Shown: positions 1 through 33,867 of the stretch, piece by piece | How the letters are laid out: each line of letters begins with the position of its first letter | How positions within the stretch are numbered: the first letter of the stretch is position 1 | Virus record (IMG/VR): IMGVR_UViG_2778261506_000006 | From: a virus | Lineage: Duplodnaviria > Heunggongvirae > Uroviricota > Caudoviricetes | DNA: 33,867 bases | Direction: 5' to 3' (one strand) | Notes under the pieces: generated by a model | Seen by the model: the letters and a program-made list of their open reading frames with translations, nothing else | Databases searched by the model: none | Told to the model about the DNA's origin: nothing | Made by a program: the position numbers and the translations under genes

Positions 1-318
1 ATGAAAAAGATAGCTGCTATATCATTAATTAGTATTTTTATTATGTCTGGTTGTGCTGTGCATAATGATGAGACAAGTATCGGTAAATTTGGTCTTGCAT
101 ATAAAAGTAATATTCAGCGTAAACTCGATAACCAATACTACACCGAAGCCGAAGCTTCTTTAGCCAGGGGTAGAATATCTGGTGCAGAAAATATAGTAAA
201 AAATGATGCAACTCATTTCTGTGTTACTCAGGGCAAAAAAATGCAAATAGTTGAGCTGAAGACAGAAGGTGTAGGATTACATGGTGTCGCTCGTCTGACA
301 TTCAAATGTGGAGAGTGA
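1..318 (+). CDS. yegR: Host small lipoprotein (signal peptide with lipobox-like LISIFIMSGC); position and 105-aa length fit E. coli YegR
   Basis: ATG at 1; N-terminal hydrophobic signal followed by Cys; lies outside the att repeat. yegR symbol is from remembered K-12 gene order (yegQ-ogrK-yegZ-yegR), not a search. Confidence 0.5.
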   Translation: MKKIAAISLISIFIMSGCAVHNDETSIGKFGLAYKSNIQRKLDNQYYTEAEASLARGRISGAENIVKNDATHFCVTQGKKMQIVELKTEGVGLHGVARLTFKCGE

Positions 319-380
319 GAATATTTTTTGGTAAGCGTCAAATATGCGCGTTCTGGCTGTGCGTAGCCGGAACCTGTGGG

Positions 381-413
381 AGCACGATGCCGATAAGTGA
401 AAGGCATCGTGCT
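381..413. repeat. Perfect 11-bp inverted repeat (agcacgatgcc / ggcatcgtgct) with 11-nt loop in host flank downstream of the lipoprotein gene
   Basis: Read directly from sequence; no U-tract follows, so terminator function is uncertain. Confidence 0.4.
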
Positions 414-477
414 ATGAAGGAGGATTCTATCGATGTGGTCAATGGAAGACGGTTACCAGAGATAGGGCTTATGCATA

Positions 478-504
478 AAAAAATAAGCCCGTGTAAGGGA
501 GATT
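478..504. repeat. attL: attL core: 27-bp exact direct repeat aaaaaataagcccgtgtaagggagatt shared with 32335-32361
   Basis: Identical 27-mer at both prophage ends; integrase gene immediately inside. Confidence 0.85.
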
Positions 505-583
505 TAGGGTGTCAACAGTAGGGGCTTTCAACGGTACAATGCGGGTTTGAGCGGCATAAATTACCACTGAAAGCCCTTAAACG

Positions 584-1597
584 TTACTCTACTGTGGACA
601 CTGTGTGGACACTCTCGACCTCAGTACCACCTCTTAGCGGATTAAGAGAAATGGCGTCCTGAAGGTACTCTGGCGCAAAATGAGCGTAAACCATAGTTTG
701 CTCAATCCGCGTGTGACCTAGTATCCGTTGTAGCGTGATAATACTTCCTCCATTAATCATGAAATGAGTGGCAAAGCTGTGCCTTAGTGCATGTGTAGCT
801 TGCCCCATTGGCAAATCCGGTTTTATTGCTTTCATTGTTCGTCTGAAGCGAGGGTAATCAGCATCAGGGAATAAAAAACCTCGTTTGTTATCCGCGATCA
901 TTTTGGCAACAGCCTCTGAGATCGGGACGGTGCGTGGTTTGTTTGTTTTCGTTTTAACAAACGTGACGCGGTTATGGATGATATTTTCTGCTTTCAAACG
1001 AGCTGCTTCTCCCCAACGTGCTCCAGTACTCAGGCAAAGAATCGCAATCTTTTTGTTGTCGCCGTCAAGAGCAGCAAGCAGTAAGGCAATTTCTTCCTGC
1101 GTGAGATAGCCTGTGTCTGGTTTTTCCTCCTTAAGCCTTTTTGTCCCTCTGATAGGGTGCTCACCAAAGAATAACTCCGCTTCAATCAGGGCTGTAAACA
1201 TGCCGCTAATACATGTTAAATCACGATTGATACTCGAAGGTTTAATACCCTGACTTCTTCGGGTGGCGCAGTACTGGCTGATAAGCGATTTCGTAATTTG
1301 AAATGCGCATGGGTCATTCGTTATTTTTGTGAAGATTTCAATTTTTCCAAGATTAGATTTCCCATGCTCTTCGTGTTTACCCTTTAAATCCCACCAGATC
1401 TGTGTCAGCTCCGACAGACGTCGCTTGTCTGTTGGTTTTGATAGCCATTCTTTATTGTGGTGGTTGTACAACGTGTATTTCTCGAAAGCGACAGCTTCGC
1501 TTTTCTTATCAAACTTCCTACGGATGCGTTTTCCATTACGTCCAGTAGGGCGGATGTCCACTTCATATCGACCATCATCGAGTTTTTTGATTGCCAT
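584..1597 (-). CDS. int: Phage integrase, tyrosine recombinase (P2 Int-like, 337 aa)
   Basis: ATG at 1597 (minus); C-terminal recombinase motifs (TGARWGEA, HALRHSFATHF, MVYAHF); adjacent to attL; length equals P2 Int. Confidence 0.93.
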   Translation of the reverse strand: MAIKKLDDGRYEVDIRPTGRNGKRIRRKFDKKSEAVAFEKYTLYNHHNKEWLSKPTDKRRLSELTQIWWDLKGKHEEHGKSNLGKIEIFTKITNDPCAFQITKSLISQYCATRRSQGIKPSSINRDLTCISGMFTALIEAELFFGEHPIRGTKRLKEEKPDTGYLTQEEIALLLAALDGDNKKIAILCLSTGARWGEAARLKAENIIHNRVTFVKTKTNKPRTVPISEAVAKMIADNKRGFLFPDADYPRFRRTMKAIKPDLPMGQATHALRHSFATHFMINGGSIITLQRILGHTRIEQTMVYAHFAPEYLQDAISLNPLRGGTEVESVHTVSTVE

Positions 1598-1712
1598 CAG
1601 AAAACCCTCCGAGTGGTGTGTTTTTTTGCGACTACTAATCGCTTTTTTCGTGGTGGCTGAAATTTAGCCACCAATAGTAGGCACTTGTGATGAATATATT
1701 CACGATGAATTG

Positions 1713-2012
1713 TTAACCAGTCTTTTGACCGGAGTGGGGCGACGTTGTTTCGTTTTGCCCAAAGTGTGCGAGAGCGGGCGCAATTTGCCCGGACTCAGGA
1801 GCGATCTGATTGGTCATGAACCATAAAGTGTATTTGGTGAATTGTGGGGTCTGCAGGATGTTCATCATGACATCTGTTGGAGGTGTTGAACGACCACTTT
1901 CATAGTAACTCAGCGTGCCATACGGAACCCCTGTTAAATCAGCAAGTTGTTGTCTGCTCAAATACTCTGATTTTCGCATTAAGACTATCTTCTCGCTTAT
2001 CGTGTTTGACAT
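1713..2012 (-). CDS. C: Immunity repressor C (99 aa, HTH)
   Basis: 99-aa ORF divergent from cox; HTH-like segment LSRQQLADLTGVPYGTLSYYESG; same size and position as P2 C. Confidence 0.88.
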   Translation of the reverse strand: MSNTISEKIVLMRKSEYLSRQQLADLTGVPYGTLSYYESGRSTPPTDVMMNILQTPQFTKYTLWFMTNQIAPESGQIAPALAHFGQNETTSPHSGQKTG

Positions 2013-2126
2013 GGTGTTTAGATCTCAATAGTATTTAGTTTAGATGTAGATTGTTTAGTGCTTGGATGTGGGCACTAAAAGGCATTATAAGACATTAAAC
2101 GCAATTCATGAGGGCTAGAGGACGAC
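2013..2126. promoter_or_regulatory. Immunity switch region (divergent Pe/Pc promoters) with direct-repeat operators GTTTAGAT at 2016-2023 and 2038-2045 plus partial copy 2053-2058
   Basis: 8-bp direct repeats 22 bp apart (two helical turns) between divergent C and cox starts; P2 C is known to bind direct-repeat operators flanking Pe. Confidence 0.6.
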
Positions 2127-2402
2127 ATGAGCAAGCAAGTAACACTCATGACTGATGCGATTCCTTATCAGGAGTTCGCAAAACTAATAGGAAAATCGAC
2201 AGGAGCGGTTCGTCGGATGATCGATAAAGGAAAGCTGCCTGTAATTGATATGACCGATCCACAATCAGCTTCAGGTCGTGCAGGTGAATATTGGGTATAC
2301 CTTCCGGCATGGAATAACGGACTAAAACTGGCTTATGAAAGCCGCCCTAAAGAGATTCGTGACGGCTGGTTGATGTGGTTAGGTCTCGGTGAACCACGTT
2401 AA
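2127..2402 (+). CDS. cox: Cox: excisionase / repressor of Pc (91 aa)
   Basis: ATG 2127 with SD agagga; 91 aa as in P2 Cox; first gene of early operon. Confidence 0.88.
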   Translation: MSKQVTLMTDAIPYQEFAKLIGKSTGAVRRMIDKGKLPVIDMTDPQSASGRAGEYWVYLPAWNNGLKLAYESRPKEIRDGWLMWLGLGEPR

Positions 2403-2412
2403 GGAGAACCGT

Positions 2413-2583
2413 ATGAATGAGCCTCGTTGTATTGCTCAGTTACTGCGTAACGAAAGCTCCAGGGCGATTGACTTCACCATCACCCACGGTAAGGGGCGTA
2501 AGGGAATCATTATCCGCACCAAAAAACAGAGTCCGTTAAAAAAGGCTCTGACCTTTCTGAAAAGCCGGAGGGTATGGAAATGA
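2413..2583 (+). CDS. Small early protein at the P2 orf78 position (hypothetical)
   Basis: ATG 2413 preceded by AAGGAG (2401-2406); track ORF 2389 begins with GTG. Basic small protein. Confidence 0.55.
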   Translation: MNEPRCIAQLLRNESSRAIDFTITHGKGRKGIIIRTKKQSPLKKALTFLKSRRVWK

Positions 2584-3080
2584 CAGTGATGACGCTCAAT
2601 CTCGTTGAAAAACAGCCAGCAGCTATGCGCCGGATAATTGGCAAGCATCTTGCCGTCCCTCGCTGGCAGGATACATGTGATTATTATAATCAGATGATGG
2701 AGCGCGAACGGCTAACGGTTTGCTTTCATGCACAGTTAAAACAGCGTCACGCAACGATGCGTTTTGAAGAAATGAACGACGTCGAACGTGAACGACTGGT
2801 TTGTGCAATTGATGAATTGCGTGGCGCATTCTCAAAACGCCGTCAGGTTGGTGCAAGTGAGTATGCATATATTAGTTTTTTAACAGTCAGTCAGCGTCGC
2901 ACTTTATTTATGCACGCACGACTGACTGAAAAAGAATTCAACCAGCCATACTGGCGAATTAATGAAGAATCATGTTACTGGCGTGATGCTTTGTTCCGTG
3001 CATTACGTGAATTATTCAGTCTGTTTGAGTATGCACCGACAATTCTGACGTCGGTAAAACCAGAGCAATATCTGCATTAA
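2580..3080 (+). CDS. B: Replication protein B (helicase loader-like); start at 2580 gives 166 aa, alternative ATG at 2574
   Basis: Position after cox/orf78 and length match P2 B. Confidence 0.8.
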   Translation: MTVMTLNLVEKQPAAMRRIIGKHLAVPRWQDTCDYYNQMMERERLTVCFHAQLKQRHATMRFEEMNDVERERLVCAIDELRGAFSKRRQVGASEYAYISFLTVSQRRTLFMHARLTEKEFNQPYWRINEESCYWRDALFRALRELFSLFEYAPTILTSVKPEQYLH

Positions 3081-3143
3081 ATAATTAACCAGAGTTTTTA
3101 ACGCACTTAATCGTGCGGGGCTTCTTTTTGCCTGGAGAAAGTC

Positions 3144-3368
3144 ATGCATACAGTTTCTGAAAATCAGTGCGGTATATACGCATTACTGCTGCAACAGGCC
3201 AGAACCGAAGCACAGGCCGACGCTGCGACGCGCTTTTCTTCTCATCTTGACGCCATGATTCGCCACATCACAAAGGCGGAGTTATCCCGCGTGGAGATAG
3301 TCGAGCTGCTCAGTCAGGAGTCGGAAAAATTTCACAATATCGGATTGTCTCGCGGGAAGGTGCTTTGA
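3144..3368 (+). CDS. Early hypothetical protein (P2 orf80 position)
   Basis: ATG 3144 with SD ggaga; 74 aa; stop overlaps next start (TGATG). Confidence 0.7.
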
Positions 3369-3670
3369 TGTCCTGTTCTCATTCAGTTGTATTACTGAAT
3401 AACGCCTTAAAAATCGCCGTTATGAAAAATGGCGATTTGTCTCTTATTCAACTTTGTCTTGATAAAGAAAAACGCGACATAACTGAATCTGTTATCGCGA
3501 TTTATCAGAATGAATTAAACCTCCTGTCTGATGTGGTCAATTTACTTGTTAAACGCGCTGTATTCCACAAGCAAATTTCATCCGTGGATGAGCTGACAAA
3601 ATTAACGACAGAAATCGCCAGCTATTGCGCTGATGAATTCAAGAAACTGAACGATAAAAGGAGCTGGTAA
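3368..3670 (+). CDS. Early hypothetical protein (P2 orf81 position)
   Basis: ATG 3368 overlapping upstream stop; track start 3365 is TTG. Confidence 0.7.
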   Translation: MSCSHSVVLLNNALKIAVMKNGDLSLIQLCLDKEKRDITESVIAIYQNELNLLSDVVNLLVKRAVFHKQISSVDELTKLTTEIASYCADEFKKLNDKRSW

Positions 3671-3894
3671 TGCCGGACAACGTAGATTTTATTCAGGAAC
3701 AACAGGCTGAATTACTGGAGCGCCAGATTAACGCGGCAAGGGTAAAACATTGCGGTGTTTCTTCGCTGGTTTGCGAAGAGTGTGATGCGCCAATACCTGC
3801 TGCCCGTCGTGCGGCTTATCCGTCAGCCACGCGTTGTGTTTCCTGTCAGTCAGTCTTTGAAGCAAAAAACAAACATTACCGGAGAACGGCATGA
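3670..3894 (+). CDS. DksA/TraR-type C4 zinc-finger protein (P2 orf82 position)
   Basis: CxxC-x17-CxxC motif (CEECDAP...CVSCQ) in 74-aa ORF; translationally coupled (TAATG). Confidence 0.75.
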   Translation: MPDNVDFIQEQQAELLERQINAARVKHCGVSSLVCEECDAPIPAARRAAYPSATRCVSCQSVFEAKNKHYRRTA

Positions 3895-4166
3895 GTATTC
3901 GTATTGAAATTGGCGAACGTTATGTCGTTACCAGTGACAGCTTTCAGTTTATTCTCCACGAGAAAAAGAGAGCGGAAAGCGGTAAAAACGCCGGTCAGGA
4001 ATGGCTGTCGGTGGTTGGTTATTACCCGAAATTAAGCCAGCTCGTTTCCGGCCTGATGCATCACGATATTCTGACCGGAAGCGCAAAGTCTTTTGCTGAT
4101 TTAAACGCGCAGGTTGAGCAACTCAGCAAGCGTTGTTCAGAGGTTTTTGGCTCATATGGCAGTTAA
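3891..4166 (+). CDS. Early hypothetical protein (P2 orf83 position)
   Basis: ATG 3891 with SD ggaga; 91 aa. Confidence 0.7.
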   Translation: MSIRIEIGERYVVTSDSFQFILHEKKRAESGKNAGQEWLSVVGYYPKLSQLVSGLMHHDILTGSAKSFADLNAQVEQLSKRCSEVFGSYGS

Positions 4167-6432
4167 AGCCTCCGGGCGTTGTGTCCCTCCGTCAGCATTT
4201 GCCGCAGGCACCGGTAAGACGTTTACCGGTGCTTATGCATGGAACGCGCCACGCGAGGCCGTCGGGCGCGAAAGACCCCTTACACGTGACGAGATGCGTC
4301 AGGTGCAAGGTGTTTTATCCACGATTAACCGCCTGCCTTACTTTTTGCGCTCGCTGTTTACTTCACGCTATGACTACATCCGGCGCAATAAAAGCCCGGT
4401 GCACGGGTTTTATTTCCTCACATCCACTTTTCAGCGTCGTTTATGGCCGCGCATTGAGCGTGTGAATCAGCGCCATGAAATGAACACCGACGCGTCGTTA
4501 CTGTTTCTGGCAGAGCGTGACCACTATGCGCGCCTGCCGGGAATGAATGACAAGGAGCTGAAAAAGTTTGCTGCCCGTATCTCATCGCAGCTTTTCATGA
4601 TGTATGAGGAACTCAGCGATGCCTGGGTGGATGCGCATGGCGAAAAAGAATCGCTGTTTACGGATGAGGCGCAGGCTCACCTGTATGGTCATGTTGCTGG
4701 CGCTGCACGTGCTTTCAATATTTCCCCTCTCTACTGGAAAAAATACCGTAAAGGGCAGATGACCACGAGGCAGGCATATTCTGCCATTGCCCGTCTGTTT
4801 AACGATGAGTGGTGGACTCATCAGCTTAAAGGCCAGCGTATGCGCTGGCATGAGGCGTTACTGATTGCTGTCGGGGAGGTCAATAAAGACCGTTCTCCTT
4901 ATGCCAGTAAACATGCCATTCGTGATGTGCGCGCGCGCCGCCAGGCAAATCTGGAATTTCTTAAATCGTGTGACCTTGAAAACAGGGAAACCGGCGAACG
5001 CATCGACCTTATCAGTAAGGTTATGGGCAGTATTTCTAATCCAGAAATTCGCCGGATGGAGCTGATGAACACCATTGCCGGTATTGAGCGTTACGCCGCC
5101 GCAGAGGGTGATGTGGGGATGTTTATCACGCTGACCGCGCCGTCAAAGTATCACCCGACACGTCAGGTCGGAAAAGGCGAAAGTAAAGCCGTCCAGCTAA
5201 ATCACGGCTGGAACGATGAGGCATTTAATCCAAAGGATGCGCAGCGTTATCTCTGCCGCATCTGGAGCCTGATGCGCACGGCATTCAAGGATAATGATTT
5301 ACAGGTCTACGGTTTGCGTGTCGTCGAGCCACACCACGACGGAACGCCGCACTGGCATATGATGCTTTTTTGTAATCCACGCCAGCGTAACCAGATTATT
5401 GAAATCATGCGTCGCTACGCGCTCAAAGAGGATGGCGACGAAAGAGGAGCTGCGCGAAACCGTTTTCAGGCAAAACATCTTAACCGGGGCGGTGCTGCGG
5501 GATATATCGCGAAATACATTTCAAAAAACATCGACGGCTATGCACTGGATGGTCAGCTCGATAACGACACCGGCAGGCCGCTGAAAGACACTGCAGCGGC
5601 TGTTACCGCATGGGCGTCAACGTGGCGCATCCCGCAATTTAAAACGGTTGGCCTGCCGACAATGGGGGCTTACCGTGAACTACGCAAATTGCCTCGCGGC
5701 GTCAGCATTGCTGATGAGTTTGACGAACGCGTTGAGGCTGCACGTGCCGCCGCAGACAGTGGTGATTTTGCGTTGTATATCAGCGCACAGGGTGGGGCAA
5801 ATGTTCCGCGTGATTGCCAGACTGTCAGAGTCGCCCGTAGCCCGTCGGATGACGTTAACGAGTACGAGGAAGAAGTCGAGAGAGTGGTCGGCATTTACGC
5901 GCCGCATCTCGGCGCGCGTCATATTCATATCACCAGAACGACGGACTGGCGCATTGTGCCGAAAGTTCCGGTCGTTGAGCCTTTGACTTTAAAAAGCGGC
6001 ATCGCCGCGCCTCGGAGTCCTGTCAATAACTGTGGAAAGCTCACCGGTGGTGATACTTCGTTACCGGCTCCCACACCTTCTGAGCACGCCGCAGCAGTGC
6101 TTAATCTGGTTGATGACGGTGTTATCGAATGGAATGACACGGAGGTCGTGAGGGCGCTCAGGGGGGCATTAAAACACGACCTGAGAACACCAAATCGTCA
6201 GCAAAGAAACGGAAGCCCGTTAAAACCACATGAAATTGCACCATCGGCCAGACTGACCCGGTCGGAAAGAATGCAAATTACCCGTATCCGCGTTGACCTT
6301 GCTCAGAACGGTATCAGGCCGCAGCGATGGGAGCTTGAGGCGCTGGCGCGTGGCGCGACCGTAAATTATTACGGGAAATCTTTCAATTATCAGGTCGCTG
6401 ATGAGTGGCCTGGATTTTTGTTACCCATTTGA
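4156..6432 (+). CDS. A: Replication initiation protein A (rolling-circle HUH endonuclease); start uncertain (ATG 4156, or TTG 4147 giving 761 aa, or TTG 4114)
   Basis: About 760 aa; HUH-type motif PHWHMMLF and active-site tyrosine region AGYIAKYISKNIDGY; position after orf83. Confidence 0.88.
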   Translation: MAVKASGRCVPPSAFAAGTGKTFTGAYAWNAPREAVGRERPLTRDEMRQVQGVLSTINRLPYFLRSLFTSRYDYIRRNKSPVHGFYFLTSTFQRRLWPRIERVNQRHEMNTDASLLFLAERDHYARLPGMNDKELKKFAARISSQLFMMYEELSDAWVDAHGEKESLFTDEAQAHLYGHVAGAARAFNISPLYWKKYRKGQMTTRQAYSAIARLFNDEWWTHQLKGQRMRWHEALLIAVGEVNKDRSPYASKHAIRDVRARRQANLEFLKSCDLENRETGERIDLISKVMGSISNPEIRRMELMNTIAGIERYAAAEGDVGMFITLTAPSKYHPTRQVGKGESKAVQLNHGWNDEAFNPKDAQRYLCRIWSLMRTAFKDNDLQVYGLRVVEPHHDGTPHWHMMLFCNPRQRNQIIEIMRRYALKEDGDERGAARNRFQAKHLNRGGAAGYIAKYISKNIDGYALDGQLDNDTGRPLKDTAAAVTAWASTWRIPQFKTVGLPTMGAYRELRKLPRGVSIADEFDERVEAARAAADSGDFALYISAQGGANVPRDCQTVRVARSPSDDVNEYEEEVERVVGIYAPHLGARHIHITRTTDWRIVPKVPVVEPLTLKSGIAAPRSPVNNCGKLTGGDTSLPAPTPSEHAAAVLNLVDDGVIEWNDTEVVRALRGALKHDLRTPNRQQRNGSPLKPHEIAPSARLTRSERMQITRIRVDLAQNGIRPQRWELEALARGATVNYYGKSFNYQVADEWPGFLLPI

Positions 6433-6692
6433 GTAAAAATGCAGCGTGATTTTATATGCCTTTGAATGGATTATGCGAAGCGCCTCTAAGGCAGATGAGG
6501 AGCAATAGCATGCTGAAGTAGAAGGCTAAATTGTATTGAATCGCTAGCATGTAATTTAAGGCAGCTATTTGATTCGAGTCATAAAAGAGCATCTATTTCG
6601 GCTAATAAAACCATTGCGAGTGACCTTTTGTCGAAGCATAATTCATCTCGAGCGAAGTCTTGCTAGTCTTTCATCGGAATGATGACAGGCGC

Positions 6693-6722
6693 AAAAAAAC
6701 CACCCTGGCAGGTGGTTTTTTT
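6693..6722. terminator. Bidirectional rho-independent terminator (A7-ccaccc-tggca-ggtgg-T7)
   Basis: GC stem flanked by A-run upstream and T-run downstream; downstream of gene A (+) and of the small minus-strand ORF. Confidence 0.7.
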
Positions 6723-6734
6723 GTTTGAAGCATA

Positions 6735-6848
6735 CTAAAGAATAATACTTACATGGATATTACTGACGTTTACTGACAAACCACTTGGACTACCATATGG
6801 ATAGCCAAAGAGGGCCAGAACGAGAATGCAGTAATAGCACTTCTTCAT
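6735..6848 (-). CDS. Putative 37-aa hydrophobic small protein (MKKCYYCILVLALFGYPYGSPSGLSVNVSNIHVSIIL)
   Basis: ATG at 6848 (minus) preceded by AGGAGGAG; ends just before the bidirectional terminator; not in the supplied track (below 60 aa). Confidence 0.35.
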   Translation of the reverse strand: MKKCYYCILVLALFGYPYGSPSGLSVNVSNIHVSIIL

Positions 6849-7418
6849 ATCTCCTCCTGTAAGCAGAGGGCAATTTCCGCCGATATATGCGCTTCTAAGG
6901 CGGAGTTACTATTTAGCGAAGTCTTGCCCTGAAATAATGCTCTGTTTAAACGCAAAGTGATCTGGCATATCACCGAACAGAGAGCCTGAACAACACAACA
7001 TATAGTATGTCGTTGTTTCTGGTTGCATTTTATGTTGTGTAATACTGGTTTTGCATCAAGGATGTTTGAGCTTTTTTTGATATAGCTCAAAGTAAAAAGC
7101 AGGGACTACGGATGATAAGGTATTGAAAGCAATGTAAATTTTTTAAAGTTATTGGTGGCTAAAAAATGCACGATTTCAATATGGCGGACTTAAATAAGCA
7201 ATTAAAAAAGTCATAAATATCACTAAAATCATGGTGTTACGTTTTTTGTGGGAGCTGCGGTGACGCTTAAGTTGATTTGTCATTAAATAAGCCGTGCATG
7301 CAACAAGTGAATGTTTTTGCATGCGTCGGGGATGCCCGTTCCCGCTGCTTGCGGTCAGAGCTGGTGCGGATCCATAGTATCTATGCAACTGCATTAAAAC
7401 CGCCACATGAAGCGGGCG

Positions 7419-7437
7419 GGCGAGGCGGGGAAAGCAC
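7419..7437. other. cos: cos site: 19-nt P2 cohesive-end sequence GGCGAGGCGGGGAAAGCAC
   Basis: Exact match to the P2/P4 cohesive end as I remember it; lies between A and Q as expected for a P2 prophage. Confidence 0.65.
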
Positions 7438-7473
7438 CGCGCGTAAGATAAACAGAAGAGCGAAGGATTATGG

Positions 7474-7528
7474 TTGAGTATTTGTGTTTTTGTACATATG
7501 ATAAAAAGGTGTTTACGCTTAAAAACAC
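7474..7528 (+). promoter_or_regulatory. Candidate sigma70 promoter for the cargo cassette (-35 TTGAGT 7474-7479, 17-bp spacer, -10 TATGAT 7497-7502) with inverted repeat GTGTTT-N8-AAACAC (7509-7528) before the RBS
   Basis: Read from sequence; hexamers and spacing are near consensus; untested. Confidence 0.3.
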
Positions 7529-7543
7529 ATCAAAGGAGATGAT

Positions 7544-8845
7544 ATGGAAAATATAAAGATTGATAAGTTTCTCACTATTCAAAAAGTTGATATTCCTCTT
7601 AAGAAAGTGAATATATTTATTGGGCCTCAGGCACAGGGGAAAAGTGTCATTGCAAAGCTAATAAAATATTTTAAAGATTATCCTATGGATATACTACGAG
7701 CTTCAACAGAGGGTAAAACTAAAAGAGACATATTGAAGGAGCAAAAGAATAAGTTTAGTAAAATTTTCCCTCAGCAGTATTGGGCTGATGATGAGTTTTT
7801 TATTGAGTATAGTAATAAGCACTATTGGGTGCGGATTACTAATCGAAAAAATAGCAAAGGGTCATTGAAAATAGCCCTTTCTGAGAATTTAACGAAGACG
7901 ATTGCTAAACTTCGTTTGATTGTACGAAAGGATTTAGATGAAAATATTGAGAATTCACTTGCAGAAAGCGTTACGAGAAGACGTAAACGCGGAATTGAAC
8001 ATGAATTGCGAGTATGTCTTTCTCTAGGATTGTTTTCAGAACCAGAAACAAAGCTTGAAAGTGTTTTTTATATCCCCGCAGGGCGCTCTTTTTTTGCTAA
8101 TTTGCAAAAAAATGTGTTTTCATTTTTATCCAGTAGTATAGAAATTGACTACTTTTTGACAGAGTTTGGTTCTCTGTATGAACAAACAAAAAAATTATTT
8201 AACCAAGATTACATGATTAGGATGCTTAGGGGGGCTGTGCCTCAACATGTTAATAAACTTGTGGAGGAGTTGATTTGCGGAAAATATATAACAGAAAAGG
8301 GTGAGGATTTTATTCGTCATGCTGCTAAGAAGACGAATCTTAACAACTCGAGCTCAGGGCAGCAAGAAGCGTTACCAATGGCTTTAATGTTATCCTCATG
8401 GCCGTATTTACAGTCTATGACTAGTAAGAGTTTTATTATTGAGGAGCCGGAGGCTCATCTGTTTCCTTCTGCCCAAGCAAAAGTTGTATCTTTAATAGCC
8501 TCAGCGTATAACCAAGCAGAAAGCTATTGTAGCTATACAATAACAACACATAGTCCATATATTCTAAGTGCCTTCAATAATTTGATTCAAGCAGGTAATG
8601 CATTGAAGTGTATTAAGGGCAAGAATAATACCGATATCGAACGCTTATATAAGCTTGTTCCAGAGTCTCAAATTATTGATTTTGATGATGTGACAGCTTA
8701 TATGGTTAATGCTGGGAAAGTGACGGAAATACTGGATTCCGAACTAAATATATTAGATGCGAATGAAATAGATAGGATTTCCTCTATTTTTTCAGAGACT
8801 TTTGATGCATTGATTGATATCGAATATTCGGCTACTGTGAATTAG
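7544..8845 (+). CDS. AAA15/ABC-type ATPase (OLD/AriA/PtuA-like N-terminal ATPase fold), 433 aa; candidate defence-system ATPase
   Basis: Walker A GPQAQGKS, signature-like LSSGQQEALPMALML, Walker B/D-loop FIIEEPEAHLFP, H-loop TTHSPYIL; strong SD AAGGAG 5 nt before ATG; AT-rich relative to phage core. Confidence 0.8.
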   Translation: MENIKIDKFLTIQKVDIPLKKVNIFIGPQAQGKSVIAKLIKYFKDYPMDILRASTEGKTKRDILKEQKNKFSKIFPQQYWADDEFFIEYSNKHYWVRITNRKNSKGSLKIALSENLTKTIAKLRLIVRKDLDENIENSLAESVTRRRKRGIEHELRVCLSLGLFSEPETKLESVFYIPAGRSFFANLQKNVFSFLSSSIEIDYFLTEFGSLYEQTKKLFNQDYMIRMLRGAVPQHVNKLVEELICGKYITEKGEDFIRHAAKKTNLNNSSSGQQEALPMALMLSSWPYLQSMTSKSFIIEEPEAHLFPSAQAKVVSLIASAYNQAESYCSYTITTHSPYILSAFNNLIQAGNALKCIKGKNNTDIERLYKLVPESQIIDFDDVTAYMVNAGKVTEILDSELNILDANEIDRISSIFSETFDALIDIEYSATVN

Positions 8846-8853
8846 GTGATTGA

Positions 8854-9291
8854 ATGTGTAAAAATTGCAAAGGAAAAACAAAAAATAAAATCATTGTGCT
8901 ATCTGATAAAGGAACGTCAACGCAATTGTCAGTCACAAATGATAATGAGTTGGAAGTTGAGCATAAGTTAATAGATGGTTGCGCTATTGTTGTTGGAGAG
9001 CGGTGTGATCATTATTTGAAGATTTATAACAATCAGGATGTTTCACATCTTTTTGTTGAACTTAAAGGAAGTGATGTTGAAAAAGCTGTTAAACAGATAG
9101 TGACAACTTTAAAGTCAGGTGTGATTAATGTAGGTGCTAAAGAAAAAAAACATGGTGCTATTGTTAGCACTAGGAATCCGCTAAACTCAACAGAAACCAA
9201 TAGGTTAAAGAAGAAAATTCTTTTGAGTGACGGAGTGAATTTGCATTTCTATAAAATGAAGGCGCAGCAAAAAATAACTTCTTTTACATGA
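8854..9291 (+). CDS. Small 145-aa partner protein, possible nuclease-like effector (Cys pairs, D-H...NN...H and D...ELK motifs); function unknown
   Basis: ATG 8854 eight nt after ATPase stop with SD AGGTGA; internal repeated motif I(I/L)(V/L)LSD; no homolog recognised by eye. Confidence 0.7.
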   Translation: MCKNCKGKTKNKIIVLSDKGTSTQLSVTNDNELEVEHKLIDGCAIVVGERCDHYLKIYNNQDVSHLFVELKGSDVEKAVKQIVTTLKSGVINVGAKEKKHGAIVSTRNPLNSTETNRLKKKILLSDGVNLHFYKMKAQQKITSFT

Positions 9292-9304
9292 AGTGTTCTC
9301 TTGT

Positions 9305-9328
9305 ACAGGCATGCATTTGCATGCCTGT
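9305..9328 (+). terminator. Perfect inverted repeat acaggcatgca / tgcatgcctgt (11-bp arms, 2-nt centre) after the cassette; probable terminator with weak U-tract
   Basis: Read from sequence; followed by cgtgtaatctttt. Confidence 0.45.
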
Positions 9329-9394
9329 CGTGTAATCTTTTACACTATATTTGTGTTGGTTCTAATCTTGTTATGTGTTTGTTTCGGTGATGGG

Positions 9395-10414
9395 TCATAA
9401 TGAATAAGTTCGAAAGCGAAATACATCTTCGCCAACCCAACAGTTAATTTCTTTACATCGCTCTTGGAGGAACGTTAGCTCGTTGCGTACAAAGACTTGT
9501 GCTGCTTTTGTTACATCTCCAAATCCTCCTGTGTTGTTGGGCATCATTCCTATCATTTGGGGAGGCACGCGATGAGCACTCATTAGATCTTCAGCACTTG
9601 CTTTTTTGATATTAAAAAAATCGTCCTTCGTTGCCACTTCACTGAGCGGGATAATTTTAATGCCGTCGGCTTTCCCCTGCGGGGCATAGAGAAACAGATT
9701 TTTAAAGTTATTGCGGCCTTTCGACTTAACCATGTTTTCGCGAAGCATTTCGATATCGTTGCGATCCTGCACGGCATCAGTGACGTACATGATGTATCCG
9801 GCATGAGCGCCGTTTTCGTAATACTTGCGGCGGAACAGCGTGGCCGACTCATTCAGCCAGGCAGAGTTAAGGGCGCTGAGATATTCGGGCAGGCCGTACA
9901 GCTCCTGATTAATATCCGGCTCCAGCAGGTGAAACACGGAACCGGGCGCGAAGGCTGTCGGCTCGTTGAAGGACGGCACCCACCAGTAAACATCCTCTTC
10001 CACACCACGGCGGGTATATTTTGCCGGTGAGGTTTCCAGCCTGATAACTTTACCGGTGGTGCTGTAACGCTTTTCCAGAAACGCATTACCGAACACCAGA
10101 AAATCCAGCACAAAGCGGCTGAAATCCTGCTGGGAAAGCCACGGATGCGGGATAAATGTCGACGCCAGAATATTGCGTTTGACGTAAATCGGGGAGCTGT
10201 GATGCACGGCAGCACGCAGGCTTTTTGCCAGACCGGTAAAGCTGACCGGTGGCTCATACCATCTGCCGTTACTGATGCACTCGACGTAATCCAGAATGTC
10301 ACGGCGGTCGAGCACCGGCACCGGCTCACCAAAGGTGAATGCCTCCATTTTCGGGGCGCTGGCGGTCATTGTTTTTGCCGCAGGTTGCGGTGTTTTCCCT
10401 TTTTTCTTGCTCAT
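9395..10414 (-). CDS. Q: Portal protein Q
   Basis: 339 aa; first gene leftward of P; overlapping start/stop with P; matches P2 Q. Confidence 0.92.
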   Translation of the reverse strand: MSKKKGKTPQPAAKTMTASAPKMEAFTFGEPVPVLDRRDILDYVECISNGRWYEPPVSFTGLAKSLRAAVHHSSPIYVKRNILASTFIPHPWLSQQDFSRFVLDFLVFGNAFLEKRYSTTGKVIRLETSPAKYTRRGVEEDVYWWVPSFNEPTAFAPGSVFHLLEPDINQELYGLPEYLSALNSAWLNESATLFRRKYYENGAHAGYIMYVTDAVQDRNDIEMLRENMVKSKGRNNFKNLFLYAPQGKADGIKIIPLSEVATKDDFFNIKKASAEDLMSAHRVPPQMIGMMPNNTGGFGDVTKAAQVFVRNELTFLQERCKEINCWVGEDVFRFRTYSL

Positions 10415-12186
10415 CAGTAAAACTCCAGAATGGTGGATGTCAGCGGGGTGCTGATACCGGCGGTGAGTGGCTCATTTAACAGGGCATGCATGGTCGCCCA
10501 GGCGAGGTCGGCGTGGCTGGCTTCCTCGCTGCGGCTGGCCTCATAGGTGGCGCTGCGTCCGCTGCTGGTCATGGTCTTGCGGATAGCCATAAACGAGCTG
10601 GTGATGTCGGTGGCGCTGACGTCATATTCCAGACAGCCACGGCGGATAACGTCTTTTGCCTTGAGCACCATTGCGGTTTTCATTTCCGGCGTGTAGCGGA
10701 TATCGCGCGCGGCGGGATAGAACGAGCGAACGAGCTGGAACACGCCGACACCGAGGCCGGTGGCATCAATTCCGATGTATTCGACGTTGTATTTTTCGGT
10801 GAGTTTGCGGATGGATTCAGCCTGGGTGGCAAAGTCCATGCCTTTCCACTGGTGACGCTCAAGTATTCTGAATTTGCCACCGGCCACCACCGGCGGTGCC
10901 AGCACCACGCATCCGGCGCTGTCGCCACGGTGTGACGGGTCGTAACCAATCCAGACCGGGCGGGAGCCGAACGGATTGGCGGCAAAGGGTGCATAGTCTT
11001 CCCATTCTTCCAGCGTGTCGACCATGCAGCGTTGCAGCTCCTCGAACGGGAACACCGATGCCTTGTCGTCAACAAATTCACACATGAACAGGTTTTTAAA
11101 ATCGTCGGCGCTGTTTTCGCGTTTGAGCTGCTCAATGTCGAACAGCGTGCAGCCGCCTTTCAGGGCGTCCTCAATGGTGACAATCTGCCGCCACTGGCCG
11201 TCCGCACAGAGAAGCCCACCGGCAAGGGCGTTATGACTGACGTCGATTTCCACGCGTTCGGCGGCGCTGGCGCGTCCCCGGTTGAACAGTTCACCCGACC
11301 AGAACGGGTAGGCGTCGTGCGCCAGCGTGGACGGGGTGGAGAAATAGGTCGAGCGCAGGTGACTCTGTGAGGCCATACCTGATGCCACCTTACGCAGTAC
11401 CTGAAAATTCGGGATCCAGAAAATCTCGTCGACGTACAGGTCGCCGTTATGGCTCTGCGCGGTGTTGGAGTTGGTGCCGAGAAAAATCAGTTTTGCGCCG
11501 TTATTGCCCAGAACAATCGGGTCACCGGTCAGGTCAACGTCAACCAGACGGGCAAAGGCGATGATGTATTCACGGAATACATACGCCTGCGTTTTACTGG
11601 CCGACAGAAAAATCTGGTTATGACCGGTTTTCAGGGCACGCAGCAGCGCCTCGCGGGAAAAATAAAACGTCGCGCCAATCTGGCGGGATTTCAGGATATC
11701 GCGGATGCGGTGCTCAAGCCCGGCGCGATACCAGTGCAACTGATAGTCGAAAGACTGCTCAAAGAAAATCTGCTCCAGCTTTTCGATGGCCTCGTCACTG
11801 AAAAAATTCTTTTTCGGTTTGTGCCGCCCGCCTTTGTTGCGGTTAGCGACGTTCGGATTAAGGTCTGCCTCGTTGCCGGTCTGACTGTAACGGTTAACCC
11901 GTGCCAGTCGTTCAATCTGGCGTCCCAGCAGGTCAATTTCCTTGAAGTCACCGCCGGTTTTCTGCGGTTTGATGATGAGCCGGGTCAGCCGCGCTTCCAG
12001 ACTCATTTCGACACGGCTGATGGGGGCAACGCTGTCCCAGCCGTCGCGCTGTTTCCAGCTCTGCACCGTCGGGCGTTTCATCTGCAACATGGCGGCAATC
12101 TGCGGCACGGAAAACCCCTGCCAGTACAGCAGCGCCGCCTGACGACGCGGGTCGTGTAAAAGAGTGGTGTCTGTGGTGATGGTCAT
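10414..12186 (-). CDS. P: Terminase large (ATPase) subunit P; start at ATG 12186 (track start 12216 is TTG)
   Basis: 590 aa from MTITTDTT; size and position match P2 gpP. Confidence 0.92.
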   Translation of the reverse strand: MTITTDTTLLHDPRRQAALLYWQGFSVPQIAAMLQMKRPTVQSWKQRDGWDSVAPISRVEMSLEARLTRLIIKPQKTGGDFKEIDLLGRQIERLARVNRYSQTGNEADLNPNVANRNKGGRHKPKKNFFSDEAIEKLEQIFFEQSFDYQLHWYRAGLEHRIRDILKSRQIGATFYFSREALLRALKTGHNQIFLSASKTQAYVFREYIIAFARLVDVDLTGDPIVLGNNGAKLIFLGTNSNTAQSHNGDLYVDEIFWIPNFQVLRKVASGMASQSHLRSTYFSTPSTLAHDAYPFWSGELFNRGRASAAERVEIDVSHNALAGGLLCADGQWRQIVTIEDALKGGCTLFDIEQLKRENSADDFKNLFMCEFVDDKASVFPFEELQRCMVDTLEEWEDYAPFAANPFGSRPVWIGYDPSHRGDSAGCVVLAPPVVAGGKFRILERHQWKGMDFATQAESIRKLTEKYNVEYIGIDATGLGVGVFQLVRSFYPAARDIRYTPEMKTAMVLKAKDVIRRGCLEYDVSATDITSSFMAIRKTMTSSGRSATYEASRSEEASHADLAWATMHALLNEPLTAGISTPLTSTILEFY

Positions 12187-12359
12187 GAATACCTCGCCGT
12201 GATGAATACACGGCAAGGCTACTGAGTCGCGCCCCGCGATTCGCTAAGGTACTGTTGTGTCAGTGATAAGCCATCCGGGACTGATGGCGGAGGATGCGCA
12301 TCGTCGGGAAACTGATGCCGACATGTGACTCCTCTAATCACTATTCAGGACTCCTGACA
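12187..12359. promoter_or_regulatory. Divergent late promoter region between P and O (Ogr-dependent promoters expected)
   Basis: Intergenic region between divergent late operons; exact Ogr site not resolved by eye. Confidence 0.4.
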
Positions 12360-13214
12360 ATGGCAAAAAAAGTCTCAAAATTCTTTCGTATCGGCGTTGA
12401 GGGTGACACCTGTGACGGGCGTGTCATCAGTGCGCAGGATATTCAGGAAATGGCCGAAACCTTTGACCCGCGTGTCTATGGTTGCCGCATTAACCTGGAA
12501 CATCTGCGCGGCATCCTGCCTGACGGTATTTTTAAGCGTTATGGCGATGTGGCCGAACTGAAGGCCGAAAAGATTGACGATGATTCGGCGCTGAAAGGCA
12601 AATGGGCGCTGTTTGCGAAAATCACCCCGACCGATGACCTTATCGCGATGAACAAGGCCGCGCAGAAGGTCTACACCTCAATGGAAATTCAGCCGAACTT
12701 TGCCAACACCGGCAAATGTTATCTGGTGGGTCTGGCCGTCACCGATGACCCGGCAAGCCTCGGCACGGAATACCTGGAATTCTGCCGCACGGCAAAACAC
12801 AACCCCCTGAACCGCTTCAAATTAAGCCCTGAAAACCTGATTTCAGTGGCAACGCCTGTTGAGCTGGAATTTGAAGACCTGCCTGAAACCGTGTTCACCG
12901 CCCTGACCGAAAAGGTGAAATCCATTTTTGGCCGCAAACAGGCCAGCGATGACGCCCGTCTGAATGACGTGCATGAAGCGGTGACCGCTGTTGCTGAACA
13001 TGTGCAGGAAAAACTGAGCGCCACTGAGCAGCGCCTCGCTGAGATGGAAAACGCCTTTTCCGCACTTAAGCAGGAGGTGACTGACAGGGCGGATGAAACC
13101 AACCAGGCATTCACCCGCCTGAAAAACAGTCTCGACAACACCGAAAGTCTGACCCAGCAGCGCCGCAGCAAGGCCACCGGTGGTGGCGGTGACGCCCTGA
13201 TGACGAACTGCTGA
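12360..13214 (+). CDS. O: Capsid scaffolding protein O (284 aa)
   Basis: ATG 12360 (MAKKVSKF); length equals P2 gpO. Confidence 0.9.
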   Translation: MAKKVSKFFRIGVEGDTCDGRVISAQDIQEMAETFDPRVYGCRINLEHLRGILPDGIFKRYGDVAELKAEKIDDDSALKGKWALFAKITPTDDLIAMNKAAQKVYTSMEIQPNFANTGKCYLVGLAVTDDPASLGTEYLEFCRTAKHNPLNRFKLSPENLISVATPVELEFEDLPETVFTALTEKVKSIFGRKQASDDARLNDVHEAVTAVAEHVQEKLSATEQRLAEMENAFSALKQEVTDRADETNQAFTRLKNSLDNTESLTQQRRSKATGGGGDALMTNC

Positions 13215-13272
13215 CCGGCGTCAGTCAGTCCGGGAAAACCTTCACGATTACCCCTTAATTTCAGGAACAAAT

Positions 13273-14346
13273 ATGCGCCAGGAAACCCGTTTTAAATTTA
13301 ATGCTTACCTGTCCCGTGTTGCCGAACTGAACGGCATCGACGCCGGTGATGTGTCGAAAAAATTCACCGTTGAACCGTCGGTCACCCAGACCCTGATGAA
13401 CACCATGCAGGAGTCATCTGACTTTCTGACCCGCATCAACATTGTGCCGGTCAGCGAAATGAAAGGGGAAAAAATTGGTATCGGTGTCACCGGCCCCATT
13501 GCCAGCACCACCGACACCGCCGGTGGCACCGAGCGTCAGCCGAAGGACTTCTCGAAGCTGGCGTCCAACAAGTACGAATGCGACCAGGTTAACTTCGATT
13601 TTTATATCCGCTACAAAACGCTGGACCTGTGGGCGCGTTATCAGGATTTCCAGCTCCGTATCCGTAACGCCATTATCAAACGCCAGTCCCTTGATTTCAT
13701 CATGGCCGGTTTTAACGGCGTGAAGCGTGCCGAAACCTCTGACCGCAGCAGTAACCCGATGCTGCAGGATGTGGCGGTCGGCTGGCTGCAGAAATACCGC
13801 AATGAAGCCCCGGCGCGCGTGATGAGCAAGGTCACTGACGAGGAAGGCCGCACCACCTCTGAGGTCATCCGCGTGGGTAAGGGCGGTGATTATGTAAGCC
13901 TCGATGCACTGGTGATGGATGCGACCAACAACCTGATTGAGCCGTGGTATCAGGAAGACCCTGACCTTGTGGTGATTGTGGGGCGTCAGCTACTGGCGGA
14001 CAAGTATTTCCCCATCGTCAACAAGGAGCAGGACAACAGCGAAATGCTGGCCGCTGACGTCATCATCAGCCAGAAACGCATCGGCAACCTGCCAGCGGTA
14101 CGCGTCCCGTACTTCCCGGCGGATGCGATGCTCATCACGAAGCTGGAAAACCTGTCCATCTACTACATGGATGACAGCCATCGCCGCGTGATTGAGGAAA
14201 ACCCGAAACTCGACCGCGTGGAGAACTACGAGTCAATGAACATTGATTACGTGGTGGAGGACTACGCCGCCGGTTGTCTGGTGGAAAAAATTAAGGTCGG
14301 TGATTTCTCCACACCGGCTAAGGCGACCGCAGAGCCGGGAGCGTAA
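13273..14346 (+). CDS. N: Major capsid protein N (357 aa)
   Basis: Length and position identical to P2 gpN. Confidence 0.93.
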   Translation: MRQETRFKFNAYLSRVAELNGIDAGDVSKKFTVEPSVTQTLMNTMQESSDFLTRINIVPVSEMKGEKIGIGVTGPIASTTDTAGGTERQPKDFSKLASNKYECDQVNFDFYIRYKTLDLWARYQDFQLRIRNAIIKRQSLDFIMAGFNGVKRAETSDRSSNPMLQDVAVGWLQKYRNEAPARVMSKVTDEEGRTTSEVIRVGKGGDYVSLDALVMDATNNLIEPWYQEDPDLVVIVGRQLLADKYFPIVNKEQDNSEMLAADVIISQKRIGNLPAVRVPYFPADAMLITKLENLSIYYMDDSHRRVIEENPKLDRVENYESMNIDYVVEDYAAGCLVEKIKVGDFSTPAKATAEPGA

Positions 14347-14349
14347 CCG

Positions 14350-15093
14350 ATGACGAGTCCCGCACAGCGCCACATGATGCGGGTCTCGGCAGCGATGACC
14401 GCGCAGCGGGAAGCCGCCCCGCTGCGACATGCAACTGTCTATGAGCAGATGCTGGTCAAGCTGGCCGCAGACCAGCGCACACTGAAAGCGATTTATTCAA
14501 AAGAGCTGAAGGCCGCGAAAAAACGCGAACTGCTGCCGTTCTGGTTGCCGTGGGTGAACGGCGTGCTGGAGCAGGGCAAAGGTGCACAGGATGACATTCT
14601 GATGACGGTCATGCTGTGGCGTCTGGATACCGGCGATATTGCCGGTGCGCTGGAGATTGCCCGTTATACCCTGAAGTACGGTCTGACCATGCCGGGTAAA
14701 CACCGCCGCACCCCGCCGTACATGTTCACCGAGGAGGTGGCGCTCGCGGCCATGCGCGCTCACGCTGCCGGTGAGTCTGTGGATACCCGCCTGCTGACGG
14801 AGACCCTTGAACTGACCGCCACGGCTGACATGCCTGATGAAGTGCGCGCAAAGCTGCACAAAATCACCGGTCTGTTTCTGCGTGACGCTGGTGATGCCGC
14901 AGGTGCGCTGGCGCACCTGCAACGTGCGACACAGCTCGACTGTCAGGCAGGCGTCAAAAAAGAGATTGAACGACTGGAGCGGGAACTGAAACCGAAGCCG
15001 GAGCCACAGCCAAAAGCGGCCACCCGCGCCCCGCGTAAGACCCGGAGTGCGACACCGGCAAAACGTGGACGCCCGAAAAAGAAAGCCAGTTAA
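14350..15093 (+). CDS. M: Terminase small (endonuclease) subunit M (247 aa)
   Basis: Length and position match P2 gpM; basic C-terminal tail. Confidence 0.9.
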   Translation: MTSPAQRHMMRVSAAMTAQREAAPLRHATVYEQMLVKLAADQRTLKAIYSKELKAAKKRELLPFWLPWVNGVLEQGKGAQDDILMTVMLWRLDTGDIAGALEIARYTLKYGLTMPGKHRRTPPYMFTEEVALAAMRAHAAGESVDTRLLTETLELTATADMPDEVRAKLHKITGLFLRDAGDAAGALAHLQRATQLDCQAGVKKEIERLERELKPKPEPQPKAATRAPRKTRSATPAKRGRPKKKAS

Positions 15094-15192
15094 CAACCGA
15101 ATGCGCCCCGCGCCAGGGCGGCACGCCGGTCAGTGAGGGTGAATCACCTGACACTGCACCAGCGTCCACCGCCCGACTTTTCAGAGGTAGTC

Positions 15193-15702
15193 ATGATGAC
15201 GCTGATTATTCCGCGAAAGGAGGCTCCCGTGTCCGGTGAGGGTACGGTGGTCATCCCGCAACCGGCAGGCGACGAGCCGGTGATTAAAAACACGTTCTTT
15301 TTTCCTGATATCGACCCGAAGCGCGTCCGGGAACGTATGCGCCTTGAGCAGACCGTCGCCCCCGCCCGTCTGCGTGAGGCCATCAAGTCAGGCATGGCGG
15401 AAACAAATGCGGAGCTGTACGAGTACCGCGAACAGAAAATTGCCGCCGGTTTTACGCGTCTGGCGGACGTTCCGGCAGACGATATCGACGGTGAAAGCAT
15501 CAAAGTTTTTTACTACGAGCGCGCCGTGTGTGCGATGGCGACCGCGTCGCTTTATGAGCGTTATCGCGGCGTGGATGCCAGTGCGAAAGGCGACAAGAAG
15601 GCCGACAGCATTGACAGCACCATTGATGAGCTGTGGCGGGATATGCGCTGGGCAGTGGCGCGCATCCAGGACAAGCCGCGCTGCATCGTGAGTCAAATCT
15701 GA
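15193..15702 (+). CDS. L: Head completion protein L (169 aa)
   Basis: ATG 15193; stop overlaps X start (TGATG). Confidence 0.88.
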   Translation: MMTLIIPRKEAPVSGEGTVVIPQPAGDEPVIKNTFFFPDIDPKRVRERMRLEQTVAPARLREAIKSGMAETNAELYEYREQKIAAGFTRLADVPADDIDGESIKVFYYERAVCAMATASLYERYRGVDASAKGDKKADSIDSTIDELWRDMRWAVARIQDKPRCIVSQI

Positions 15703-15905
15703 TGAAGACCTTTGCGCTACAGGGCGACACGCTCGACGCCATTTGTGTCCGGTATTACGGGCGCACTGAGGGCGTGGTCGGGGCCGTGCTCGCCGCAAAT
15801 CCGGGACTGGCTGAACTGGGTGTGGTGCTGCCACACGGCACCGCCGTCGAACTGCCCGACGTTCAGACCGCGCCCGTGGCTGAAACTGTCAATCTGTGGG
15901 AGTAA
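15702..15905 (+). CDS. X: Tail protein X (67 aa)
   Basis: ATG 15702; 67 aa as in P2 gpX. Confidence 0.85.
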   Translation: MKTFALQGDTLDAICVRYYGRTEGVVGAVLAANPGLAELGVVLPHGTAVELPDVQTAPVAETVNLWE

Positions 15906-15908
15906 CGC

Positions 15909-16190
15909 ATGACAGCAGAAGAAAAAAGCGTCCTGTCGCTTTTCATGATTGGGGTGCTGATTGTTGTCGGCAAGGTGCTTGCCGGTGGTGAACCCATTAC
16001 CCCGCGTCTGTTTATCGGGCGCATGTTGCTCGGTGGTTTTGTCTCGATGGTTGCCGGTGTTGTTCTGGTGCAGTTCCCTGACCTGTCACTGCCTGCGGTG
16101 TGCGGCATCGGCTCCATGCTGGGTATCGCCGGTTATCAGGTGATTGAGATTGCCATTCAGCGCCGTTTTAAGGGCAGGAGGAAACAGTAA
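15909..16190 (+). CDS. Y: Holin Y (93 aa, transmembrane helices)
   Basis: Hydrophobic segments; charged C-terminus; immediately precedes endolysin. Confidence 0.88.
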   Translation: MTAEEKSVLSLFMIGVLIVVGKVLAGGEPITPRLFIGRMLLGGFVSMVAGVVLVQFPDLSLPAVCGIGSMLGIAGYQVIEIAIQRRFKGRRKQ

Positions 16191-16687
16191 TGCCGGTAAT
16201 TAACACGCATCAGAATATCGCCGCCTTTCTCGACATGCTGGCCGTGTCCGAAGGGACGGCGAATCATCCGCTGACGAAAAACCGGGGCTATGACGTGATA
16301 GTCACCGGACTGGACGGGAAGCCGGAAATCTTCACCGACTACAGTGACCACCCGTTCGCACATGGCCGACCGGCGAAGGTGTTTAACCGTCGCGGTGAAA
16401 AATCCACGGCCTCCGGTCGTTATCAGCAGCTTTACCTGTTCTGGCCGCATTACCGCAAACAGCTTGCCCTGCCGGATTTCAGTCCGTTGTCACAGGACAG
16501 ACTTGCCATTCAGTTGATCCGCGAACGCGGTGCACTGGATGACATCCGGGCGGGACGCATTGAGCGCGCCATTTCACGCTGTCGCAATATCTGGGCGTCC
16601 CTGCCGGGTGCCGGTTACGGTCAGCGTGAGCATTCACTGGAAAAACTGGTCACCGTCTGGCGTACCGCTGGCGGCGTACCGGCTTAA
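16190..16687 (+). CDS. K: Endolysin K (165 aa, lambda R-like)
   Basis: Start overlaps holin stop (TAATG); size matches P2 gpK. Confidence 0.9.
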   Translation: MPVINTHQNIAAFLDMLAVSEGTANHPLTKNRGYDVIVTGLDGKPEIFTDYSDHPFAHGRPAKVFNRRGEKSTASGRYQQLYLFWPHYRKQLALPDFSPLSQDRLAIQLIRERGALDDIRAGRIERAISRCRNIWASLPGAGYGQREHSLEKLVTVWRTAGGVPA

Positions 16688-16701
16688 ACGGAGTAAACAC
16701 C

Positions 16702-17127
16702 ATGAAGAAATTATCCCTTTCACTGATGCTGAACGTGTCGCTGGCGCTGATGCTGGCACTGTCCCTGATTTACCCGCAGAGCGTGGCCGTCAGTTTTGTC
16801 GCCACCTGGGCGATTCTGGCGACGGTTATCTGTGTGGTTGCCGGTGGTGTCGGCGTGTATGCCACTGAGTATGTACTGGAACGCTACGGACGGGAGCTGC
16901 CGCCGGAATCGCTGGCCGTGAAGATTGTCACGTCGCTGTTTTTGCAGCCGGTGCCGTGGCGCAGACGGGCAGTAGCTCTGGTGGTGATGGTGGCGACATT
17001 TATCTCGCTGGTCGCTGCCGGGTGGATTTTTACCGCGCTGATTTATCTCGTGGCATCGGTGTTCTTCCGGCTGATACGTACGGCCTGCCGTCAGCGTTTT
17101 GAGGGGCGGGAACCATGTCAAGGCTGA
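16702..17127 (+). CDS. lysA: Lysis-timing membrane protein LysA (141 aa, multi-TM)
   Basis: Strongly hydrophobic 141-aa product following endolysin. Confidence 0.85.
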   Translation: MKKLSLSLMLNVSLALMLALSLIYPQSVAVSFVATWAILATVICVVAGGVGVYATEYVLERYGRELPPESLAVKIVTSLFLQPVPWRRRAVALVVMVATFISLVAAGWIFTALIYLVASVFFRLIRTACRQRFEGREPCQG

Positions 17128-17540
17128 TGATTGTGCTGGTCGTGTTGTTATCGCTGGCGGTGACGGGTCTGTTTCTGGCGAAGCATAAAAACGCCAGCCT
17201 GCGCACCTCACTGGACAGGGCAAACAACGTAGCCAGCGAGCAGCAGGCGACCATCACCATGCTGAAAAATCAGTTTCATGTTGCGCTCACAAGGGCAGAC
17301 AAAAACGAGCTGGCGCAGGTGGCACTGCGTCAGGAACTGGAAAACGCCGCGAAGCGTGAAGCTGAGCGCGAGAAAACCATCACGAGGTTACTGAATGAAA
17401 ACGAAGATTTTCGCCGCTGGTACGGTGCTGACCTGCCTGATGCTGTGCGCCGGTTGCACCAGCGCCCGGCCTGCACCGACGCCAGTGATTGTTGCCAACG
17501 CCTGCCCGAAAGTGAGCCTTTGCCCGATGCCGGGCAGTGA
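17115..17540 (+). CDS. lysB: Rz-like i-spanin LysB (141 aa)
   Basis: N-terminal TM, coiled-coil-like charged body; contains embedded lysC. Confidence 0.85.
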   Translation: MSRLMIVLVVLLSLAVTGLFLAKHKNASLRTSLDRANNVASEQQATITMLKNQFHVALTRADKNELAQVALRQELENAAKREAEREKTITRLLNENEDFRRWYGADLPDAVRRLHQRPACTDASDCCQRLPESEPLPDAGQ

Positions 17541-17685
17541 CCCGCAGACGAACGGCGATTTAAGTGCTGATATCCGGCAGCTTGAGAACGCGCTGGCACG
17601 CTGTGCCAGCCAGGTAAAAATGATTAAACACTGTCAGGACGAAAACGATGCTCAAACCCGACAGCCTGCGCAGGGCGCTGACTGA
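17395..17685 (+). CDS. lysC: Rz1-like o-spanin lipoprotein LysC (96 aa), embedded in lysB in another frame
   Basis: Signal peptide with lipobox LCAGC; Pro-rich; SD gagg before ATG 17395. Confidence 0.8.
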   Translation: MKTKIFAAGTVLTCLMLCAGCTSARPAPTPVIVANACPKVSLCPMPGSDPQTNGDLSADIRQLENALARCASQVKMIKHCQDENDAQTRQPAQGAD

Positions 17686-18115
17686 TGCCGTCACGGTGCT
17701 GAAAACTAACCCCGATATGCTGCGGATATTCGTGGATAACGGGAGTATTGCCTCCACGCTGGCGGCGTCGTTGTCATTCGAAAAGCGTTACACGCTCAAT
17801 GTTATTGTGACCGACTTTACCGGTGATTTTGACCTGCTCATCGTGCCGGTGCTGGCGTGGCTGCGGGAAAATCAGCCCGACATCATGACCACCGACGAAG
17901 GCCAGAAAAAGGGCTTCACGTTTTATGCGGACATCAACAATGACAGCAGCTTTGATATCAGCATCAGCCTGATGCTGACCGAGCGCACGCTGGTCAGTGA
18001 GGTTGACGGCGCGCTGCATGTGAAGAATATCCCGGAACCACCGCCGCCGGAGCCGGTCACCCGCCCGATGGAGCTTTATATCAATGGTGAACTGGTGAGT
18101 AAGTGGGATGAATGA
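17648..18115 (+). CDS. R: Tail completion protein R (155 aa)
   Basis: Size and position as P2 gpR. Confidence 0.88.
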   Translation: MLKPDSLRRALTDAVTVLKTNPDMLRIFVDNGSIASTLAASLSFEKRYTLNVIVTDFTGDFDLLIVPVLAWLRENQPDIMTTDEGQKKGFTFYADINNDSSFDISISLMLTERTLVSEVDGALHVKNIPEPPPPEPVTRPMELYINGELVSKWDE

Positions 18116-18560
18116 GTTTAAGCGTTTTGAAGACCGGCTGACCGGACTGATTGAGTCGCTGTCACCGTCAGGGCGTCGGCGACTGAGTGCCGAACTGGCG
18201 AAACGTCTGCGGCAGAGTCAGCAGCGTCGGGTGATGGCTCAGAAAGCCCCGGACGGCACACCCTACGCGCCACGCCAGCAGCAGAGCGCCAGAAAAAAGA
18301 CCGGTCGCGTTAAGCGAAAAATGTTTGCGAAACTTATCACCAGTCGTTTTTTGCATATCCGCGCCAGCCCTGAACAGGCATCAATGGAGTTTTACGGCGG
18401 GAAGTCACCGAAAATAGCCAGTGTGCATCAGTTCGGTCTGTCGGAAGAAACCCGGAAAGACGGTAAGAAAATTGATTATCCGGCGCGTCCTCTGCTCGGC
18501 TTTACCGGTGAGGATGTGCAGATGATTGAAGAGATTATCCTGGCTCACCTCGACCGTTAG
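18108..18560 (+). CDS. S: Tail completion protein S (150 aa)
   Basis: Size and position as P2 gpS. Confidence 0.88.
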   Translation: MNEFKRFEDRLTGLIESLSPSGRRRLSAELAKRLRQSQQRRVMAQKAPDGTPYAPRQQQSARKKTGRVKRKMFAKLITSRFLHIRASPEQASMEFYGGKSPKIASVHQFGLSEETRKDGKKIDYPARPLLGFTGEDVQMIEEIILAHLDR

Positions 18561-18626
18561 TTGTGCCATTCCCGACACCTCATCGTCACATTGCCGTCGG
18601 TATGACCCGGCGGCATCCTTCCCGTT

Positions 18627-19262
18627 ATGAACACTCTCGCAAATATCCAGGAACTCGCGCGCGCACTGCGCAACATGATTCGCACCGGCCTTGTCGTCGA
18701 AACCAACCTTAAAGCCGGTCGCTGCCGTGTGCAGACCGGCGGCATGTGCACCGACTGGCTTCAGTGGCTGACCTGTCGTGCCGGGCGTTCGCGCACATGG
18801 TGGGCACCTTCCGTGGGGGAGCAGGTGCTGATTCTGGCCGTGGGCGGTGAACTTGACACGGCGTTTGTTCTGCCGGGGATTTATTCCGGCGATAACCCCG
18901 CGCCGTCTGCGTCGGCGGATGCCCTGCATATCCGTTTCCCTGACGGGGCGGTGATTGAGTATGAACCCGAAACCAGTTCACTGACGGTAAGCGGAATTAA
19001 AACGGCCAGCGTGACGGCTTCTGATTCTGTTACTGCCACGGTGCCGGTGGTCATGGTGAAAGCGTCAACCCGCATCACCCTGGACACACCGGAGGTGGTC
19101 TGCACCAACAAGCTGATCACCGGCACGCTGGAAGTACAGAAGGGCGGGACGATGCGTGGCAACATTGAACACACCGGCGGTGAACTCTCATCAAACGGTA
19201 AGGTACTGCATACCCACAAACACCCAGGAGACAGCGGCGGCACAACCGGGAGTCCTCTATGA
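18627..19262 (+). CDS. V: Baseplate spike protein V (211 aa)
   Basis: Size and position as P2 gpV; preceded by 66-bp intergenic region (late promoter expected). Confidence 0.9.
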   Translation: MNTLANIQELARALRNMIRTGLVVETNLKAGRCRVQTGGMCTDWLQWLTCRAGRSRTWWAPSVGEQVLILAVGGELDTAFVLPGIYSGDNPAPSASADALHIRFPDGAVIEYEPETSSLTVSGIKTASVTASDSVTATVPVVMVKASTRITLDTPEVVCTNKLITGTLEVQKGGTMRGNIEHTGGELSSNGKVLHTHKHPGDSGGTTGSPL

Positions 19263-19606
19263 CAGCGCGTTATCTCGGAATGAATCGCAGTGATGGCCTG
19301 ACTGTCACTGACCTTGAGCATATCAGCCAGAGTATCGGCGATATCCTGCGCACACCGGTCGGCTCACGGGTGATGCGTCGTGATTACGGCTCGTTGCTGG
19401 CGTCAATGATTGACCAGCCGCAGACCCCGGCGCTTGAGTTGCAGATTAAGGTCGCCTGTTACATGGCGGTACTGAAATGGGAACCCCGCGTCACCCTGTC
19501 ATCTGTCACCACGGCGCGCAGTTTTGACGGGCGAATGACGGTCACGTTAACCGGCCAGCACAACGACACCGGCCAGCCACTTTCGTTAACCATCCCTGTG
19601 AGTTGA
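19259..19606 (+). CDS. W: Baseplate protein W (115 aa, gp25-like)
   Basis: Size and position as P2 gpW. Confidence 0.9.
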   Translation: MTARYLGMNRSDGLTVTDLEHISQSIGDILRTPVGSRVMRRDYGSLLASMIDQPQTPALELQIKVACYMAVLKWEPRVTLSSVTTARSFDGRMTVTLTGQHNDTGQPLSLTIPVS

Positions 19607-19610
19607 AACC

Positions 19611-20519
19611 ATGCCGATTATCGACCTGAACCAGCTACCCGCACCGGATGTGGTCGAGGAGCTGGACTTTGAAACCATTCTTGCCGAACGCAAGGCGACA
19701 CTGATTTCCCTTTACCCGGAAGACCAGCAGGAGGCGGTCGCCCGTACCCTGACGCTGGAATCCGAGCCTCTCGTCAAACTGCTGGAGGAAAATGCTTATC
19801 GCGAGCTTATCTGGCGTCAGCGTGTGAATGAGGCCGCACGGGCGGTGATGCTGGCCTGTGCAGCCGGTAATGACCTTGATGTGATTGGTGCCAATTACAA
19901 CACCACGCGCCTGACTATCACCCCGGCAGATGATTCGACCATCCCGCCGACACCGGCAGTGATGGAATCTGACACGGATTATCGTCTGCGTATTCAGCAG
20001 GCGTTTGAAGGCTTAAGCGTCGCCGGGTCGGTGGGAGCCTATCAGTATCATGGTCGCAGTGCCGACGGGCGTGTCGCGGATATCTCTGTCACCAGTCCGT
20101 CTCCGGCCTGCGTCACCATCTCTGTGCTGTCACGTGAAAATAACGGTGTTGCATCCGAAGACCTGCTGGCGGTGGTGCGTAACGCCCTTAATGGTGAGGA
20201 CGTCAGGCCGGTGGCCGACCGCGTGACCGTGCAGTCTGCCGCCATCGTTGAATACCAGATAAACGCCACGCTTTACCTTTACCCTGGTCCCGAAAGCGAA
20301 CCCATCCGCGCTGCCGCCGTGAAAAAACTGGAAGCGTATATCACGGCACAGCACCGGCTGGGGCGTGACATCCGTCTGTCTGCCATTTATGCCGCTTTGC
20401 ATGTGGAAGGCGTGCAGCGTGTCGAACTGGCTGCACCACTGGCCGACATCGTGCTCAACAGTACGCAGGCGTCTTTCTGTACCGAATACCGCGTCGTGAC
20501 CGGAGGCTCGGATGAGTGA
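19611..20519 (+). CDS. J: Baseplate wedge protein J (302 aa)
   Basis: Size and position as P2 gpJ. Confidence 0.9.
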   Translation: MPIIDLNQLPAPDVVEELDFETILAERKATLISLYPEDQQEAVARTLTLESEPLVKLLEENAYRELIWRQRVNEAARAVMLACAAGNDLDVIGANYNTTRLTITPADDSTIPPTPAVMESDTDYRLRIQQAFEGLSVAGSVGAYQYHGRSADGRVADISVTSPSPACVTISVLSRENNGVASEDLLAVVRNALNGEDVRPVADRVTVQSAAIVEYQINATLYLYPGPESEPIRAAAVKKLEAYITAQHRLGRDIRLSAIYAALHVEGVQRVELAAPLADIVLNSTQASFCTEYRVVTGGSDE

Positions 20520-21042
20520 TTCGCGCCTGCTGCCGACCGGCTCATCACCGCTTGAGGTCGCCGCCGCAAAAGCCTGTGCGGAAATTGAAAAAACGCCGGT
20601 CAGTATTCGTGAGCTGTGGAACCCGGACACCTGTCCGGCAAATCTGCTGCCGTGGCTGGCGTGGGCGTTTTCGGTCGACAGGTGGGATGAAAAGTGGCCG
20701 GAAGCGACAAAACGCGCCGTTATCCGCGATGCGTATTTCATCCACTGTCATAAAGGCACTATAGGTGCAATCCGGCGTGTGGTGGAGCCGCTCGGCTATC
20801 TCATCAACGTGACGGAGTGGTGGGAAAACAGCGACCCGCCCGGCACCTTCCGGCTTGATATTGGTGTACTGGAAAGTGGCATCACAGAGGCAATGTATCA
20901 GGAAATGGAACGGCTGATTGCTGATGCCAAATCTGCAAGCCGTCACCTTATTGGCCTGAACATTACCCGGGACATTCCCGGATACCTGTTCGCCGGTGGT
21001 GTGGCTTACGACGGCGATGTAATTACGGTTTACCCCGGATAA
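20512..21042 (+). CDS. I: Baseplate protein I (176 aa)
   Basis: Size and position as P2 gpI. Confidence 0.9.
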   Translation: MSDSRLLPTGSSPLEVAAAKACAEIEKTPVSIRELWNPDTCPANLLPWLAWAFSVDRWDEKWPEATKRAVIRDAYFIHCHKGTIGAIRRVVEPLGYLINVTEWWENSDPPGTFRLDIGVLESGITEAMYQEMERLIADAKSASRHLIGLNITRDIPGYLFAGGVAYDGDVITVYPG

Positions 21043-21052
21043 GTGAGGAATA

Positions 21053-23239
21053 ATGAGCACAAAATTCAAAACCGTTATCACCACTGCCGGTGCAGCAAAG
21101 CTGGCAGCGGCAACCGCGCCGGGAGGGCGGAAGGTCAACATTACCACGATGGCCGTCGGGGATGGCGGTGGTAAATTGCCTGTCCCGGATGCCGGACAGA
21201 CCGGGCTTATCCACGAAGTCTGGCGACATGCGCTGAACAAAATCAGCCAGGACAAACGAAACAGTAATTATATTATCGCAGAGCTGGTTATTCCGCCGGA
21301 GGTGGGCGGTTTCTGGATGCGTGAGCTTGGCCTGTACGATGATGCTGGAACGTTAATTGCCGTGGCGAACATGGCTGAAAGTTATAAGCCAGCTCTTGCC
21401 GAAGGCTCAGGGCGTTCGCAGACCTGCCGCATGGTCATCATCGTCAGCAGTGTGGCCTCAGTGGCGCTGACCATTGACACCACAACGGTGATGGCAACGC
21501 AGGATTACGTTGATGACAAAATTGCAGAACATGAACAGTCACGACGTCACCCGGACGCCTCGCTGACCGCCAAAGGTTTTACTCAGTTAAGCAGTGCGAC
21601 CAACAGCACGTCTGAAACACTCGCCGCAACACCAAAAGCGGTAAAAGCAGCATATGACCTTGCTAACGGGAAATACACTGCACAGGACGCCACCACCGCG
21701 CGAAAAGGCCTTGTCCAGCTCAGTAGCGCCACCAACAGCGATTCTGAAACGCTTGCGGCAACGCCAAAGGCGGTTAAGACAGCGTATGACCTTGCTAACG
21801 GGAAATACACTGCACAGGATGCCACCACAGCGCGAAAAGGTCTTGTCCAGCTCAGTAGCGCCACCAACAGTGATTCTGAAACGCTGGCTGCAACACCAAA
21901 AGCGGTGAAGTCTGCCTATGACAATGCTGAAAAACGTCTTCAGAAAGATCAGAACGGTGCGGATATTCCGGGAAAGGATACCTTCACGAAAAATATCGGT
22001 GCCTGTCGTGCTTATAGCGGCGCTTTGAGCACTGAAGCCGGAAACTGGACAACCGCTCAGTTTATTGAATGGCTGGATTCCCGTGGTGCATTTAATCATC
22101 CGTACTGGATGTGCAAAGGCTCCTGGTCATATGCAAATAACAAAATCATTACGGATACCGGATGTGGTGATATCCACCTGGCTGGTTGTGTCGTCGAGGT
22201 CATGGGAACTAAATCTGCAATCACTATCCGAGTGACCACGCCGACAACATCAAGTGGTGGCGGTACAACCAGCGCGCAATTCACTTACATAAATCATGGG
22301 GACGGCTACTCCCCCGGCTGGCGTCGTGACTGGAATCGTCAGGGCGACTCAATGACCGGAACGATTAATCAGGATGGCGGAAGCCAGAATGCCTATATGT
22401 CTACGGCCTTATGTTCAGGCACCAGAGGCGGCAAAAAATATCTCAGAAAGTTTCGTGGTGGAGAAGGAGATACTATCTGGCATGAAACAGTTCAGGGCGG
22501 GGTAATTCGCTGGGCGACAGGAAACAATGACGCTCAGGAAGAATTATCACTCAGCTCCGCTTATGGTCTCCGTTCAAGAGGTGAAATTACATCACTCAGT
22601 GCTAATGGTCTGCGCATTGCTTATGGCAATTATGGATTCTTTATCAGGAATGATGGCGGCAGCACTTATTTTATGTTGACTAAATCAGGTGACAGATTAG
22701 GTACTTATAATAATTTAAGACCACTGATTATAAATGATGCCACGGGTGCTGTATCAATGGGGCATGGCCTGAGTGTTACTGGTGATATTGTCTCAAGTAC
22801 CAAAGTACGTGCCGGTAGCGGGAAAAAGTTCACGGTCAGCAGCAGCAATACATCCACGAAGGAAGCCGCATTCAATTTGTGGGGAAACTCAAGTCGTCCT
22901 GTGGTGGCTGAATTAGGTGATGATGCAGGCTGGCATTTTTACAGTCAGAGAAATACAGATAACAGCATCACTTTTGCTGTTAACGGGCAGGTATCACCAT
23001 CTAACTATAGTAATTTTGATTCACGCTATGTCCGGGATATCCGGCTTGGTGGTGCTGCCACATACAAACCTGCGAACAATGGCATGACATGGACACATCA
23101 GGCACCGTCCGGGTGTGTATATTCCGGCATTATTGTTCAGGATACCGGCTCAAACTCTGCCGATAACATTGGTGGCGTATATTACAGACCGGTGCAGAAA
23201 TACATTAACGGGACTTGGTATAACGTGGCGCAGGTATAA
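21053..23239 (+). CDS. H: Tail fibre protein H (728 aa) with conserved N-terminus, internal 44-aa tandem repeats and a divergent AT-rich C-terminal receptor-binding region
   Basis: Position after I, followed by chaperone G; repeat QLSSATNS.SETLAATPKAVK.AYDLANGKYTAQDATTARKGLV occurs about 2.6 times. Confidence 0.9.
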   Translation: MSTKFKTVITTAGAAKLAAATAPGGRKVNITTMAVGDGGGKLPVPDAGQTGLIHEVWRHALNKISQDKRNSNYIIAELVIPPEVGGFWMRELGLYDDAGTLIAVANMAESYKPALAEGSGRSQTCRMVIIVSSVASVALTIDTTTVMATQDYVDDKIAEHEQSRRHPDASLTAKGFTQLSSATNSTSETLAATPKAVKAAYDLANGKYTAQDATTARKGLVQLSSATNSDSETLAATPKAVKTAYDLANGKYTAQDATTARKGLVQLSSATNSDSETLAATPKAVKSAYDNAEKRLQKDQNGADIPGKDTFTKNIGACRAYSGALSTEAGNWTTAQFIEWLDSRGAFNHPYWMCKGSWSYANNKIITDTGCGDIHLAGCVVEVMGTKSAITIRVTTPTTSSGGGTTSAQFTYINHGDGYSPGWRRDWNRQGDSMTGTINQDGGSQNAYMSTALCSGTRGGKKYLRKFRGGEGDTIWHETVQGGVIRWATGNNDAQEELSLSSAYGLRSRGEITSLSANGLRIAYGNYGFFIRNDGGSTYFMLTKSGDRLGTYNNLRPLIINDATGAVSMGHGLSVTGDIVSSTKVRAGSGKKFTVSSSNTSTKEAAFNLWGNSSRPVVAELGDDAGWHFYSQRNTDNSITFAVNGQVSPSNYSNFDSRYVRDIRLGGAATYKPANNGMTWTHQAPSGCVYSGIIVQDTGSNSADNIGGVYYRPVQKYINGTWYNVAQV
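21584..21922 (+). repeat. Tandem repeat inside H: 132-bp unit in about 2.6 copies (21584-21715, 21716-21847, partial 21848-21922)
   Basis: Near-identical nucleotide units read directly; in-frame. Confidence 0.85.
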
Positions 23240-23242
23240 TTT

Positions 23243-23770
23243 ATGCAGCATTTGATAAATATAACGGCAGGTAATCCAAAAACGGTTGAACAATATCAAT
23301 TGACAAAAGACTTTGATGTTGTCTGGTTTTTTTCAGAAGATGGTAAGAACTGGTACGAAGAACAAAAGTATTTTGCTGATGACACGCTAAAAATAGCGTA
23401 CGACAAAGATAATATCATCCGCTATGTGGAAAAGGATGCGACAGCTATCAGACCGGATGGATTAAGTGTTGTTGAAGTGGCGGATATTACTGCTAACCGG
23501 CGGGCGAACATTTCAGGGAACTGGATGTTTAAGGACGGCAAAGTGATTAAACGCATTTATACGGCAGAGGAATTGCAGCAGCAGGCAGAAAACCGGAAAG
23601 CCAGACTTCTTGCAGATGCTGAATTCGTGATTTTGCCGCTGGAGCGCGCGGTCAGACTGAACATGGCAACAGATGAGGAGCGTAGCCGACTGGAAGCATG
23701 GGAACGCTACAGCGTTCTGGTCAGTCGTGTGGATCCTGCAAATCCTGAATGGCCGGAAATGCCGCAATAA
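23243..23770 (+). CDS. G: Tail fibre assembly chaperone G (175 aa)
   Basis: Size and position as P2 gpG; AT-rich like the H C-terminus. Confidence 0.88.
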
Positions 23771-23827
23771 GTTGTATGAGCTCTGGTGTGAGCTAACGTA
23801 TCTATAGCACTGAAGTCTAGGGGGGTT

Positions 23828-23847
23828 AGGGCTGCAACAGCAGCCCT
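23828..23847. other. 8-bp inverted repeat agggctgc-aaca-gcagccct between convergent G and kinase genes
   Basis: Read from sequence; no U-tract on either side, so only a possible terminator. Confidence 0.3.
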
Positions 23848-23955
23848 GTGCCAAGAGCTGTCCCTATAAACTTCACTATGTGTTAATTAATAAGGTGCTG
23901 AGCATCATATTTAACTAAAGCATTAATAAAAATTAATATTAATGGGCACAAGCTA

Positions 23956-25266
23956 TTAACTAAAAATTTCGCTCAACCCAGTGACAAATATTTCTCTGAT
24001 CTTACGGCGGAAAATATCACCAAAGTCAGAGTTTGAAACATCCGTGCGCCAGATAGTTTTAGCAACACCCTGCCGATCTTCTGAAAAGACAGTAATGATG
24101 AGTTCATCAGCAATAATTTGAAAGTCAAATGTAGGTCGGAAACGAGGATACGAAGTACCAGGGGTATCAAATCCTATGTTTAACCAAGAATGACGGGGCT
24201 CAGATTTATAGTATCCAGTTTCAACTCCAGACAGATGACCTCCGATCTCTTCTATGATGTTATTACGAACTGAAATTATTTCGCTTACAGCTTCCCTGAT
24301 TTTACTCATGTAAACACTATTTATCTCAGCACCTTGAGCTTCCAACCTTTTTTTGATTTCTAAAAGAATCTCACCATCCGCCAATGTAGGTTTATTTTCG
24401 CTCATCCTCTTCAACTCCTTTCTCAACTCTTGTACCGTCTGAAATCTACTATTCAATAGCGGTGAAAAACCACGGTCAAACAATGCAAGCATTGAAAGTG
24501 CCCAACCATTAGTAGCGGCATGAATACTTTCCGATACTCCATCGCGTTGGTGAGGTCGACGCCCAGTCTCAGATTCTTCTAAAACATACGGGCTTTTTCC
24601 TGTTAATACGTAAAATAAAATCCCTACTACAAAGGTAATATCGCTTCGAGGATCTCGTTTATTAGGACTGTCTGGCGCAAGTTCATTGAGCCTTAAGAAA
24701 CGATTGCCTAGCTCTTGGCCATTATCAGTAGCATGAGCGTTCTTATCTTGAGGTTGCCATGCGAGACCGAAATCTACCAATACAGCATCAGCCGGGTTAT
24801 TACACCGGAGTATAATATTATCAGGTTTGATATCTCTGTGAATGCCATCACGAGAATGATAGTATTCGACTATATCCAACAGGCGATCTATCATATCAAC
24901 CGCATCTTGAAATGACATAGCCCCATTTTCCTCTATGTACTCACGTAATGTTGGGCCTTCAACTATTTCTGTAACTAAGTAAAGTTTGTAATTCATTTGT
25001 TCATAACGATGGCAATTACTTTCTATAAGAGATGGAATTCCCGGATGTTCATAGGTATAGAGAGCGACTGCTTCGCGATACATACGAGCTCGTCGCTCAG
25101 GGTCTTTCTGGCTTTTCAATACTTTTAAAAATGCTCTCATGTCAGAACGAACCACTGGACACGCCACGCCTTGGCCACCGCTTTTCTTGTTACCATCCGC
25201 TACCCAGCCTGCCGCCTTCGCATCCAATTTGTCATTCCACACGCCACCAACCATTTTCTCCCCCAT
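23956..25266 (-). CDS. Hanks-type Ser/Thr protein kinase with about 180-aa C-terminal domain of unknown function; cargo at the P2 Z/fun position
   Basis: Catalytic loop HRDIKPDNIIL and DFGLA motif in N-terminal half; antisense to flanking late genes; AT-rich; ATG 25266 (alternative ATG 4 codons in). Confidence 0.85.
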   Translation of the reverse strand: MGEKMVGGVWNDKLDAKAAGWVADGNKKSGGQGVACPVVRSDMRAFLKVLKSQKDPERRARMYREAVALYTYEHPGIPSLIESNCHRYEQMNYKLYLVTEIVEGPTLREYIEENGAMSFQDAVDMIDRLLDIVEYYHSRDGIHRDIKPDNIILRCNNPADAVLVDFGLAWQPQDKNAHATDNGQELGNRFLRLNELAPDSPNKRDPRSDITFVVGILFYVLTGKSPYVLEESETGRRPHQRDGVSESIHAATNGWALSMLALFDRGFSPLLNSRFQTVQELRKELKRMSENKPTLADGEILLEIKKRLEAQGAEINSVYMSKIREAVSEIISVRNNIIEEIGGHLSGVETGYYKSEPRHSWLNIGFDTPGTSYPRFRPTFDFQIIADELIITVFSEDRQGVAKTIWRTDVSNSDFGDIFRRKIREIFVTGLSEIFS

Positions 25267-25507
25267 AATTTTGTTAATAAGTTCCTTTTGCAGTGCATCA
25301 TTATTTCACATATTACCAAATTTTTAGAATGTGAATGTATAGCTGATTGAATCGACCTACTTTTGATTGGCATTTTTCAATAGGATATATGTGAAATTAA
25401 TAACAGCTGCCAACTTTCGCTCCTCGCTCAAAGCAGACTGTCAGATTTGATGGCTTTTGGGCTAAGTAAATTGTCAGTCGGAAAATGAGTGAGTACAAAT
25501 CAGGACT

Positions 25508-25534
25508 GGCGGGCGAATTGCCCGCCTTTTCTTT
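25508..25534 (+). terminator. Rho-independent terminator ggcgggc-gaatt-gcccgcc followed by ttttcttt, upstream of FI
   Basis: 7-bp GC stem plus T-tract on plus strand. Confidence 0.6.
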
Positions 25535-25630
25535 ATCTGTTGTTTCATCCACTGACCAGCCAGGTCAAATAGCGTCTCATGCTCTGCACAACAGAAAATA
25601 GTTGCACCCATTAACCACGGAGTTAAACGG
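25535..25630 (+). promoter_or_regulatory. Expected Ogr-dependent late promoter region for the FI operon
   Basis: Position by analogy with P2 P_F; precise activator site not resolved. Confidence 0.35.
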
Positions 25631-26821
25631 ATGAGTGACTATCATCACGGCGTGCAGGTGCTGGAGATTAACGACGGCACCCGCGTCATTTCCACCGTAT
25701 CCACCGCCATTGTTGGCATGGTCTGCACGGCCAGCGATGCGGATGCGGAAATCTTCCCCCTCAATAAACCGGTGCTGATTACCAATGTGCAGAGCGCAAT
25801 TGCAAAGGCCGGTAAAAAAGGCACGCTGGCGGCGTCGTTACAGGCCATCGCTGACCAGTCAAAACCGGTCACCGTTGTTGTGCGCGTGGAAGACGGCACC
25901 GGCGACGACGAGGAAACGAAACTCGCGCAGACCGTTTCCAATATTATCGGCACCACCGACGAAAACGGTCAGTACACCGGACTGAAAGCCCTGATGGGGG
26001 CTGAGTCGGTTACCGGCGTTAAACCGCGCATTCTCGGCGTACCGGGACTGGACACCAAAGAGGTCGCCGTCGCACTGGCATCGGTATGCCAGGAACTGAA
26101 TGCCTTCGGGTATATCAGCGCATGGGGTTGTAAAACCATTTCCGAGGTGAAAGCCTACCGCCAGAATTTCAGCCAGCGTGAGCTGATGGTTATCTGGCCG
26201 GATTTCCTCGCATGGGATACGGTTACCAGTACCACCGCCACCGCGTATGCCACCGCCCGTGCGCTGGGTCTGCGCGCTAAAATCGACCAGGAGCAGGGCT
26301 GGCATAAAACGCTGTCCAACGTCGGGGTGAACGGTGTTACCGGCATCAGTGCATCCGTCTTCTGGGATTTGCAGAAGCCAGGCACTGATGCTGACCTGCT
26401 GAACGAGGCAGGCGTCACAACGCTGGTTCGCCGCGACGGTTTCCGTTTCTGGGGTAACCGTACCTGCTCTGATGACCCGCTGTTCCTCTTTGAAAGCTAC
26501 ACACGCACCGCGCAGGTACTGGCCGACACGATGGCTGAGGCGCACATGTGGGCTATTGATAAGCCCATCACCGCAACGCTGATTCGCGACATCATTGACG
26601 GCATCAATGCCAAATTCCGTGAACTGAAAAACAACGGTTATATCGTGGATGGCACATGCTGGTTCAGCGAAGAATCCAACGATGCGGAAACCCTCAAGGC
26701 CGGAAAACTGTATATCGACTACGACTATACCCCGGTGCCTCCTCTCGAAAACCTGACCCTGCGCCAGCGTATTACTTCCAGATACTTGGCAAGTCTGGTC
26801 ACTTCGGTTAACAGCAATTAA
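25631..26821 (+). CDS. FI: Tail sheath protein FI (396 aa)
   Basis: Size and position identical to P2 gpFI. Confidence 0.93.
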   Translation: MSDYHHGVQVLEINDGTRVISTVSTAIVGMVCTASDADAEIFPLNKPVLITNVQSAIAKAGKKGTLAASLQAIADQSKPVTVVVRVEDGTGDDEETKLAQTVSNIIGTTDENGQYTGLKALMGAESVTGVKPRILGVPGLDTKEVAVALASVCQELNAFGYISAWGCKTISEVKAYRQNFSQRELMVIWPDFLAWDTVTSTTATAYATARALGLRAKIDQEQGWHKTLSNVGVNGVTGISASVFWDLQKPGTDADLLNEAGVTTLVRRDGFRFWGNRTCSDDPLFLFESYTRTAQVLADTMAEAHMWAIDKPITATLIRDIIDGINAKFRELKNNGYIVDGTCWFSEESNDAETLKAGKLYIDYDYTPVPPLENLTLRQRITSRYLASLVTSVNSN

Positions 26822-26833
26822 GGAGCCTGACCG

Positions 26834-27352
26834 ATGGCAATGCCGCGCAAACTCAAGTTAATGAACGTCTTTCTGAACGGCTACAGCTATCAGGGCGTTG
26901 CAAAGTCCGTCACGCTACCAAAACTGACCCGTAAGCTCGAAAACTATCGCGGTGCGGGGATGAACGGCAGCGCACCGGTAGACCTCGGCCTTGATGACGA
27001 TGCGCTGTCAATGGAGTGGTCGCTCGGTGGCTTCCCGGATTCGGTTATCTGGGAGCTTTACGCCGCAACCGGTGTGGATGCCGTACCGATTCGTTTTGCT
27101 GGCTCTTACCAGCGCGACGATACCGGCGAAACGGTGGCCGTCGAGGTGGTCATGCGTGGACGTCAGAAAGAAATCGACACCGGCGAGGGGAAACAGGGAG
27201 AAGACACTGAGTCGAAAATCTCCGTGGTCTGCACCTATTTCCGGCTGACGATGGACGGTAAGGAGCTGGTCGAAATCGACACCATTAACATGATTGAGAA
27301 GGTGAACGGCGTCGACCGGCTGGAGCAACACCGCCGAAATATCGGCCTGTGA
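26834..27352 (+). CDS. FII: Tail tube protein FII (172 aa)
   Basis: Size and position identical to P2 gpFII. Confidence 0.93.
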   Translation: MAMPRKLKLMNVFLNGYSYQGVAKSVTLPKLTRKLENYRGAGMNGSAPVDLGLDDDALSMEWSLGGFPDSVIWELYAATGVDAVPIRFAGSYQRDDTGETVAVEVVMRGRQKEIDTGEGKQGEDTESKISVVCTYFRLTMDGKELVEIDTINMIEKVNGVDRLEQHRRNIGL

Positions 27353-27359
27353 TTTTCAT

Positions 27360-27380
27360 CCGGTCAGCCAGGCTGACCGG
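27360..27380 (+). other. Perfect 10-bp inverted repeat ccggtcagcc-a-ggctgaccgg between FII and E
   Basis: Read from sequence; possible attenuator or processing hairpin; no U-tract. Confidence 0.35.
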
Positions 27381-27408
27381 TTAACCCTGATTCAGAAGTG
27401 AGAAAACC

Positions 27409-27684
27409 ATGAACAAAGAAAATGTCATTACCCTGGAAAATCCGGTCAAGCGTGGTGAGCAGGTCATCGAACAGGTCACGCTGATGAAACCCAGTGCCGG
27501 GACGCTGCGCGGTGTCAGTCTGGCAGCGGTCGCGAACTCCGAAGTCGATGCACTGATTAAGGTGCTGCCGCGCATGACGGCACCGATGCTGACCGAGCAG
27601 GAGGTCGCCGCACTGGAACTGCCTGACCTTGTGGCGCTGGCCGGTAAGGTGGTCGGTTTTTTGTCGCCGAACTCGGTGCAGTGA
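27409..27684 (+). CDS. E: Tail assembly chaperone E (91 aa)
   Basis: Size and position as P2 gpE; slippery site near 3-prime end. Confidence 0.9.
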   Translation: MNKENVITLENPVKRGEQVIEQVTLMKPSAGTLRGVSLAAVANSEVDALIKVLPRMTAPMLTEQEVAALELPDLVALAGKVVGFLSPNSVQ

Positions 27685-27836
27685 CGTTTCCGAAAAATCT
27701 CTCGGTCGATGACCTGATGGCGGATGTGGCAGTGGTATTTCACTGGCCGCCATCAGAACTGTATCCCATGAGCCTGACCGAACTCATCACATGGCGCGAA
27801 AAGGCGCTCAGGCGAAGCGGAAACACGAATGAGTAA
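27409..27836 (+). CDS. E': Tail assembly chaperone E+E' fusion (142 aa) made by -1 programmed frameshift at 27657-27663
   Basis: Slippery heptamer T TTT TTG in E frame; the -1 frame stays open to TAA 27834-27836; total 142 aa equals P2 E+E'. Confidence 0.8.
27657..27663 (+). promoter_or_regulatory. Programmed -1 ribosomal frameshift slippery heptamer TTTTTTG
   Basis: X XXY YYZ pattern in frame with E; conserved mechanism in tail chaperone pairs. Confidence 0.8.
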
Positions 27837-30276
27837 CAATGTAAAATTACAGGTATTGCTCAGGGCTGTTGACCAGGCATCCCGCCCGTTTAAATCCATC
27901 CGCACAGCGAGCAAGTCGCTGTCGGGGGATATCCGGGAAACACAAAAATCACTGCGCGAGCTGAACGGTCATGCATCCCGTATTGAGGGATTCCGCAAGA
28001 CCAGTGCACAGCTCGCCGTGACTGGTCATGCACTTGAAAAGGCACGGCAGGAGGCCGAAGCCCTTGCCACACAGTTTAAAAACACCGAGCGTCCGACCCG
28101 TGCTCAGGCGAAAGTGCTGGAATCAGCAAAGCGTGCGGCGGAGGACTTACAGGCGAAATATAACCGCCTGACGGATTCCGTTAAACGCCAGCAGCGGGAG
28201 CTGGCCGCTGTGGGAATTAATACCCGCAATCTTGCACATGATGAGCAGGGACTGAAAAACCGTATCAGTGAAACCACCGCACAGCTTAACCGTCAGCGCG
28301 ACGCGCTGGCGCGTGTCAGTGCGCAACAGGCAAAACTTAACGCAGTCAAACAGCGTTATCAGGCCGGAAAGGAGCTGGCCGGAAATATGGCCTCAGTGGG
28401 CGCTGCCGGTGTGGGGATTGCGGCGGCGGGAACGATGGCCGGTGTTAAGCTGCTGATGCCCGGTTATGAGTTTGCGCAGAAAAACTCAGAATTGCAGGCC
28501 GTGCTAGGTGTGGCAAAAGACTCCGCCGAAATGGCCGCGCTCCGCAAACAGGCGCGTCAGCTTGGCGACAATACCGCCGCCTCGGCAGATGATGCAGCCG
28601 GTGCGCAGATTATTATTGCGAAAGCCGGTGGGGATGTTGATGCCATTCAGGCGGCAACGCCGGTCACGCTGAATATGGCGCTGGCGAACCGTCGCACGAT
28701 GGAAGAAAACGCCGCCCTGCTGATGGGGATGAAATCCGCCTTTCAGCTTTCAAACGATAAGGTCGCTCATATCGGGGATGTTCTCTCCATGACGATGAAC
28801 AAAACCGCCGCCGATTTTGACGGTATGAGCGATGCGCTGACCTATGCCGCACCTGTGGCAAAAAATGCCGGTGTCAGTATTGAAGAAACCGCCGCAATGG
28901 TCGGGGCACTGCATGATGCAAAAATTACCGGTTCAATGGCGGGGACGGGAAGCCGTGCCGTGTTAAGCCGCCTGCAGGCACCGACGGGAAAAGCATGGGA
29001 TGCACTCAAAGAGCTTGGTGTGAAAACCTCAGACAGCAAGGGAAACACCCGGCCAGTATTTACCATTCTGAAAGAAATGCAGGCCAGTTTTGAGAAAAAC
29101 CGGCTCGGTACTGCCCAGCAGGCTGAATACATGAAAACCATTTTCGGGGAGGAGGCCAGCTCAGCCGCCGCTGTGCTGATGACTGCCGCCTCAACCGGAA
29201 AGCTGGACAAACTGACCGCTGCGTTTAAAGCCTCAGACGGAAAGACCGCAGAGCTGGTAAATATCATGCAGGACAACCTCGGCGGTGACTTTAAGGAGTT
29301 TCAGTCCGCTTATGAGGCGGTGGGGACTGACCTGTTTGACCAGCAGGAAGGCGCACTGCGTAAGCTCACGCAGACGGCCACAAAGTATGTGTTAAAACTC
29401 GACGGCTGGATCCAGAAAAATAAATCACTGGCGTCAACCATCGGCATTATTGCCGGTGGTGCACTGGCGCTGACTGGCATCATTGGTGCCATTGGCCTCG
29501 TAGCCTGGCCGGTTATCACCGGCATCAATGCCATCATCGCGGCAGCAGGCGCAATGGGGGCAATCTTCACGACGGTTGGCAGTGCCGTTATGACGGCCAT
29601 CGGGGCGATTAGCTGGCCGGTTGTGGCTGTGGTGGCCGCCATTGTCGCCGGGGCGTTGCTTATCCGTAAATACTGGGAGCCTGTCAGCGCATTCTTTGGC
29701 GGTGTGGTTGAAGGGCTGAAAGCGGCATTTGCGCCGGTGGGGGAATTTTTCACGCCACTTAAACCGGTGTTTGACTGGCTGGGTGAAAAGTTACAGGCCG
29801 CGTGGCAGTGGTTTAAAAACCTGATTGCCCCGGTCAAAGCCACCCAGGACACCCTGAACCGTTGCCGTGACACGGGCGTCATGTTCGGGCAGGCACTGGC
29901 TGACGCGCTGATGCTGCCGCTTAATGCGTTCAACAAACTGCGCAGTGGTATTGACTGGGTACTGGAAAAACTCGGTGTCATCAACAAAGAGTCAGACACA
30001 CTTGACCAGACCGCCGCCAGAACTCAAGCCGCCACGTATGGCAGCAGTGGTTATATTCCGGCGACCAGCTCTTATGCAGGCTATCAGGCTTATCAGCCGG
30101 TCACGGCACCGGCTGGTCGCTCTTATGTAGACCAGAGTAAAAACGAATATCACATCAGCCTTACGGGTGGTACTGCGCCGGGGACACAGCTTGACCGCCA
30201 GTTACAGGATGCGCTCGAAAAATACGAGCGGGATAAACGTGCGCGCGCCCGTGCCAGCATGATGCATGACGGTTAA
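27829..30276 (+). CDS. T: Tail tape measure protein T (815 aa)
   Basis: Size identical to P2 gpT; coiled-coil N-terminus, Gly/Ala-rich hydrophobic middle. Confidence 0.93.
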   Translation: MSNNVKLQVLLRAVDQASRPFKSIRTASKSLSGDIRETQKSLRELNGHASRIEGFRKTSAQLAVTGHALEKARQEAEALATQFKNTERPTRAQAKVLESAKRAAEDLQAKYNRLTDSVKRQQRELAAVGINTRNLAHDEQGLKNRISETTAQLNRQRDALARVSAQQAKLNAVKQRYQAGKELAGNMASVGAAGVGIAAAGTMAGVKLLMPGYEFAQKNSELQAVLGVAKDSAEMAALRKQARQLGDNTAASADDAAGAQIIIAKAGGDVDAIQAATPVTLNMALANRRTMEENAALLMGMKSAFQLSNDKVAHIGDVLSMTMNKTAADFDGMSDALTYAAPVAKNAGVSIEETAAMVGALHDAKITGSMAGTGSRAVLSRLQAPTGKAWDALKELGVKTSDSKGNTRPVFTILKEMQASFEKNRLGTAQQAEYMKTIFGEEASSAAAVLMTAASTGKLDKLTAAFKASDGKTAELVNIMQDNLGGDFKEFQSAYEAVGTDLFDQQEGALRKLTQTATKYVLKLDGWIQKNKSLASTIGIIAGGALALTGIIGAIGLVAWPVITGINAIIAAAGAMGAIFTTVGSAVMTAIGAISWPVVAVVAAIVAGALLIRKYWEPVSAFFGGVVEGLKAAFAPVGEFFTPLKPVFDWLGEKLQAAWQWFKNLIAPVKATQDTLNRCRDTGVMFGQALADALMLPLNAFNKLRSGIDWVLEKLGVINKESDTLDQTAARTQAATYGSSGYIPATSSYAGYQAYQPVTAPAGRSYVDQSKNEYHISLTGGTAPGTQLDRQLQDALEKYERDKRARARASMMHDG

Positions 30277-30290
30277 GGAGGTGAGGAAAA

Positions 30291-30770
30291 ATGATGCTCG
30301 CGTTAGGTATGTTTGTTTTTATGCGCCAGACGCTGCCACACCAGACCATGCAGCGTGAATCAGATTATCGCTGGCCGTCAAATTCCCGTATCGGTAAACG
30401 GGATGCCTTTCAGTTTCTCGGTGTTGGCGAGGAAAACATTACGCTTGCCGGTGTGCTTTATCCCGAACTGACAGGCGGAAAGCTGACGATGACCACGCTC
30501 AGACTGATGGCAGAGGAAGGCCGGGCGTGGCCGTTGCTGGATGGCACCGGCATGATTTACGGCATGTATGTCATCAGCAGGGTGAGTGAAACAGGGAGTA
30601 TTTTCTTTGCAGACGGCACACCCCGGAAAATTGATTTTACGCTGTCGCTCACCCGCGTTGATGAATCACTGGCCGCGCTTTATGGCGATATCGGTAAACA
30701 GGCGGAATCGCTCATCGGTAAGGCTGGCAGTATGGCGACCAGATTCACGGGTATGACGGGGGCGGGATAA
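30291..30770 (+). CDS. U: Tail protein U (159 aa)
   Basis: SD aaggaggtgagg before ATG; size as P2 gpU. Confidence 0.9.
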   Translation: MMLALGMFVFMRQTLPHQTMQRESDYRWPSNSRIGKRDAFQFLGVGEENITLAGVLYPELTGGKLTMTTLRLMAEEGRAWPLLDGTGMIYGMYVISRVSETGSIFFADGTPRKIDFTLSLTRVDESLAALYGDIGKQAESLIGKAGSMATRFTGMTGAG

Positions 30771-31933
30771 TGCTGGATGCGCTGACATTTGATGCAGGCA
30801 GTACGCTGACGCCGGATTACATGCTGATGCTCGACAGCAGGGATATTACCGGCAATATCAGCGACCGTCTGATGAGCATGACCCTGACGGATAACCGGGG
30901 CTTTGAGGCTGACCAGCTTGATATTGAACTGAACGATGCCGACGGGCAGGTCGGGCTGCCGGTTCGTGGCGCTGTCCTGACGGTGTATATCGGCTGGAAA
31001 GGTTTTGCCCTGGTATGCAAAGGGAAATTTACCGTTGATGAGGTTGAACACCGGGGCGCACCGGATGTGGTCACCATCCGCGCCCGGAGTGCAGATTTTC
31101 GCGGGACGCTCAATTCCCGCCGGGAAGGCTCCTGGCATGACACCACGCTCGGTGCGATTGTTGAGGCGATAGCCTCCCGTAACAGGCTGGAAGCCAGTGT
31201 TGCGCCGTCACTGGCCGGAATTAAAATCCCGCACATCGACCAGTCGCAGGAGTCTGATGCGAAATTCCTGACCCGCCTTGCTGAACGCAACGGCGGTGAG
31301 GTGTCGGTAAAAATGGGAAAACTGTTGTTTCTCAAAGCGGGGCAGGGGGTGACGGCCAGCGGTAAAAAAGTCCCGCAGATTACCATCACCCGCAGTGACG
31401 GTGACCGTCATCATTTTGCGATTGCTGACCGTGGAGCCTATACCGGCGTAACGGCAAAGTGGTTACACACCAAAGACCCGAAGCCGCAAAAGCAGAAGGT
31501 AAAACTGAAACGCAAAAAGAAAGAGAAACACCTGCGCGCACTGGAGCACCCGAAAGCGAAACCGGTCAGGCAGAAGAAAGCGCCAAAAGTACCGGAAGCG
31601 CGCGAAGGTGAATACATGGCAGGTGAGGCTGACAACGTTTTTGCCCTGACCACGGTATATGCCACGAAAGCACAGGCCATGCGCGCAGCTCAGGCGAAGT
31701 GGGATAAACTGCAACGGGGTGTAGCGGAGTTCTCCATCAGCCTGGCTACCGGTCGGGCAGATATTTACACGGAAGCACCGGTTAAAGTGTCAGGCTTTAA
31801 GCGCGTCATAGACGAGCAGGACTGGACAATCACTAAGGTGACACATTTTCTGAATAATAGCGGCTTCACGACGTCCCTGGAGCTTGAGGTCAGGCTTTCT
31901 GATGTGGAGTACGAAACAGAAGATGATGAGTGA
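30770..31933 (+). CDS. D: Tail protein D (late control gene D family, 387 aa)
   Basis: Start overlaps U stop (TAATG); size as P2 gpD. Confidence 0.92.
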   Translation: MLDALTFDAGSTLTPDYMLMLDSRDITGNISDRLMSMTLTDNRGFEADQLDIELNDADGQVGLPVRGAVLTVYIGWKGFALVCKGKFTVDEVEHRGAPDVVTIRARSADFRGTLNSRREGSWHDTTLGAIVEAIASRNRLEASVAPSLAGIKIPHIDQSQESDAKFLTRLAERNGGEVSVKMGKLLFLKAGQGVTASGKKVPQITITRSDGDRHHFAIADRGAYTGVTAKWLHTKDPKPQKQKVKLKRKKKEKHLRALEHPKAKPVRQKKAPKVPEAREGEYMAGEADNVFALTTVYATKAQAMRAAQAKWDKLQRGVAEFSISLATGRADIYTEAPVKVSGFKRVIDEQDWTITKVTHFLNNSGFTTSLELEVRLSDVEYETEDDE

Positions 31934-32014
31934 TGTGGTTTATTTATCTGTTTGTTTTATAAGGATAAATTAACTAAAATGGCACCATCAACAAAACCGG
32001 AAGAGGTGCTCGCG

Positions 32015-32233
32015 ATGTTTCATTGTCCTTTATGCCAGCATGCCGCACATGCGCGTACAAGTCGCTATATCACTGACACGACAAAAGAGCGTTATCACCA
32101 GTGCCAGAACGTGAATTGCAGCGCCACGTTCATCACCTATGAGTCGGTACAGAGATACATCGTGAAGCCGGGAGAAGTCCACGCCGTAAGGCCGCACCCG
32201 TTACCGTCAGGGCAGCAAATTATGTGGATGTAA
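32015..32233 (+). CDS. ogr: Ogr zinc-finger late-gene transcription activator (72 aa)
   Basis: ATG 32015 with SD gaggtg; CPLC...CQNVNC zinc-finger motif; track ORF 31952 is an upstream extension. Confidence 0.9.
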   Translation: MFHCPLCQHAAHARTSRYITDTTKERYHQCQNVNCSATFITYESVQRYIVKPGEVHAVRPHPLPSGQQIMWM

Positions 32234-32245
32234 TTACAAACAGAA

Positions 32246-32270
32246 AGCCCCTCAGTCGAGGGGCTTTTTT
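32246..32270 (+). terminator. Rho-independent terminator agcccctc-agtc-gaggggct followed by T6
   Basis: 8-bp GC-rich stem plus T-tract immediately after ogr. Confidence 0.8.
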
Positions 32271-32334
32271 GTCGATGTGGTCAATGTGTGGACGTGACCA
32301 GAAATAAATCCTTTTATTTCATTGAATTACGCGT

Positions 32335-32361
32335 AAAAAATAAGCCCGTGTAAGGGAGATT
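32335..32361. repeat. attR: attR core: second copy of the 27-bp att direct repeat
   Basis: Identical to 478-504. Confidence 0.85.
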
Positions 32362-32505
32362 ACACAGGCTAAGGAGGTGGTTCCTGGTACAGCTAGCATT
32401 TTATGGGTTATGTTTTTCAGCGAAACGGATGATAACCTTAATAAATGCAGCTGTATGTGATCGGTTTCTAAGAATTTTCCATCCGGGAAAAATAATCGAA
32501 ATTAA

Positions 32506-33867
32506 TCACTTACCGTGTGGGTTACGCGTGGTTTCCCCGGAGAAATTACGCATCAGCAGAGCGTAATTGAGCTCAAGATCCTGCGGGACCGGGAGCCACA
32601 CAGTATAACCATCGCCTGGTGCGACCGGCATCGCTTCACCTTTGGCGTTTTCCATGTGCTCAAGGGTAAAGTTAATGTTGCCTTGCGGCGTCATCAGCTC
32701 AAGGCTGTCGCCAACGGAGAATTTATTTTTCACCGCTACCGCCGCGAGGTCCCCCTTGCGCTCACCGGTAAACTCACCAACAAACTGCTGGCGGTCAGAA
32801 ACTGAATAACCGTATTCGTAGTTCTGATAATCGTCGTGAGTATGACGACGCAGGAAACCTTCGGTATAGCCACGATGCGCCAGACCTTCCAGAGTTTCCA
32901 GCAGGCTGGTATCGAACGGTTTGCCCGCAGCGGCGTCATCGATAGCTTTACGGTAAACCTGTGCGGTGCGTGCGCAATAGTAGAAAGATTTAGTACGGCC
33001 TTCGATTTTCAGCGAATGCACGCCCATTTTGGTCAGGCGTTCTACATGGGCGATGGCGCGCAGATCTTTCGAGTTCATGATGTAAGTGCCGTGCTCATCT
33101 TCAAACGCGGTCATATACTCGCCCGGACGCTGGGCTTCTTCGATCATAAACACTTTGTCGGTTGGCGCGCCGATACCCAGCGTCGGCTCAACATTTTGCA
33201 CCGGAATCGGCTCGTACTTGTGTACGATGTTGCCAACGTCATCTTCTTTCCCTTCCTGGACGTTGTACTCCCAGCGGCAGGCGTTGGTGCAGGTACCCTG
33301 GTTCGGATCGCGCTTGTTGATATAGCCAGAGAGCAGGCAGCGACCGGAGTAGGCCATGCACAGTGCGCCGTGAACGAAGATCTCGATCTCCATATCCGGC
33401 ACCTGATTGCGGATCTCTTCAATCTCTTCCAGCGACAGCTCGCGAGAGAGGATCACGCGGGTCAGGCCCATTTGCTGCCAGAATTTCACCGTCGCCCAGT
33501 TTACGGCGTTAGCCTGCACCGAGAGGTGGATCGGCATTTCAGGGAAGTGCTCACGCACCAGCATAATCAGCCCTGGATCGGACATAATCAGCGCATCCGG
33601 CCCCATTTCCACCACCGGTTTCAGGTCACGGATAAAGGTTTTCAGCTTGGCGTTGTGCGGTGCAATGTTGACCACGACATAAAACTTTTTCCCCAGCGCG
33701 TGGGCTTCATTGATGCCGAGCTGAAGATTTTCGTGGTTGAATTCGTTGTTGCGCACACGCAGGGAGTAACGCGGCTGGCCCGCATAAACAGCATCTGCGC
33801 CATAAGCGAAAGCGTAACGCATATTTTTCAGCGTTCCCGCCGGGGAAAGGAGTTCCGGTTTAAACAT
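32506..33867 (-). CDS. yegQ: Host U32-family peptidase YegQ (also called RlhA), 453 aa
   Basis: Full-length ORF starting at the window edge (ATG 33867); recognised from sequence and neighbourhood (ogr-proximal prophage end abuts yegQ as in the K-12 ogrK/yegZ locus). Confidence 0.85.
   Translation of the reverse strand: MFKPELLSPAGTLKNMRYAFAYGADAVYAGQPRYSLRVRNNEFNHENLQLGINEAHALGKKFYVVVNIAPHNAKLKTFIRDLKPVVEMGPDALIMSDPGLIMLVREHFPEMPIHLSVQANAVNWATVKFWQQMGLTRVILSRELSLEEIEEIRNQVPDMEIEIFVHGALCMAYSGRCLLSGYINKRDPNQGTCTNACRWEYNVQEGKEDDVGNIVHKYEPIPVQNVEPTLGIGAPTDKVFMIEEAQRPGEYMTAFEDEHGTYIMNSKDLRAIAHVERLTKMGVHSLKIEGRTKSFYYCARTAQVYRKAIDDAAAGKPFDTSLLETLEGLAHRGYTEGFLRRHTHDDYQNYEYGYSVSDRQQFVGEFTGERKGDLAAVAVKNKFSVGDSLELMTPQGNINFTLEHMENAKGEAMPVAPGDGYTVWLPVPQDLELNYALLMRNFSGETTRNPHGK

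Follow-up and report, generated by a model that had tools for sequence, protein, structure and literature searches.

The interval between gene A and cos of a P2-like phage carries a conserved mobile cassette of ~575 bp, and we consider it likely, with a probability of roughly 65%, that this cassette represents a new type I toxin-antitoxin-like family with an architecture resembling that of par from plasmid pAD1. The cassette combines a gene for a small membrane peptide, a promoter that appears to be copied from the host nrdDG operon, and a facing small RNA that is predicted to silence the peptide gene, and together these elements look like a new toxin-antitoxin-type family. Throughout, the window denotes the whole stretch of DNA analysed, 33,867 nucleotides in length.

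Gene A (Pfam Phage_GPA, 7e-124) ends at position 6432, and a P2-type cos 19-mer with 0 mismatches to the 19-nt cos of P2 lies on the plus strand at 7419-7437, outside the module. The longest mechanically called ORF between them measures 81 aa and uses a TTG start, in agreement with the preliminary description, which had noted that no long ORF remains in this interval and that orf91, tin and old occupy it in P2. The latter genes are indeed found there in reference P2, from which the entire module block is absent. The slot had also been called empty. With regard to long ORFs this holds, but as a description of cargo it is misleading, since the variable hotspot of P2 runs from gpA to gpQ and spans cos (PMC9122126), and cargo is present across cos from the module. 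In the prophage this cargo consists of a 433-aa AAA_15 ATPase and a 145-aa partner, which match PADLOC PDC-M29A/B. In prophages L004 and L005, the two examined that lack an annotated gene between A and Q, the cassette stands there alone. The motif TAAGGC(A/G)G is present at the three sites first listed (6487, 6557 and 6896), but it is no more frequent than expected by chance: the window holds 4 hits against 1.6 expected, a count equalled in 8 of 100 shuffles, and the two upstream copies are not kept in the most diverged prophage clade.

The suggestion that the region is a miniature, self-contained module proved well founded. A sharp-ended unit of ~575-583 nt, extending from ~6567 to ~7139, is common to P2-like prophages and Klebsiella/Enterobacter plasmids. 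A plasmid copy (L039:2702-3284, 583 nt) is ~73% identical to E. coli prophage copies (E 4e-79), and along the profile conservation drops past 7148 and is less pronounced left of 6629. The left edge is marked by a plus-strand dyad, TTGAY-N4-GTCAT (6568-6581), located ~75 nt upstream of the predicted sRNA start; it is kept in phage-type and plasmid-type copies while the adjoining bases vary. We found neither terminal inverted repeats nor a transposase in the module. Among 5426 complete E. coli genomes, 183 carry the module, seated in P2-like prophages and falling into identity bands to the window of >=99%, 95-99%, 90-95% and 80-90%. Among the carriers are E. coli E24377A, whose copy (NC_009801: 1006578-1007565) shows 99.3% identity, and E. 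coli W/KO11FL. Relatives of the 37-aa peptide were sought by exact cluster look-up, back-translated DNA patterns and tblastn, with metagenome copies being found using the family DNA pattern CTCTGTTCGGTGN{4,5}GCCARATCACTT. The peptide tblastn search returned 394 plasmid records (390 Klebsiella, 333 conjugative) with identities up to 65%, most of them below 60%, and 390 matches covered at least 80% of the peptide. The peptide gene is not annotated in any of the plasmid tblastn matches listed, and the module is without annotation nearly everywhere, PGAP showing nothing at the locus. Plasmid copies lie in gene neighbourhoods unrelated to those of the prophages, with no P2 genes or cos nearby. Contig L063 carries two copies of the module. 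On one Klebsiella plasmid, an AgrB-type locus neighbours the module. The set of complete copies used here comprises 68 copies, 40 of them unique. Phage-type peptides have an N-terminal CYYC and plasmid-type peptides do not.

The peptide gene, MKKCYYCILVLALFGYPYGSPSGLSVNVSNIHVSIIL, runs on the minus strand from 6848 to 6735, stop codon included, and is preceded by the Shine-Dalgarno sequence AGGAGGAG (6858 to 6851), both as originally located. The preliminary description had named homologues without in-frame conservation of the ORF as a refutation; a check revealed none, every one of the 68 complete copies having an uninterrupted frame of 37 codons. The ORF is coding and under purifying selection: prophage copies differ by 8 synonymous versus 4 non-synonymous changes (p = 0.0008), this signal is confined to the ORF frame among the stop-free frames, and dN/dS lies between 0.09 and 0.41 in 21/21 pairs of diverged homologues. 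A 39-aa ORF at 7028 to 6909 was rejected as a candidate, as it has no Shine-Dalgarno sequence and a 2-nt indel shifts its frame in the L005 clade. The N-terminal segment of the 37-aa peptide is hydrophobic (Kyte-Doolittle peak 2.46, GRAVY 0.91), and the likeness to small membrane toxins that had been proposed for it stands as a resemblance in sequence. It differs from classical single-helix type I toxins in that the hydrophobic stretch is only ~13-16 residues long and the C-terminal half is polar or amphipathic. Searches against the toxin families of Pfam, NCBIfam, PHROGs and PADLOC gave no match, and relaxing the Pfam/NCBIfam searches to E up to 0.1 and 10 retrieved no family. A single-sequence AlphaFold model showed a helix-loop-helix with a pLDDT of 70, which is too weak to use. 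Full-text literature searches yielded no prior description of the peptide strings or of an anaerobic FNR-linked type I toxin.

The same peptide had alternatively been likened to a leader peptide, a reading that did not survive. A transcription-attenuation leader was rejected since the minus strand has no gene beyond the terminator, with gene A arriving from the opposite side, and the peptide contains no run of a single amino acid. Among Rfam models, only Phe_leader resembled a leader; it scored 23-26 bits, with the gathering score set at 55, and the terminator hairpin accounts for the match.

That terminator, described at 6693-6722 as bidirectional, was confirmed as such. Its two arms (6692-6704 and 6711-6723) are 13 nt long and 100% complementary around a 6-nt loop, and it folds with -18.8 kcal/mol on the plus strand and -19.1 kcal/mol on the minus strand (z-scores -3.4 and -4.1, respectively). 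A simple scanner missed it because the A7/T7 runs are absorbed into the stem. The 3' ends of both predicted RNAs would lie within this shared intrinsic terminator (6692-6723), where they are fully complementary, with a 33-nt 3' overlap and an inter-RNA duplex energy of -56.2 kcal/mol. Across the variants the terminator hardly changes: two plasmid-type copies differ at a loop or stem base, and in L043 the A run is one base shorter. An Rfam search of 6200-7700 gave nothing at gathering score. With the E limit raised to 10 it still listed none of the known enterobacterial type I families, such as Sok, Sib, RdlD, IstR, OrzO-P, AgrB, SymR and RyfA/timP, and its best hits, RNAI (26 bits versus 47) and Phe_leader (26 versus 55), both fell on the terminator. 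The module region of plasmid loci L039, L040 and L042 likewise had no Rfam match.

On the plus strand, a promoter scan predicted a sigma-70 promoter, TTGCGA-17 nt-CATAAT, at 6614-6642. The elements TTGCGR and CATAAT and their 17-nt spacing are kept in all variants even though the spacer sequence differs, and they are kept on plasmids without an upstream A gene. The predicted product is an antitoxin-like antisense sRNA of ~73 nt (6650-6722) composed of a 5' seed, a middle hairpin and the intrinsic terminator, with a fold of -29.5 kcal/mol (z = -4.2). In the alignment fold the seed and terminator are invariant, and the middle hairpin is maintained by compensatory double changes at 5 pairs. The seed, GAGCGAAGUCUUGCU (6650-6664), begins 7 nt past the -10 hexamer in all variants, and the 5' end of the sRNA is predicted at ~6650, on the G or A of GAGCGAAG. 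An alternative account is that the region is ordinary phage punctuation, in which the terminator closes the early (A) operon, the conserved DNA near cos functions in replication or packaging, and the ORF and the repeat are incidental. The terminator does lie ~260 nt downstream of A on the same strand, where it would block read-through, and the block adjoins cos. We nevertheless regard this account as very improbable, since the block is found on plasmids with no P2 genes or cos nearby, reference P2 does without it, the ORF bears a coding signature, and the sRNA promoter is kept on plasmids that lack A.

The exact 13-bp direct repeat that had drawn attention to the region, AGCGAAGTCTTGC, is present at 6651-6663 and 6915-6927. 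These are its only two occurrences in the window, in which 0.07 matches are expected even with one mismatch allowed, and two copies appeared in 0 of 100 shuffles. The first copy is held within the sRNA seed, and the second lies in the predicted 5' untranslated region (UTR) of the peptide mRNA, where it forms the putative sRNA target GGCAAGACUUCGCU (6914-6927, minus strand), ~55-70 nt upstream of the Shine-Dalgarno sequence. A direct DNA repeat shared between oppositely oriented transcripts makes the RNAs complementary, and in each of the 68 complete copies seed and target can pair without interruption over 14-19 bp. Within the 33.9-kb window, the target is the only match of at least 13 bp to the seed. 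In the consensus fold, 7 of the 14 target positions are paired, with 3 more pairs immediately 3' of it. All substitutions within the helix yield G·U pairs on the predicted strands, while the opposite strands would give A·C; they comprise an A-to-G change in the target of L044, L061 and L058 and a C-to-U change in the seed of the L004 clade and, independently, of L063-1. Seed and target never changed together on both sides, and the 3-4 one-sided, wobble-compatible changes taken alone correspond to p ~0.06-0.125. A free-energy duplex search (RNAduplex) showed no excess: among 500 mononucleotide shuffles 28 reached the observed value, as did 22 among 169 genomic chunks. Since the calculation permits long interior loops, its energies have no discriminating power here.

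We weighed two readings of the repeat, which had been taken to bracket the module as a scar. According to that proposal, a small element would have inserted into the emptied tin/old slot and left the copies behind as a recombination scar or a target-site duplication. The exact repeat does flank the ORF and terminator, and in metagenomic locus L067 exactly this interval between the two copies is deleted, indicating that the 13-bp repeats can recombine. However, both copies sit well inside the unit, whose ends at ~6567 and ~7139 are 85 and 210 bp outside the repeats, and, apart from the L067 deletion product, no family member has an "empty site" with one copy. Moreover, both copies are invariant over ~27-35% flank divergence, terminal inverted repeats and a transposase are missing, and the copies coincide with the predicted 5' end of the sRNA and with a partly unpaired stretch of the 5' UTR. 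A scar thus seems a far-fetched explanation, and the sequence comparisons identify the 13-bp repeat as a probable RNA pairing site instead.

Further conserved structures are predicted in the 5' UTR of the peptide mRNA. The GGAGG of the Shine-Dalgarno sequence is kept in all variants, and the consensus fold predicts its sequestration in a small hairpin by pairing with an upstream GCC..CU, including one covarying base pair (CG:3, UG:2, UA:2). A second minus-strand hairpin, CCGCC...GGCGG (6877-6903), includes the third TAAGGCGG site and shows a compensatory change to CCACC...GGTGG (G-C to A-U) in the L004/L005 clade. The consensus fold also contains an invariant stem-loop, CUCUGUU...GGUGAU/AUCACU...AACAGAG (6940-6983, minus strand), whose sole variable pair changes from A-U to G-U and pairs on the minus strand only. 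Folding the window's 5' UTR by itself gave a stability not exceeding that of shuffled sequences (z = +0.43).

The promoter of the peptide gene appears, from its homology, to be a copy of the host nrdDG promoter. This likeness first surfaced as a match to the Salmonella nrdD-treC spacer, and the minus-strand segment at 7025-7167 is 83% identical over 140 nt to the region upstream of E. coli K-12 nrdD, with a near-identical core of ~56 nt. An initial guess for the peptide promoter (TTTACA-15 nt-TATCAT, 7138-7112) was discarded, as the nrdDG homology placed the -10 element, TAAAAT, at 7032 to 7027, in common with K-12 nrdDG. Upstream of it lie an FNR-2-like box, TTGAGCTATATCAA (7090 to 7077; one mismatch to the FNR consensus; TTGAGCTACATCAA in K-12), and an FNR-1-like box, TTGATGCAAAACCA (7059 to 7046; TTGATGCAAAGCAC in K-12), separated by a 17-nt gap as in K-12 and in register with the -10. 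In nrdDG the FNR sites lie at -64.5 and -33.5. No LexA-type box is present.

Known nrdDG promoters are activated by FNR and repressed by NrdR on two 16-bp boxes (PMC2892513, PMC12176259), which are 15 bp apart with centres 31-32 bp apart (PMC12176259, PMC2892513). In the window, two NrdR-box-like 16-mers with centres 32 bp apart occur on the minus strand within 6993-7040: ACACAACATAAAATGC (7040 to 7025) and ATACTATATGTTGTGT (7008 to 6993). The latter has 2 mismatches to the consensus and is homologous to nrdDG box 2, and the segment includes an inverted repeat; box 1 at the nrdDG position is degraded, and the 16-mer 32 bp from box 2 is a weaker, 12/16 box-like sequence. Between the -10 and NrdR box 2, every copy of the module has 11 nt inserted. 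Plasmid copies, whose promoter core is 81-92% identical to that of Salmonella nrdD, keep both box 1 and box 2, with box 2 shifted by this insertion to ~42 bp. Compared with nrdDG, phage-type copies have degraded versions of FNR-1 and NrdR box 1, and members of the L005 clade have a changed box spacing owing to 2 inserted nt, so regulation may differ between variants. The promoters of the module track the nrdD of their own host group, the phage type being nearer to E. coli and the plasmid type nearer to a Salmonella-like form, which hints at repeated exchange with the host promoter.

Based on these elements, we propose the following mechanism. A minus-strand mRNA of ~330 nt would start at ~7020 from the nrdDG-like promoter and comprise, in order, a structured 5' UTR of ~170 nt, the hairpin-held Shine-Dalgarno sequence, the 37-codon ORF and the terminator (6722 to 6693). 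The plus-strand sRNA would be made from its constitutive-looking sigma-70 promoter and end at the same terminator. The two RNAs could make contact at their 3' terminators, and the sRNA could in addition pair through its first 14-16 nt with the partly unpaired stretch of the 5' UTR. The sRNA would silence the peptide mRNA by blocking a ribosome standby or loading site, by promoting cleavage of the duplex, or both. More peptide would be made once transcription from the nrdDG-like promoter exceeds that of the sRNA, as may occur under anaerobiosis through FNR or at low dATP through release of NrdR. Alternatively, loss of the cassette could act as the trigger if the sRNA decays first. A more specific proposal is that the cassette is cargo of the P2 defence hotspot, acting as a kill switch that the nrdDG promoter wires to oxygen (FNR) and dATP/ATP (NrdR); a collapse of the dNTP pool, for instance when a rival phage infects, or disappearance of the element would then release the peptide and lead to abortive infection or to death of cured cells. 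We hold this version to be rather improbable.

The proposed toxin-antitoxin-like arrangement most closely resembles par of Enterococcus faecalis pAD1, in which RNA I is the Fst mRNA and RNA II the antitoxin. The par design consists of convergent promoters, a common terminator, direct repeats and a sequestered Shine-Dalgarno sequence (PMC7472228, PMC4147584). Both par and the module have convergent promoters reading into a bidirectional terminator that gives complementary 3' stem-loops, direct DNA repeats transcribed in opposite directions to provide a second complementary region, a hairpin-held Shine-Dalgarno sequence, and carriage on mobile elements. However, par belongs to Gram-positive hosts and the module to enterobacterial mobile elements; par has two repeats (DRa and DRb) over the translation start, whereas the single repeat of the module is 55-70 nt upstream; and the module promoter, unlike that of par, looks like a captured, regulated host promoter. 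Fst possesses a PXXXG(C) motif and a charged tail, while the module peptide has neither, its only charges being the N-terminal K2 and K3. The architecture is thus of the par type and the peptide is not a toxin of the Fst/Ldr type, so that, judged by sequence, the module would share the design of par without being a member of the par/Fst family. Two further hallmarks of type I loci, a hydrophobic ORF under ~60 aa and an RNA complementary to the toxin mRNA, are present as the 37-aa peptide and, at the sequence level, as the predicted sRNA.

Other known pairs show partial likeness. The module resembles tisB/IstR-1, zorO/OrzO, shoB/OhsC and dinQ/AgrB in that its putative toxin promoter would be wired to a host stress regulator; the tisB and dinQ promoters are LexA-linked, and standby-site repression has been proposed (PMC4147584, PMC3919570). 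Such pairs are divergent, lack a common terminator and encode unrelated peptides, whereas in the module the predicted regulators are FNR and NrdR rather than LexA, and none of the Rfam models of these pairs matched within it. With timP/TimR at the ryfA locus, known from Salmonella and other enterobacteria, the module has in common a 37-38-aa peptide with a hydrophobic, signal-like N-terminus and an sRNA 5' end complementary to the 5' UTR. In the published case, the sRNA-5' UTR complementarity is 18 nt, the gene was missed through its small size, and the 38-aa TimP is toxic (PMC7667032). The module differs from timP/TimR, which is a core-genome, divergent pair without a common terminator or an nrdDG-type promoter, and Rfam RyfA (RF00126) gave no hit to the window with E allowed up to 10. 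Finally, the similarity to nrdDG itself (83% over 140 nt to K-12; up to 92% in the plasmid-copy core versus Salmonella) concerns the promoter, which drives nrdD in the host operon and would drive the 37-codon ORF here.

The main competitor to a toxin-antitoxin system, which we consider unlikely though worth weighing, is a genuine small membrane protein with its cognate base-pairing sRNA that is not toxic at all. The peptide would then act harmlessly, as a regulator or in lysogenic conversion, and be produced under anaerobiosis or when dNTPs are low, with the sRNA tuning it or also acting on host mRNAs. The sequence evidence fits a small protein with an antisense sRNA and is mute on toxicity. 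In favour of such a protein are the short hydrophobic segment, the polar C-terminal half and the failure to match any known toxin family, and a promoter that derives from the host and responds to particular conditions is sooner expected of a regulated accessory gene than of a constitutive addiction module. Against it, the module is carried on prophages and large conjugative plasmids, twice over on L063, and the AgrB-type locus lies beside it on one plasmid. In addition, double complementarity combined with a sequestered Shine-Dalgarno sequence is typical of type I loci (PMC7472228, PMC4147584), and TimP provides a published precedent for a 38-aa peptide with a signal-like N-terminus that is toxic (PMC7667032). 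A type I toxin-antitoxin-like family therefore remains our preferred reading.

The gene pair, present in ~3% of complete E. coli genomes and on ~390 Klebsiella/Enterobacter plasmids, has been missed by standard annotation. Since PGAP lists nothing at the module, some hotspots that look empty are not empty. A direct repeat around a bidirectional terminator should prompt consideration of RNA-RNA complementarity and should not automatically be taken for a scar. If our preferred reading is correct, the par/Fst design of Gram-positive bacteria would have a counterpart, built around an unrelated peptide, on mobile elements of enterobacteria. A mobile element that copies a host promoter reading oxygen and dNTPs would be a concrete case of accessory genes plugging into host physiology, and it suggests that nucleotide-pool sensing is linked with toxin control.

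The window is a P2-like (Peduovirus) prophage in which gene A, coding for 772 aa (Pfam Phage_GPA, 7e-124), extends to 6432 and the 19-nt P2 cohesive-end (cos) sequence GGCGAGGCGGGGAAAGCAC occupies 7419-7437. In reference P2, orf91, tin and old are located between A and cos. The A-cos interval of the window has no long ORF, and the preliminary description had accordingly called this slot empty. The variable hotspot of P2-like phages runs from gpA to gpQ with cos inside it (PMC9122126), and between cos and the portal gene Q we found two plus-strand genes: an AAA_15/AAA_21 ATPase (7544-8845, 433 aa; best PADLOC match PDC-M29A, 2e-31) and its partner (8854-9291, 145 aa; best PADLOC match PDC-M29B, 2e-4). 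The pair (7544-9291) also has weaker matches to AriA, GajA and PtuA-type ATPases. This PDC-M29A/B-like pair, PDC-M29 being a candidate defence system, is the actual hotspot cargo of the window prophage; since it is placed beyond cos, the slot is empty on the A side only.

We examined the distribution of the A-side sequence, which we term the module. By megablast, 183 of the 5426 complete E. coli genomes carry the module region, chromosomal in every case, with matches falling in identity bands of at least 99%, 95-99%, 90-95% and 80-90% and no annotated feature over the region in any of them. It is also present in a few Peduovirus records, one of which, Salmonella phage MET_P1_103_31, annotates its 37-aa ORF, as hypothetical; reference P2 has no copy. 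Across 28 distinct prophage copies, conservation is strong over 6629-7148 and drops on either side. In two prophages, L004 and L005, the order is gene A, module block, cos and Q, and no gene is annotated from A to Q; other prophages carry differing cargo to the right of about 7200. A tblastn search of plasmids with the peptide returned 394 records (390 from Klebsiella, 333 conjugative) at identities of up to 65%, mostly below 60%; at least 80% of the peptide was covered in 390 plasmid records, and none of the plasmid matches listed annotates it. The whole unit, beyond the ORF alone, is conserved in the five plasmid loci that were fetched, with a plasmid copy aligning to the prophage copies over 583 nt at about 73% identity (E 4e-79), and the plasmid gene neighbourhoods are unrelated to P2. 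A metagenome scan using an invariant 5' UTR motif yielded 31 further loci. The 68 complete copies examined (40 unique) sample a modest diversity: four clades on the phage side and about six variants of plasmid type. These data show that the region, corresponding to window positions of approximately 6567-7139, is a conserved, mobile unit.

Several features were noted at the module edges and in individual copies. The left edge is marked by a conserved dyad, TTGAY-N4-GTCAT (6568-6581, plus strand), about 75 nt upstream of the start of a predicted sRNA; it agrees with the FNR consensus at 8 of 10 positions, at an atypical distance. Immediately to the right of the module, a perfect direct repeat of 10 bp, TTAAATAAGC (7190-7199 and 7283-7292), flanks a 93-bp segment that is missing from the L004 and L005 prophages, where one hybrid repeat copy is found; the difference looks like a small repeat-mediated indel. 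One metagenome contig (L063, Ga0268256_1001162) holds two modules (3679-3707 and 6600-6628) 2.9 kb apart, of different subtypes with peptides MNRWCLC... and MNRVCLC.... On a K. pneumoniae plasmid (L039, CP065834) the Rfam AgrB model (RF02891, gathering score 40) is matched with 45.1 bits at 2069-2156 on the plus strand, about 550 nt upstream of its module and about 850 nt from the module ORF. AgrB serves as the RNA antitoxin to dinQ, and the module on this plasmid therefore appears to adjoin a second type I locus. Many complete E. coli chromosome records (for example NZ_JALDNN010000001, NZ_CP062865, NZ_CP074033) carry the region at 2278-3263 or 2414-2988. Such assemblies therefore have prophage gene A beginning at coordinate 1, and assembly-rotation tools seem to have mistaken the replication endonuclease of the phage for the gene that marks the chromosome start.

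The 37-aa ORF (6848 to 6735, minus strand) and its AGGAGGAG, as well as the bidirectional terminator, had been reported previously from the same interval, and both were confirmed; the terminator is functional-looking on either strand (13-nt arms, 100% complementary, -18.8 and -19.1 kcal/mol). The ORF is exactly 37 codons long in all 68 complete copies. Among prophage copies it has accumulated 8 synonymous versus 4 non-synonymous changes (dN/dS 0.13, p = 0.0008 in the ORF frame), and an excess is otherwise seen only in the antisense frame that shares its wobble positions, a frame interrupted by stops. For seven diverged homologues, dN/dS was 0.09-0.41 in 21 of 21 pairs. On these substitution patterns, the predicted ORF is shown to be a real, conserved small-protein gene. 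The family consensus, M-[KN]-[KR]-x3-C-[IM]LVL[AT]LFGYP-x-[GD]-[SG]-[PQ]-SG-[LW]-S-x2-V-[SN]-[NH]-x7, describes a peptide that has a basic N-terminus and a hydrophobic segment of about 13 residues, and whose C-terminal half is polar and in part amphipathic. The peptide had no match in Pfam, NCBIfam, PHROGs or PADLOC, and is labelled hypothetical wherever it is recorded, as in the case of ECW_m2278 from E. coli W; full-text literature searches for peptide strings found no prior description.

A permissive blastn search gave a 65-nt match to the Salmonella nrdD-treC spacer. In E. coli K-12, the nrdDG promoter region is 83% identical over 140 nt to window 7167 to 7025 (minus strand), including a near-identical core of about 56 nt. 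FNR box 2 (TTGAGCTATATCAA in the window, TTGAGCTACATCAA in K-12), FNR box 1 (TTGATGCAAAACCA and TTGATGCAAAGCAC, respectively) and the -10 element (TAAAAT in both) lie in the same register, and a homologue of NrdR box 2 is common to the two. For the nrdDG operon, FNR acts as activator and NrdR as repressor, the latter via two 16-bp boxes, box 1 sharing bases with an FNR site (PMC2892513, PMC12176259); the K-12 sequence agrees with this published overlap. In plasmid-type copies NrdR box 1 is likewise retained, and the core matches the Salmonella nrdD promoter at 81-92% identity; the phage-type promoter is nearer to K-12 (0.83 versus 0.72). An 11-nt insertion separating the -10 from box 2 is found in every module copy, so the copies have a common origin. 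The homology also accounts for the sharp right-hand conservation edge at about 7148 and for the inverted repeat ACACAACATA/TATGTTGTGT, whose arms correspond to half-sites of the two NrdR-like boxes 32 bp apart. By these alignments, the predicted peptide promoter is shown to be host-derived. The phage-type promoter (7025-7167), compared with L036, L038 and the plasmid loci, has E. coli-specific bases of K-12 nrdD (the GAGCTA...AAAAAAAGCTC form), and plasmid-type promoters have a Salmonella-like form (GTTCT...ATCAATAAAA). This host-specific resemblance suggests that more than one exchange may have taken place between module and host nrdD promoters, later than the origin of the module. In a decayed P2-like prophage of E. 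coli CUPS TF 6/1_01 (L007, NZ_CP180632; about 3625-4847), with integrase and gene A truncated, an IS4-like ISVsa5 lies inside the nrdDG-like promoter beside the FNR-1 box and splits the peptide gene from the upstream FNR box.

Transcription is predicted to start at about 7020, giving an mRNA about 330 nt long, of which about 170 nt are 5' UTR. Its consensus fold contains an invariant stem-loop (6983 to 6940, minus strand), a hairpin (6903 to 6877, minus strand) with a G-C to A-U compensatory change, and a small hairpin that sequesters GGAGG; folded alone, the window 5' UTR is not unusually stable. Recurrence of TAAGGCRG in the interval had also been proposed as a feature, and this did not hold up: the window has 4 matches against 1.6 expected, a number equalled in 8 of 100 shuffles. 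Both upstream copies are missing from the most diverged clade, and the third is one arm of a 5' UTR hairpin. An imperfect direct repeat (14/16) pairs 6480-6495 (GCGCCTCTAAGGCAGA) with 6889-6904 (GCGCTTCTAAGGCGGA), such that a gene A read-through transcript would be complementary to the 5' UTR hairpin there; it falls outside the mobile unit, and three phage clades retain it in part whereas the L004/L005 clade has lost it.

Exactly two copies of the 13-mer AGCGAAGTCTTGC are present, one at 6651 and the other at 6915, against 0.07 matches expected across the whole window even when one mismatch is permitted. It had been taken for the bracket of a recombination scar or inserted module. If its copies are transcribed from opposite strands, however, the two RNAs will be complementary. 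A predicted sigma-70-type promoter (TTGCGA-17-CATAAT, 6614-6642, plus strand) keeps its hexamers and spacing in all variants over a variable spacer sequence, and the invariant GAGCGAAGUCUUGC starts 7 nt past the -10 in each. For the predicted sRNA (6650-6722, plus strand), folding gives an open 5' end followed by a hairpin and then the terminator (z = -4.2). When seven distinct versions are aligned, the 5' seed and the terminator are invariant, and the middle hairpin is rebuilt of differing sequence with compensatory double changes at five pairs, a pattern usually seen in base-pairing sRNAs. The putative target is the second repeat copy, which the peptide mRNA carries 55-70 nt upstream of its Shine-Dalgarno; it is only partly paired in the consensus fold, and is the only window match of at least 13 bp to the seed. 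Seed and target form a contiguous helix of 14-19 bp in 68 of 68 copies (14 in the window, 15 in other phage clades, 15-19 in plasmid-type copies). The few helix substitutions all convert Watson-Crick pairs to G·U on the predicted strands, where the opposite strands would give A·C mismatches: A to G in the target (L044, L061, L058) and C to U in the seed, in the L004 phage clade and independently in a plasmid-type copy (L063-1). Seed and target change simultaneously in none of the copies examined, so the argument for pairing is one of conservation, position and wobble compatibility rather than full covariation. The RNAs are also perfectly complementary through their shared terminator (33 nt, -56.2 kcal/mol), which may explain the near-invariance of that segment even between phage and plasmid versions. 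A facing sRNA-like gene is shown to be conserved, with two regions of complementarity to the predicted peptide mRNA. In one plasmid-type copy (L067, metagenome contig OWPP01003510, about 3191, minus strand) the 5' UTR repeat is joined directly to sequence that adjoins its partner towards the sRNA promoter; both ORF and terminator are missing, making this a deletion through recombination between the repeats.

On this evidence we file the locus as type I toxin-antitoxin-like, with a new peptide family as putative toxin and a captured FNR/NrdR-type promoter. The sRNA would prevent translation of the peptide mRNA, whether by covering a ribosome standby or loading site upstream of the structured ribosome-binding site or by provoking cleavage of the duplex; IstR-1 works thus on tisB (PMC4147584). 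Contact between the RNAs may be initiated by the terminator loops, as occurs in par of pAD1 (PMC7472228). Peptide synthesis would follow increased transcription from the nrdDG-like promoter, without oxygen or upon NrdR release at low dATP, or alternatively loss of the element. The main rival holds that the peptide is a non-toxic small regulatory membrane protein under the same RNA control. The closest system by architecture is par of pAD1, which likewise has convergent promoters, a bidirectional terminator, a direct-repeat pairing device and a sequestered Shine-Dalgarno (PMC7472228). The module peptide has neither the Fst/Ldr motif nor the charged tail, and is therefore not a par/Fst member; no Rfam model, RyfA included, matched the module. 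By pairing-site position and promoter coupling to a host regulator, the closest are tisB/IstR-1, zorO/OrzO and timP/TimR (PMC4147584, PMC3919570, PMC7667032). The module would place a par-type layout in enterobacterial mobile elements.

Follow-up and report, generated by a model that had tools for sequence, protein, structure and literature searches.

Location and gene content of the cassette

The analysed stretch of DNA, hereafter the window, comprises 33,867 nucleotides of viral sequence (Caudoviricetes; IMG/VR record IMGVR_UViG_2778261506_000006). Two intact, co-directional genes filled the AT-rich interval of 1.96 kb that separates cos from the portal gene Q (9395–10414, minus strand, with its end at 9395) (Table 1). 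Both open reading frames were present on the plus strand as initially annotated, with lengths of 433 and 145 amino acids. The GC content was 0.32–0.39 over positions 7550–9350, compared with 0.52–0.60 in genes A, Q and P on either side. The prophage surrounding the cassette in the window appeared complete.

Table 1. Features of the cassette and its boundaries, in coordinates of the window.
Feature	Position	Strand	Basis and remarks
P2-type cos core, 19-nt cohesive end	7419..7437		Exact GGCGAGGCGGGGAAAGCAC match; left edge of the cargo block
Block without nucleotide homology to P2	7444..9593		blastn and P2 annotation; replaces P2 ~26–400
Candidate sigma-70 promoter, TTGAGT-17-TATGAT	7474..7502	+	Consensus scan 9/12; weak; 41 nt upstream of the ATPase start
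Shine-Dalgarno sequence AAGGAG	7533..7538	+	Read from the sequence; 5 nt ahead of the ATPase ATG
wonA homologue, 433-aa OLD-type ABC ATPase	7544..8845	+	ORF, Pfam, PADLOC, motifs, AF2 model, E24377A orthologue listing
Shine-Dalgarno sequence AGGTGA for the partner	8844..8849	+	Read from the sequence; overlaps the ATPase stop codon
wonB homologue, 145-aa predicted PD-(D/E)xK-variant nuclease	8854..9291	+	ORF, PADLOC, conservation, AF2 fold, E24377A WonB identity
Strong hairpin and second small hairpin between the convergent partner and Q genes	9303..9345		RNA fold

The cos core was the same 19 nt as the core annotated as cosL (1–19) in the P2 reference AF063097. In that genome the gap between cosL and Q, whose stop lies at 187, measures 167 bp, compared with approximately 1.96 kb here, in agreement with the initial reading of a long AT-rich insert where P2 has a very short cos–Q distance. 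A blastn comparison of the P2 A–cos–Q junction with the window gave homology on the left side over 7390–7443. On the right side P2 homology restarted only at 9594, within the 3′ end of Q, so the replaced block extends over approximately 7444–9593 and takes in the divergent last ~66 codons of Q together with the cassette. The comparison with the P2 reference confirmed the insertion, which lies in the known P2 gpA–cos–gpQ defence hotspot. A search of the cassette and the upstream non-coding stretch against Rfam gave no match above the threshold; CyaR was found elsewhere in the window.

The ATPase

Pfam assigned only residues 22–342 of the 433-aa protein to a family, namely AAA_15/AAA_21 (E 4e-20 for AAA_15), and returned no TOPRIM match, consistent with the proposal that no TOPRIM or other effector domain is fused to the ATPase. 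The OLD/AriA/PtuA-like motif set that had been named from the sequence was present in full and invariant in 62 homologues. It comprised Walker A (G27..G32-K33-S34), the signature (S270-S271-G272-Q273-Q274-E275), the Walker B/D-loop (E300-E301-P302-E303-A304-H305) and the H-loop (T335-H336-S337-P338). The Q-loop residue, R181, was also invariant in these sequences. Every ATPase motif was kept, and the loss of conserved catalytic residues that had been named as evidence against the reading was not seen.

In the AF2 model of the ATPase (pLDDT 87), the C-terminal extension (approximately residues 343–433) formed a short beta unit and a long helix. The solved structures nearest to the model were PtuA (retron I-A and Septu), Rad50 and GajA, although TM-scores to PtuA were only approximately 0.4 at an identity of 11–17%. 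The PD-T4-4_A profile covered residues 234–426, including the C-terminal extension (E 1e-16). Membership of the ATPase in the OLD/AriA/PtuA-like ABC clade, without a fused effector, was supported.

The partner protein

The motif set of the 145-aa partner consisted of D41, D52, E69-L70-K71 and Q81. D41, E69, K71 and Q81 were kept in 129/129 sequences, and D52 in 128/129. The AF2 model (pLDDT 85) had a restriction-endonuclease-like fold, with BamHI, EcoT38I, PaqCI, MUS81, FokI and Cap4 as the best Foldseek matches. The family profile placed the D..ELK..Q motif on the active site of the Rai1 nuclease in a borderline match; as a single sequence, the partner had no meaningful match among PDB chains. 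The weak Pfam matches of its relatives were all to PD-(D/E)xK families. The conserved residues and the modelled fold support the assignment of the partner as a putative minimal PD-(D/E)xK-type nuclease, smaller than the effectors AriB, PtuB and GajB, as had been noted, with the D...ELK stretch as its predicted site.

The initial annotation had also considered an HNH site in a D-H...NN...H stretch, which was rejected. Among the 129 relatives these residues were not conserved: H53 was replaced by Y, W or F, N59 and N60 fell in gap columns, and H65 was replaced by E. Pfam and PADLOC gave no HNH match for the partner. The two cysteine pairs described for the protein were retained in part. C5 and C51 were present in 129/129 sequences and C43 in 125/129, flanking D41 and D52; C2 was not conserved.

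Gene junction and expression signals

The stop codon of the wonA homologue (TAG, 8843–8845) was separated from the partner ATG at 8854 by a gap of 8 nt. The two genes, initially described as a translationally coupled pair, do not overlap. Among homologous pairs the commonest junction was a 4-nt overlap of the ATGA type, and most loci had gaps of −4 to +7 nt.

The promoter candidate ascribed to the cassette did not stand out from chance, with 10 promoter-like sites observed in the region and 10.2 in shuffled sequences; expression in the lysogen is therefore an assumption. Downstream of the partner, the hairpin at 9303–9329 had a GC-rich stem of 10–11 bp with folding energies of −23.5 kcal/mol on the plus strand (z −5.7) and −23.1 kcal/mol on the minus strand (z −7.0). 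It was not called by the terminator scan of the region and had no U-tract. The terminator that had been proposed for the cassette was thus recovered as a strong hairpin without these two hallmarks, possibly a bidirectional terminator lacking a U-tract between the partner gene and Q.

Assignment to the WonAB family

The cassette had initially been considered a candidate for an undescribed anti-phage system. Profile searches placed both proteins in a named system of the same architecture, WonAB, which was defined and tested in the WASA-1 prophage of V. cholerae (Adams et al. 2025, Nat Microbiol; PMC12137116). WonAB consists of an OLD-type ABC ATPase and a PD-(D/E)xK-variant nuclease, and both genes are needed for defence (PMC12137116). 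Supplementary Table 4 of that study, which compiles the MacSyFinder hits for WonAB, gives E. coli E24377A (NC_009801.1) as hit #2, with ECE24377A_RS06440 listed as WonA and RS06445 as WonB (PMC12137116). The E24377A locus shared 99.8% DNA identity with positions 7438–9394 of the window over 100% of the length, and its listed WonB was identical to the 145-aa protein. The authors' listing of this near-identical locus by its tag means that the system had already been described. The pairing of an ATPase with a nuclease-like protein in a two-gene cargo unit was upheld: as in the WonAB architecture, the ABC ATPase gene is followed in the same direction by an adjacent gene for a partner of approximately 140 aa. 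The observation of the cassette is real, but it is not new.

In V. cholerae, defence is abolished by the WonA mutations K34A, R182A, E300A and H333A and by the WonB mutation K71A (PMC12137116). Each of the mutated residues had a conserved counterpart here: K33, R181, E300/E301 and H336 of the ATPase in the 62 homologues and K71 of the partner in 129/129 sequences, with the correspondence to V. cholerae WonA made by motif and position. The peptides GPQANGK and CDWILS, encoded by the published V. cholerae qPCR primers, fit the Walker A and D52 motifs. Additionally, the family profile aligned to the Geobacillus WonB of Table 4 with an hhalign probability of 99.7% (E 3.8e-26). Membership was assigned from the authors' profile hit and from this motif correspondence, the MacSyFinder detection being taken from the authors' table via the E24377A locus. 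The cassette is very probably a representative of the WonAB anti-phage family carried by a P2 prophage of E. coli.

The cassette and the V. cholerae system share the gene order (ATPase, then a partner of approximately 16 kDa), a prophage location and the same ATPase motif set at nearly equal residue numbers, and both partners are of the predicted PD-(D/E)xK type with K71. They differ in the carrier, which is an E. coli P2-like prophage with the cassette between cos and Q, compared with the Vibrio WASA-1 prophage. V. cholerae wonAB is preceded by a conserved putative regulator, whereas no regulator gene was present upstream here. V. cholerae wonAB was not found by an exact search with the published wonA qPCR primer in viral and metagenome contigs, by a primer-peptide search of the collected proteins or by a word-seeded search with a modified query. 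The V. cholerae A1552 proteins have the accessions AWB73975.1 (WonA) and AWB73976.1 (WonB).

Relationship to other systems

The pair was also identified as P2-hotspot system #81 of Rousset et al. 2022 (Table S5B), with 45 occurrences between gpA and gpQ. Its proteins match those of the cassette exactly and it likewise lies in E. coli P2-like prophages, but the catalogue entry is labelled 'AAA_15/AAA_21' and was neither cloned nor named. In the supplements of Rousset et al. the pair occurred in the catalogue table only and not among the cloned systems. Neither protein was present in the DefensePredictor supplements, and a 2026 study of P4 and P2 tested P4 loci only. Searches of paper texts for 'PDC-M29' or for the protein accessions gave no hits.

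Adams et al. place every WonAB homologue within the homologues of the 'OLD-ABC ATPase + novel REase' operon, which occur in 0.96% of genomes (PMC12137116). As far as it is described there, this operon (from the ABC-ATPase survey of Krishnan et al. 2020, via PMC12137116) has the same two-component architecture and appears to be a purely computational class, broader than WonAB.

In the PADLOC profile search that had been suggested as a check, both proteins matched the candidate PDC-M29 (Payne et al. 2024, bioRxiv; FAM_00005>>FAM_02872), which has the same A>>B gene order. PDC-M29A was the top match of the ATPase and PDC-M29B the sole match of the partner. The matches were moderate, at E-values of 2.3e-31 and only 1.6e-4, respectively, and are profile E-values rather than calls at PADLOC's own thresholds; the clade is accordingly a diverged branch of the PDC-M29 candidate. 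The PDC-M29 models matched 62/62 relatives of the ATPase and 110/129 relatives of the partner. PDC-M29 has been found embedded in RM, BREX or DISARM loci (Payne et al. 2024).

PD-T4-4 (Vassallo et al. 2022) is likewise an operon of an ABC ATPase and a small nuclease, and was considered by Adams et al. to be similar in organisation to WonAB (PMC12137116). It differs in its inserts and C-terminal extension and in its location in an ICE-like element, and the PD-T4-4_B profile did not match the partner at E-values up to 1.

PARIS resembles the cassette as a two-gene abortive system of the P2 and P4 hotspots, and AriA was the second PADLOC match of the ATPase (E 3e-25). Like the effector of PARIS, which cleaves tRNA, WonB is suspected of having an RNA target. 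The PARIS partner is, however, a DUF4435/TOPRIM protein of approximately 35 kDa, compared with the 145-aa putative PD-(D/E)xK protein here. PARIS was rejected as an assignment, as the partner had a PD-(D/E)xK-like fold and no DUF4435, AriB or TOPRIM match in Pfam and PADLOC at E-values up to 1. Simple sequestration followed by release has been excluded as a model for WonAB (PMC12137116).

Septu and the retron I-A PtuAB pair also combine an ABC ATPase with a small nuclease, and PtuA provided the closest solved structures. PtuB is, however, an HNH nuclease, and Septu was rejected on the lack of conserved HNH residues and of any HNH match in the partner. OLD and Gabija GajA were rejected since no TOPRIM is fused to the ATPase and the match to OLD (6p74) was confined to the Walker motifs.

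Distribution and gene pairing

In 77 of 79 partner loci, the gene directly upstream of the partner encoded an ATPase homologue in the same orientation; the other two were cut by the contig end. The 79 loci spanned Gammaproteobacteria, Cyanobacteria, Bacteroidota, Verrucomicrobiota, Campylobacterota, Planctomycetota, Acidobacteriota, Myxococcota, Chloroflexota and Desulfobacterota, and the pairing of the two genes was strict across at least ten phyla. It was also observed in P. aeruginosa, in Nostocales and in a lambdoid prophage of Enterobacter. Close homologues formed two-gene islets in the chromosomes of Serratia, Enterobacter and Kosakonia. In a phage GenBank collection, the cassette had no nucleotide match and two weak protein matches, both on unannotated gut phage contigs.

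The cassette was rare among complete E. coli genomes (10/5,426). The same 90% clusters contained truncated WonB variants of 104–131 aa and partial ATPase variants, and the E24377A prophage that carries the cassette was degraded. Such a pattern would suit decaying cargo, a hitch-hiking remnant without current function in the prophage. For the window this explanation appears very unlikely, as both ORFs are full length with every catalytic residue, the surrounding prophage looks complete and the exact proteins occurred on hundreds of contigs; Moura de Sousa et al. is also cited against it.

Proposed mechanism

In V. cholerae, WonA is predicted to form a head-to-head dimer around two composite ATP sites, and WonB is predicted to dock on the surface of the dimerised C-terminal extensions of WonA (PMC12137116). 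In uninfected cells WonB is held at a low level and degraded by Lon (PMC12137116). Activation follows the start of phage DNA replication and needs ATP binding or hydrolysis by WonA and the catalytic lysine of WonB; translation then halts, no phage structural proteins are produced and the infected cell arrests without lysis, i.e. by abortive infection (PMC12137116). Since the chromosomal DNA stays intact (PMC12137116), the substrate of WonB is likely tRNA or rRNA.

By analogy, the 433-aa protein would take the role of WonA as an OLD-type ABC ATPase dimer with composite ATP sites. The 145-aa protein would act as WonB, a minimal PD-(D/E)xK nuclease docked on the ATPase C-terminal extensions. After the onset of phage replication, the complex would become active and cause translation arrest and abortive infection. 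Homology to the V. cholerae system suggests that the lysogen expresses the E. coli copy and is protected by it from other phages, and that the copy may act via the same translation-arrest mechanism.

DNA, rather than RNA, would be the target in a Septu- or Gabija-like mode of defence, with the ATPase sensing or loading on foreign DNA and the partner cutting phage or host DNA. The nearest folds of the partner are indeed DNA endonucleases (BamHI, FokI, EcoT38I, NucS and MUS81), and the solved structures nearest to the ATPase (PtuA, Rad50 and GajA) are all DNA-associated. We consider DNA targeting unlikely nonetheless, because both the toxicity and the defence of V. cholerae WonB spare genomic DNA, and because translation stops whereas ICP1 DNA replication falls only 2.7-fold (PMC12137116). 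RNases such as Rai1/DXO likewise have PD-(D/E)xK folds.

Overproduced WonB is toxic in V. cholerae, but it is non-toxic without WonA or with ATPase-dead WonA, the opposite of what an antitoxin would bring about, and defence needs both genes (PMC12137116). A toxin–antitoxin or addiction module, in which the nuclease would be the toxin and the ATPase its antitoxin and which would serve mainly to stabilise the prophage, is therefore highly improbable, even though Pfam labels AAA_21 as 'putative AbiEii toxin, type IV TA' and the pair travels on mobile elements. The chromosomal islets of Serratia, Enterobacter and Kosakonia, which have no element to stabilise, also argue against it.

Within the WonAB assignment, we tentatively propose a joint reading, which we regard as possible though rather doubtful. 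The cysteine triad may constitute an undescribed metal or cluster site in the WonB family and, separately, the P2-borne E. coli branch may differ from the Vibrio system in its trigger or phage range. A cysteine site of this kind might gate the nuclease or set its position, for instance by serving as a switch that depends on redox state or metal, or by recognising RNA.

Significance

With this assignment, WonAB is among the cargo systems carried at the E. coli P2 gpA–cos–gpQ hotspot. The discovery value of the locus is small, as the family has been named and experimentally validated and the locus itself is already contained in published tables. The copy is nevertheless native to E. coli and lies on a phage that is well understood, which suits it to finding the target of WonB and the activator of WonA, and owing to the genetically tractable E. 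coli/P2 setting, the P2-borne copy could reveal the RNA target and the trigger of WonAB. Beyond the main text of the WonAB paper (PMC12137116), the analysis adds the strictness of the gene pairing across at least ten phyla and the conserved cysteine triad of WonB.

Identity of the cassette

Judged by sequence, the two-gene cassette between cos and the portal gene Q is already known: it is a WonAB homologue with existing catalogue entries, located in an established hotspot. WonAB, from the WASA-1 prophage of Vibrio cholerae, consists of an OLD-type ABC ATPase (WonA) and a 'variant of the PD-(D/E)xK nuclease fold' (WonB), and its defence needs both genes (Adams et al. 2025, PMC12137116). Supplementary Table 4 of that paper lists, as hit #2, NC_009801.1 ECE24377A_RS06440 as WonA and RS06445 as WonB. 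This E. coli E24377A locus was 99.8% identical to window positions 7438–9394, and the WonB sequence printed for it was identical to the window partner protein. The Geobacillus WonB of the same table was matched by the partner family profile with 99.7% probability. In V. cholerae, defence was abolished by WonA K34A, R182A, E300A and H333A and by WonB K71A (PMC12137116). By motif and position, these residues correspond to K33, R181, E300/E301 and H336 of the ATPase and K71 of the partner.

The pair was also present in other catalogues. The gpA-gpQ region of P2-like phages is a defence hotspot, and system #81 (45 occurrences; Table S5B) comprises exactly these two proteins (Rousset et al. 2022). 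Across all supplementary files of that study, the cassette protein sequences were found only in the Table S5B catalogue, which places the pair outside the cloned systems. With PADLOC, the best match of the ATPase was PDC-M29A (2.3e-31) and the sole match of the partner was PDC-M29B (1.6e-4). PDC-M29 is a 'guilt-by-embedding' candidate (cassette FAM_00005>>FAM_02872), and its models matched 62/62 ATPase relatives and 110/129 partner relatives. The initial annotation had read the general nature of the cassette, an ATPase-plus-nuclease defence cargo, correctly; its suggestion that the system might be undescribed is superseded by the E24377A entry and the #81 and PDC-M29 matches.

Prophage setting and cassette boundaries

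The window contained a complete P2-like prophage that spans the integrase, replication gene A and the late genes, in this order, with CyaR flanking. We read CyaR and the 453-aa ORF at the right end of the window, which on ORF length alone we take to be yegQ, as marking the chromosomal insertion site. The E24377A copy was inserted at pflA/pflB, a different site from the one read here.

The proposed two-gene cargo was real and correctly delimited, with a GC content of 0.32–0.39 versus 0.52–0.60 in adjacent phage genes. The short cos-to-Q distance of P2 was confirmed with the reference (cosL 1–19, Q stop 187), which has 167 bp where the window phage has 1.96 kb. P2-junction homology (blastn) was found only at 7390–7443 (cos region) and again from 9594, delimiting a foreign block of approximately 7444–9593, into which the divergent 3' end of Q falls. 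Since the last ~66 codons of Q (within 9395–9593) had no P2 match by blastn, whereas the remainder of Q and P were 97% identical, a recombination boundary of the cargo block was placed inside Q. The two cassette genes were separated by 8 nt, with the Shine-Dalgarno sequence overlapping the upstream stop codon. The cassette had been credited with its own candidate promoter and terminator: the promoter candidate was not above chance expectation, and the hairpin at the putative terminator was strong, without a U-tract.

Features of the window prophage
Feature	Position	Strand	Remarks
Replication gene A	4114–6432		
Stretch from gene A end to cos	6433–7389		~0.95 kb
Bidirectional terminator hairpin	6692–6723		perfect, 13 bp; near end of 37-aa ORF
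37-aa ORF	6735–6848	minus	MKKCYYCILVLALFGYPYGSPSGLSVNVSNIHVSIIL; strong AGGAGG ribosome-binding site
P2 cos core	7419–7437		19 nt; GGCGAGGCGGGGAAAGCAC
ATPase ORF (wonA homologue)	7544–8845	plus	433 aa
Partner ORF (wonB homologue)	8854–9291	plus	145 aa
Portal gene Q	9395–10414	minus	
Tail-fibre genes H and G	21053–23770		
Z/fun cargo gene	23956–25266	minus	436 aa
Sheath gene FI	25631–26821		
CyaR sRNA	32338–32423	minus	Rfam, 100.7 bits
ORF at right end	32506–33867	minus	453 aa

Conserved features of the two proteins

The ATPase matched only AAA_15 (E 4e-20) and AAA_21 in Pfam. The motif set noted initially held throughout 62 homologues (40–79% identity), in which Walker A, the ABC signature SSGQQE, the Walker B/D-loop IIEEPEAH and the H-loop THSP were invariant; as noted, no TOPRIM domain was fused to the ATPase. 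In its AlphaFold model (pLDDT 87), an ABC/Rad50-type head carries helical inserts and a C-terminal extension. The best-matching solved structures were PtuA (Septu, retron I-A), Rad50 and GajA (all TM ~0.4), and the sole PDB sequence match, OLD (6p74), was confined to the Walker motifs.

No family for the partner was found in Pfam or NCBIfam. An exhaustive profile search yielded 2,320 cluster representatives at E <= 1e-3, and the 150 matches listed were all stand-alone proteins, mostly of 130–150 aa. Among 129 diverse members, C5, D41, C51, E69, K71 and Q81 were invariant, and N29, C43, D52, L70, G72, A78 and P109 near-invariant. In the partner model (pLDDT 85), D52 starts one hairpin strand and E69-x-K71 ends the other, followed by the Q81-bearing helix; this predicted layout is the PD-(D/E)xK arrangement. 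The best Foldseek matches were BamHI, EcoT38I, PaqCI, MUS81, FokI and Cap4, the D..ELK..Q motif of the family profile aligned with the Rai1 active site, and the weak Pfam matches among partner relatives were all PD-(D/E)xK families. The initial annotation had offered HNH or PD-(D/E)xK; model, Foldseek and conservation favoured the latter, and HNH was rejected: most members have Y, W or F at the H53 position, the usual residue at H65 is E, and N59 and N60 align to gap columns.

Of the two cysteine pairs proposed alongside this H/N stretch, three residues were conserved: C5 (129/129), C43 (125/129) and C51 (129/129). Their conservation equals that of the catalytic residues and they flank D41 and D52, in regions of lower model confidence. 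The family alignment suggests a putative metal site at C5/C43/C51; the main text of the WonAB paper mentions neither cysteines nor a metal site in WonB (PMC12137116).

Distribution and genomic settings

Eighty partner-family loci were fetched from species-representative genomes, and 79 had a partner ORF. An ATPase homologue lay directly upstream on the same strand in 77/79 loci, the remaining two ending at a contig edge, and the gap usually fell between −4 and +7 nt. The record titles assign the loci to Gammaproteobacteria, Cyanobacteria, Bacteroidota, Verrucomicrobiota, Campylobacterota, Planctomycetota, Acidobacteriota, Myxococcota, Chloroflexota, Desulfobacterota and further groups. The pair occupies settings in which mobile defence cargo is typically found. 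In P. aeruginosa (loci L002–L004) it has a HigBA module on one side and a Pf-like filamentous prophage on the other; it also occurs in an Enterobacter lambdoid prophage and in IMG/VR phage contigs, and chromosomes of Serratia, Enterobacter and Kosakonia carry it as a two-gene islet. The window cassette occurred in 10/5,426 complete E. coli genomes, and its exact proteins on hundreds of contigs. The clusters (90% identity) to which these proteins belong also included truncated WonB (104–131 aa) and partial ATPases from E. coli, suggesting occasional decay.

Predicted mode of action

By analogy with the V. cholerae work, the E. coli copy would most likely act as V. cholerae WonAB does. There, the predicted assembly is a WonA dimer with WonB bound to its dimerised C-terminal extensions (PMC12137116). 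WonAB acts once phage DNA replication has begun, capsid production is blocked and infected cells arrest without lysis (PMC12137116). Overproduced WonB is toxic only with active WonA present, which disfavours both a toxin-antitoxin relationship and simple sequestration; WonB is also unstable, being a substrate for degradation by Lon (PMC12137116). Because translation halts while DNA remains intact, the suspected target is a tRNA or rRNA. Vibrio WonAB placed in E. coli protected against Vequintavirinae (PMC12137116).

Other variable sites in the prophage

The stretch between gene A and cos takes the place of P2 orf91-tin-old and contained no ORF >81 aa. Of 5,426 complete E. coli genomes, 183 had it (149 near full length, 86–99% identical), and ~6433–7195 was conserved in 3/3 aligned copies. 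Among the matches listed, 11/12 records had no annotated feature under the match, and no Rfam family reached threshold in the stretch. In two records inspected, the stretch was paired with other cargo between cos and Q. The variable slot in this P2-like lineage is the Q side of cos; in P2 it is the A side. The cos-to-Q cargo of the E. coli W P2-like prophage (L095, 4665–6663) encoded a 477-aa AAA ATPase and a 190-aa hypothetical protein, and that of strain 2196 (L096, 4638–6813) an ImmA/IrrE peptidase and two hypothetical proteins.

E. coli W and strain 2196 also had the 37-aa ORF of the stretch, with a few substitutions. The ORF was flanked by short repeats (AGCGAAGTCTTGC and GCGCYTCTAAGGCRGA, twice each) and had no Pfam or NCBIfam match. 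It may encode a small hydrophobic peptide or represent a module of the type I toxin kind.

At the other P2 hotspot, the Z/fun position, the 436-aa cargo gene lay between the tail-fibre genes and FI. Its product matched PADLOC PD-T4-6 over its full length (E 3.7e-174), so that the prophage carries two defence systems.

Follow-up and report, generated by a model that had tools for sequence, protein, structure and literature searches.

A P2-like prophage of E. coli carries, beside cos, a catalogued wonB gene encoding the predicted nuclease of a WonAB abortive-infection pair

The stretch of DNA analysed here (the window; 33,867 nt, IMG/VR record IMGVR_UViG_2778261506_000006) reads as an almost complete prophage of P2 type from E. 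coli, in which an integrase, a replication endonuclease and a portal gene follow one another in prophage order. Between the last two lies a pair of genes that we call wonA and wonB, after the defence system to which they are assigned below. The features that frame this pair are:

584–1597: integrase, in its place in the prophage gene order
4114–6432: replication endonuclease gpA, upstream of wonAB in the gene order
7419–7437, + strand: presumed P2/P4 core cos, GGCGAGGCGGGGAAAGCAC, an exact 19-nt match with 0 expected in shuffles
7544–8845, + strand: wonA, encoding a 433-aa ABC ATPase of the OLD family; putative sensor/activator, by extension from V. cholerae
8844–8849, + strand: AGGTGA, a Shine-Dalgarno-like element ahead of wonB that overlaps the stop codon of wonA (8843–8845)
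8854–9291, + strand: wonB, encoding 145 aa from an ATG start; predicted variant PD-(D/E)xK nuclease, putative effector
9303–9345, unstranded: tandem hairpins, a probable terminator, between the convergent wonB and portal genes
9395–10414, − strand: portal gpQ, beyond wonAB and followed by terminase and tail genes

The string at 7419–7437, which we take to be the P2 cos core, forms the left edge of a cargo slot, so that wonAB has cos on one side and the 3' end of gpQ, the portal gene, on the other. Our assumption about this string draws in addition on its presence in cos-proximal clones of P4 (Rousset et al., 2022, Table S2A), and the region running from gpA across cos to gpQ is a hotspot of anti-phage systems (Rousset et al., 2022). 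In this P2-like prophage, the pair occupies the defence hotspot near cos as cargo. The GC content of the wonA and wonB block, at about 34–39% versus 52–58% in its flanks, is typical of acquired cargo. Of 5426 complete E. coli genomes, 10 have a 2-kb segment with wonAB, always beside a phage portal gene, and the closest copy of this segment, in E. coli E24377A, shares 99.8% DNA identity with that of the window. Near-identical DNA was not found in the phage collection, and searches of the phage and plasmid collections at the protein level gave two weak matches each and nothing more.

A preliminary description of this DNA, made from its letters, had placed the small open reading frame exactly at 8854–9291 and given its product as 145 aa. 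This reading frame is a real gene, because its product keeps its length in other enterobacteria at 61–73% identity, because 96 of its 145 residues are retained in the Kosakonia copy although synonymous sites (dS) are saturated, and because it is preceded by the Shine-Dalgarno-like AGGTGA. Only 8 nt lie between the wonA stop and the wonB start, and this gap, together with the overlap of AGGTGA and the wonA stop codon, makes translational coupling of the two genes likely. Downstream of wonB, the tandem hairpins fold as RNA at −23.5 kcal/mol (z −5.7; 0 of 200 shuffles as good) and are probably a terminator, a role that we infer, since a scan for consensus terminators did not flag them. A promoter scan returned sites no more frequently than in shuffles.

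WonAB ('WASA OLD-ABC ATPase nuclease') was described by Adams et al. (2025, Nat Microbiol, PMC12137116) as a pair of genes in the V. cholerae WASA-1 prophage that acts by abortive infection. Hit 2 in Supplementary Table 4 of that paper is NC_009801.1, E. coli E24377A, with ECE24377A_RS06440 as WonA and ECE24377A_RS06445 as WonB, and the 145-aa product encoded in the window is letter for letter the ECE24377A_RS06445 WonB printed there. Over the stretch of the ATPase shown in the table, E24377A has D for A of the window WonA at about residue 110. Membership in the MacSyFinder model of WonAB is read from this hit table, by way of the identical WonB and of the E24377A ATPase entered there as WonA. 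When compared with the V. cholerae proteins, whose sequences were taken from the same supplementary table, the window WonA shows 37% identity across 412 aa (E 1e-75) and the window WonB 39% across about 80 aa (BLASTP, E 1e-12), with the similarity of the two WonB proteins confined in this search to residues 9–86.

The same proteins are found in two further catalogues. WonB of the window matches the PADLOC model PDC-M29B (1.6e-4), as do 70 of 79 members of the WonB family, and since WonA and WonB of V. cholerae match PDC-M29A/B as well, PDC-M29 and WonAB are one and the same family; PDC entries in PADLOC are unpublished candidates without an assigned function. In addition, the window WonB is identical over its full length to protein 1 of P2-hotspot system #81 (Rousset et al., 2022, Table S5B), and the ATPase of the window matches that of system #81 over the stretch shown in the same table. 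This system is labelled 'AAA_15/AAA_21' and has 45 occurrences among 18,150 P2 hotspots, with its small protein annotated merely as hypothetical (Rousset et al., 2022); it is absent from that paper's tables of cloned systems. We found no paper naming 'PDC-M29' or the RefSeq accessions, and the system is not named in the main texts of P2-hotspot papers and a language-model preprint. The preliminary description held that the small protein could not be assigned to a family, a view that these matches overturn: it is WonB, the 'novel REase' partner of OLD-ABC ATPases. Because the WonAB hit table already in print contains the exact protein, the finding, though real, is not new.

The wonA product matches the Pfam models AAA_15 (4.1e-20) and AAA_21 (7e-9). 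Its best PADLOC match is PDC-M29A (2.3e-31), with AriA second (3.1e-25); its C-terminal half matches PD-T4-4_A (1.1e-16), and the PtuA models match it weakly, at about 1e-10. The motifs of an ABC ATPase are found at the following positions:

7622–7645, + strand: Walker A of WonA, GPQAQGKS (residues 27–34); K33 aligns with V. cholerae K34
8351–8365, + strand: ABC signature of WonA, SSGQQ (residues 270–274), read from the sequence and its alignment to V. cholerae
8432–8461, + strand: Walker B and D-loop of WonA, FIIEEPEAHL (residues 297–306); E301 aligns with V. cholerae E300
8546–8557, + strand: H-loop of WonA, THSP (residues 335–338); H336 aligns with V. cholerae H333

R181 (in PAGRSFF) aligns with V. 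cholerae R182, and all four positions that were mutated in the V. cholerae protein (K34, R182, E300 and H333) are present in the WonA of the window.

For the small protein, searches of Pfam, NCBIfam and PHROGs gave no significant match, and among family libraries only PDC-M29B matched. A word-indexed search yielded 18 relatives of the window WonB, and the profile of these relatives, when run against 1.84 billion representative proteins, produced 2320 matches at E<=1e-3 (972 at E<=1e-10), nearly all of which are stand-alone proteins of 130–150 aa. Of the homologous loci, 13 retain upstream DNA (Kosakonia, two Prevotella, a Muribaculaceae, a Bacteroidales, an Opitutaceae and several metagenome contigs), and all 13 have a WonA homologue next to the small gene on its upstream side, in the same orientation and abutting or overlapping it, such that wonB always directly follows the gene of an OLD-family ABC ATPase; the coupling to an ATPase, already pointed out for the window, holds across these loci. 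This sample of loci reaches Enterobacterales, Bacteroidota, Verrucomicrobiota and metagenomes.

Residue conservation was counted over 159 members aligned to the family HMM, and the positions of interest in WonB are:

8974–9066, + strand: candidate catalytic core of WonB, from conservation, predicted secondary structure and the V. cholerae K71A phenotype
8974–8976, + strand: WonB D41, Asp in 159/159 members
8980–8982, + strand: WonB C43, in the region of the catalytic core
9004–9009, + strand: WonB C51-D52, conserved in 159/159 and 158/159 members, respectively, and directly before strand 53–59
9058–9066, + strand: WonB E69-L70-K71, with E69 and K71 each in 159/159 members, at the end of strand 62–70
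9094–9096, + strand: WonB Q81, Gln in 159/159 members, in helix 75–87 after the ExK strand

The WonB signature is D41, D52, E69-x-K71 and Q81, all of them invariant or nearly so; N29 (157/159) and P109 (154/159) are likewise conserved. AlphaFold2 returned a model with a mean pLDDT of 92.5 and a pTM of 0.88 from a 79-sequence alignment (pLDDT 85.4 from a 14-sequence alignment). In this model, four strands make up the N-terminal part and lead into a loop on which D41, C43 and C51 lie; D52 opens a beta-hairpin (53–59/62–70) and E69-x-K71 closes it, and the C-terminal part consists of helix 75–87 with Q81, then a strand, a helix and further strands. The motif layout of PD-(D/E)xK enzymes is present, with D52 before one strand, E69-x-K71 in the next strand of the hairpin and a helix thereafter, and beta-strands stand in place of the usual N-terminal helix of the core. 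The first ranks in Foldseek are BamHI, EcoT38I, PaqCI, Mus81, MspJI, FokI and Cap4, all of them weak (E>=8.8e-3, with BamHI the best), and sub-threshold Pfam matches across the family are enriched for PD-(D/E)xK families (SduA_C, SfsA, PDDEXK_9, HSDR_N and CdiA_C). A sequence-profile search of solved structures gave chance matches or none, and no WonB-like structure. Judged by the predicted model, WonB is a small, divergent PD-(D/E)xK (restriction-endonuclease-fold) protein without a close solved relative. Structure prediction followed by Foldseek, the check proposed in the preliminary description, brought up no confident match to a non-enzymatic fold such as an antitoxin or a DNA-binding protein.

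That description had read the stretch GERCDHYLKIYNNQDVSHLFVELKG (residues 48–72) as either of two nuclease motifs, HNH or PD...ExK. All of the strings it quoted are present (IIVLSDKG from residue 13, ILLSDGVN from residue 122, CKNC at residues 2–5, and the stretch just given), as are the residues it singled out, but its numbering runs one to two too high: its D53/H54, N61, H67 and E70/K72 are D52/H53, N59/N60/Q61, H65 and E69/K71. An HNH nuclease would use D52-H53 as general base, N59–N61 for the structural Asn and H65 as metal ligand, with the CxxC in a zinc site as in Septu PtuB; candidate residues for these roles exist in the window sequence, and pairs of an ABC ATPase with an HNH protein, such as Septu, are known in defence. 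However, His occupies position 53 in only 19 of the 159 members (135 have Y, W or F) and position 65 in 13 (101 have Glu), and the columns of N59 and N60 are gaps in most of the family, from which, given the near-invariance of D52, E69 and K71, the motif is D...ExK and not HNH. Moreover, H65 falls in a beta-strand, whereas a beta-beta-alpha-metal motif would have it in the helix, Pfam and PADLOC return no HNH match, and the sole HNH-containing structure among the fold matches has a Foldseek probability of 0.04–0.06, which is at noise level. We reject the HNH candidate, to which we assign practically no chance, and retain the PD...ExK reading, to which the V. cholerae K71A mutant, in which function is lost, also points. 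A restriction-endonuclease fold might instead serve without catalysis, as an adaptor or for DNA binding, in the manner of the inactive REase domains of Menshen NsnA: inactive sensor domains of this fold exist in ABC-ATPase defence systems, and the fold matches of WonB are weak. The acidic/Lys signature that is invariant or nearly so among the 159 members is, however, absent from inactive REase domains, and K71A in V. cholerae abolishes both defence and toxicity (PMC12137116), which makes an adaptor extremely improbable. The earlier suggestion that the gene encodes a small effector of nuclease type with an ATPase as its partner is therefore supported, with the nuclease a predicted one. The 'internal repeat' formed by IIVLSDKG and ILLSDGVN, in contrast, is a product of chance: the best ungapped 8-mer pair in WonB is NKIIVLSD/KKKILLSD, with a BLOSUM62 score of 21, 234 of 500 shuffles equal or beat the best 8-mer self-match, and distant homologues do not keep the second copy. 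Except for the repeat and the numbering, the observation as a whole was real; of its interpretation, the PD-ExK half was right and the HNH half wrong.

How the pair would work is best approached from V. cholerae, where wonA and wonB are both necessary and together sufficient for protection, and where WonA mutants K34A (Walker A), E300A (Walker B), H333A (H-loop) and those at R182 abolish defence (PMC12137116). Infection is aborted after the onset of phage DNA replication and before capsid assembly, without lysis, and translation stops while wonB mRNA stays stable (PMC12137116). The AlphaFold3 prediction for V. cholerae has WonB sitting on WonA's C-terminal extensions in their dimerised form, Lon protease degrades WonB, and expression of WonAB in E. 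coli confers protection against Vequintavirinae (PMC12137116). The authors suspect tRNA or rRNA as the target of WonB (PMC12137116); our search of the literature found no identification of this target.

Carried over to the prophage studied here, these data suggest that WonA would be an ATP-dependent sensor and activator that holds WonB on its dimerised C-terminal extensions, as predicted for V. cholerae, and that infection would turn the WonA–WonB pair active. The active WonB nuclease, relying on K71, would then halt translation and growth without degrading the chromosome, and phage structural proteins would not be made. Our best estimate for this locus is that WonA licenses WonB to cleave some part of the translation machinery, with clearance of free WonB by Lon protease acting as a probable safety measure.

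Two other mechanisms must be weighed against licensing by WonA. In a classical toxin-antitoxin arrangement, WonB would be a free toxic nuclease that WonA sequesters and that infection releases. The architecture is like that of PARIS, in which the AriA scaffold releases the AriB nuclease, Pfam calls AAA_21 a 'putative AbiEii toxin, type IV TA', and overproduction of WonB is toxic in wild-type V. cholerae (PMC12137116). However, the same overproduction is harmless in strains with a deletion of wonAB, a deletion of wonA or an ATPase-dead WonA, and a toxicity that appears only with active WonA argues against a simple toxin-antitoxin or release model; furthermore, an ATPase-dead WonA leads to the loss of WonB protein, and the WonAB authors themselves rule out simple sequestration (PMC12137116). 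We consider such an arrangement very unlikely. Direct cutting or nicking of DNA, with WonA sensing foreign DNA or DNA ends and WonB cleaving phage or host DNA as in Lamassu, Gabija and OLD, is the only rival of appreciable weight, although still an unlikely one. The best structural neighbours of WonB (FokI, BamHI, N.BspD6I and Cap4) are indeed DNA endonucleases. However, PD-(D/E)xK enzymes that cut RNA exist, so the substrate is not fixed by these neighbours. Replication of ICP1 was down 2.7-fold, but ICP1 DNA replication nevertheless proceeded, genomic DNA was intact and nucleoids persisted after WonB activation in V. cholerae, and the halt in translation came with wonB mRNA still stable (PMC12137116). 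With the licensing of WonB by WonA as the preferred mechanism, it is very probable that the reading frame at 8854–9291 is wonB, the effector of a WonAB abortive-infection system that is carried as cargo by a P2-like prophage and that would act here as it does in V. cholerae.

One feature of WonB goes beyond the main text of the WonAB paper. The N-terminal CxxC that was pointed out in the preliminary description is there, and its second cysteine, C5, is conserved in 152 of 159 members, but C2 is confined to the enterobacterial clade. C5, C43 and C51 occur together in 148 of 159 members. The C5/C43 pair is missing from V. cholerae WonB, and every sequence without the N-terminal Cys is also without C43 (family members P0120, P0130 and P0108, and V. 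cholerae WonB), a co-variation with a Fisher p of 8.6e-4 in an ungapped table with small counts. Both of the Cys-bearing segments are the least confident parts of the first (14-sequence) AlphaFold2 model, and the word 'cysteine' is absent from the main text of the WonAB paper (PMC12137116). It is conceivable, if rather doubtful, that C5/C43 and C51, joined by C2 in enterobacteria, form a site that binds metal or responds to redox state and that pins the N-terminal strand to the active-site loop; a disulfide or a shared metal site would be our guess. Since it is without the pair present in the great majority of members, V. cholerae WonB, so far the one WonB that has been studied, may not be fully representative, and its sequence suggests an atypical member of the family. 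If such a cysteine site exists, most WonBs could have a structural or regulatory level, and perhaps a substrate, beyond the published model.

Like WonAB of V. cholerae, the locus described here is a prophage-borne two-gene operon in which the gene of an OLD-type ABC ATPase (about 400–430 aa) comes first and that of a PD-(D/E)xK protein (about 140 aa) second; the Lys of WonB has the same number, K71, and the four mutated WonA positions align. The two differ in that identity is limited to 37% for WonA and 39% for the N-terminal ~80 aa of WonB, in that the host prophage is P2-like and not WASA-1, and in that WonB of the window, unlike that of V. cholerae, has C2 as well as the C5/C43 pair. The 'OLD-ABC ATPase + novel REase' operons of Krishnan, Burroughs, Iyer and Aravind (2020), an in-silico prediction as cited in PMC12137116 and PMC12409358, are said in PMC12137116 to encompass all WonAB homologues and to occur in 0.96% of genomes. 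So far as these citing papers describe such operons, WonB corresponds to their 'novel REase' partner, with about 2300 representatives of the small protein by profile search.

Likeness to PADLOC PDC-M29 and system #81 of Rousset et al. (2022) extends to both genes, which match PDC-M29A/B, and to an identical small protein in #81. The resemblance to PD-T4-4 (Vassallo et al., 2022), another operon of an ATPase and a small nuclease, lies in the ATPase, which matches PD-T4-4_A. The WonAB authors describe PD-T4-4 as related but with different ATPase inserts and a different C-terminal extension (PMC12137116), and the window WonB has no PD-T4-4_B match at E<=1, with V. cholerae WonB matching at merely 0.006. 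PARIS (AriA/AriB) and Septu (PtuA/PtuB) share with WonAB the principle of an ABC ATPase of the OLD/AAA_15 kind that regulates a bound nuclease, often on P2/P4 elements. However, AriB is a TOPRIM/DUF4435 protein that works on release, whereas WonB is of the predicted PD-(D/E)xK class, without a DUF4435 or AriB match in Pfam and PADLOC, and in V. cholerae needs active WonA for toxicity. PtuB of Septu, in turn, is an HNH protein, and WonB has no PtuB or HNH match in either library.

WonB of this prophage is thus already known, as a published member of a defence family for which experiments in V. cholerae provide validation. Three catalogues already list the gene pair, namely the P2-hotspot table of Rousset et al. 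(2022), PADLOC (as PDC-M29) and the WonAB hit table, and with its family validated in this way it has little value as a discovery. The copy in the P2-like prophage is a native E. coli WonAB, which makes it a convenient allele for finding the target of WonB and the trigger of the system.

Because a CyaR/RyeE small RNA and a peptidase-U32 gene make up the host flank of the prophage in the window, the prophage insertion adjoins cyaR; at this site E. coli K-12 retains a remnant of P2 ogr.

32338..32423, minus strand: CyaR/RyeE sRNA (Rfam, 100.7 bits)
32506..33867, minus strand: peptidase-U32 gene, yegQ-like

The prophage in the window is intact, whereas a P2-like prophage with the same wonAB in E. 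coli E24377A (7996..13363 of locus L001) is degraded: its portal gene is truncated, most head genes are absent, and an IS21-family element splits the tape-measure gene.

The interval of about 1 kb from the end of gpA to cos (6433..7418; GC 38-46%) contained no ORFs longer than 81 aa and gave no match in an Rfam scan at the gathering threshold, and over 6433..7270 it shares 91-94% identity with some P2-like phages, in which the sequence is annotated as 'hypothetical protein' or not at all. The classical tin/old position in the window appears to be empty. A kinase gene in the tail region occupies a position (Z/fun) that we regard as the second of the variable cargo slots in P2-like phages.

23956..25266, minus strand: Ser/Thr protein kinase gene, 436 aa (Pfam Pkinase, 3.3e-22)

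It lies on the opposite strand, with the tail-fibre genes (21053..23770) on one side and the tail-sheath gene (25631..26821) on the other, and may be a further defence gene.

Hairpins occupy part of the 103-nt gap between wonB and the portal gene, which run convergently.

9303..9345: two adjacent hairpins

With a GC-rich 10-bp stem in the first hairpin (CAGGCATGCA/TGCATGCCTG) and a folding energy of -23.5 kcal/mol (z -5.7) for the whole segment, these hairpins are probably a terminator, perhaps a bidirectional one; a simple terminator scan did not flag them.

Within WonB itself, three cysteines form a triad that is kept in 148 of the 159 family members aligned to the family HMM.

8866..8868: wonB codon for C5
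8980..8982: wonB codon for C43
9004..9006: wonB codon for C51

Across the same family C5 and C43 are lost jointly, and the experimentally studied WonB of V. cholerae has neither of the two.

Two Prevotella genomes encode longer homologues, of about 310 aa each, in which about 160 further residues, with no match in Pfam, come after the WonB domain at the C-terminal end.

L003, 5935..6867: fused WonB homologue
L004, 5893..6819: fused WonB homologue

The Prevotella proteins represent the effector, WonB, in a fused variant form. Distant wonAB pairs were also found on metagenome contigs, one (L013) with a gene for an AIPR abortive-infection protein directly downstream, the other (L008) with a dynamin-like GTPase gene and a CdiA_C toxin-domain gene as neighbours. 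Such conflict-gene neighbours are consistent with the presence of wonAB in defence islands outside prophages.

Follow-up and report, generated by a model that had tools for sequence, protein, structure and literature searches.

The phages P2, Mu and P1 are textbook cases of tail-fibre genes built as mosaics, with PF03406 repeats, cassettes that pair tip and chaperone, and an AT-rich distal fibre. The P2 fibre is a homotrimer that is found in virions and required for adsorption (P2 literature, including the cryoEM preprint bioRxiv 10.64898/2026.09.14.750843). According to the preprint, a collar/adaptor domain docks the fibre on the baseplate protein gpI, and the 54-nm fibre contains two 'repeat domains'. 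In its contraction model, the length of the fibre acts mechanically: how it compares with the distance from sheath to membrane matters for triggering. In the gpH protein of L-413C, four regions have been described that form a mosaic of P2 and non-P2 sequence (Garcia et al., 2008, as summarised in PMC7460101), and exchange of the HR2 region of P88 altered host range (PMC5285337). For the Mu chaperone Tfa, a model has been published in which the N-terminal domain binds the fibre and the C-terminal domain trimerises (PMC9608196). Tfa proteins also bind to host surfaces, as PMC10579305 reports from North & Davidson (2021).

Here, we analysed genes H and G in a 33,867-nt stretch of viral DNA (IMG/VR record IMGVR_UViG_2778261506_000006), hereafter called the window. 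Very probably, they encode the side tail fibre and assembly chaperone of a P2-like (Peduovirus) prophage, composed of modular, recombining blocks and containing a variable 132-bp repeat array. H is an ordinary P2-family tail-fibre gene made of swappable modules, and its biology is already known for the family. As a discovery the locus matters little; it provides a clean worked example for annotation and engineering.

Gene context and domain architecture of the fibre

H (21053..23239) encodes a tail-fibre protein of 728 aa, recognised by its ORF, its Pfam matches (PF12571, three PF03406 units and PF21446) and PHROG tail fibre families. Like all features below, unless stated otherwise, it lies on the plus strand. 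A sequence-only reading of this region had started the feature at 21584, which marks the repeat region; the gene itself begins at 21053. The ORF map, the P2 annotation and the Pfam labels of the neighbouring genes place H between I (20512-21042) and G, upstream of a cargo slot and FI. The resulting late order, V-W-J-I-H-G-[cargo]-FI, is that of P2 (gpH/gpG, NC_001895). Four antisense ORFs (21587-22099, 21583-21867, 22096-22284 and 23513-23854, all on the minus strand) were rejected as spurious; they have no Pfam match and lie opposite a conserved coding frame.

H starts with a tail-collar/adaptor domain (aa 1-151, 21053..21505; PF12571 matched over all 150 profile positions, E = 2.3e-58) and is 95% identical to P2 H from aa 1 to ~246-251. 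Past the repeat array, the alignment with P2 H is lost until the last ~140 residues, and the ~330 residues between the array and a conserved block further downstream are unrelated to P2. The first domain after the array (aa 290-443, 21920..22381) is a relative of S', the G(-) fibre of Mu, with which it shares 108/154 identical residues (70%) (phmmer to PDB 8JU3 residues 177-332, 238.6 bits). Its DNA is 96-100% identical to that of the Yersinia phages P37 and vB_YpM_46 and has no identity to P2. It is followed by a T4 gp34-type knob/trimerisation domain (aa ~496-585, 22538..22807; PF21446, E = 5e-24; PDB 4UXE/5NXF), which is related to Mu S (PDB 5YVQ) and forms the GC minimum of H (0.43). A small divergent patch within the knob (22628-22760) is 68-86% identical to P37/vB_YpM_46 and 100% identical to E. 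coli 05-3629. H holds a domain 69% identical to Mu S, and its aa 500-727 align with S residues 260-503.

The conserved block (aa 586-650, 22808..23002) is common to P2, P37, vB_YpM_46 and window-type fibres in the alignment. It leads into the distal tip (aa 651-728, 23003..23239), which contains a hypervariable patch at aa ~667-712 (nt ~23051-23188) as well as 16 invariant last residues shared with P2. The tip belongs to the P2 H/Mu S family and ends in the conserved ...QKYINGTWYNVAQV (alignment; phmmer to 5YVQ_A residues 260-503). PDB sequence matches group its fold with those of the Mu S tip (5YVQ) and a short tail fibre (9CUY), and the same tip family is present in Mu-like, P1-like and Actinobacillus phages.

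Solved homologues span H aa 244-727 and the whole of G. By homology, the fibre would be a trimer of modules, running from a gpI-docking adaptor through three PF03406 units, a Mu S'-like domain and a gp34-type knob to a Mu S/P2 H-type tip. The ~45-residue hypervariable patch of the tip would then contact the receptor, which in P2 is the LPS core.

The shaft repeat array and its unit number

Three in-frame 132-bp/44-aa PF03406 units occupy 21560..21955, with starts at 21560, 21692 and 21824 (H aa 170, 214 and 258). The 132-bp tandem repeat proposed from the sequence is thus borne out by three approaches. TRF reports 2.5 copies of a 132-bp period at 21599-21922 (87% matches, score 494) and no other long-period array anywhere in the window. 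A repeat search finds three copies in register at 21572/21704/21836, and the Pfam family PF03406, 'Phage tail fibre repeat', matches three tandem units at a regular 44-aa spacing (E = 2.5e-58, covering positions 1-41 of the 42-position profile).

The sequence-only reading had counted about 2.6 near-identical repeats of 44 aa. The unit length holds, with three units in frame, but near-identity was an overstatement: in reading-frame register, DNA identity between adjacent units is 75% (R1/R2) and 73.5% (R2/R3), and 36/44 and 33/44 residues are shared, respectively. Differences in the unit cores are mostly synonymous: units 1 and 2 differ at 12 codons synonymously and at 4 non-synonymously. The middle unit is a hybrid of a unit 3-like 5' half and a unit 1-like 3' half (half-unit identities of 92% and 89%).

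P2 H, with 669 aa, has two units, and Mu S has a single PF03406 unit in the region aligned with H. The idea that the repeats lengthen H relative to P2 (728 vs 669 aa) is correct as far as one extra 44-aa unit goes. It does not explain the whole 59-aa difference, because the portions past the array also differ, with 427 aa and a different domain set here vs 412 aa in P2.

Unit number varied from 1 to 6 among 94 related full-length fibres, with four units being the commonest count (41/94); database H proteins have 2 to 5. Copy numbers were taken from full H-G spans, one E. coli locus and IMG/VR loci. Counting from megablast spans (751-bp probe, E. coli complete genomes) was dropped, as hits were split by the repeats. 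In four backgrounds, the flanks were at least 99.1% identical and the unit numbers unequal, and the extra units were internal duplicates identical at 130-131 of 132 positions. An E. coli complete genome encodes an H allele of 772 aa, which has 721/728 residues identical to the window's protein plus one additional unit. The suspected variation in repeat number is therefore real and recurrent, and it includes pairs of genes that are otherwise at least 99% identical. Internal units may be added or removed by unequal crossing-over or slippage in the 132-bp array.

The window's own count of three rests on a draft assembly, and for this prophage a collapse artefact is possible. IMG/VR contig UViG_2711768062_000002 has four units; after deletion of one of them, 7,393 bp of it agree with the window at every position but one. 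The extra unit has a perfect 72-nt stretch in common with unit 1 and long stretches in common with unit 3. The exact 728-aa H is recorded only in the draft WGS assembly GCA_002511785.1, and many database H proteins are labelled 'partial', which fits assemblies breaking in the array. The true prophage could accordingly have four units, one of which was collapsed by a short-read assembler. We regard this as unlikely. Fibres of the window's type have three units in the complete genomes CP027373, CM149595 and LR134209 (2,718-bp spans), and three units are also found in phages P37 and fiAA91-ss. Moreover, the reading frame is intact and the remaining units can be told apart, differing at 33 or more of their 132 nt. 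The locus documents that repeat number is unstable over very short evolutionary times and unreliable in draft assemblies.

More units would be expected to give a longer fibre, each 44-residue unit extending the shaft, as follows from homologues and the P2 fibre model (bioRxiv 10.64898/2026.09.14.750843). Every unit number between 1 and 6 is represented, several different bodies and tips are involved, no association with tip type is visible, and unit changes are recent and recurrent. This pattern suits a neutral by-product of inter-repeat recombination, in which 1 to 6 units are tolerated and neither adsorption nor host range is affected, a reading to which we give slightly less than an even chance. 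Against it stand the uneven distribution with its excess of four-unit fibres, the signature of purifying selection on the unit cores and the mechanical role of fibre length in the P2 contraction model, all of which bear on it indirectly. The opposite proposal is that the array is a recombination-driven contingency locus, in which frequent gain and loss of shaft units would tune fibre reach stepwise, adding to the tip a separate, second control of host range. We consider this unlikely. If true, the steps would change the efficiency of adsorption or triggering on hosts that differ in the depth of LPS, O-antigen or capsule, and if unit number affects adsorption, it would offer a simple engineerable length parameter for P2-based delivery particles.

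Block exchange and pairing of the tip with chaperone G

Pairwise BLAST and 90-nt sliding identity across six phages/prophages resolved a mosaic of three blocks. The first (21053 to ~21720) is P2-like, the second (~21750-22990) matches P37 and vB_YpM_46, and the third (~23003-23770), comprising the tip and G, matches P22H1 and fiAA91-ss. Abrupt jumps in identity, from <50% to ~100%, mark block exchange. The breakpoint of the tip cassette lies directly downstream of the conserved aa 586-650 block, inside the broadly conserved motif NFDSRYVRD; at ~22990-23030, identity to P37/vB_YpM_46 drops and identity to P22H1/fiAA91-ss climbs.

P37 and vB_YpM_46, two peduoviruses plated on Y. pestis, match the body of the window's fibre between the last repeat and aa ~650 (96-100% DNA identity). 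They differ in the tip patch, where DNA identity is only 36-49%, and in the N-terminal domain of G, both of which are of a P2-like type, here called type B. In the N-terminal domain of its fibre, P37 reaches a DNA identity of just 68-86%, and vB_YpM_46 has four units. P22H1 and fiAA91-ss have the same tip patch (type A) and the same G as the window, with 94-100% DNA identity over 23003-23813, despite unrelated or only partly related fibre bodies: H of P22H1 has 919 aa, one unit and an unrelated body, and H of fiAA91-ss, with 692 aa, is divergent between aa ~330 and ~640. Overall, the type-A tip and G were found behind at least six different fibre bodies of 665 to 919 aa. The P2 patch is of the other type, with 46% identity over the last 78 aa. 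In the alignment, the tip patch corresponds to HR2 of P88 (PMC5285337), whose aa 716-746 align with H aa 672-710, immediately ahead of the 16-18 conserved residues at the C terminus, although P88 belongs to the genus Xuanwuvirus, has a type-B patch and contains an invertible fibre segment.

These comparisons directly show that the predicted receptor-binding module has been exchanged horizontally together with its matching chaperone, as the sequence-only reading had proposed. Whole blocks would be exchanged by homologous recombination at conserved linker sequences. The locus defines the limits of the cassette at base level, from ~23003 to ~23600 or 23813, flanked on either side by conserved arms. 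The exact combination of modules is absent from INPHARED phages, the best match reaching 92% across 98% of H; at least 80% of H-G is covered in 115 complete E. coli genomes, at identities of up to 97.7%.

G lies directly downstream of the fibre gene, its start codon at 23243 being 3 bases past the end of the H stop codon (23239). It is similar over its full length to characterised Tfa proteins, as it matches PF02413 (E = 4.5e-34), aligns end to end with Mu U (TfaMu; PDB 5YVQ_B, residues 1-175, E = 1e-81) and is 74% identical to P2 G. It has a variable, AT-rich N-terminal domain with a predicted fibre-binding role (aa 1-110, 23243..23572, GC 0.40) and a conserved helical C-terminal domain with a predicted role in trimerisation (aa 111-175, 23573..23770, GC 0.54). 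Identity matrices of eight loci confirmed this division. The N-terminal domain is 94-97% identical within type A and 68-71% identical to type B (68% to P2), and the C-terminal domain is 78-95% identical over all eight phages and 78-89% between types. DNA identity to P37/vB_YpM_46 is back at 93-97% from ~23618, and the C-terminal domain is by these identities the predicted downstream homology arm relative to type-B phages.

Tip type agreed with the type of the G N-terminal domain in 135/140 IMG/VR loci (AA 74, BB 61, mixed 5), the 140 being the best 80 per query of ~540 loci and phylogenetically non-independent. In the five mixed loci, a B-like G accompanies an A-like tip (74% identity), and the pairing of tip and G therefore has exceptions. 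Within G, both AT-richness and co-variation with the tip are confined to the N-terminal ~110 residues, which suggests that this domain alone needs to accompany it. The pattern fits the published Mu Tfa model, and H and Mu share the tip fold family and the two-domain chaperone logic. By homology, the variable N-terminal domain of G would bind the tip, and the conserved C-terminal helices would gather three chains and thereby start folding.

The late-gene backbone has a GC content of 0.568 ± 0.029 (56 non-overlapping 300-bp windows). From ~21800 GC declines stepwise, reaching 0.38-0.47 in the windows of 22403-23602 (z = -3.3 to -6.4). The C-terminal third of H and G had been called AT-rich; this applies to 22403-23602, but GC is back at 0.54 in the final third of G, and the AT-rich tract extends past G into the downstream cargo gene. 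Composition is thus far from uniform, and colinearity with P2 H does not extend over the full length. P2 H and G show an equal dip at the corresponding place, in distal H and proximal G. AT-richness alone is therefore no evidence of a swap relative to P2, a correction to the sequence-only reading; it is a property of the shared module pool and not of this prophage.

A dip at the same place in P2 and the prophage despite differing sequences, together with breakpoints that do not coincide with the GC shift, could also reflect a constraint on protein or expression and not foreign origin. This is very unlikely, since GC falls most at synonymous, third codon positions (GC3 of 0.34 in H aa 451-560 and 0.37 in G aa 1-60 vs 0.60-0.67 in I, J and FI), the tip family occurs in the other phage groups listed above, and the switches in identity mark block exchange.

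Programmed variability, by an invertible segment in the style of Mu, P1 and P88 or by a diversity-generating retroelement, is extremely improbable. One fibre does combine domains akin to S and to S' (8JU3), the two alternative fibres of Mu, and the related P88 has an inverted fibre/Tfa cassette and an invertase beside G. However, the variable parts of S and S' are alternatives through G-segment inversion in Mu, whereas the S'-like and S-like domains of H are fused in series in one reading frame. Between G and FI there is neither an invertase nor an inverted fibre/Tfa fragment, and the sole ORF encodes a protein kinase. This gene, which adjoins G (23956-25266, minus strand), encodes a predicted PD-T4-6 anti-phage kinase, with a full-length PADLOC match (PDLC04046, E = 3.7e-174, positions 3-424 of 427) and a Ser/Thr kinase domain (PF00069, E = 3.3e-22).

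Mosaic structure and composition of the fibre genes

The window holds a complete P2-like (Peduovirus) prophage, with the integrase and early genes on its left side and the late genes in P2 order, as judged against the P2 annotation (Q, P, O, N, M, L, lysis genes, R, S, V, W, J, I, H, G, cargo slot, FI, FII, E, T, U, D). The tail fibre gene H (21053–23239, plus strand) encodes 728 aa, and the gene of its assembly chaperone, G (23243–23770, plus strand; 175 aa), starts 3 bases past the H stop codon. Residues 1–251 of H are 95% identical to P2 H (669 aa, two repeat units). Beyond residue 251, similarity to P2 H becomes detectable again only in the final ~140 residues. G and P2 G align colinearly, with 74% identity.

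Pairwise BLAST and 90-nt sliding identity against P2, P37, vB_YpM_46, P22H1, fiAA91-ss and one E. coli prophage revealed a mosaic of three sharply bordered blocks. Block 1 (21053 to about 21720) shows 94–100% identity to P2, vB_YpM_46 and fiAA91-ss. Block 2 (about 21750–22990) is unrelated to P2 and 96–100% identical to P37 and vB_YpM_46, peduoviruses plated on Yersinia pestis. Block 3 (about 23003–23813), which extends over the final ~78 H residues, the whole of G and a further 43 bp, is 94–100% identical to P22H1 and fiAA91-ss; its tip patch shows only 36–49% identity to P37 and vB_YpM_46. The sequence-only reading had proposed a horizontally swapped receptor-binding module. Its observation is confirmed and its interpretation is essentially right, except that two exchanged blocks were found instead of one.

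The switch between blocks 2 and 3 falls in the broadly conserved motif NFDSRYVRD, at the end of a stretch (aa 586–650) common to P2, P37 and vB_YpM_46. Inside the G C-domain, from about 23618 onwards, identity to phages with the P2-type tip rises again. What was exchanged thus resembles a cassette flanked by conserved arms. Within block 2, a patch of ~130 bp in the knob (22628–22760) is 68–86% identical to P37 and vB_YpM_46 and matches E. coli 05-3629 at 100%. Its protein sequence (FMLTKSGDRLGTYNNLRPLIINDATGAVSMG) is nearer to Mu S, and the patch looks like a small gene-conversion tract.

The late-gene backbone has a GC content of 0.568 ± 0.029 (56 non-overlapping 300-bp windows), against which 22403–23602 drops to 0.38–0.47 (z −3.3 to −6.4). 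The drop is located in third codon positions (GC3 0.34–0.37 versus 0.60–0.67 in I, J and FI). Along H, GC is 0.55 in the adaptor domain, 0.52 in the repeats, 0.51 in the Mu S'-like domain, 0.44 in the knob, 0.48 in the conserved block and 0.47 in the tip. An AT-rich C-terminal part of H, as first read, is thus borne out, but only about two-thirds of G shares it: the G N-domain has a GC of 0.40 and the C-domain 0.54, and low GC resumes in the cargo gene after G. Neither uniform composition nor full colinearity with P2 H and G was found. P2 has the same profile (H nt 1050–1950, 0.40–0.47; G N-domain, 0.35–0.40; G C-domain, about 0.52), so that AT-richness belongs to a shared pool of distal-fibre modules and does not signal an exchange peculiar to this prophage. 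The AT-rich signal does not mark the recombination breakpoints.

The fibre tip and its chaperone

The P2 fibre is a ~54-nm gpH trimer, composed of a gpI-held N-terminal adaptor, two 'repeat domains', extension and anchor domains, a gp34-like knob and a Mu-like tip; its binding to the LPS core has been proposed to trigger contraction (cryo-EM preprint, bioRxiv 10.64898/2026.09.14.750843). H of the window aligns with several known fibres: aa 290–443 with the Mu G(−) fibre S' (8JU3, residues 177–332; 108 of 154 identical), aa 500–727 with the Mu G(+) fibre S (5YVQ, residues 260–503), aa 506–580 with the T4 gp34 trimerisation domain and aa 588–725 with a short tail fibre (9CUY). G is matched end to end by the 5YVQ chaperone, Mu U (E 1e-81). 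In Mu, the variable parts of S and S' are alternatives selected by DNA inversion, whereas the window carries related domains in series, with no invertase between G and FI. Phage P88 (25416–27564 in its locus), in contrast, has an inverted second fibre C-terminus and Tfa gene, as well as a DNA invertase, directly 3' of G, a Mu-like switching segment in a P2-related phage.

By its last 78 residues, H can be sorted into two types across eight loci. Type A occurs in the window, P22H1, fiAA91-ss and two E. coli prophages, and type B in P2, P37 and vB_YpM_46. The G N-domain (aa 1–110) gives the same two groups, with 94–97% identity within type A and 68–71% between types, while the G C-domain is 78–95% identical across all eight loci. 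The fibre body groups otherwise, the window being 92–93% identical to P37 and vB_YpM_46 and only 21% to P22H1. The suggestion of a matching chaperone thus holds for the G N-domain, and not for the rest of G.

IMG/VR was scanned with the G of the window and with P2 G, yielding 140 loci with both genes readable. In these non-independent samples, G type A occurs with tip type A in 74/74 and G type B with tip type B in 61/66, so that the pairing is strong and not strictly one-to-one. The type-A tip and G sit behind at least six different fibre architectures of 665–919 aa. In the five exceptions (L150, L153, L155, L157 and L166), the tip patch shares 74% identity with type A (GSQQYYGVNNWQTWNFQCPSGHVLSG...) and G is type-B-like (91–94%), with distinct first ~30 residues in four of the five and a Mu U-like N-terminus in L153. 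These exceptions may hint at the G residues that read the tip. TfaMu also remains attached to the tip of the fibre, where it may contact LPS (PMC10579305).

A hypervariable stretch of H (aa ~667–712) directly precedes the invariant last 16 residues. Residues 672–710 align with HR2 of P88 (aa 716–746), and P88's host range changed when HR2 was exchanged for the pro147 version (PMC5285337). By analogy, this stretch is a putative specificity determinant. The same tip family also occurs in Mu-like, P1-like and Actinobacillus phages.

Repeat units in the fibre shaft

Tandem Repeats Finder reported a single long-period array, at 21599–21922 (period 132, 2.5 copies, 87% matches, score 494), and a gap-free search placed three in-register copies at 21572, 21704 and 21836. 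The in-frame units start at 21560, 21692 and 21824 on the plus strand (H residues 170, 214 and 258), and Pfam recognises three PF03406 'phage tail fibre repeat' units (E 2.5e-58). The 44-aa repeats noted from the sequence are therefore real, but not near-identical: neighbouring units share 75% and 73.5% of their DNA and 36/44 and 33/44 residues. Core codons of units 1 and 2 differ by 12 synonymous versus 4 amino-acid changes, so that the units are old and maintained by selection at the protein level. Unit 2 is a hybrid that resembles unit 3 in its 5' half (92% identity) and unit 1 in its 3' half (89%), as would be expected of unequal crossing-over.

Four units are present in the closest relative, IMG/VR contig UViG_2711768062_000002 (L009). 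Apart from a single mismatch (window position 26029), this contig equals the window over 7,393 bp once its second unit is taken out. That unit has not arisen by fresh duplication, as it shares 112/132 bases with unit 1 and 118/132 with unit 3. Over its final 72 bases, however, it matches unit 1 perfectly; a crossover within them would remove exactly one unit and give the sequence of the window. Alternatively, the three units could reflect collapse of one unit during assembly, given that a draft assembly, GCA_002511785.1, is the only record of the exact 728-aa protein. We consider this unlikely, because three-unit alleles are present in complete genomes and isolated phages.

P22H1 has one unit, P2 two, the window, P37 and fiAA91-ss three, and vB_YpM_46 four. 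A comparison of repeat copies across related prophages, as the sequence-only reading had envisaged, gave 1 to 6 units in 19, 15, 10, 41, 8 and 1 of 94 full-length IMG/VR fibres, respectively. Two to five units are clearly documented among 120 database relatives of the N-terminal part of H, behind three different N-terminal domains; single-unit counts in that set are apparently motif-count misses. The window-type body is known with 3, 4 and 6 units (728, 772 and 860 aa). Of the best 25 H–G matches in complete E. coli genomes, 6 span 2,718 bp (three units) and 19 about 2,850 bp (four units); H of one four-unit locus has 772 aa, being 721/728 identical to that of the window and longer by exactly one unit. 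In four independent backgrounds, unit numbers differ although the flanks are at least 99.1% identical. Gained units are internal and 130–131/132 identical to their neighbours, while the first and last units remain distinct.

The H–G allele is common in E. coli prophages, with at least 80% of H–G covered in 115 complete genomes. All these findings fit the well-described biology of the P2, Mu and P1 tail-fibre genes and are already known in that sense; the possible functional consequence of an unstable unit number is the one point with some potential.

Most close relatives among the 120 database proteins are annotated 'partial', ending within or just past the array, and some have frameshifted tails (e.g. 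P0001, P0022, P0062). This suggests that the array often breaks or corrupts short-read assemblies.

Cargo genes around the fibre cassette

The cargo slot between G and FI, the Z/fun position in P2 and a known P2 defence hotspot (PMC9122126), is filled by a Ser/Thr kinase gene (23956–25266, minus strand; 436 aa, GC 0.42) with a full-length PADLOC match to PD-T4-6 (E 3.7e-174). The phage genome collection held no close relative of this kinase (best 26–30% identity). Elsewhere the slot carries other genes: DarT and a macro-domain protein (DarTG) in E. coli S1-SRB-02-B (L008, 5463–7250), a hypothetical protein in E. coli 05-3629 (L007, 6083–7066) and others in further relatives. H–G of these two prophages is 96.5–97.7% identical to the window, yet their cargo differs, which illustrates turnover of the hotspot beside an unchanged fibre cassette.

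A strong terminator-like hairpin (25508–25526, plus strand; 8 pairs, 7 of them G-C, then a T run) sits past this cargo, closely upstream of FI. The P2 V-operon terminator is annotated directly after G, so that read-through from H–G would cross the kinase gene antisense. Antisense ORFs within H and G gave no family matches.

A second AT-rich cargo (7544–9291, plus strand; GC about 0.36) lies just ahead of the portal gene. It encodes an AAA_15/AAA_21 ATPase (7544–8845, plus strand; 433 aa) and a 145-aa ORF without a Pfam match (8854–9291, plus strand). As the pair matches the candidate defence pair PDC-M29A/B (2e-31 and 1.6e-4) and AriA (3e-25) only weakly, it may represent a two-gene defence system that is divergent or still undescribed.

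What the first reader, a model, noticed from the sequence alone, without database searches (positions are those of the whole stretch)
23771..25630. Antisense Ser/Thr kinase with unknown C-terminal domain at the P2 Z/fun hotspot
Between tail-fibre chaperone G and sheath gene FI, where P2 carries Z/fun, this prophage has a 436-aa minus-strand gene. It carries a clear Hanks-type kinase core (HRDIKPDNIIL catalytic loop, DFGLA) and an about 180-aa C-terminal extension with no motif I recognise. The region is AT-rich and transcribed against the late operons. Phage-encoded kinases at such hotspots have been linked to abortive infection (Stk2-type, and a kinase-containing single-gene PD-T4 system as I remember it), so this may be a known family, but the C-terminal sensor or effector domain could be new.
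Basis: partly seen in the sequence, partly recalled or inferred. Interest (0 to 1): 0.75.

Follow-up and report, generated by a model that had tools for sequence, protein, structure and literature searches.

The report
PD-T4-6 defence kinase in P2 prophage
This is a real protein-kinase gene carried as cargo by a P2-like prophage, and it is the already published single-gene anti-phage system PD-T4-6, so it is a rediscovery; how the kinase senses and stops phage is still unknown.

Summary
A 436-aa minus-strand ORF (23956..25266) lies between tail-fibre assembly gene G and sheath gene FI of a P2-like prophage. It sits in a 1.6-kb block of 40% GC, and its Hanks-kinase catalytic residues are all intact.

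It is not new. The whole protein, C-terminus included, matches PADLOC model PD-T4-6 (E = 3.7e-174). The cloning primers published for the type PD-T4-6 (Vassallo et al. 2022) match this window exactly and give the same 1,722-bp amplicon. Their mutagenesis primer matches apart from the K48 codon, so the published loss-of-defence mutant is the catalytic lysine, K48A. The same paper already names this site as a second P2 defence hotspot.

The C-terminal domain is about 140 aa, not 180. It has no Pfam family and no significant solved or viral structural match. It folds confidently as an alpha+beta sandwich, with weak similarity to FP-dimerisation and frataxin folds. It occurs almost only fused to this kinase, and it diverges faster than the kinase domain.

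My inference is that it is a sensor or dimerisation module controlling activation-loop (T180) autophosphorylation. Trigger, substrates and abortive versus direct action remain open.

Verdict: already known, low interest.

The parts
23956..25266 (-). PD-T4-6 gene: 436-aa Ser/Thr kinase plus C-terminal domain (stop codon included)
   Evidence: ORF list; PADLOC PDLC04046 PD-T4-6 E = 3.7e-174, residues 8-435 against profile positions 3-424 of 427; same 1,311-nt ORF length as the type gene RRM76169.1
24394..25182 (-). Hanks-type kinase domain, residues about 29-291
   Evidence: Pfam Pkinase E = 3.3e-22; PknB structures E = 2e-20 over residues 45-297; K48, E65, H143-R144-D145, K147, N150 and D165 invariant in 67 of 67 homologues, G167 likewise and F166 in 66 of 67; AF2 pLDDT mostly above 90
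25123..25125 (-). Codon of catalytic lysine K48 (beta3 'FLKV')
   Evidence: The published PD-T4-6_sdm primer matches 25098-25149 (-) with exactly 3 mismatches, which turn AAA into GCG = K48A. The paper states that its four site-directed mutants lost protection
24727..24729 (-). Codon of T180 in the activation loop, a candidate autophosphorylation site
   Evidence: T in 66 of 67 homologues; aligns with PknB T171 in the ungapped stretch after DFG; lies in the low-pLDDT loop 170-190. Its role is inferred
23959..24378 (-). C-terminal alpha+beta domain, residues 297-436 (two helices, a five- to six-stranded antiparallel sheet, a C-terminal helix)
25267..25445 (-). 179-nt upstream region that holds the native promoter
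   Evidence: The forward cloning primer maps to 25427-25445 (-). The fragment was cloned into a promoterless low-copy vector 'with its native promoter' and protected. The consensus scan found no -35/-10 pair here
25310..25318 (-). Candidate extended -10 element, TGgTAATAT, about 45 nt upstream of the ATG
   Evidence: Read directly from the sequence. Inference only, not tested
23814..25417 (.). Cargo block that replaces the Z/fun-region genes of reference P2
   Evidence: blastn against P2 (L007): homology ends at 23813 and resumes at 25418. 40.3% GC. Full-length copies in 5 of 5,426 complete E. coli genomes and none among the phage records
23724..25445 (.). Exact equivalent of the DNA fragment shown experimentally to confer defence
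   Evidence: Both published cloning primers match with 0 mismatches. The amplicon is 1,722 bp, equal to the published cloned region 62441-64162, and the ORF offsets of 179 and 232 nt mirror the published ones
25508..25526 (+). Terminator-like hairpin plus T-run in conserved P2 sequence, on the far side of the cargo
   Evidence: Scan result; lies in the P2-conserved block. It is the only predicted + strand terminator between G and FI, so late-operon read-through would run antisense across the kinase gene. That last step is inferred
23828..23847 (-). 8-bp stem-loop 3' of the kinase ORF, with no U-tract
   Evidence: Read from the sequence and located by script. Function unknown
23243..23770 (+). 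Left flank: tail-fibre assembly gene G
   Evidence: Pfam Caudo_TAP E = 4.5e-34
25631..26821 (+). Right flank: tail sheath gene FI
   Evidence: Pfam Phage_sheath_1, Phage_sheath_1C and Gp18_domIII_N

Best explanation
The gene is PD-T4-6, the single-gene anti-phage system that Vassallo et al. (2022) isolated by selection on T4. It is carried as cargo in the G-FI (Z/fun) hotspot of a P2-like prophage.

Shown by others, with the link to this locus established here: the 1,722-bp fragment equivalent to 23724-25445, on a low-copy promoterless vector, was validated as a defence system after selection on T4. The paper states that its four site-directed mutants lost protection, and the PD-T4-6 mutant is catalytic-lysine K48A.

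Shown here: the kinase has every catalytic residue and is an RD kinase. A threonine (T180) is conserved in 66 of 67 homologues at the position of PknB pThr171. The C-terminal 140 aa form an independent alpha+beta sandwich that occurs almost only fused to this kinase. That domain diverges about twice as fast as the kinase domain. No partner gene is conserved next to it.

Inferred mechanism: the lysogen expresses the protein from its own promoter, antisense to the late genes, in an inactive state. During T-even infection the C-terminal domain binds a phage-made cue, or changes its self-association. This allows trans-autophosphorylation at T180. The active kinase then phosphorylates host and/or phage proteins and blocks phage development. 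By analogy with Stk2 and 933W Stk this is probably at the cost of the infected cell.
For: Identity: PADLOC PD-T4-6 E = 3.7e-174 over the full length. The type gene has the same 1,311-nt ORF. Both cloning primers match exactly and give the same 1,722-bp amplicon. The mutagenesis primer matches except for the K48 codon. E. coli alleles of this protein differ at no more than 2 residues.

Defence function and kinase dependence: the paper's text and tables.

[quoted passage not shown] The primers for PD-T7-3 also map onto the same conserved flanks, and those listed for PD-T4-8 are identical to the PD-T4-6 pair.

Active RD kinase: invariant K48, E65, HRD, K147, N150, D165 and G167. T180 is conserved in 66 of 67 and aligns with PknB T171.

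C-terminal domain: confident fold; restricted to this family, 249 clusters among 1.84 billion representatives; 20% identity against 45% for the kinase domain among distant homologues; best fold matches are protein-interaction or dimerisation modules, with no enzyme fold near the top.

Single gene and mobile: Serratia, Achromobacter and Aeromonas homologues at 69-93% identity sit in different contexts next to GmrSD, a transposase, RT+SLATT, Fic and UvrD, and their upstream neighbours are unrelated.
Confidence: 0.8

Rival explanations
1. Direct immunity rather than abortive infection: the kinase phosphorylates and inactivates a specific T-even phage protein, and the infected cell survives.
For: Nine of the 21 systems in the source paper gave direct immunity. 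Nothing in the text held assigns PD-T4-6 to either class. A kinase needs no toxic effector. The fast-evolving C-terminal domain could be a substrate-docking module for a phage protein.
Against: The two characterised precedents for kinase-based defence, Stk2 and 933W Stk, act by abortive infection (titles and citations seen; details from my own knowledge). The 'tab' selection used was designed to recover abortive systems as well.
Confidence: 0.3
2. The C-terminal domain is the effector (toxic or inhibitory) and the kinase domain only switches it on by autophosphorylation.
For: K48A abolishing defence fits this as well as the main model. The domain is private to the family and carries invariant R407 and near-invariant E388.
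Against: There is no enzymatic fold among the top structural matches, which are FP dimerisation domains, Mediator scaffold domains and frataxin. Only two positions are conserved, which is poor for an active site. The domain is the fastest-evolving part, which is more typical of recognition modules.
Confidence: 0.1
3. The kinase mainly serves the prophage's own life cycle or lysogenic conversion, as the Pf KKP kinase-phosphatase module does, and protection against T4 is a side effect.
For: It sits inside the late-gene region, antisense, where late read-through could silence it. The Pf KKP module shows that prophage kinases can regulate prophage activity (abstract).
Against: The same protein at 69-93% identity occurs outside prophages, in chromosomal and defence-island contexts. 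The cloned gene alone, without the prophage, was validated as a defence system. Only 5 of about 1,024 E. coli genomes with this P2 flank carry it, so P2 does not need it.
Confidence: 0.07
4. A generic housekeeping Ser/Thr kinase mislabelled by an over-sensitive PADLOC model.
For: PADLOC 'PD-T4-6' calls in Streptococcus thermophilus are the core PASTA kinase and were discarded as wrong predictions by one group. Many PD-T4-6 sub-models match only the kinase domain here.
Against: Here the match is full-length, including the family-specific C-terminus, and the published primers map exactly. There are no PASTA repeats: NCBIfam PknB_PASTA_kin scores 95.9 bits against a cut-off of 450. The gene is present in only 5 of 5,426 complete E. 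coli genomes, always as prophage cargo.
Confidence: 0.02

Closest known systems
PD-T4-6 (Vassallo et al. 2022, Nat Microbiol; type gene RRM76169.1 from E. coli UMB0949)
   Same: Same ORF length, same P2 G-FI position, same flanking primer sites, same 1,722-bp functional fragment, same catalytic lysine, and a full-length PADLOC match. This is the same system.
   Different: At most one or two amino-acid substitutions: E. coli alleles vary at K175E and P293S. The host prophage differs in other genes, for example the length of tail fibre H.
Stk2 of Staphylococcus epidermidis (Depardieu et al. 2016)
   Same: A stand-alone Hanks-type Ser/Thr kinase that protects against phage. The source paper cites it as the analogue. 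Activation by a phage protein and abortive infection through broad phosphorylation are known for Stk2 (my own knowledge), and that is the working model here.
   Different: No sequence comparison with Stk2 was possible with the tools at hand. The C-terminal domain found here is restricted to the PD-T4-6 family. Trigger and substrates of PD-T4-6 are unknown.
Stk of prophage 933W (Friedman et al. 2011)
   Same: A kinase encoded by an E. coli prophage and activated by a heterologous infecting phage to cause abortive infection (title seen).
   Different: It is described as a tyrosine kinase, sits in a lambdoid prophage rather than a P2 one, and excludes HK97 rather than T-even phages (my own knowledge). 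Homology was not tested.
PknB/StkP-type PASTA kinases
   Same: They are the closest solved kinase domains (E about 2e-20). HRD and DFG align without gaps, and T180 aligns with PknB T171.
   Different: There is no transmembrane segment and there are no PASTA repeats. NCBIfam scores 95.9 bits against a cut-off of 450. The C-terminus is unrelated. The gene is accessory and mobile rather than core.
P2 Z/fun and the other cargo of the G-FI hotspot (PD-T4-8, PD-T7-3)
   Same: Same insertion site and same orientation against the late operons. The primers for PD-T7-3 lie on the same conserved flanks, and the PD-T4-8 primers are listed as identical to the PD-T4-6 pair.
   Different: The proteins are unrelated: the paper's tables give DUF4263 for PD-T4-8 and HEPN for PD-T7-3.

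Membership tests
PD-T4-6 | Full-length similarity to the type protein, including the non-kinase C-terminus | tested here: met
   PADLOC PDLC04046: E = 3.7e-174, residues 8-435 against profile positions 3-424 of 427
PD-T4-6 | Collinear with the experimentally validated cloned fragment | tested here: met
   Published primers match with 0 mismatches at 23724-23744 (+) and 25427-25445 (-). Amplicon 1,722 bp, equal to the published 62441-64162. ORF 1,311 nt in both
PD-T4-6 | Catalytic lysine whose mutation abolishes defence | tested here: met
   K48 is present. The published mutagenesis primer matches except for AAA to GCG at this codon. K48 is invariant in 67 of 67 homologues
PD-T4-6 | Single-gene system with no conserved partner | tested here: met
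   There is no other credible ORF in the cargo block. Neighbours of the Serratia, Achromobacter and Aeromonas homologues are unrelated to one another
PD-T4-6 | Amino-acid identity to RRM76169.1 | not testable with these tools
   The type sequence could not be fetched. E. coli alleles of the 90% cluster differ from this protein at 0-2 positions. The UMB0949 contig was not among the exact-match places
PD-T4-6 | Protects E. coli against T4 | not testable with these tools
   Experimental. Reported for the type fragment: selected on T4 and listed as validated
Hanks-type (eukaryotic-like) Ser/Thr kinase, catalytically competent | Gly-rich loop, VAIK Lys, alphaC Glu, HRDxKxxN, DFG, APE-like motif | tested here: met
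   G30-G31-Q-G33, K48, E65, H143-R-D-I-K-P-D-N150, D165-F-G, A197-P-D. Pfam Pkinase 79.6 bits against a cut-off of 31.7
PASTA/PknB housekeeping kinase | Transmembrane segment plus extracellular PASTA repeats; core gene | tested here: not met
   NCBIfam PknB_PASTA_kin 95.9 bits against a cut-off of 450, kinase domain only. The C-terminus has no Pfam hit. Present in 5 of 5,426 genomes
Stk2-type defence kinase | Sequence homology beyond the generic kinase fold; activation by a phage protein; abortive infection | not tested
   No Stk2 sequence or model was available in the libraries used. The resemblance is functional and comes from the literature
FP domain (Fbxo7/PI31) or frataxin-like fold, for the C-terminal domain | Significant structural superposition with sequence or motif support | tested here: inconclusive

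The most novel reading that the evidence does not exclude
The roughly 140-aa C-terminal alpha+beta domain is a previously undescribed phage-sensing fold, private to the PD-T4-6 kinase family. It would bind a T-even phage protein directly and convert that binding into kinase activation by dimerisation and T180 trans-autophosphorylation. This would give a compact one-protein sensor-kinase immune receptor whose specificity is set by a fast-evolving domain.
Probability: 0.35. Interest if true: 0.45.

Novelty: already known. Interest (0 to 1): 0.15.

Why it matters
As a discovery it adds nothing, because the gene, its defence phenotype, its dependence on the catalytic lysine and the hotspot it sits in were published in 2022.

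There is some residual value. First, the mechanism of PD-T4-6 appears uncharacterised in the literature I could search. The analysis here gives testable handles: T180, E388 and R407, and a domain boundary near residue 292-297.

Second, the C-terminal domain profile separates genuine PD-T4-6 from the housekeeping kinases that PADLOC over-calls. That could clean up many genome surveys.

Third, the position of the only predicted late-operon terminator beyond the cargo suggests how P2 might silence such cargo during its own lytic growth.

Tried and rejected
1. A word-index homology search with the C-terminus alone returned only four fragments. It was replaced by a full-length search and an exhaustive profile search.
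2. The afdb50 fold library was not available.
3. Foldseek against PDB and BFVD with the C-terminal model gave nothing at E <= 0.001. A profile against PDB sequences gave nothing below E = 0.1. Pfam gave nothing.
4. I looked for a conserved partner gene upstream of close homologues. The Serratia 178-aa and Achromobacter 220-aa neighbours are unrelated, so the two-gene idea was rejected.
5. The exact-sequence contig look-up, meant to find the type strain UMB0949, returned three other E. coli assemblies and one Logan sequencing-run contig. Primer mapping solved the identity question instead.
6. Four literature searches for a PD-T4-6 mechanism found only genome surveys. PMC12409345 does not mention the system.
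7. The sigma-70 consensus scan found no promoter in the 179-nt upstream region. An extended -10 was read by eye only.
8. A TGT-N12-ACA search for Ogr-type late-promoter dyads gave fewer matches than chance and none upstream of FI, so I drew no conclusion on the late promoter upstream of FI.
9. The Rfam scan found no RNA family in or near the cargo.
Full report
**1. The observation**

The window carries an ATG-initiated ORF of 436 codons on the minus strand at 23956..25266. Its product contains HRDIKPDN at residues 143-150 and DFG at 165-167.

It matches Pfam Pkinase (E = 3.3e-22, 79.6 bits against a cut-off of 31.7). It also matches solved PknB kinase domains (E about 2e-20, residues 45-297).

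The left neighbour, 23243..23770 (+), is a Caudo_TAP tail-fibre assembly protein. The right neighbour, 25631..26821 (+), is a tail sheath protein.

The first 25 kb of the window align at 96-97% identity to Peduovirus genomes over about 75% of that stretch. Reference P2 has two minus-strand genes at the same place.

Homology to P2 ends at 23813 and resumes at 25418. The cargo is therefore 23814-25417. It has 40.3% GC against 54-56% in the flanks.

Three details need correcting:
- The finding's interval includes 213 nt of conserved P2 sequence upstream of FI.
- The non-kinase C-terminus is about 140-145 aa, not about 180.
- RefSeq annotates the start at M5 (432 aa), whereas the published system and the homologue alignment start at M1.

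**2. What it is**

A scan of PADLOC-DB gives a full-length match to a PD-T4-6 model: PDLC04046, E = 3.7e-174, residues 8-435 against profile positions 3-424 of 427. The match therefore covers the "unknown" C-terminus.

PD-T4-6 is one of 21 systems recovered by Vassallo et al. (PMC9519451) in a functional selection of E. coli fosmid libraries on T4. Their Table S2 gives the type gene as RRM76169.1 from strain UMB0949. The ORF is 62620-63930 (1,311 nt, the length found here) and the cloned region is 62441-64162.

Their Table S8 lists the primers, and they map onto this window as follows:
- The gene-specific part of PD-T4-6-F matches 25427-25445 (-) with no mismatch.
- PD-T4-6-R matches 23724-23744 (+) with no mismatch.
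- The amplicon is 1,722 bp, exactly the published length.
- The ORF sits 179 and 232 nt from the fragment ends, as published.
- The 52-nt mutagenesis primer matches 25098-25149 (-) with three mismatches. These convert the K48 codon AAA to GCG.

The paper states that its four site-directed mutants lost protection, so the PD-T4-6 mutant is the catalytic beta3 lysine, K48A. Table S7 labels it "K101A" and labels the PD-T4-4 mutant "K48A". I read this as a swap, because PD-T4-4 is the two-protein system and the PD-T4-6 primer itself encodes K48A.

The exact 436-aa protein is in NCBI from three other E. coli assemblies, always between the sheath gene and the tail-fibre assembly gene. E. coli alleles differ from it only at K175E and P293S. 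I could not fetch RRM76169.1 itself, so identity to the type protein is inferred to be at least 99.5% rather than measured.

**3. The hotspot**

The PD-T7-3 primers map to 23708-23726 and 25605-25622 of this window. The PD-T4-8 primers are listed as identical to those of PD-T4-6. Both facts fit those three systems sharing these conserved flanks.

About 1,024 of 5,426 complete E. coli genomes carry the conserved right flank. Only 5 carry the kinase cargo, at 99.8% identity. None of 50,697 phage records carries it.

**4. Anatomy of the protein**

I aligned 67 full-length homologues at 32-93% identity, from Enterobacteriaceae, Achromobacter, Aeromonas, Rhodocyclaceae, Paraburkholderia, Methylosinus, cyanobacteria and metagenomes.
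- K48, E65, H143, R144, D145, K147, N150, D165 and G167 are invariant.
- T180 is Thr in 66 of 67.
- A family-specific stretch, E185-L-G-N-R-F-L-R-L-x-E195, and P238-H-Q-R241 are invariant or nearly so.

HRD makes this an RD kinase. In the ungapped alignment to PknB, T180 falls on PknB T171. To my knowledge T171 is one of the two activation-loop autophosphorylation sites of PknB.

AlphaFold2 with this alignment gives pLDDT 88.4 and pTM 0.71. The only weak internal stretch is at residues 170-190, the activation loop.

**5. The C-terminal domain**

Residues 292-436 modelled alone give pLDDT 93.3 and pTM 0.84. The fold is two helices, a five- to six-stranded antiparallel sheet and a C-terminal helix.

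Searches for relatives gave little:
- There is no Pfam family.
- A 27-sequence profile finds no PDB chain below E = 0.1.
- Foldseek finds nothing at E <= 0.001 in PDB (best 0.084) or in BFVD.

These matches are alpha+beta two-layer sandwiches used for protein-protein contacts, and no enzyme fold ranks near the top.

The same profile, searched exhaustively against 1.84 billion cluster representatives, finds only 249 proteins at E <= 0.001. In nearly all of them the domain lies at about residues 290-430 of a protein of about 430 aa. The rest are a variant of about 560 aa, or fragments consistent with these two forms. The domain is thus private to this kinase family.

Among 60 distant homologues the kinase domain keeps 45% identity and the C-terminal domain 20%. 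Only R407 is invariant. E388 and Gly at position 386 (Ala in this protein) are nearly so.

**6. Genomic behaviour**

- The 93%-identical Serratia marcescens protein is chromosomal, between a LysR regulator and an HD-domain gene.
- The 75%-identical Achromobacter protein lies next to a transposase and a GmrSD-type gene.
- The 69%-identical Aeromonas protein lies in an island with UvrD, RT+SLATT and Fic genes.
- The genes immediately upstream are unrelated to one another.

The gene therefore moves on its own between mobile and defence contexts. This matches the single-gene status given in the paper and contradicts a housekeeping role.

**7. How it most likely works**

Shown by Vassallo et al., with the link to this locus established here:
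- The fragment equivalent to 23724-25445, in a promoterless low-copy vector, was validated as a defence system after selection on T4. The 179 nt upstream of the ATG therefore hold a working promoter.
- By the paper's general statement about its four mutants, K48A abolishes protection.

Inferred:
- The protein is made in the lysogen in an inactive state.
- The fast-evolving C-terminal sandwich recognises an infection cue, or controls self-association.
- This permits trans-autophosphorylation at T180, as in PknB-type RD kinases.
- The active kinase then phosphorylates host and/or phage proteins and stops phage development.

By analogy with Stk2 and 933W Stk (citations seen) I favour abortive infection. 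The text held does not say which class PD-T4-6 falls in, so direct immunity remains a live rival.

One further inference concerns regulation. The only + strand terminator-like element between G and FI (25508-25526) lies in conserved P2 sequence beyond the cargo. Late-operon read-through would therefore run antisense across the kinase gene. This could damp the kinase during P2's own lytic growth.

**8. Comparison with what is known, and novelty**

This is the PD-T4-6 system itself, so the finding is already known.

Four searches of the held literature found no study of its trigger, substrates or C-terminal domain. They found only genome surveys.

Some of those surveys show that PADLOC "PD-T4-6" calls on core PASTA kinases are false. 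The C-terminal domain is the feature that distinguishes true members.

**9. Verdict**

Interest is low (0.15). The remaining open question is mechanistic, and the residues and domain boundary above make it directly testable.

Noticed in passing
window 6433-9394 (ORFs 7544..8845 + and 8854..9291 +): The other P2 hotspot, between the replication gene (4114..6432) and the portal gene (9395..10414), carries AT-rich cargo of 33-41% GC. It holds a 433-aa AAA_15/AriA-like ATPase (PADLOC candidate PDC-M29A, 2.3e-31, partial; AriA 3e-25) and a 145-aa protein with no Pfam family (PDC-M29B, 1.6e-4). This looks like a two-gene ATPase-based candidate defence system that matches no validated model well.
   Followed up: partly
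window 6433-7543: A 1.1-kb AT-rich stretch upstream of that ATPase has no ORF longer than 81 aa and no Rfam match. It could be a long leader, a decayed gene or an unrecognised RNA.
   Followed up: partly
window 32338-32423 (-): The CyaR/RyeE sRNA gene (Rfam 100.7 bits, E = 3.3e-19) lies just beyond the last prophage gene. This marks the right-hand junction of the prophage with the host chromosome.
   Followed up: no
window 23708-23744 and 25427-25445, 25605-25622: Published primers for PD-T7-3 map onto the same conserved flanks as the PD-T4-6 primers, and the primers listed for PD-T4-8 are identical to the PD-T4-6 pair. This fits these being the three systems the paper places at this second P2 hotspot. 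The flanks could serve as universal primers to survey its cargo.
   Followed up: yes
Vassallo et al. 2022, Supplementary Table S7 versus S8: Table S7 lists 'PD-T4-4 (K48A)' and 'PD-T4-6 (PD-T4-6B K101A)', but the PD-T4-6_sdm primer encodes K48A of this single protein. The two labels look swapped. The PD-T4-4_sdm primers also look like copies of the PD-T4-3 ones.
   Followed up: yes
window 25508-25526 (+); also 25474..25611 (-): A GC-rich hairpin with a T-run lies in P2-conserved DNA on the far side of the cargo from gene G. Several phage records annotate a 45-aa 'hypothetical protein' on the opposite strand across it, which is probably spurious.
   Followed up: partly
homologues P0057, P0065, P0071, P0074 and others (about 560-580 aa): A sub-family carries a further 130-140 residues or so after the shared C-terminal domain. 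That extra region was not examined.
   Followed up: no
window 21053..23239 (+), tail fibre H: The H protein contains three near-identical tandem copies of a segment of about 45 aa (…SSATNS.SETLAATPKAVK.AYDLANGKYTAQDATTARKGLVQL…). Its length (728 aa) differs from the 772 aa in other lysogens that carry the same kinase.
   Followed up: no
PADLOC PD-T4-6 models in general: Most of the PD-T4-6 sub-models listed match only the kinase domain of this protein. Two papers show such calls on core PASTA kinases in Streptococcus thermophilus. The high PD-T4-6 frequencies reported in genome surveys are therefore probably inflated. Requiring the C-terminal domain (alignment A3) would fix this.
   Followed up: partly
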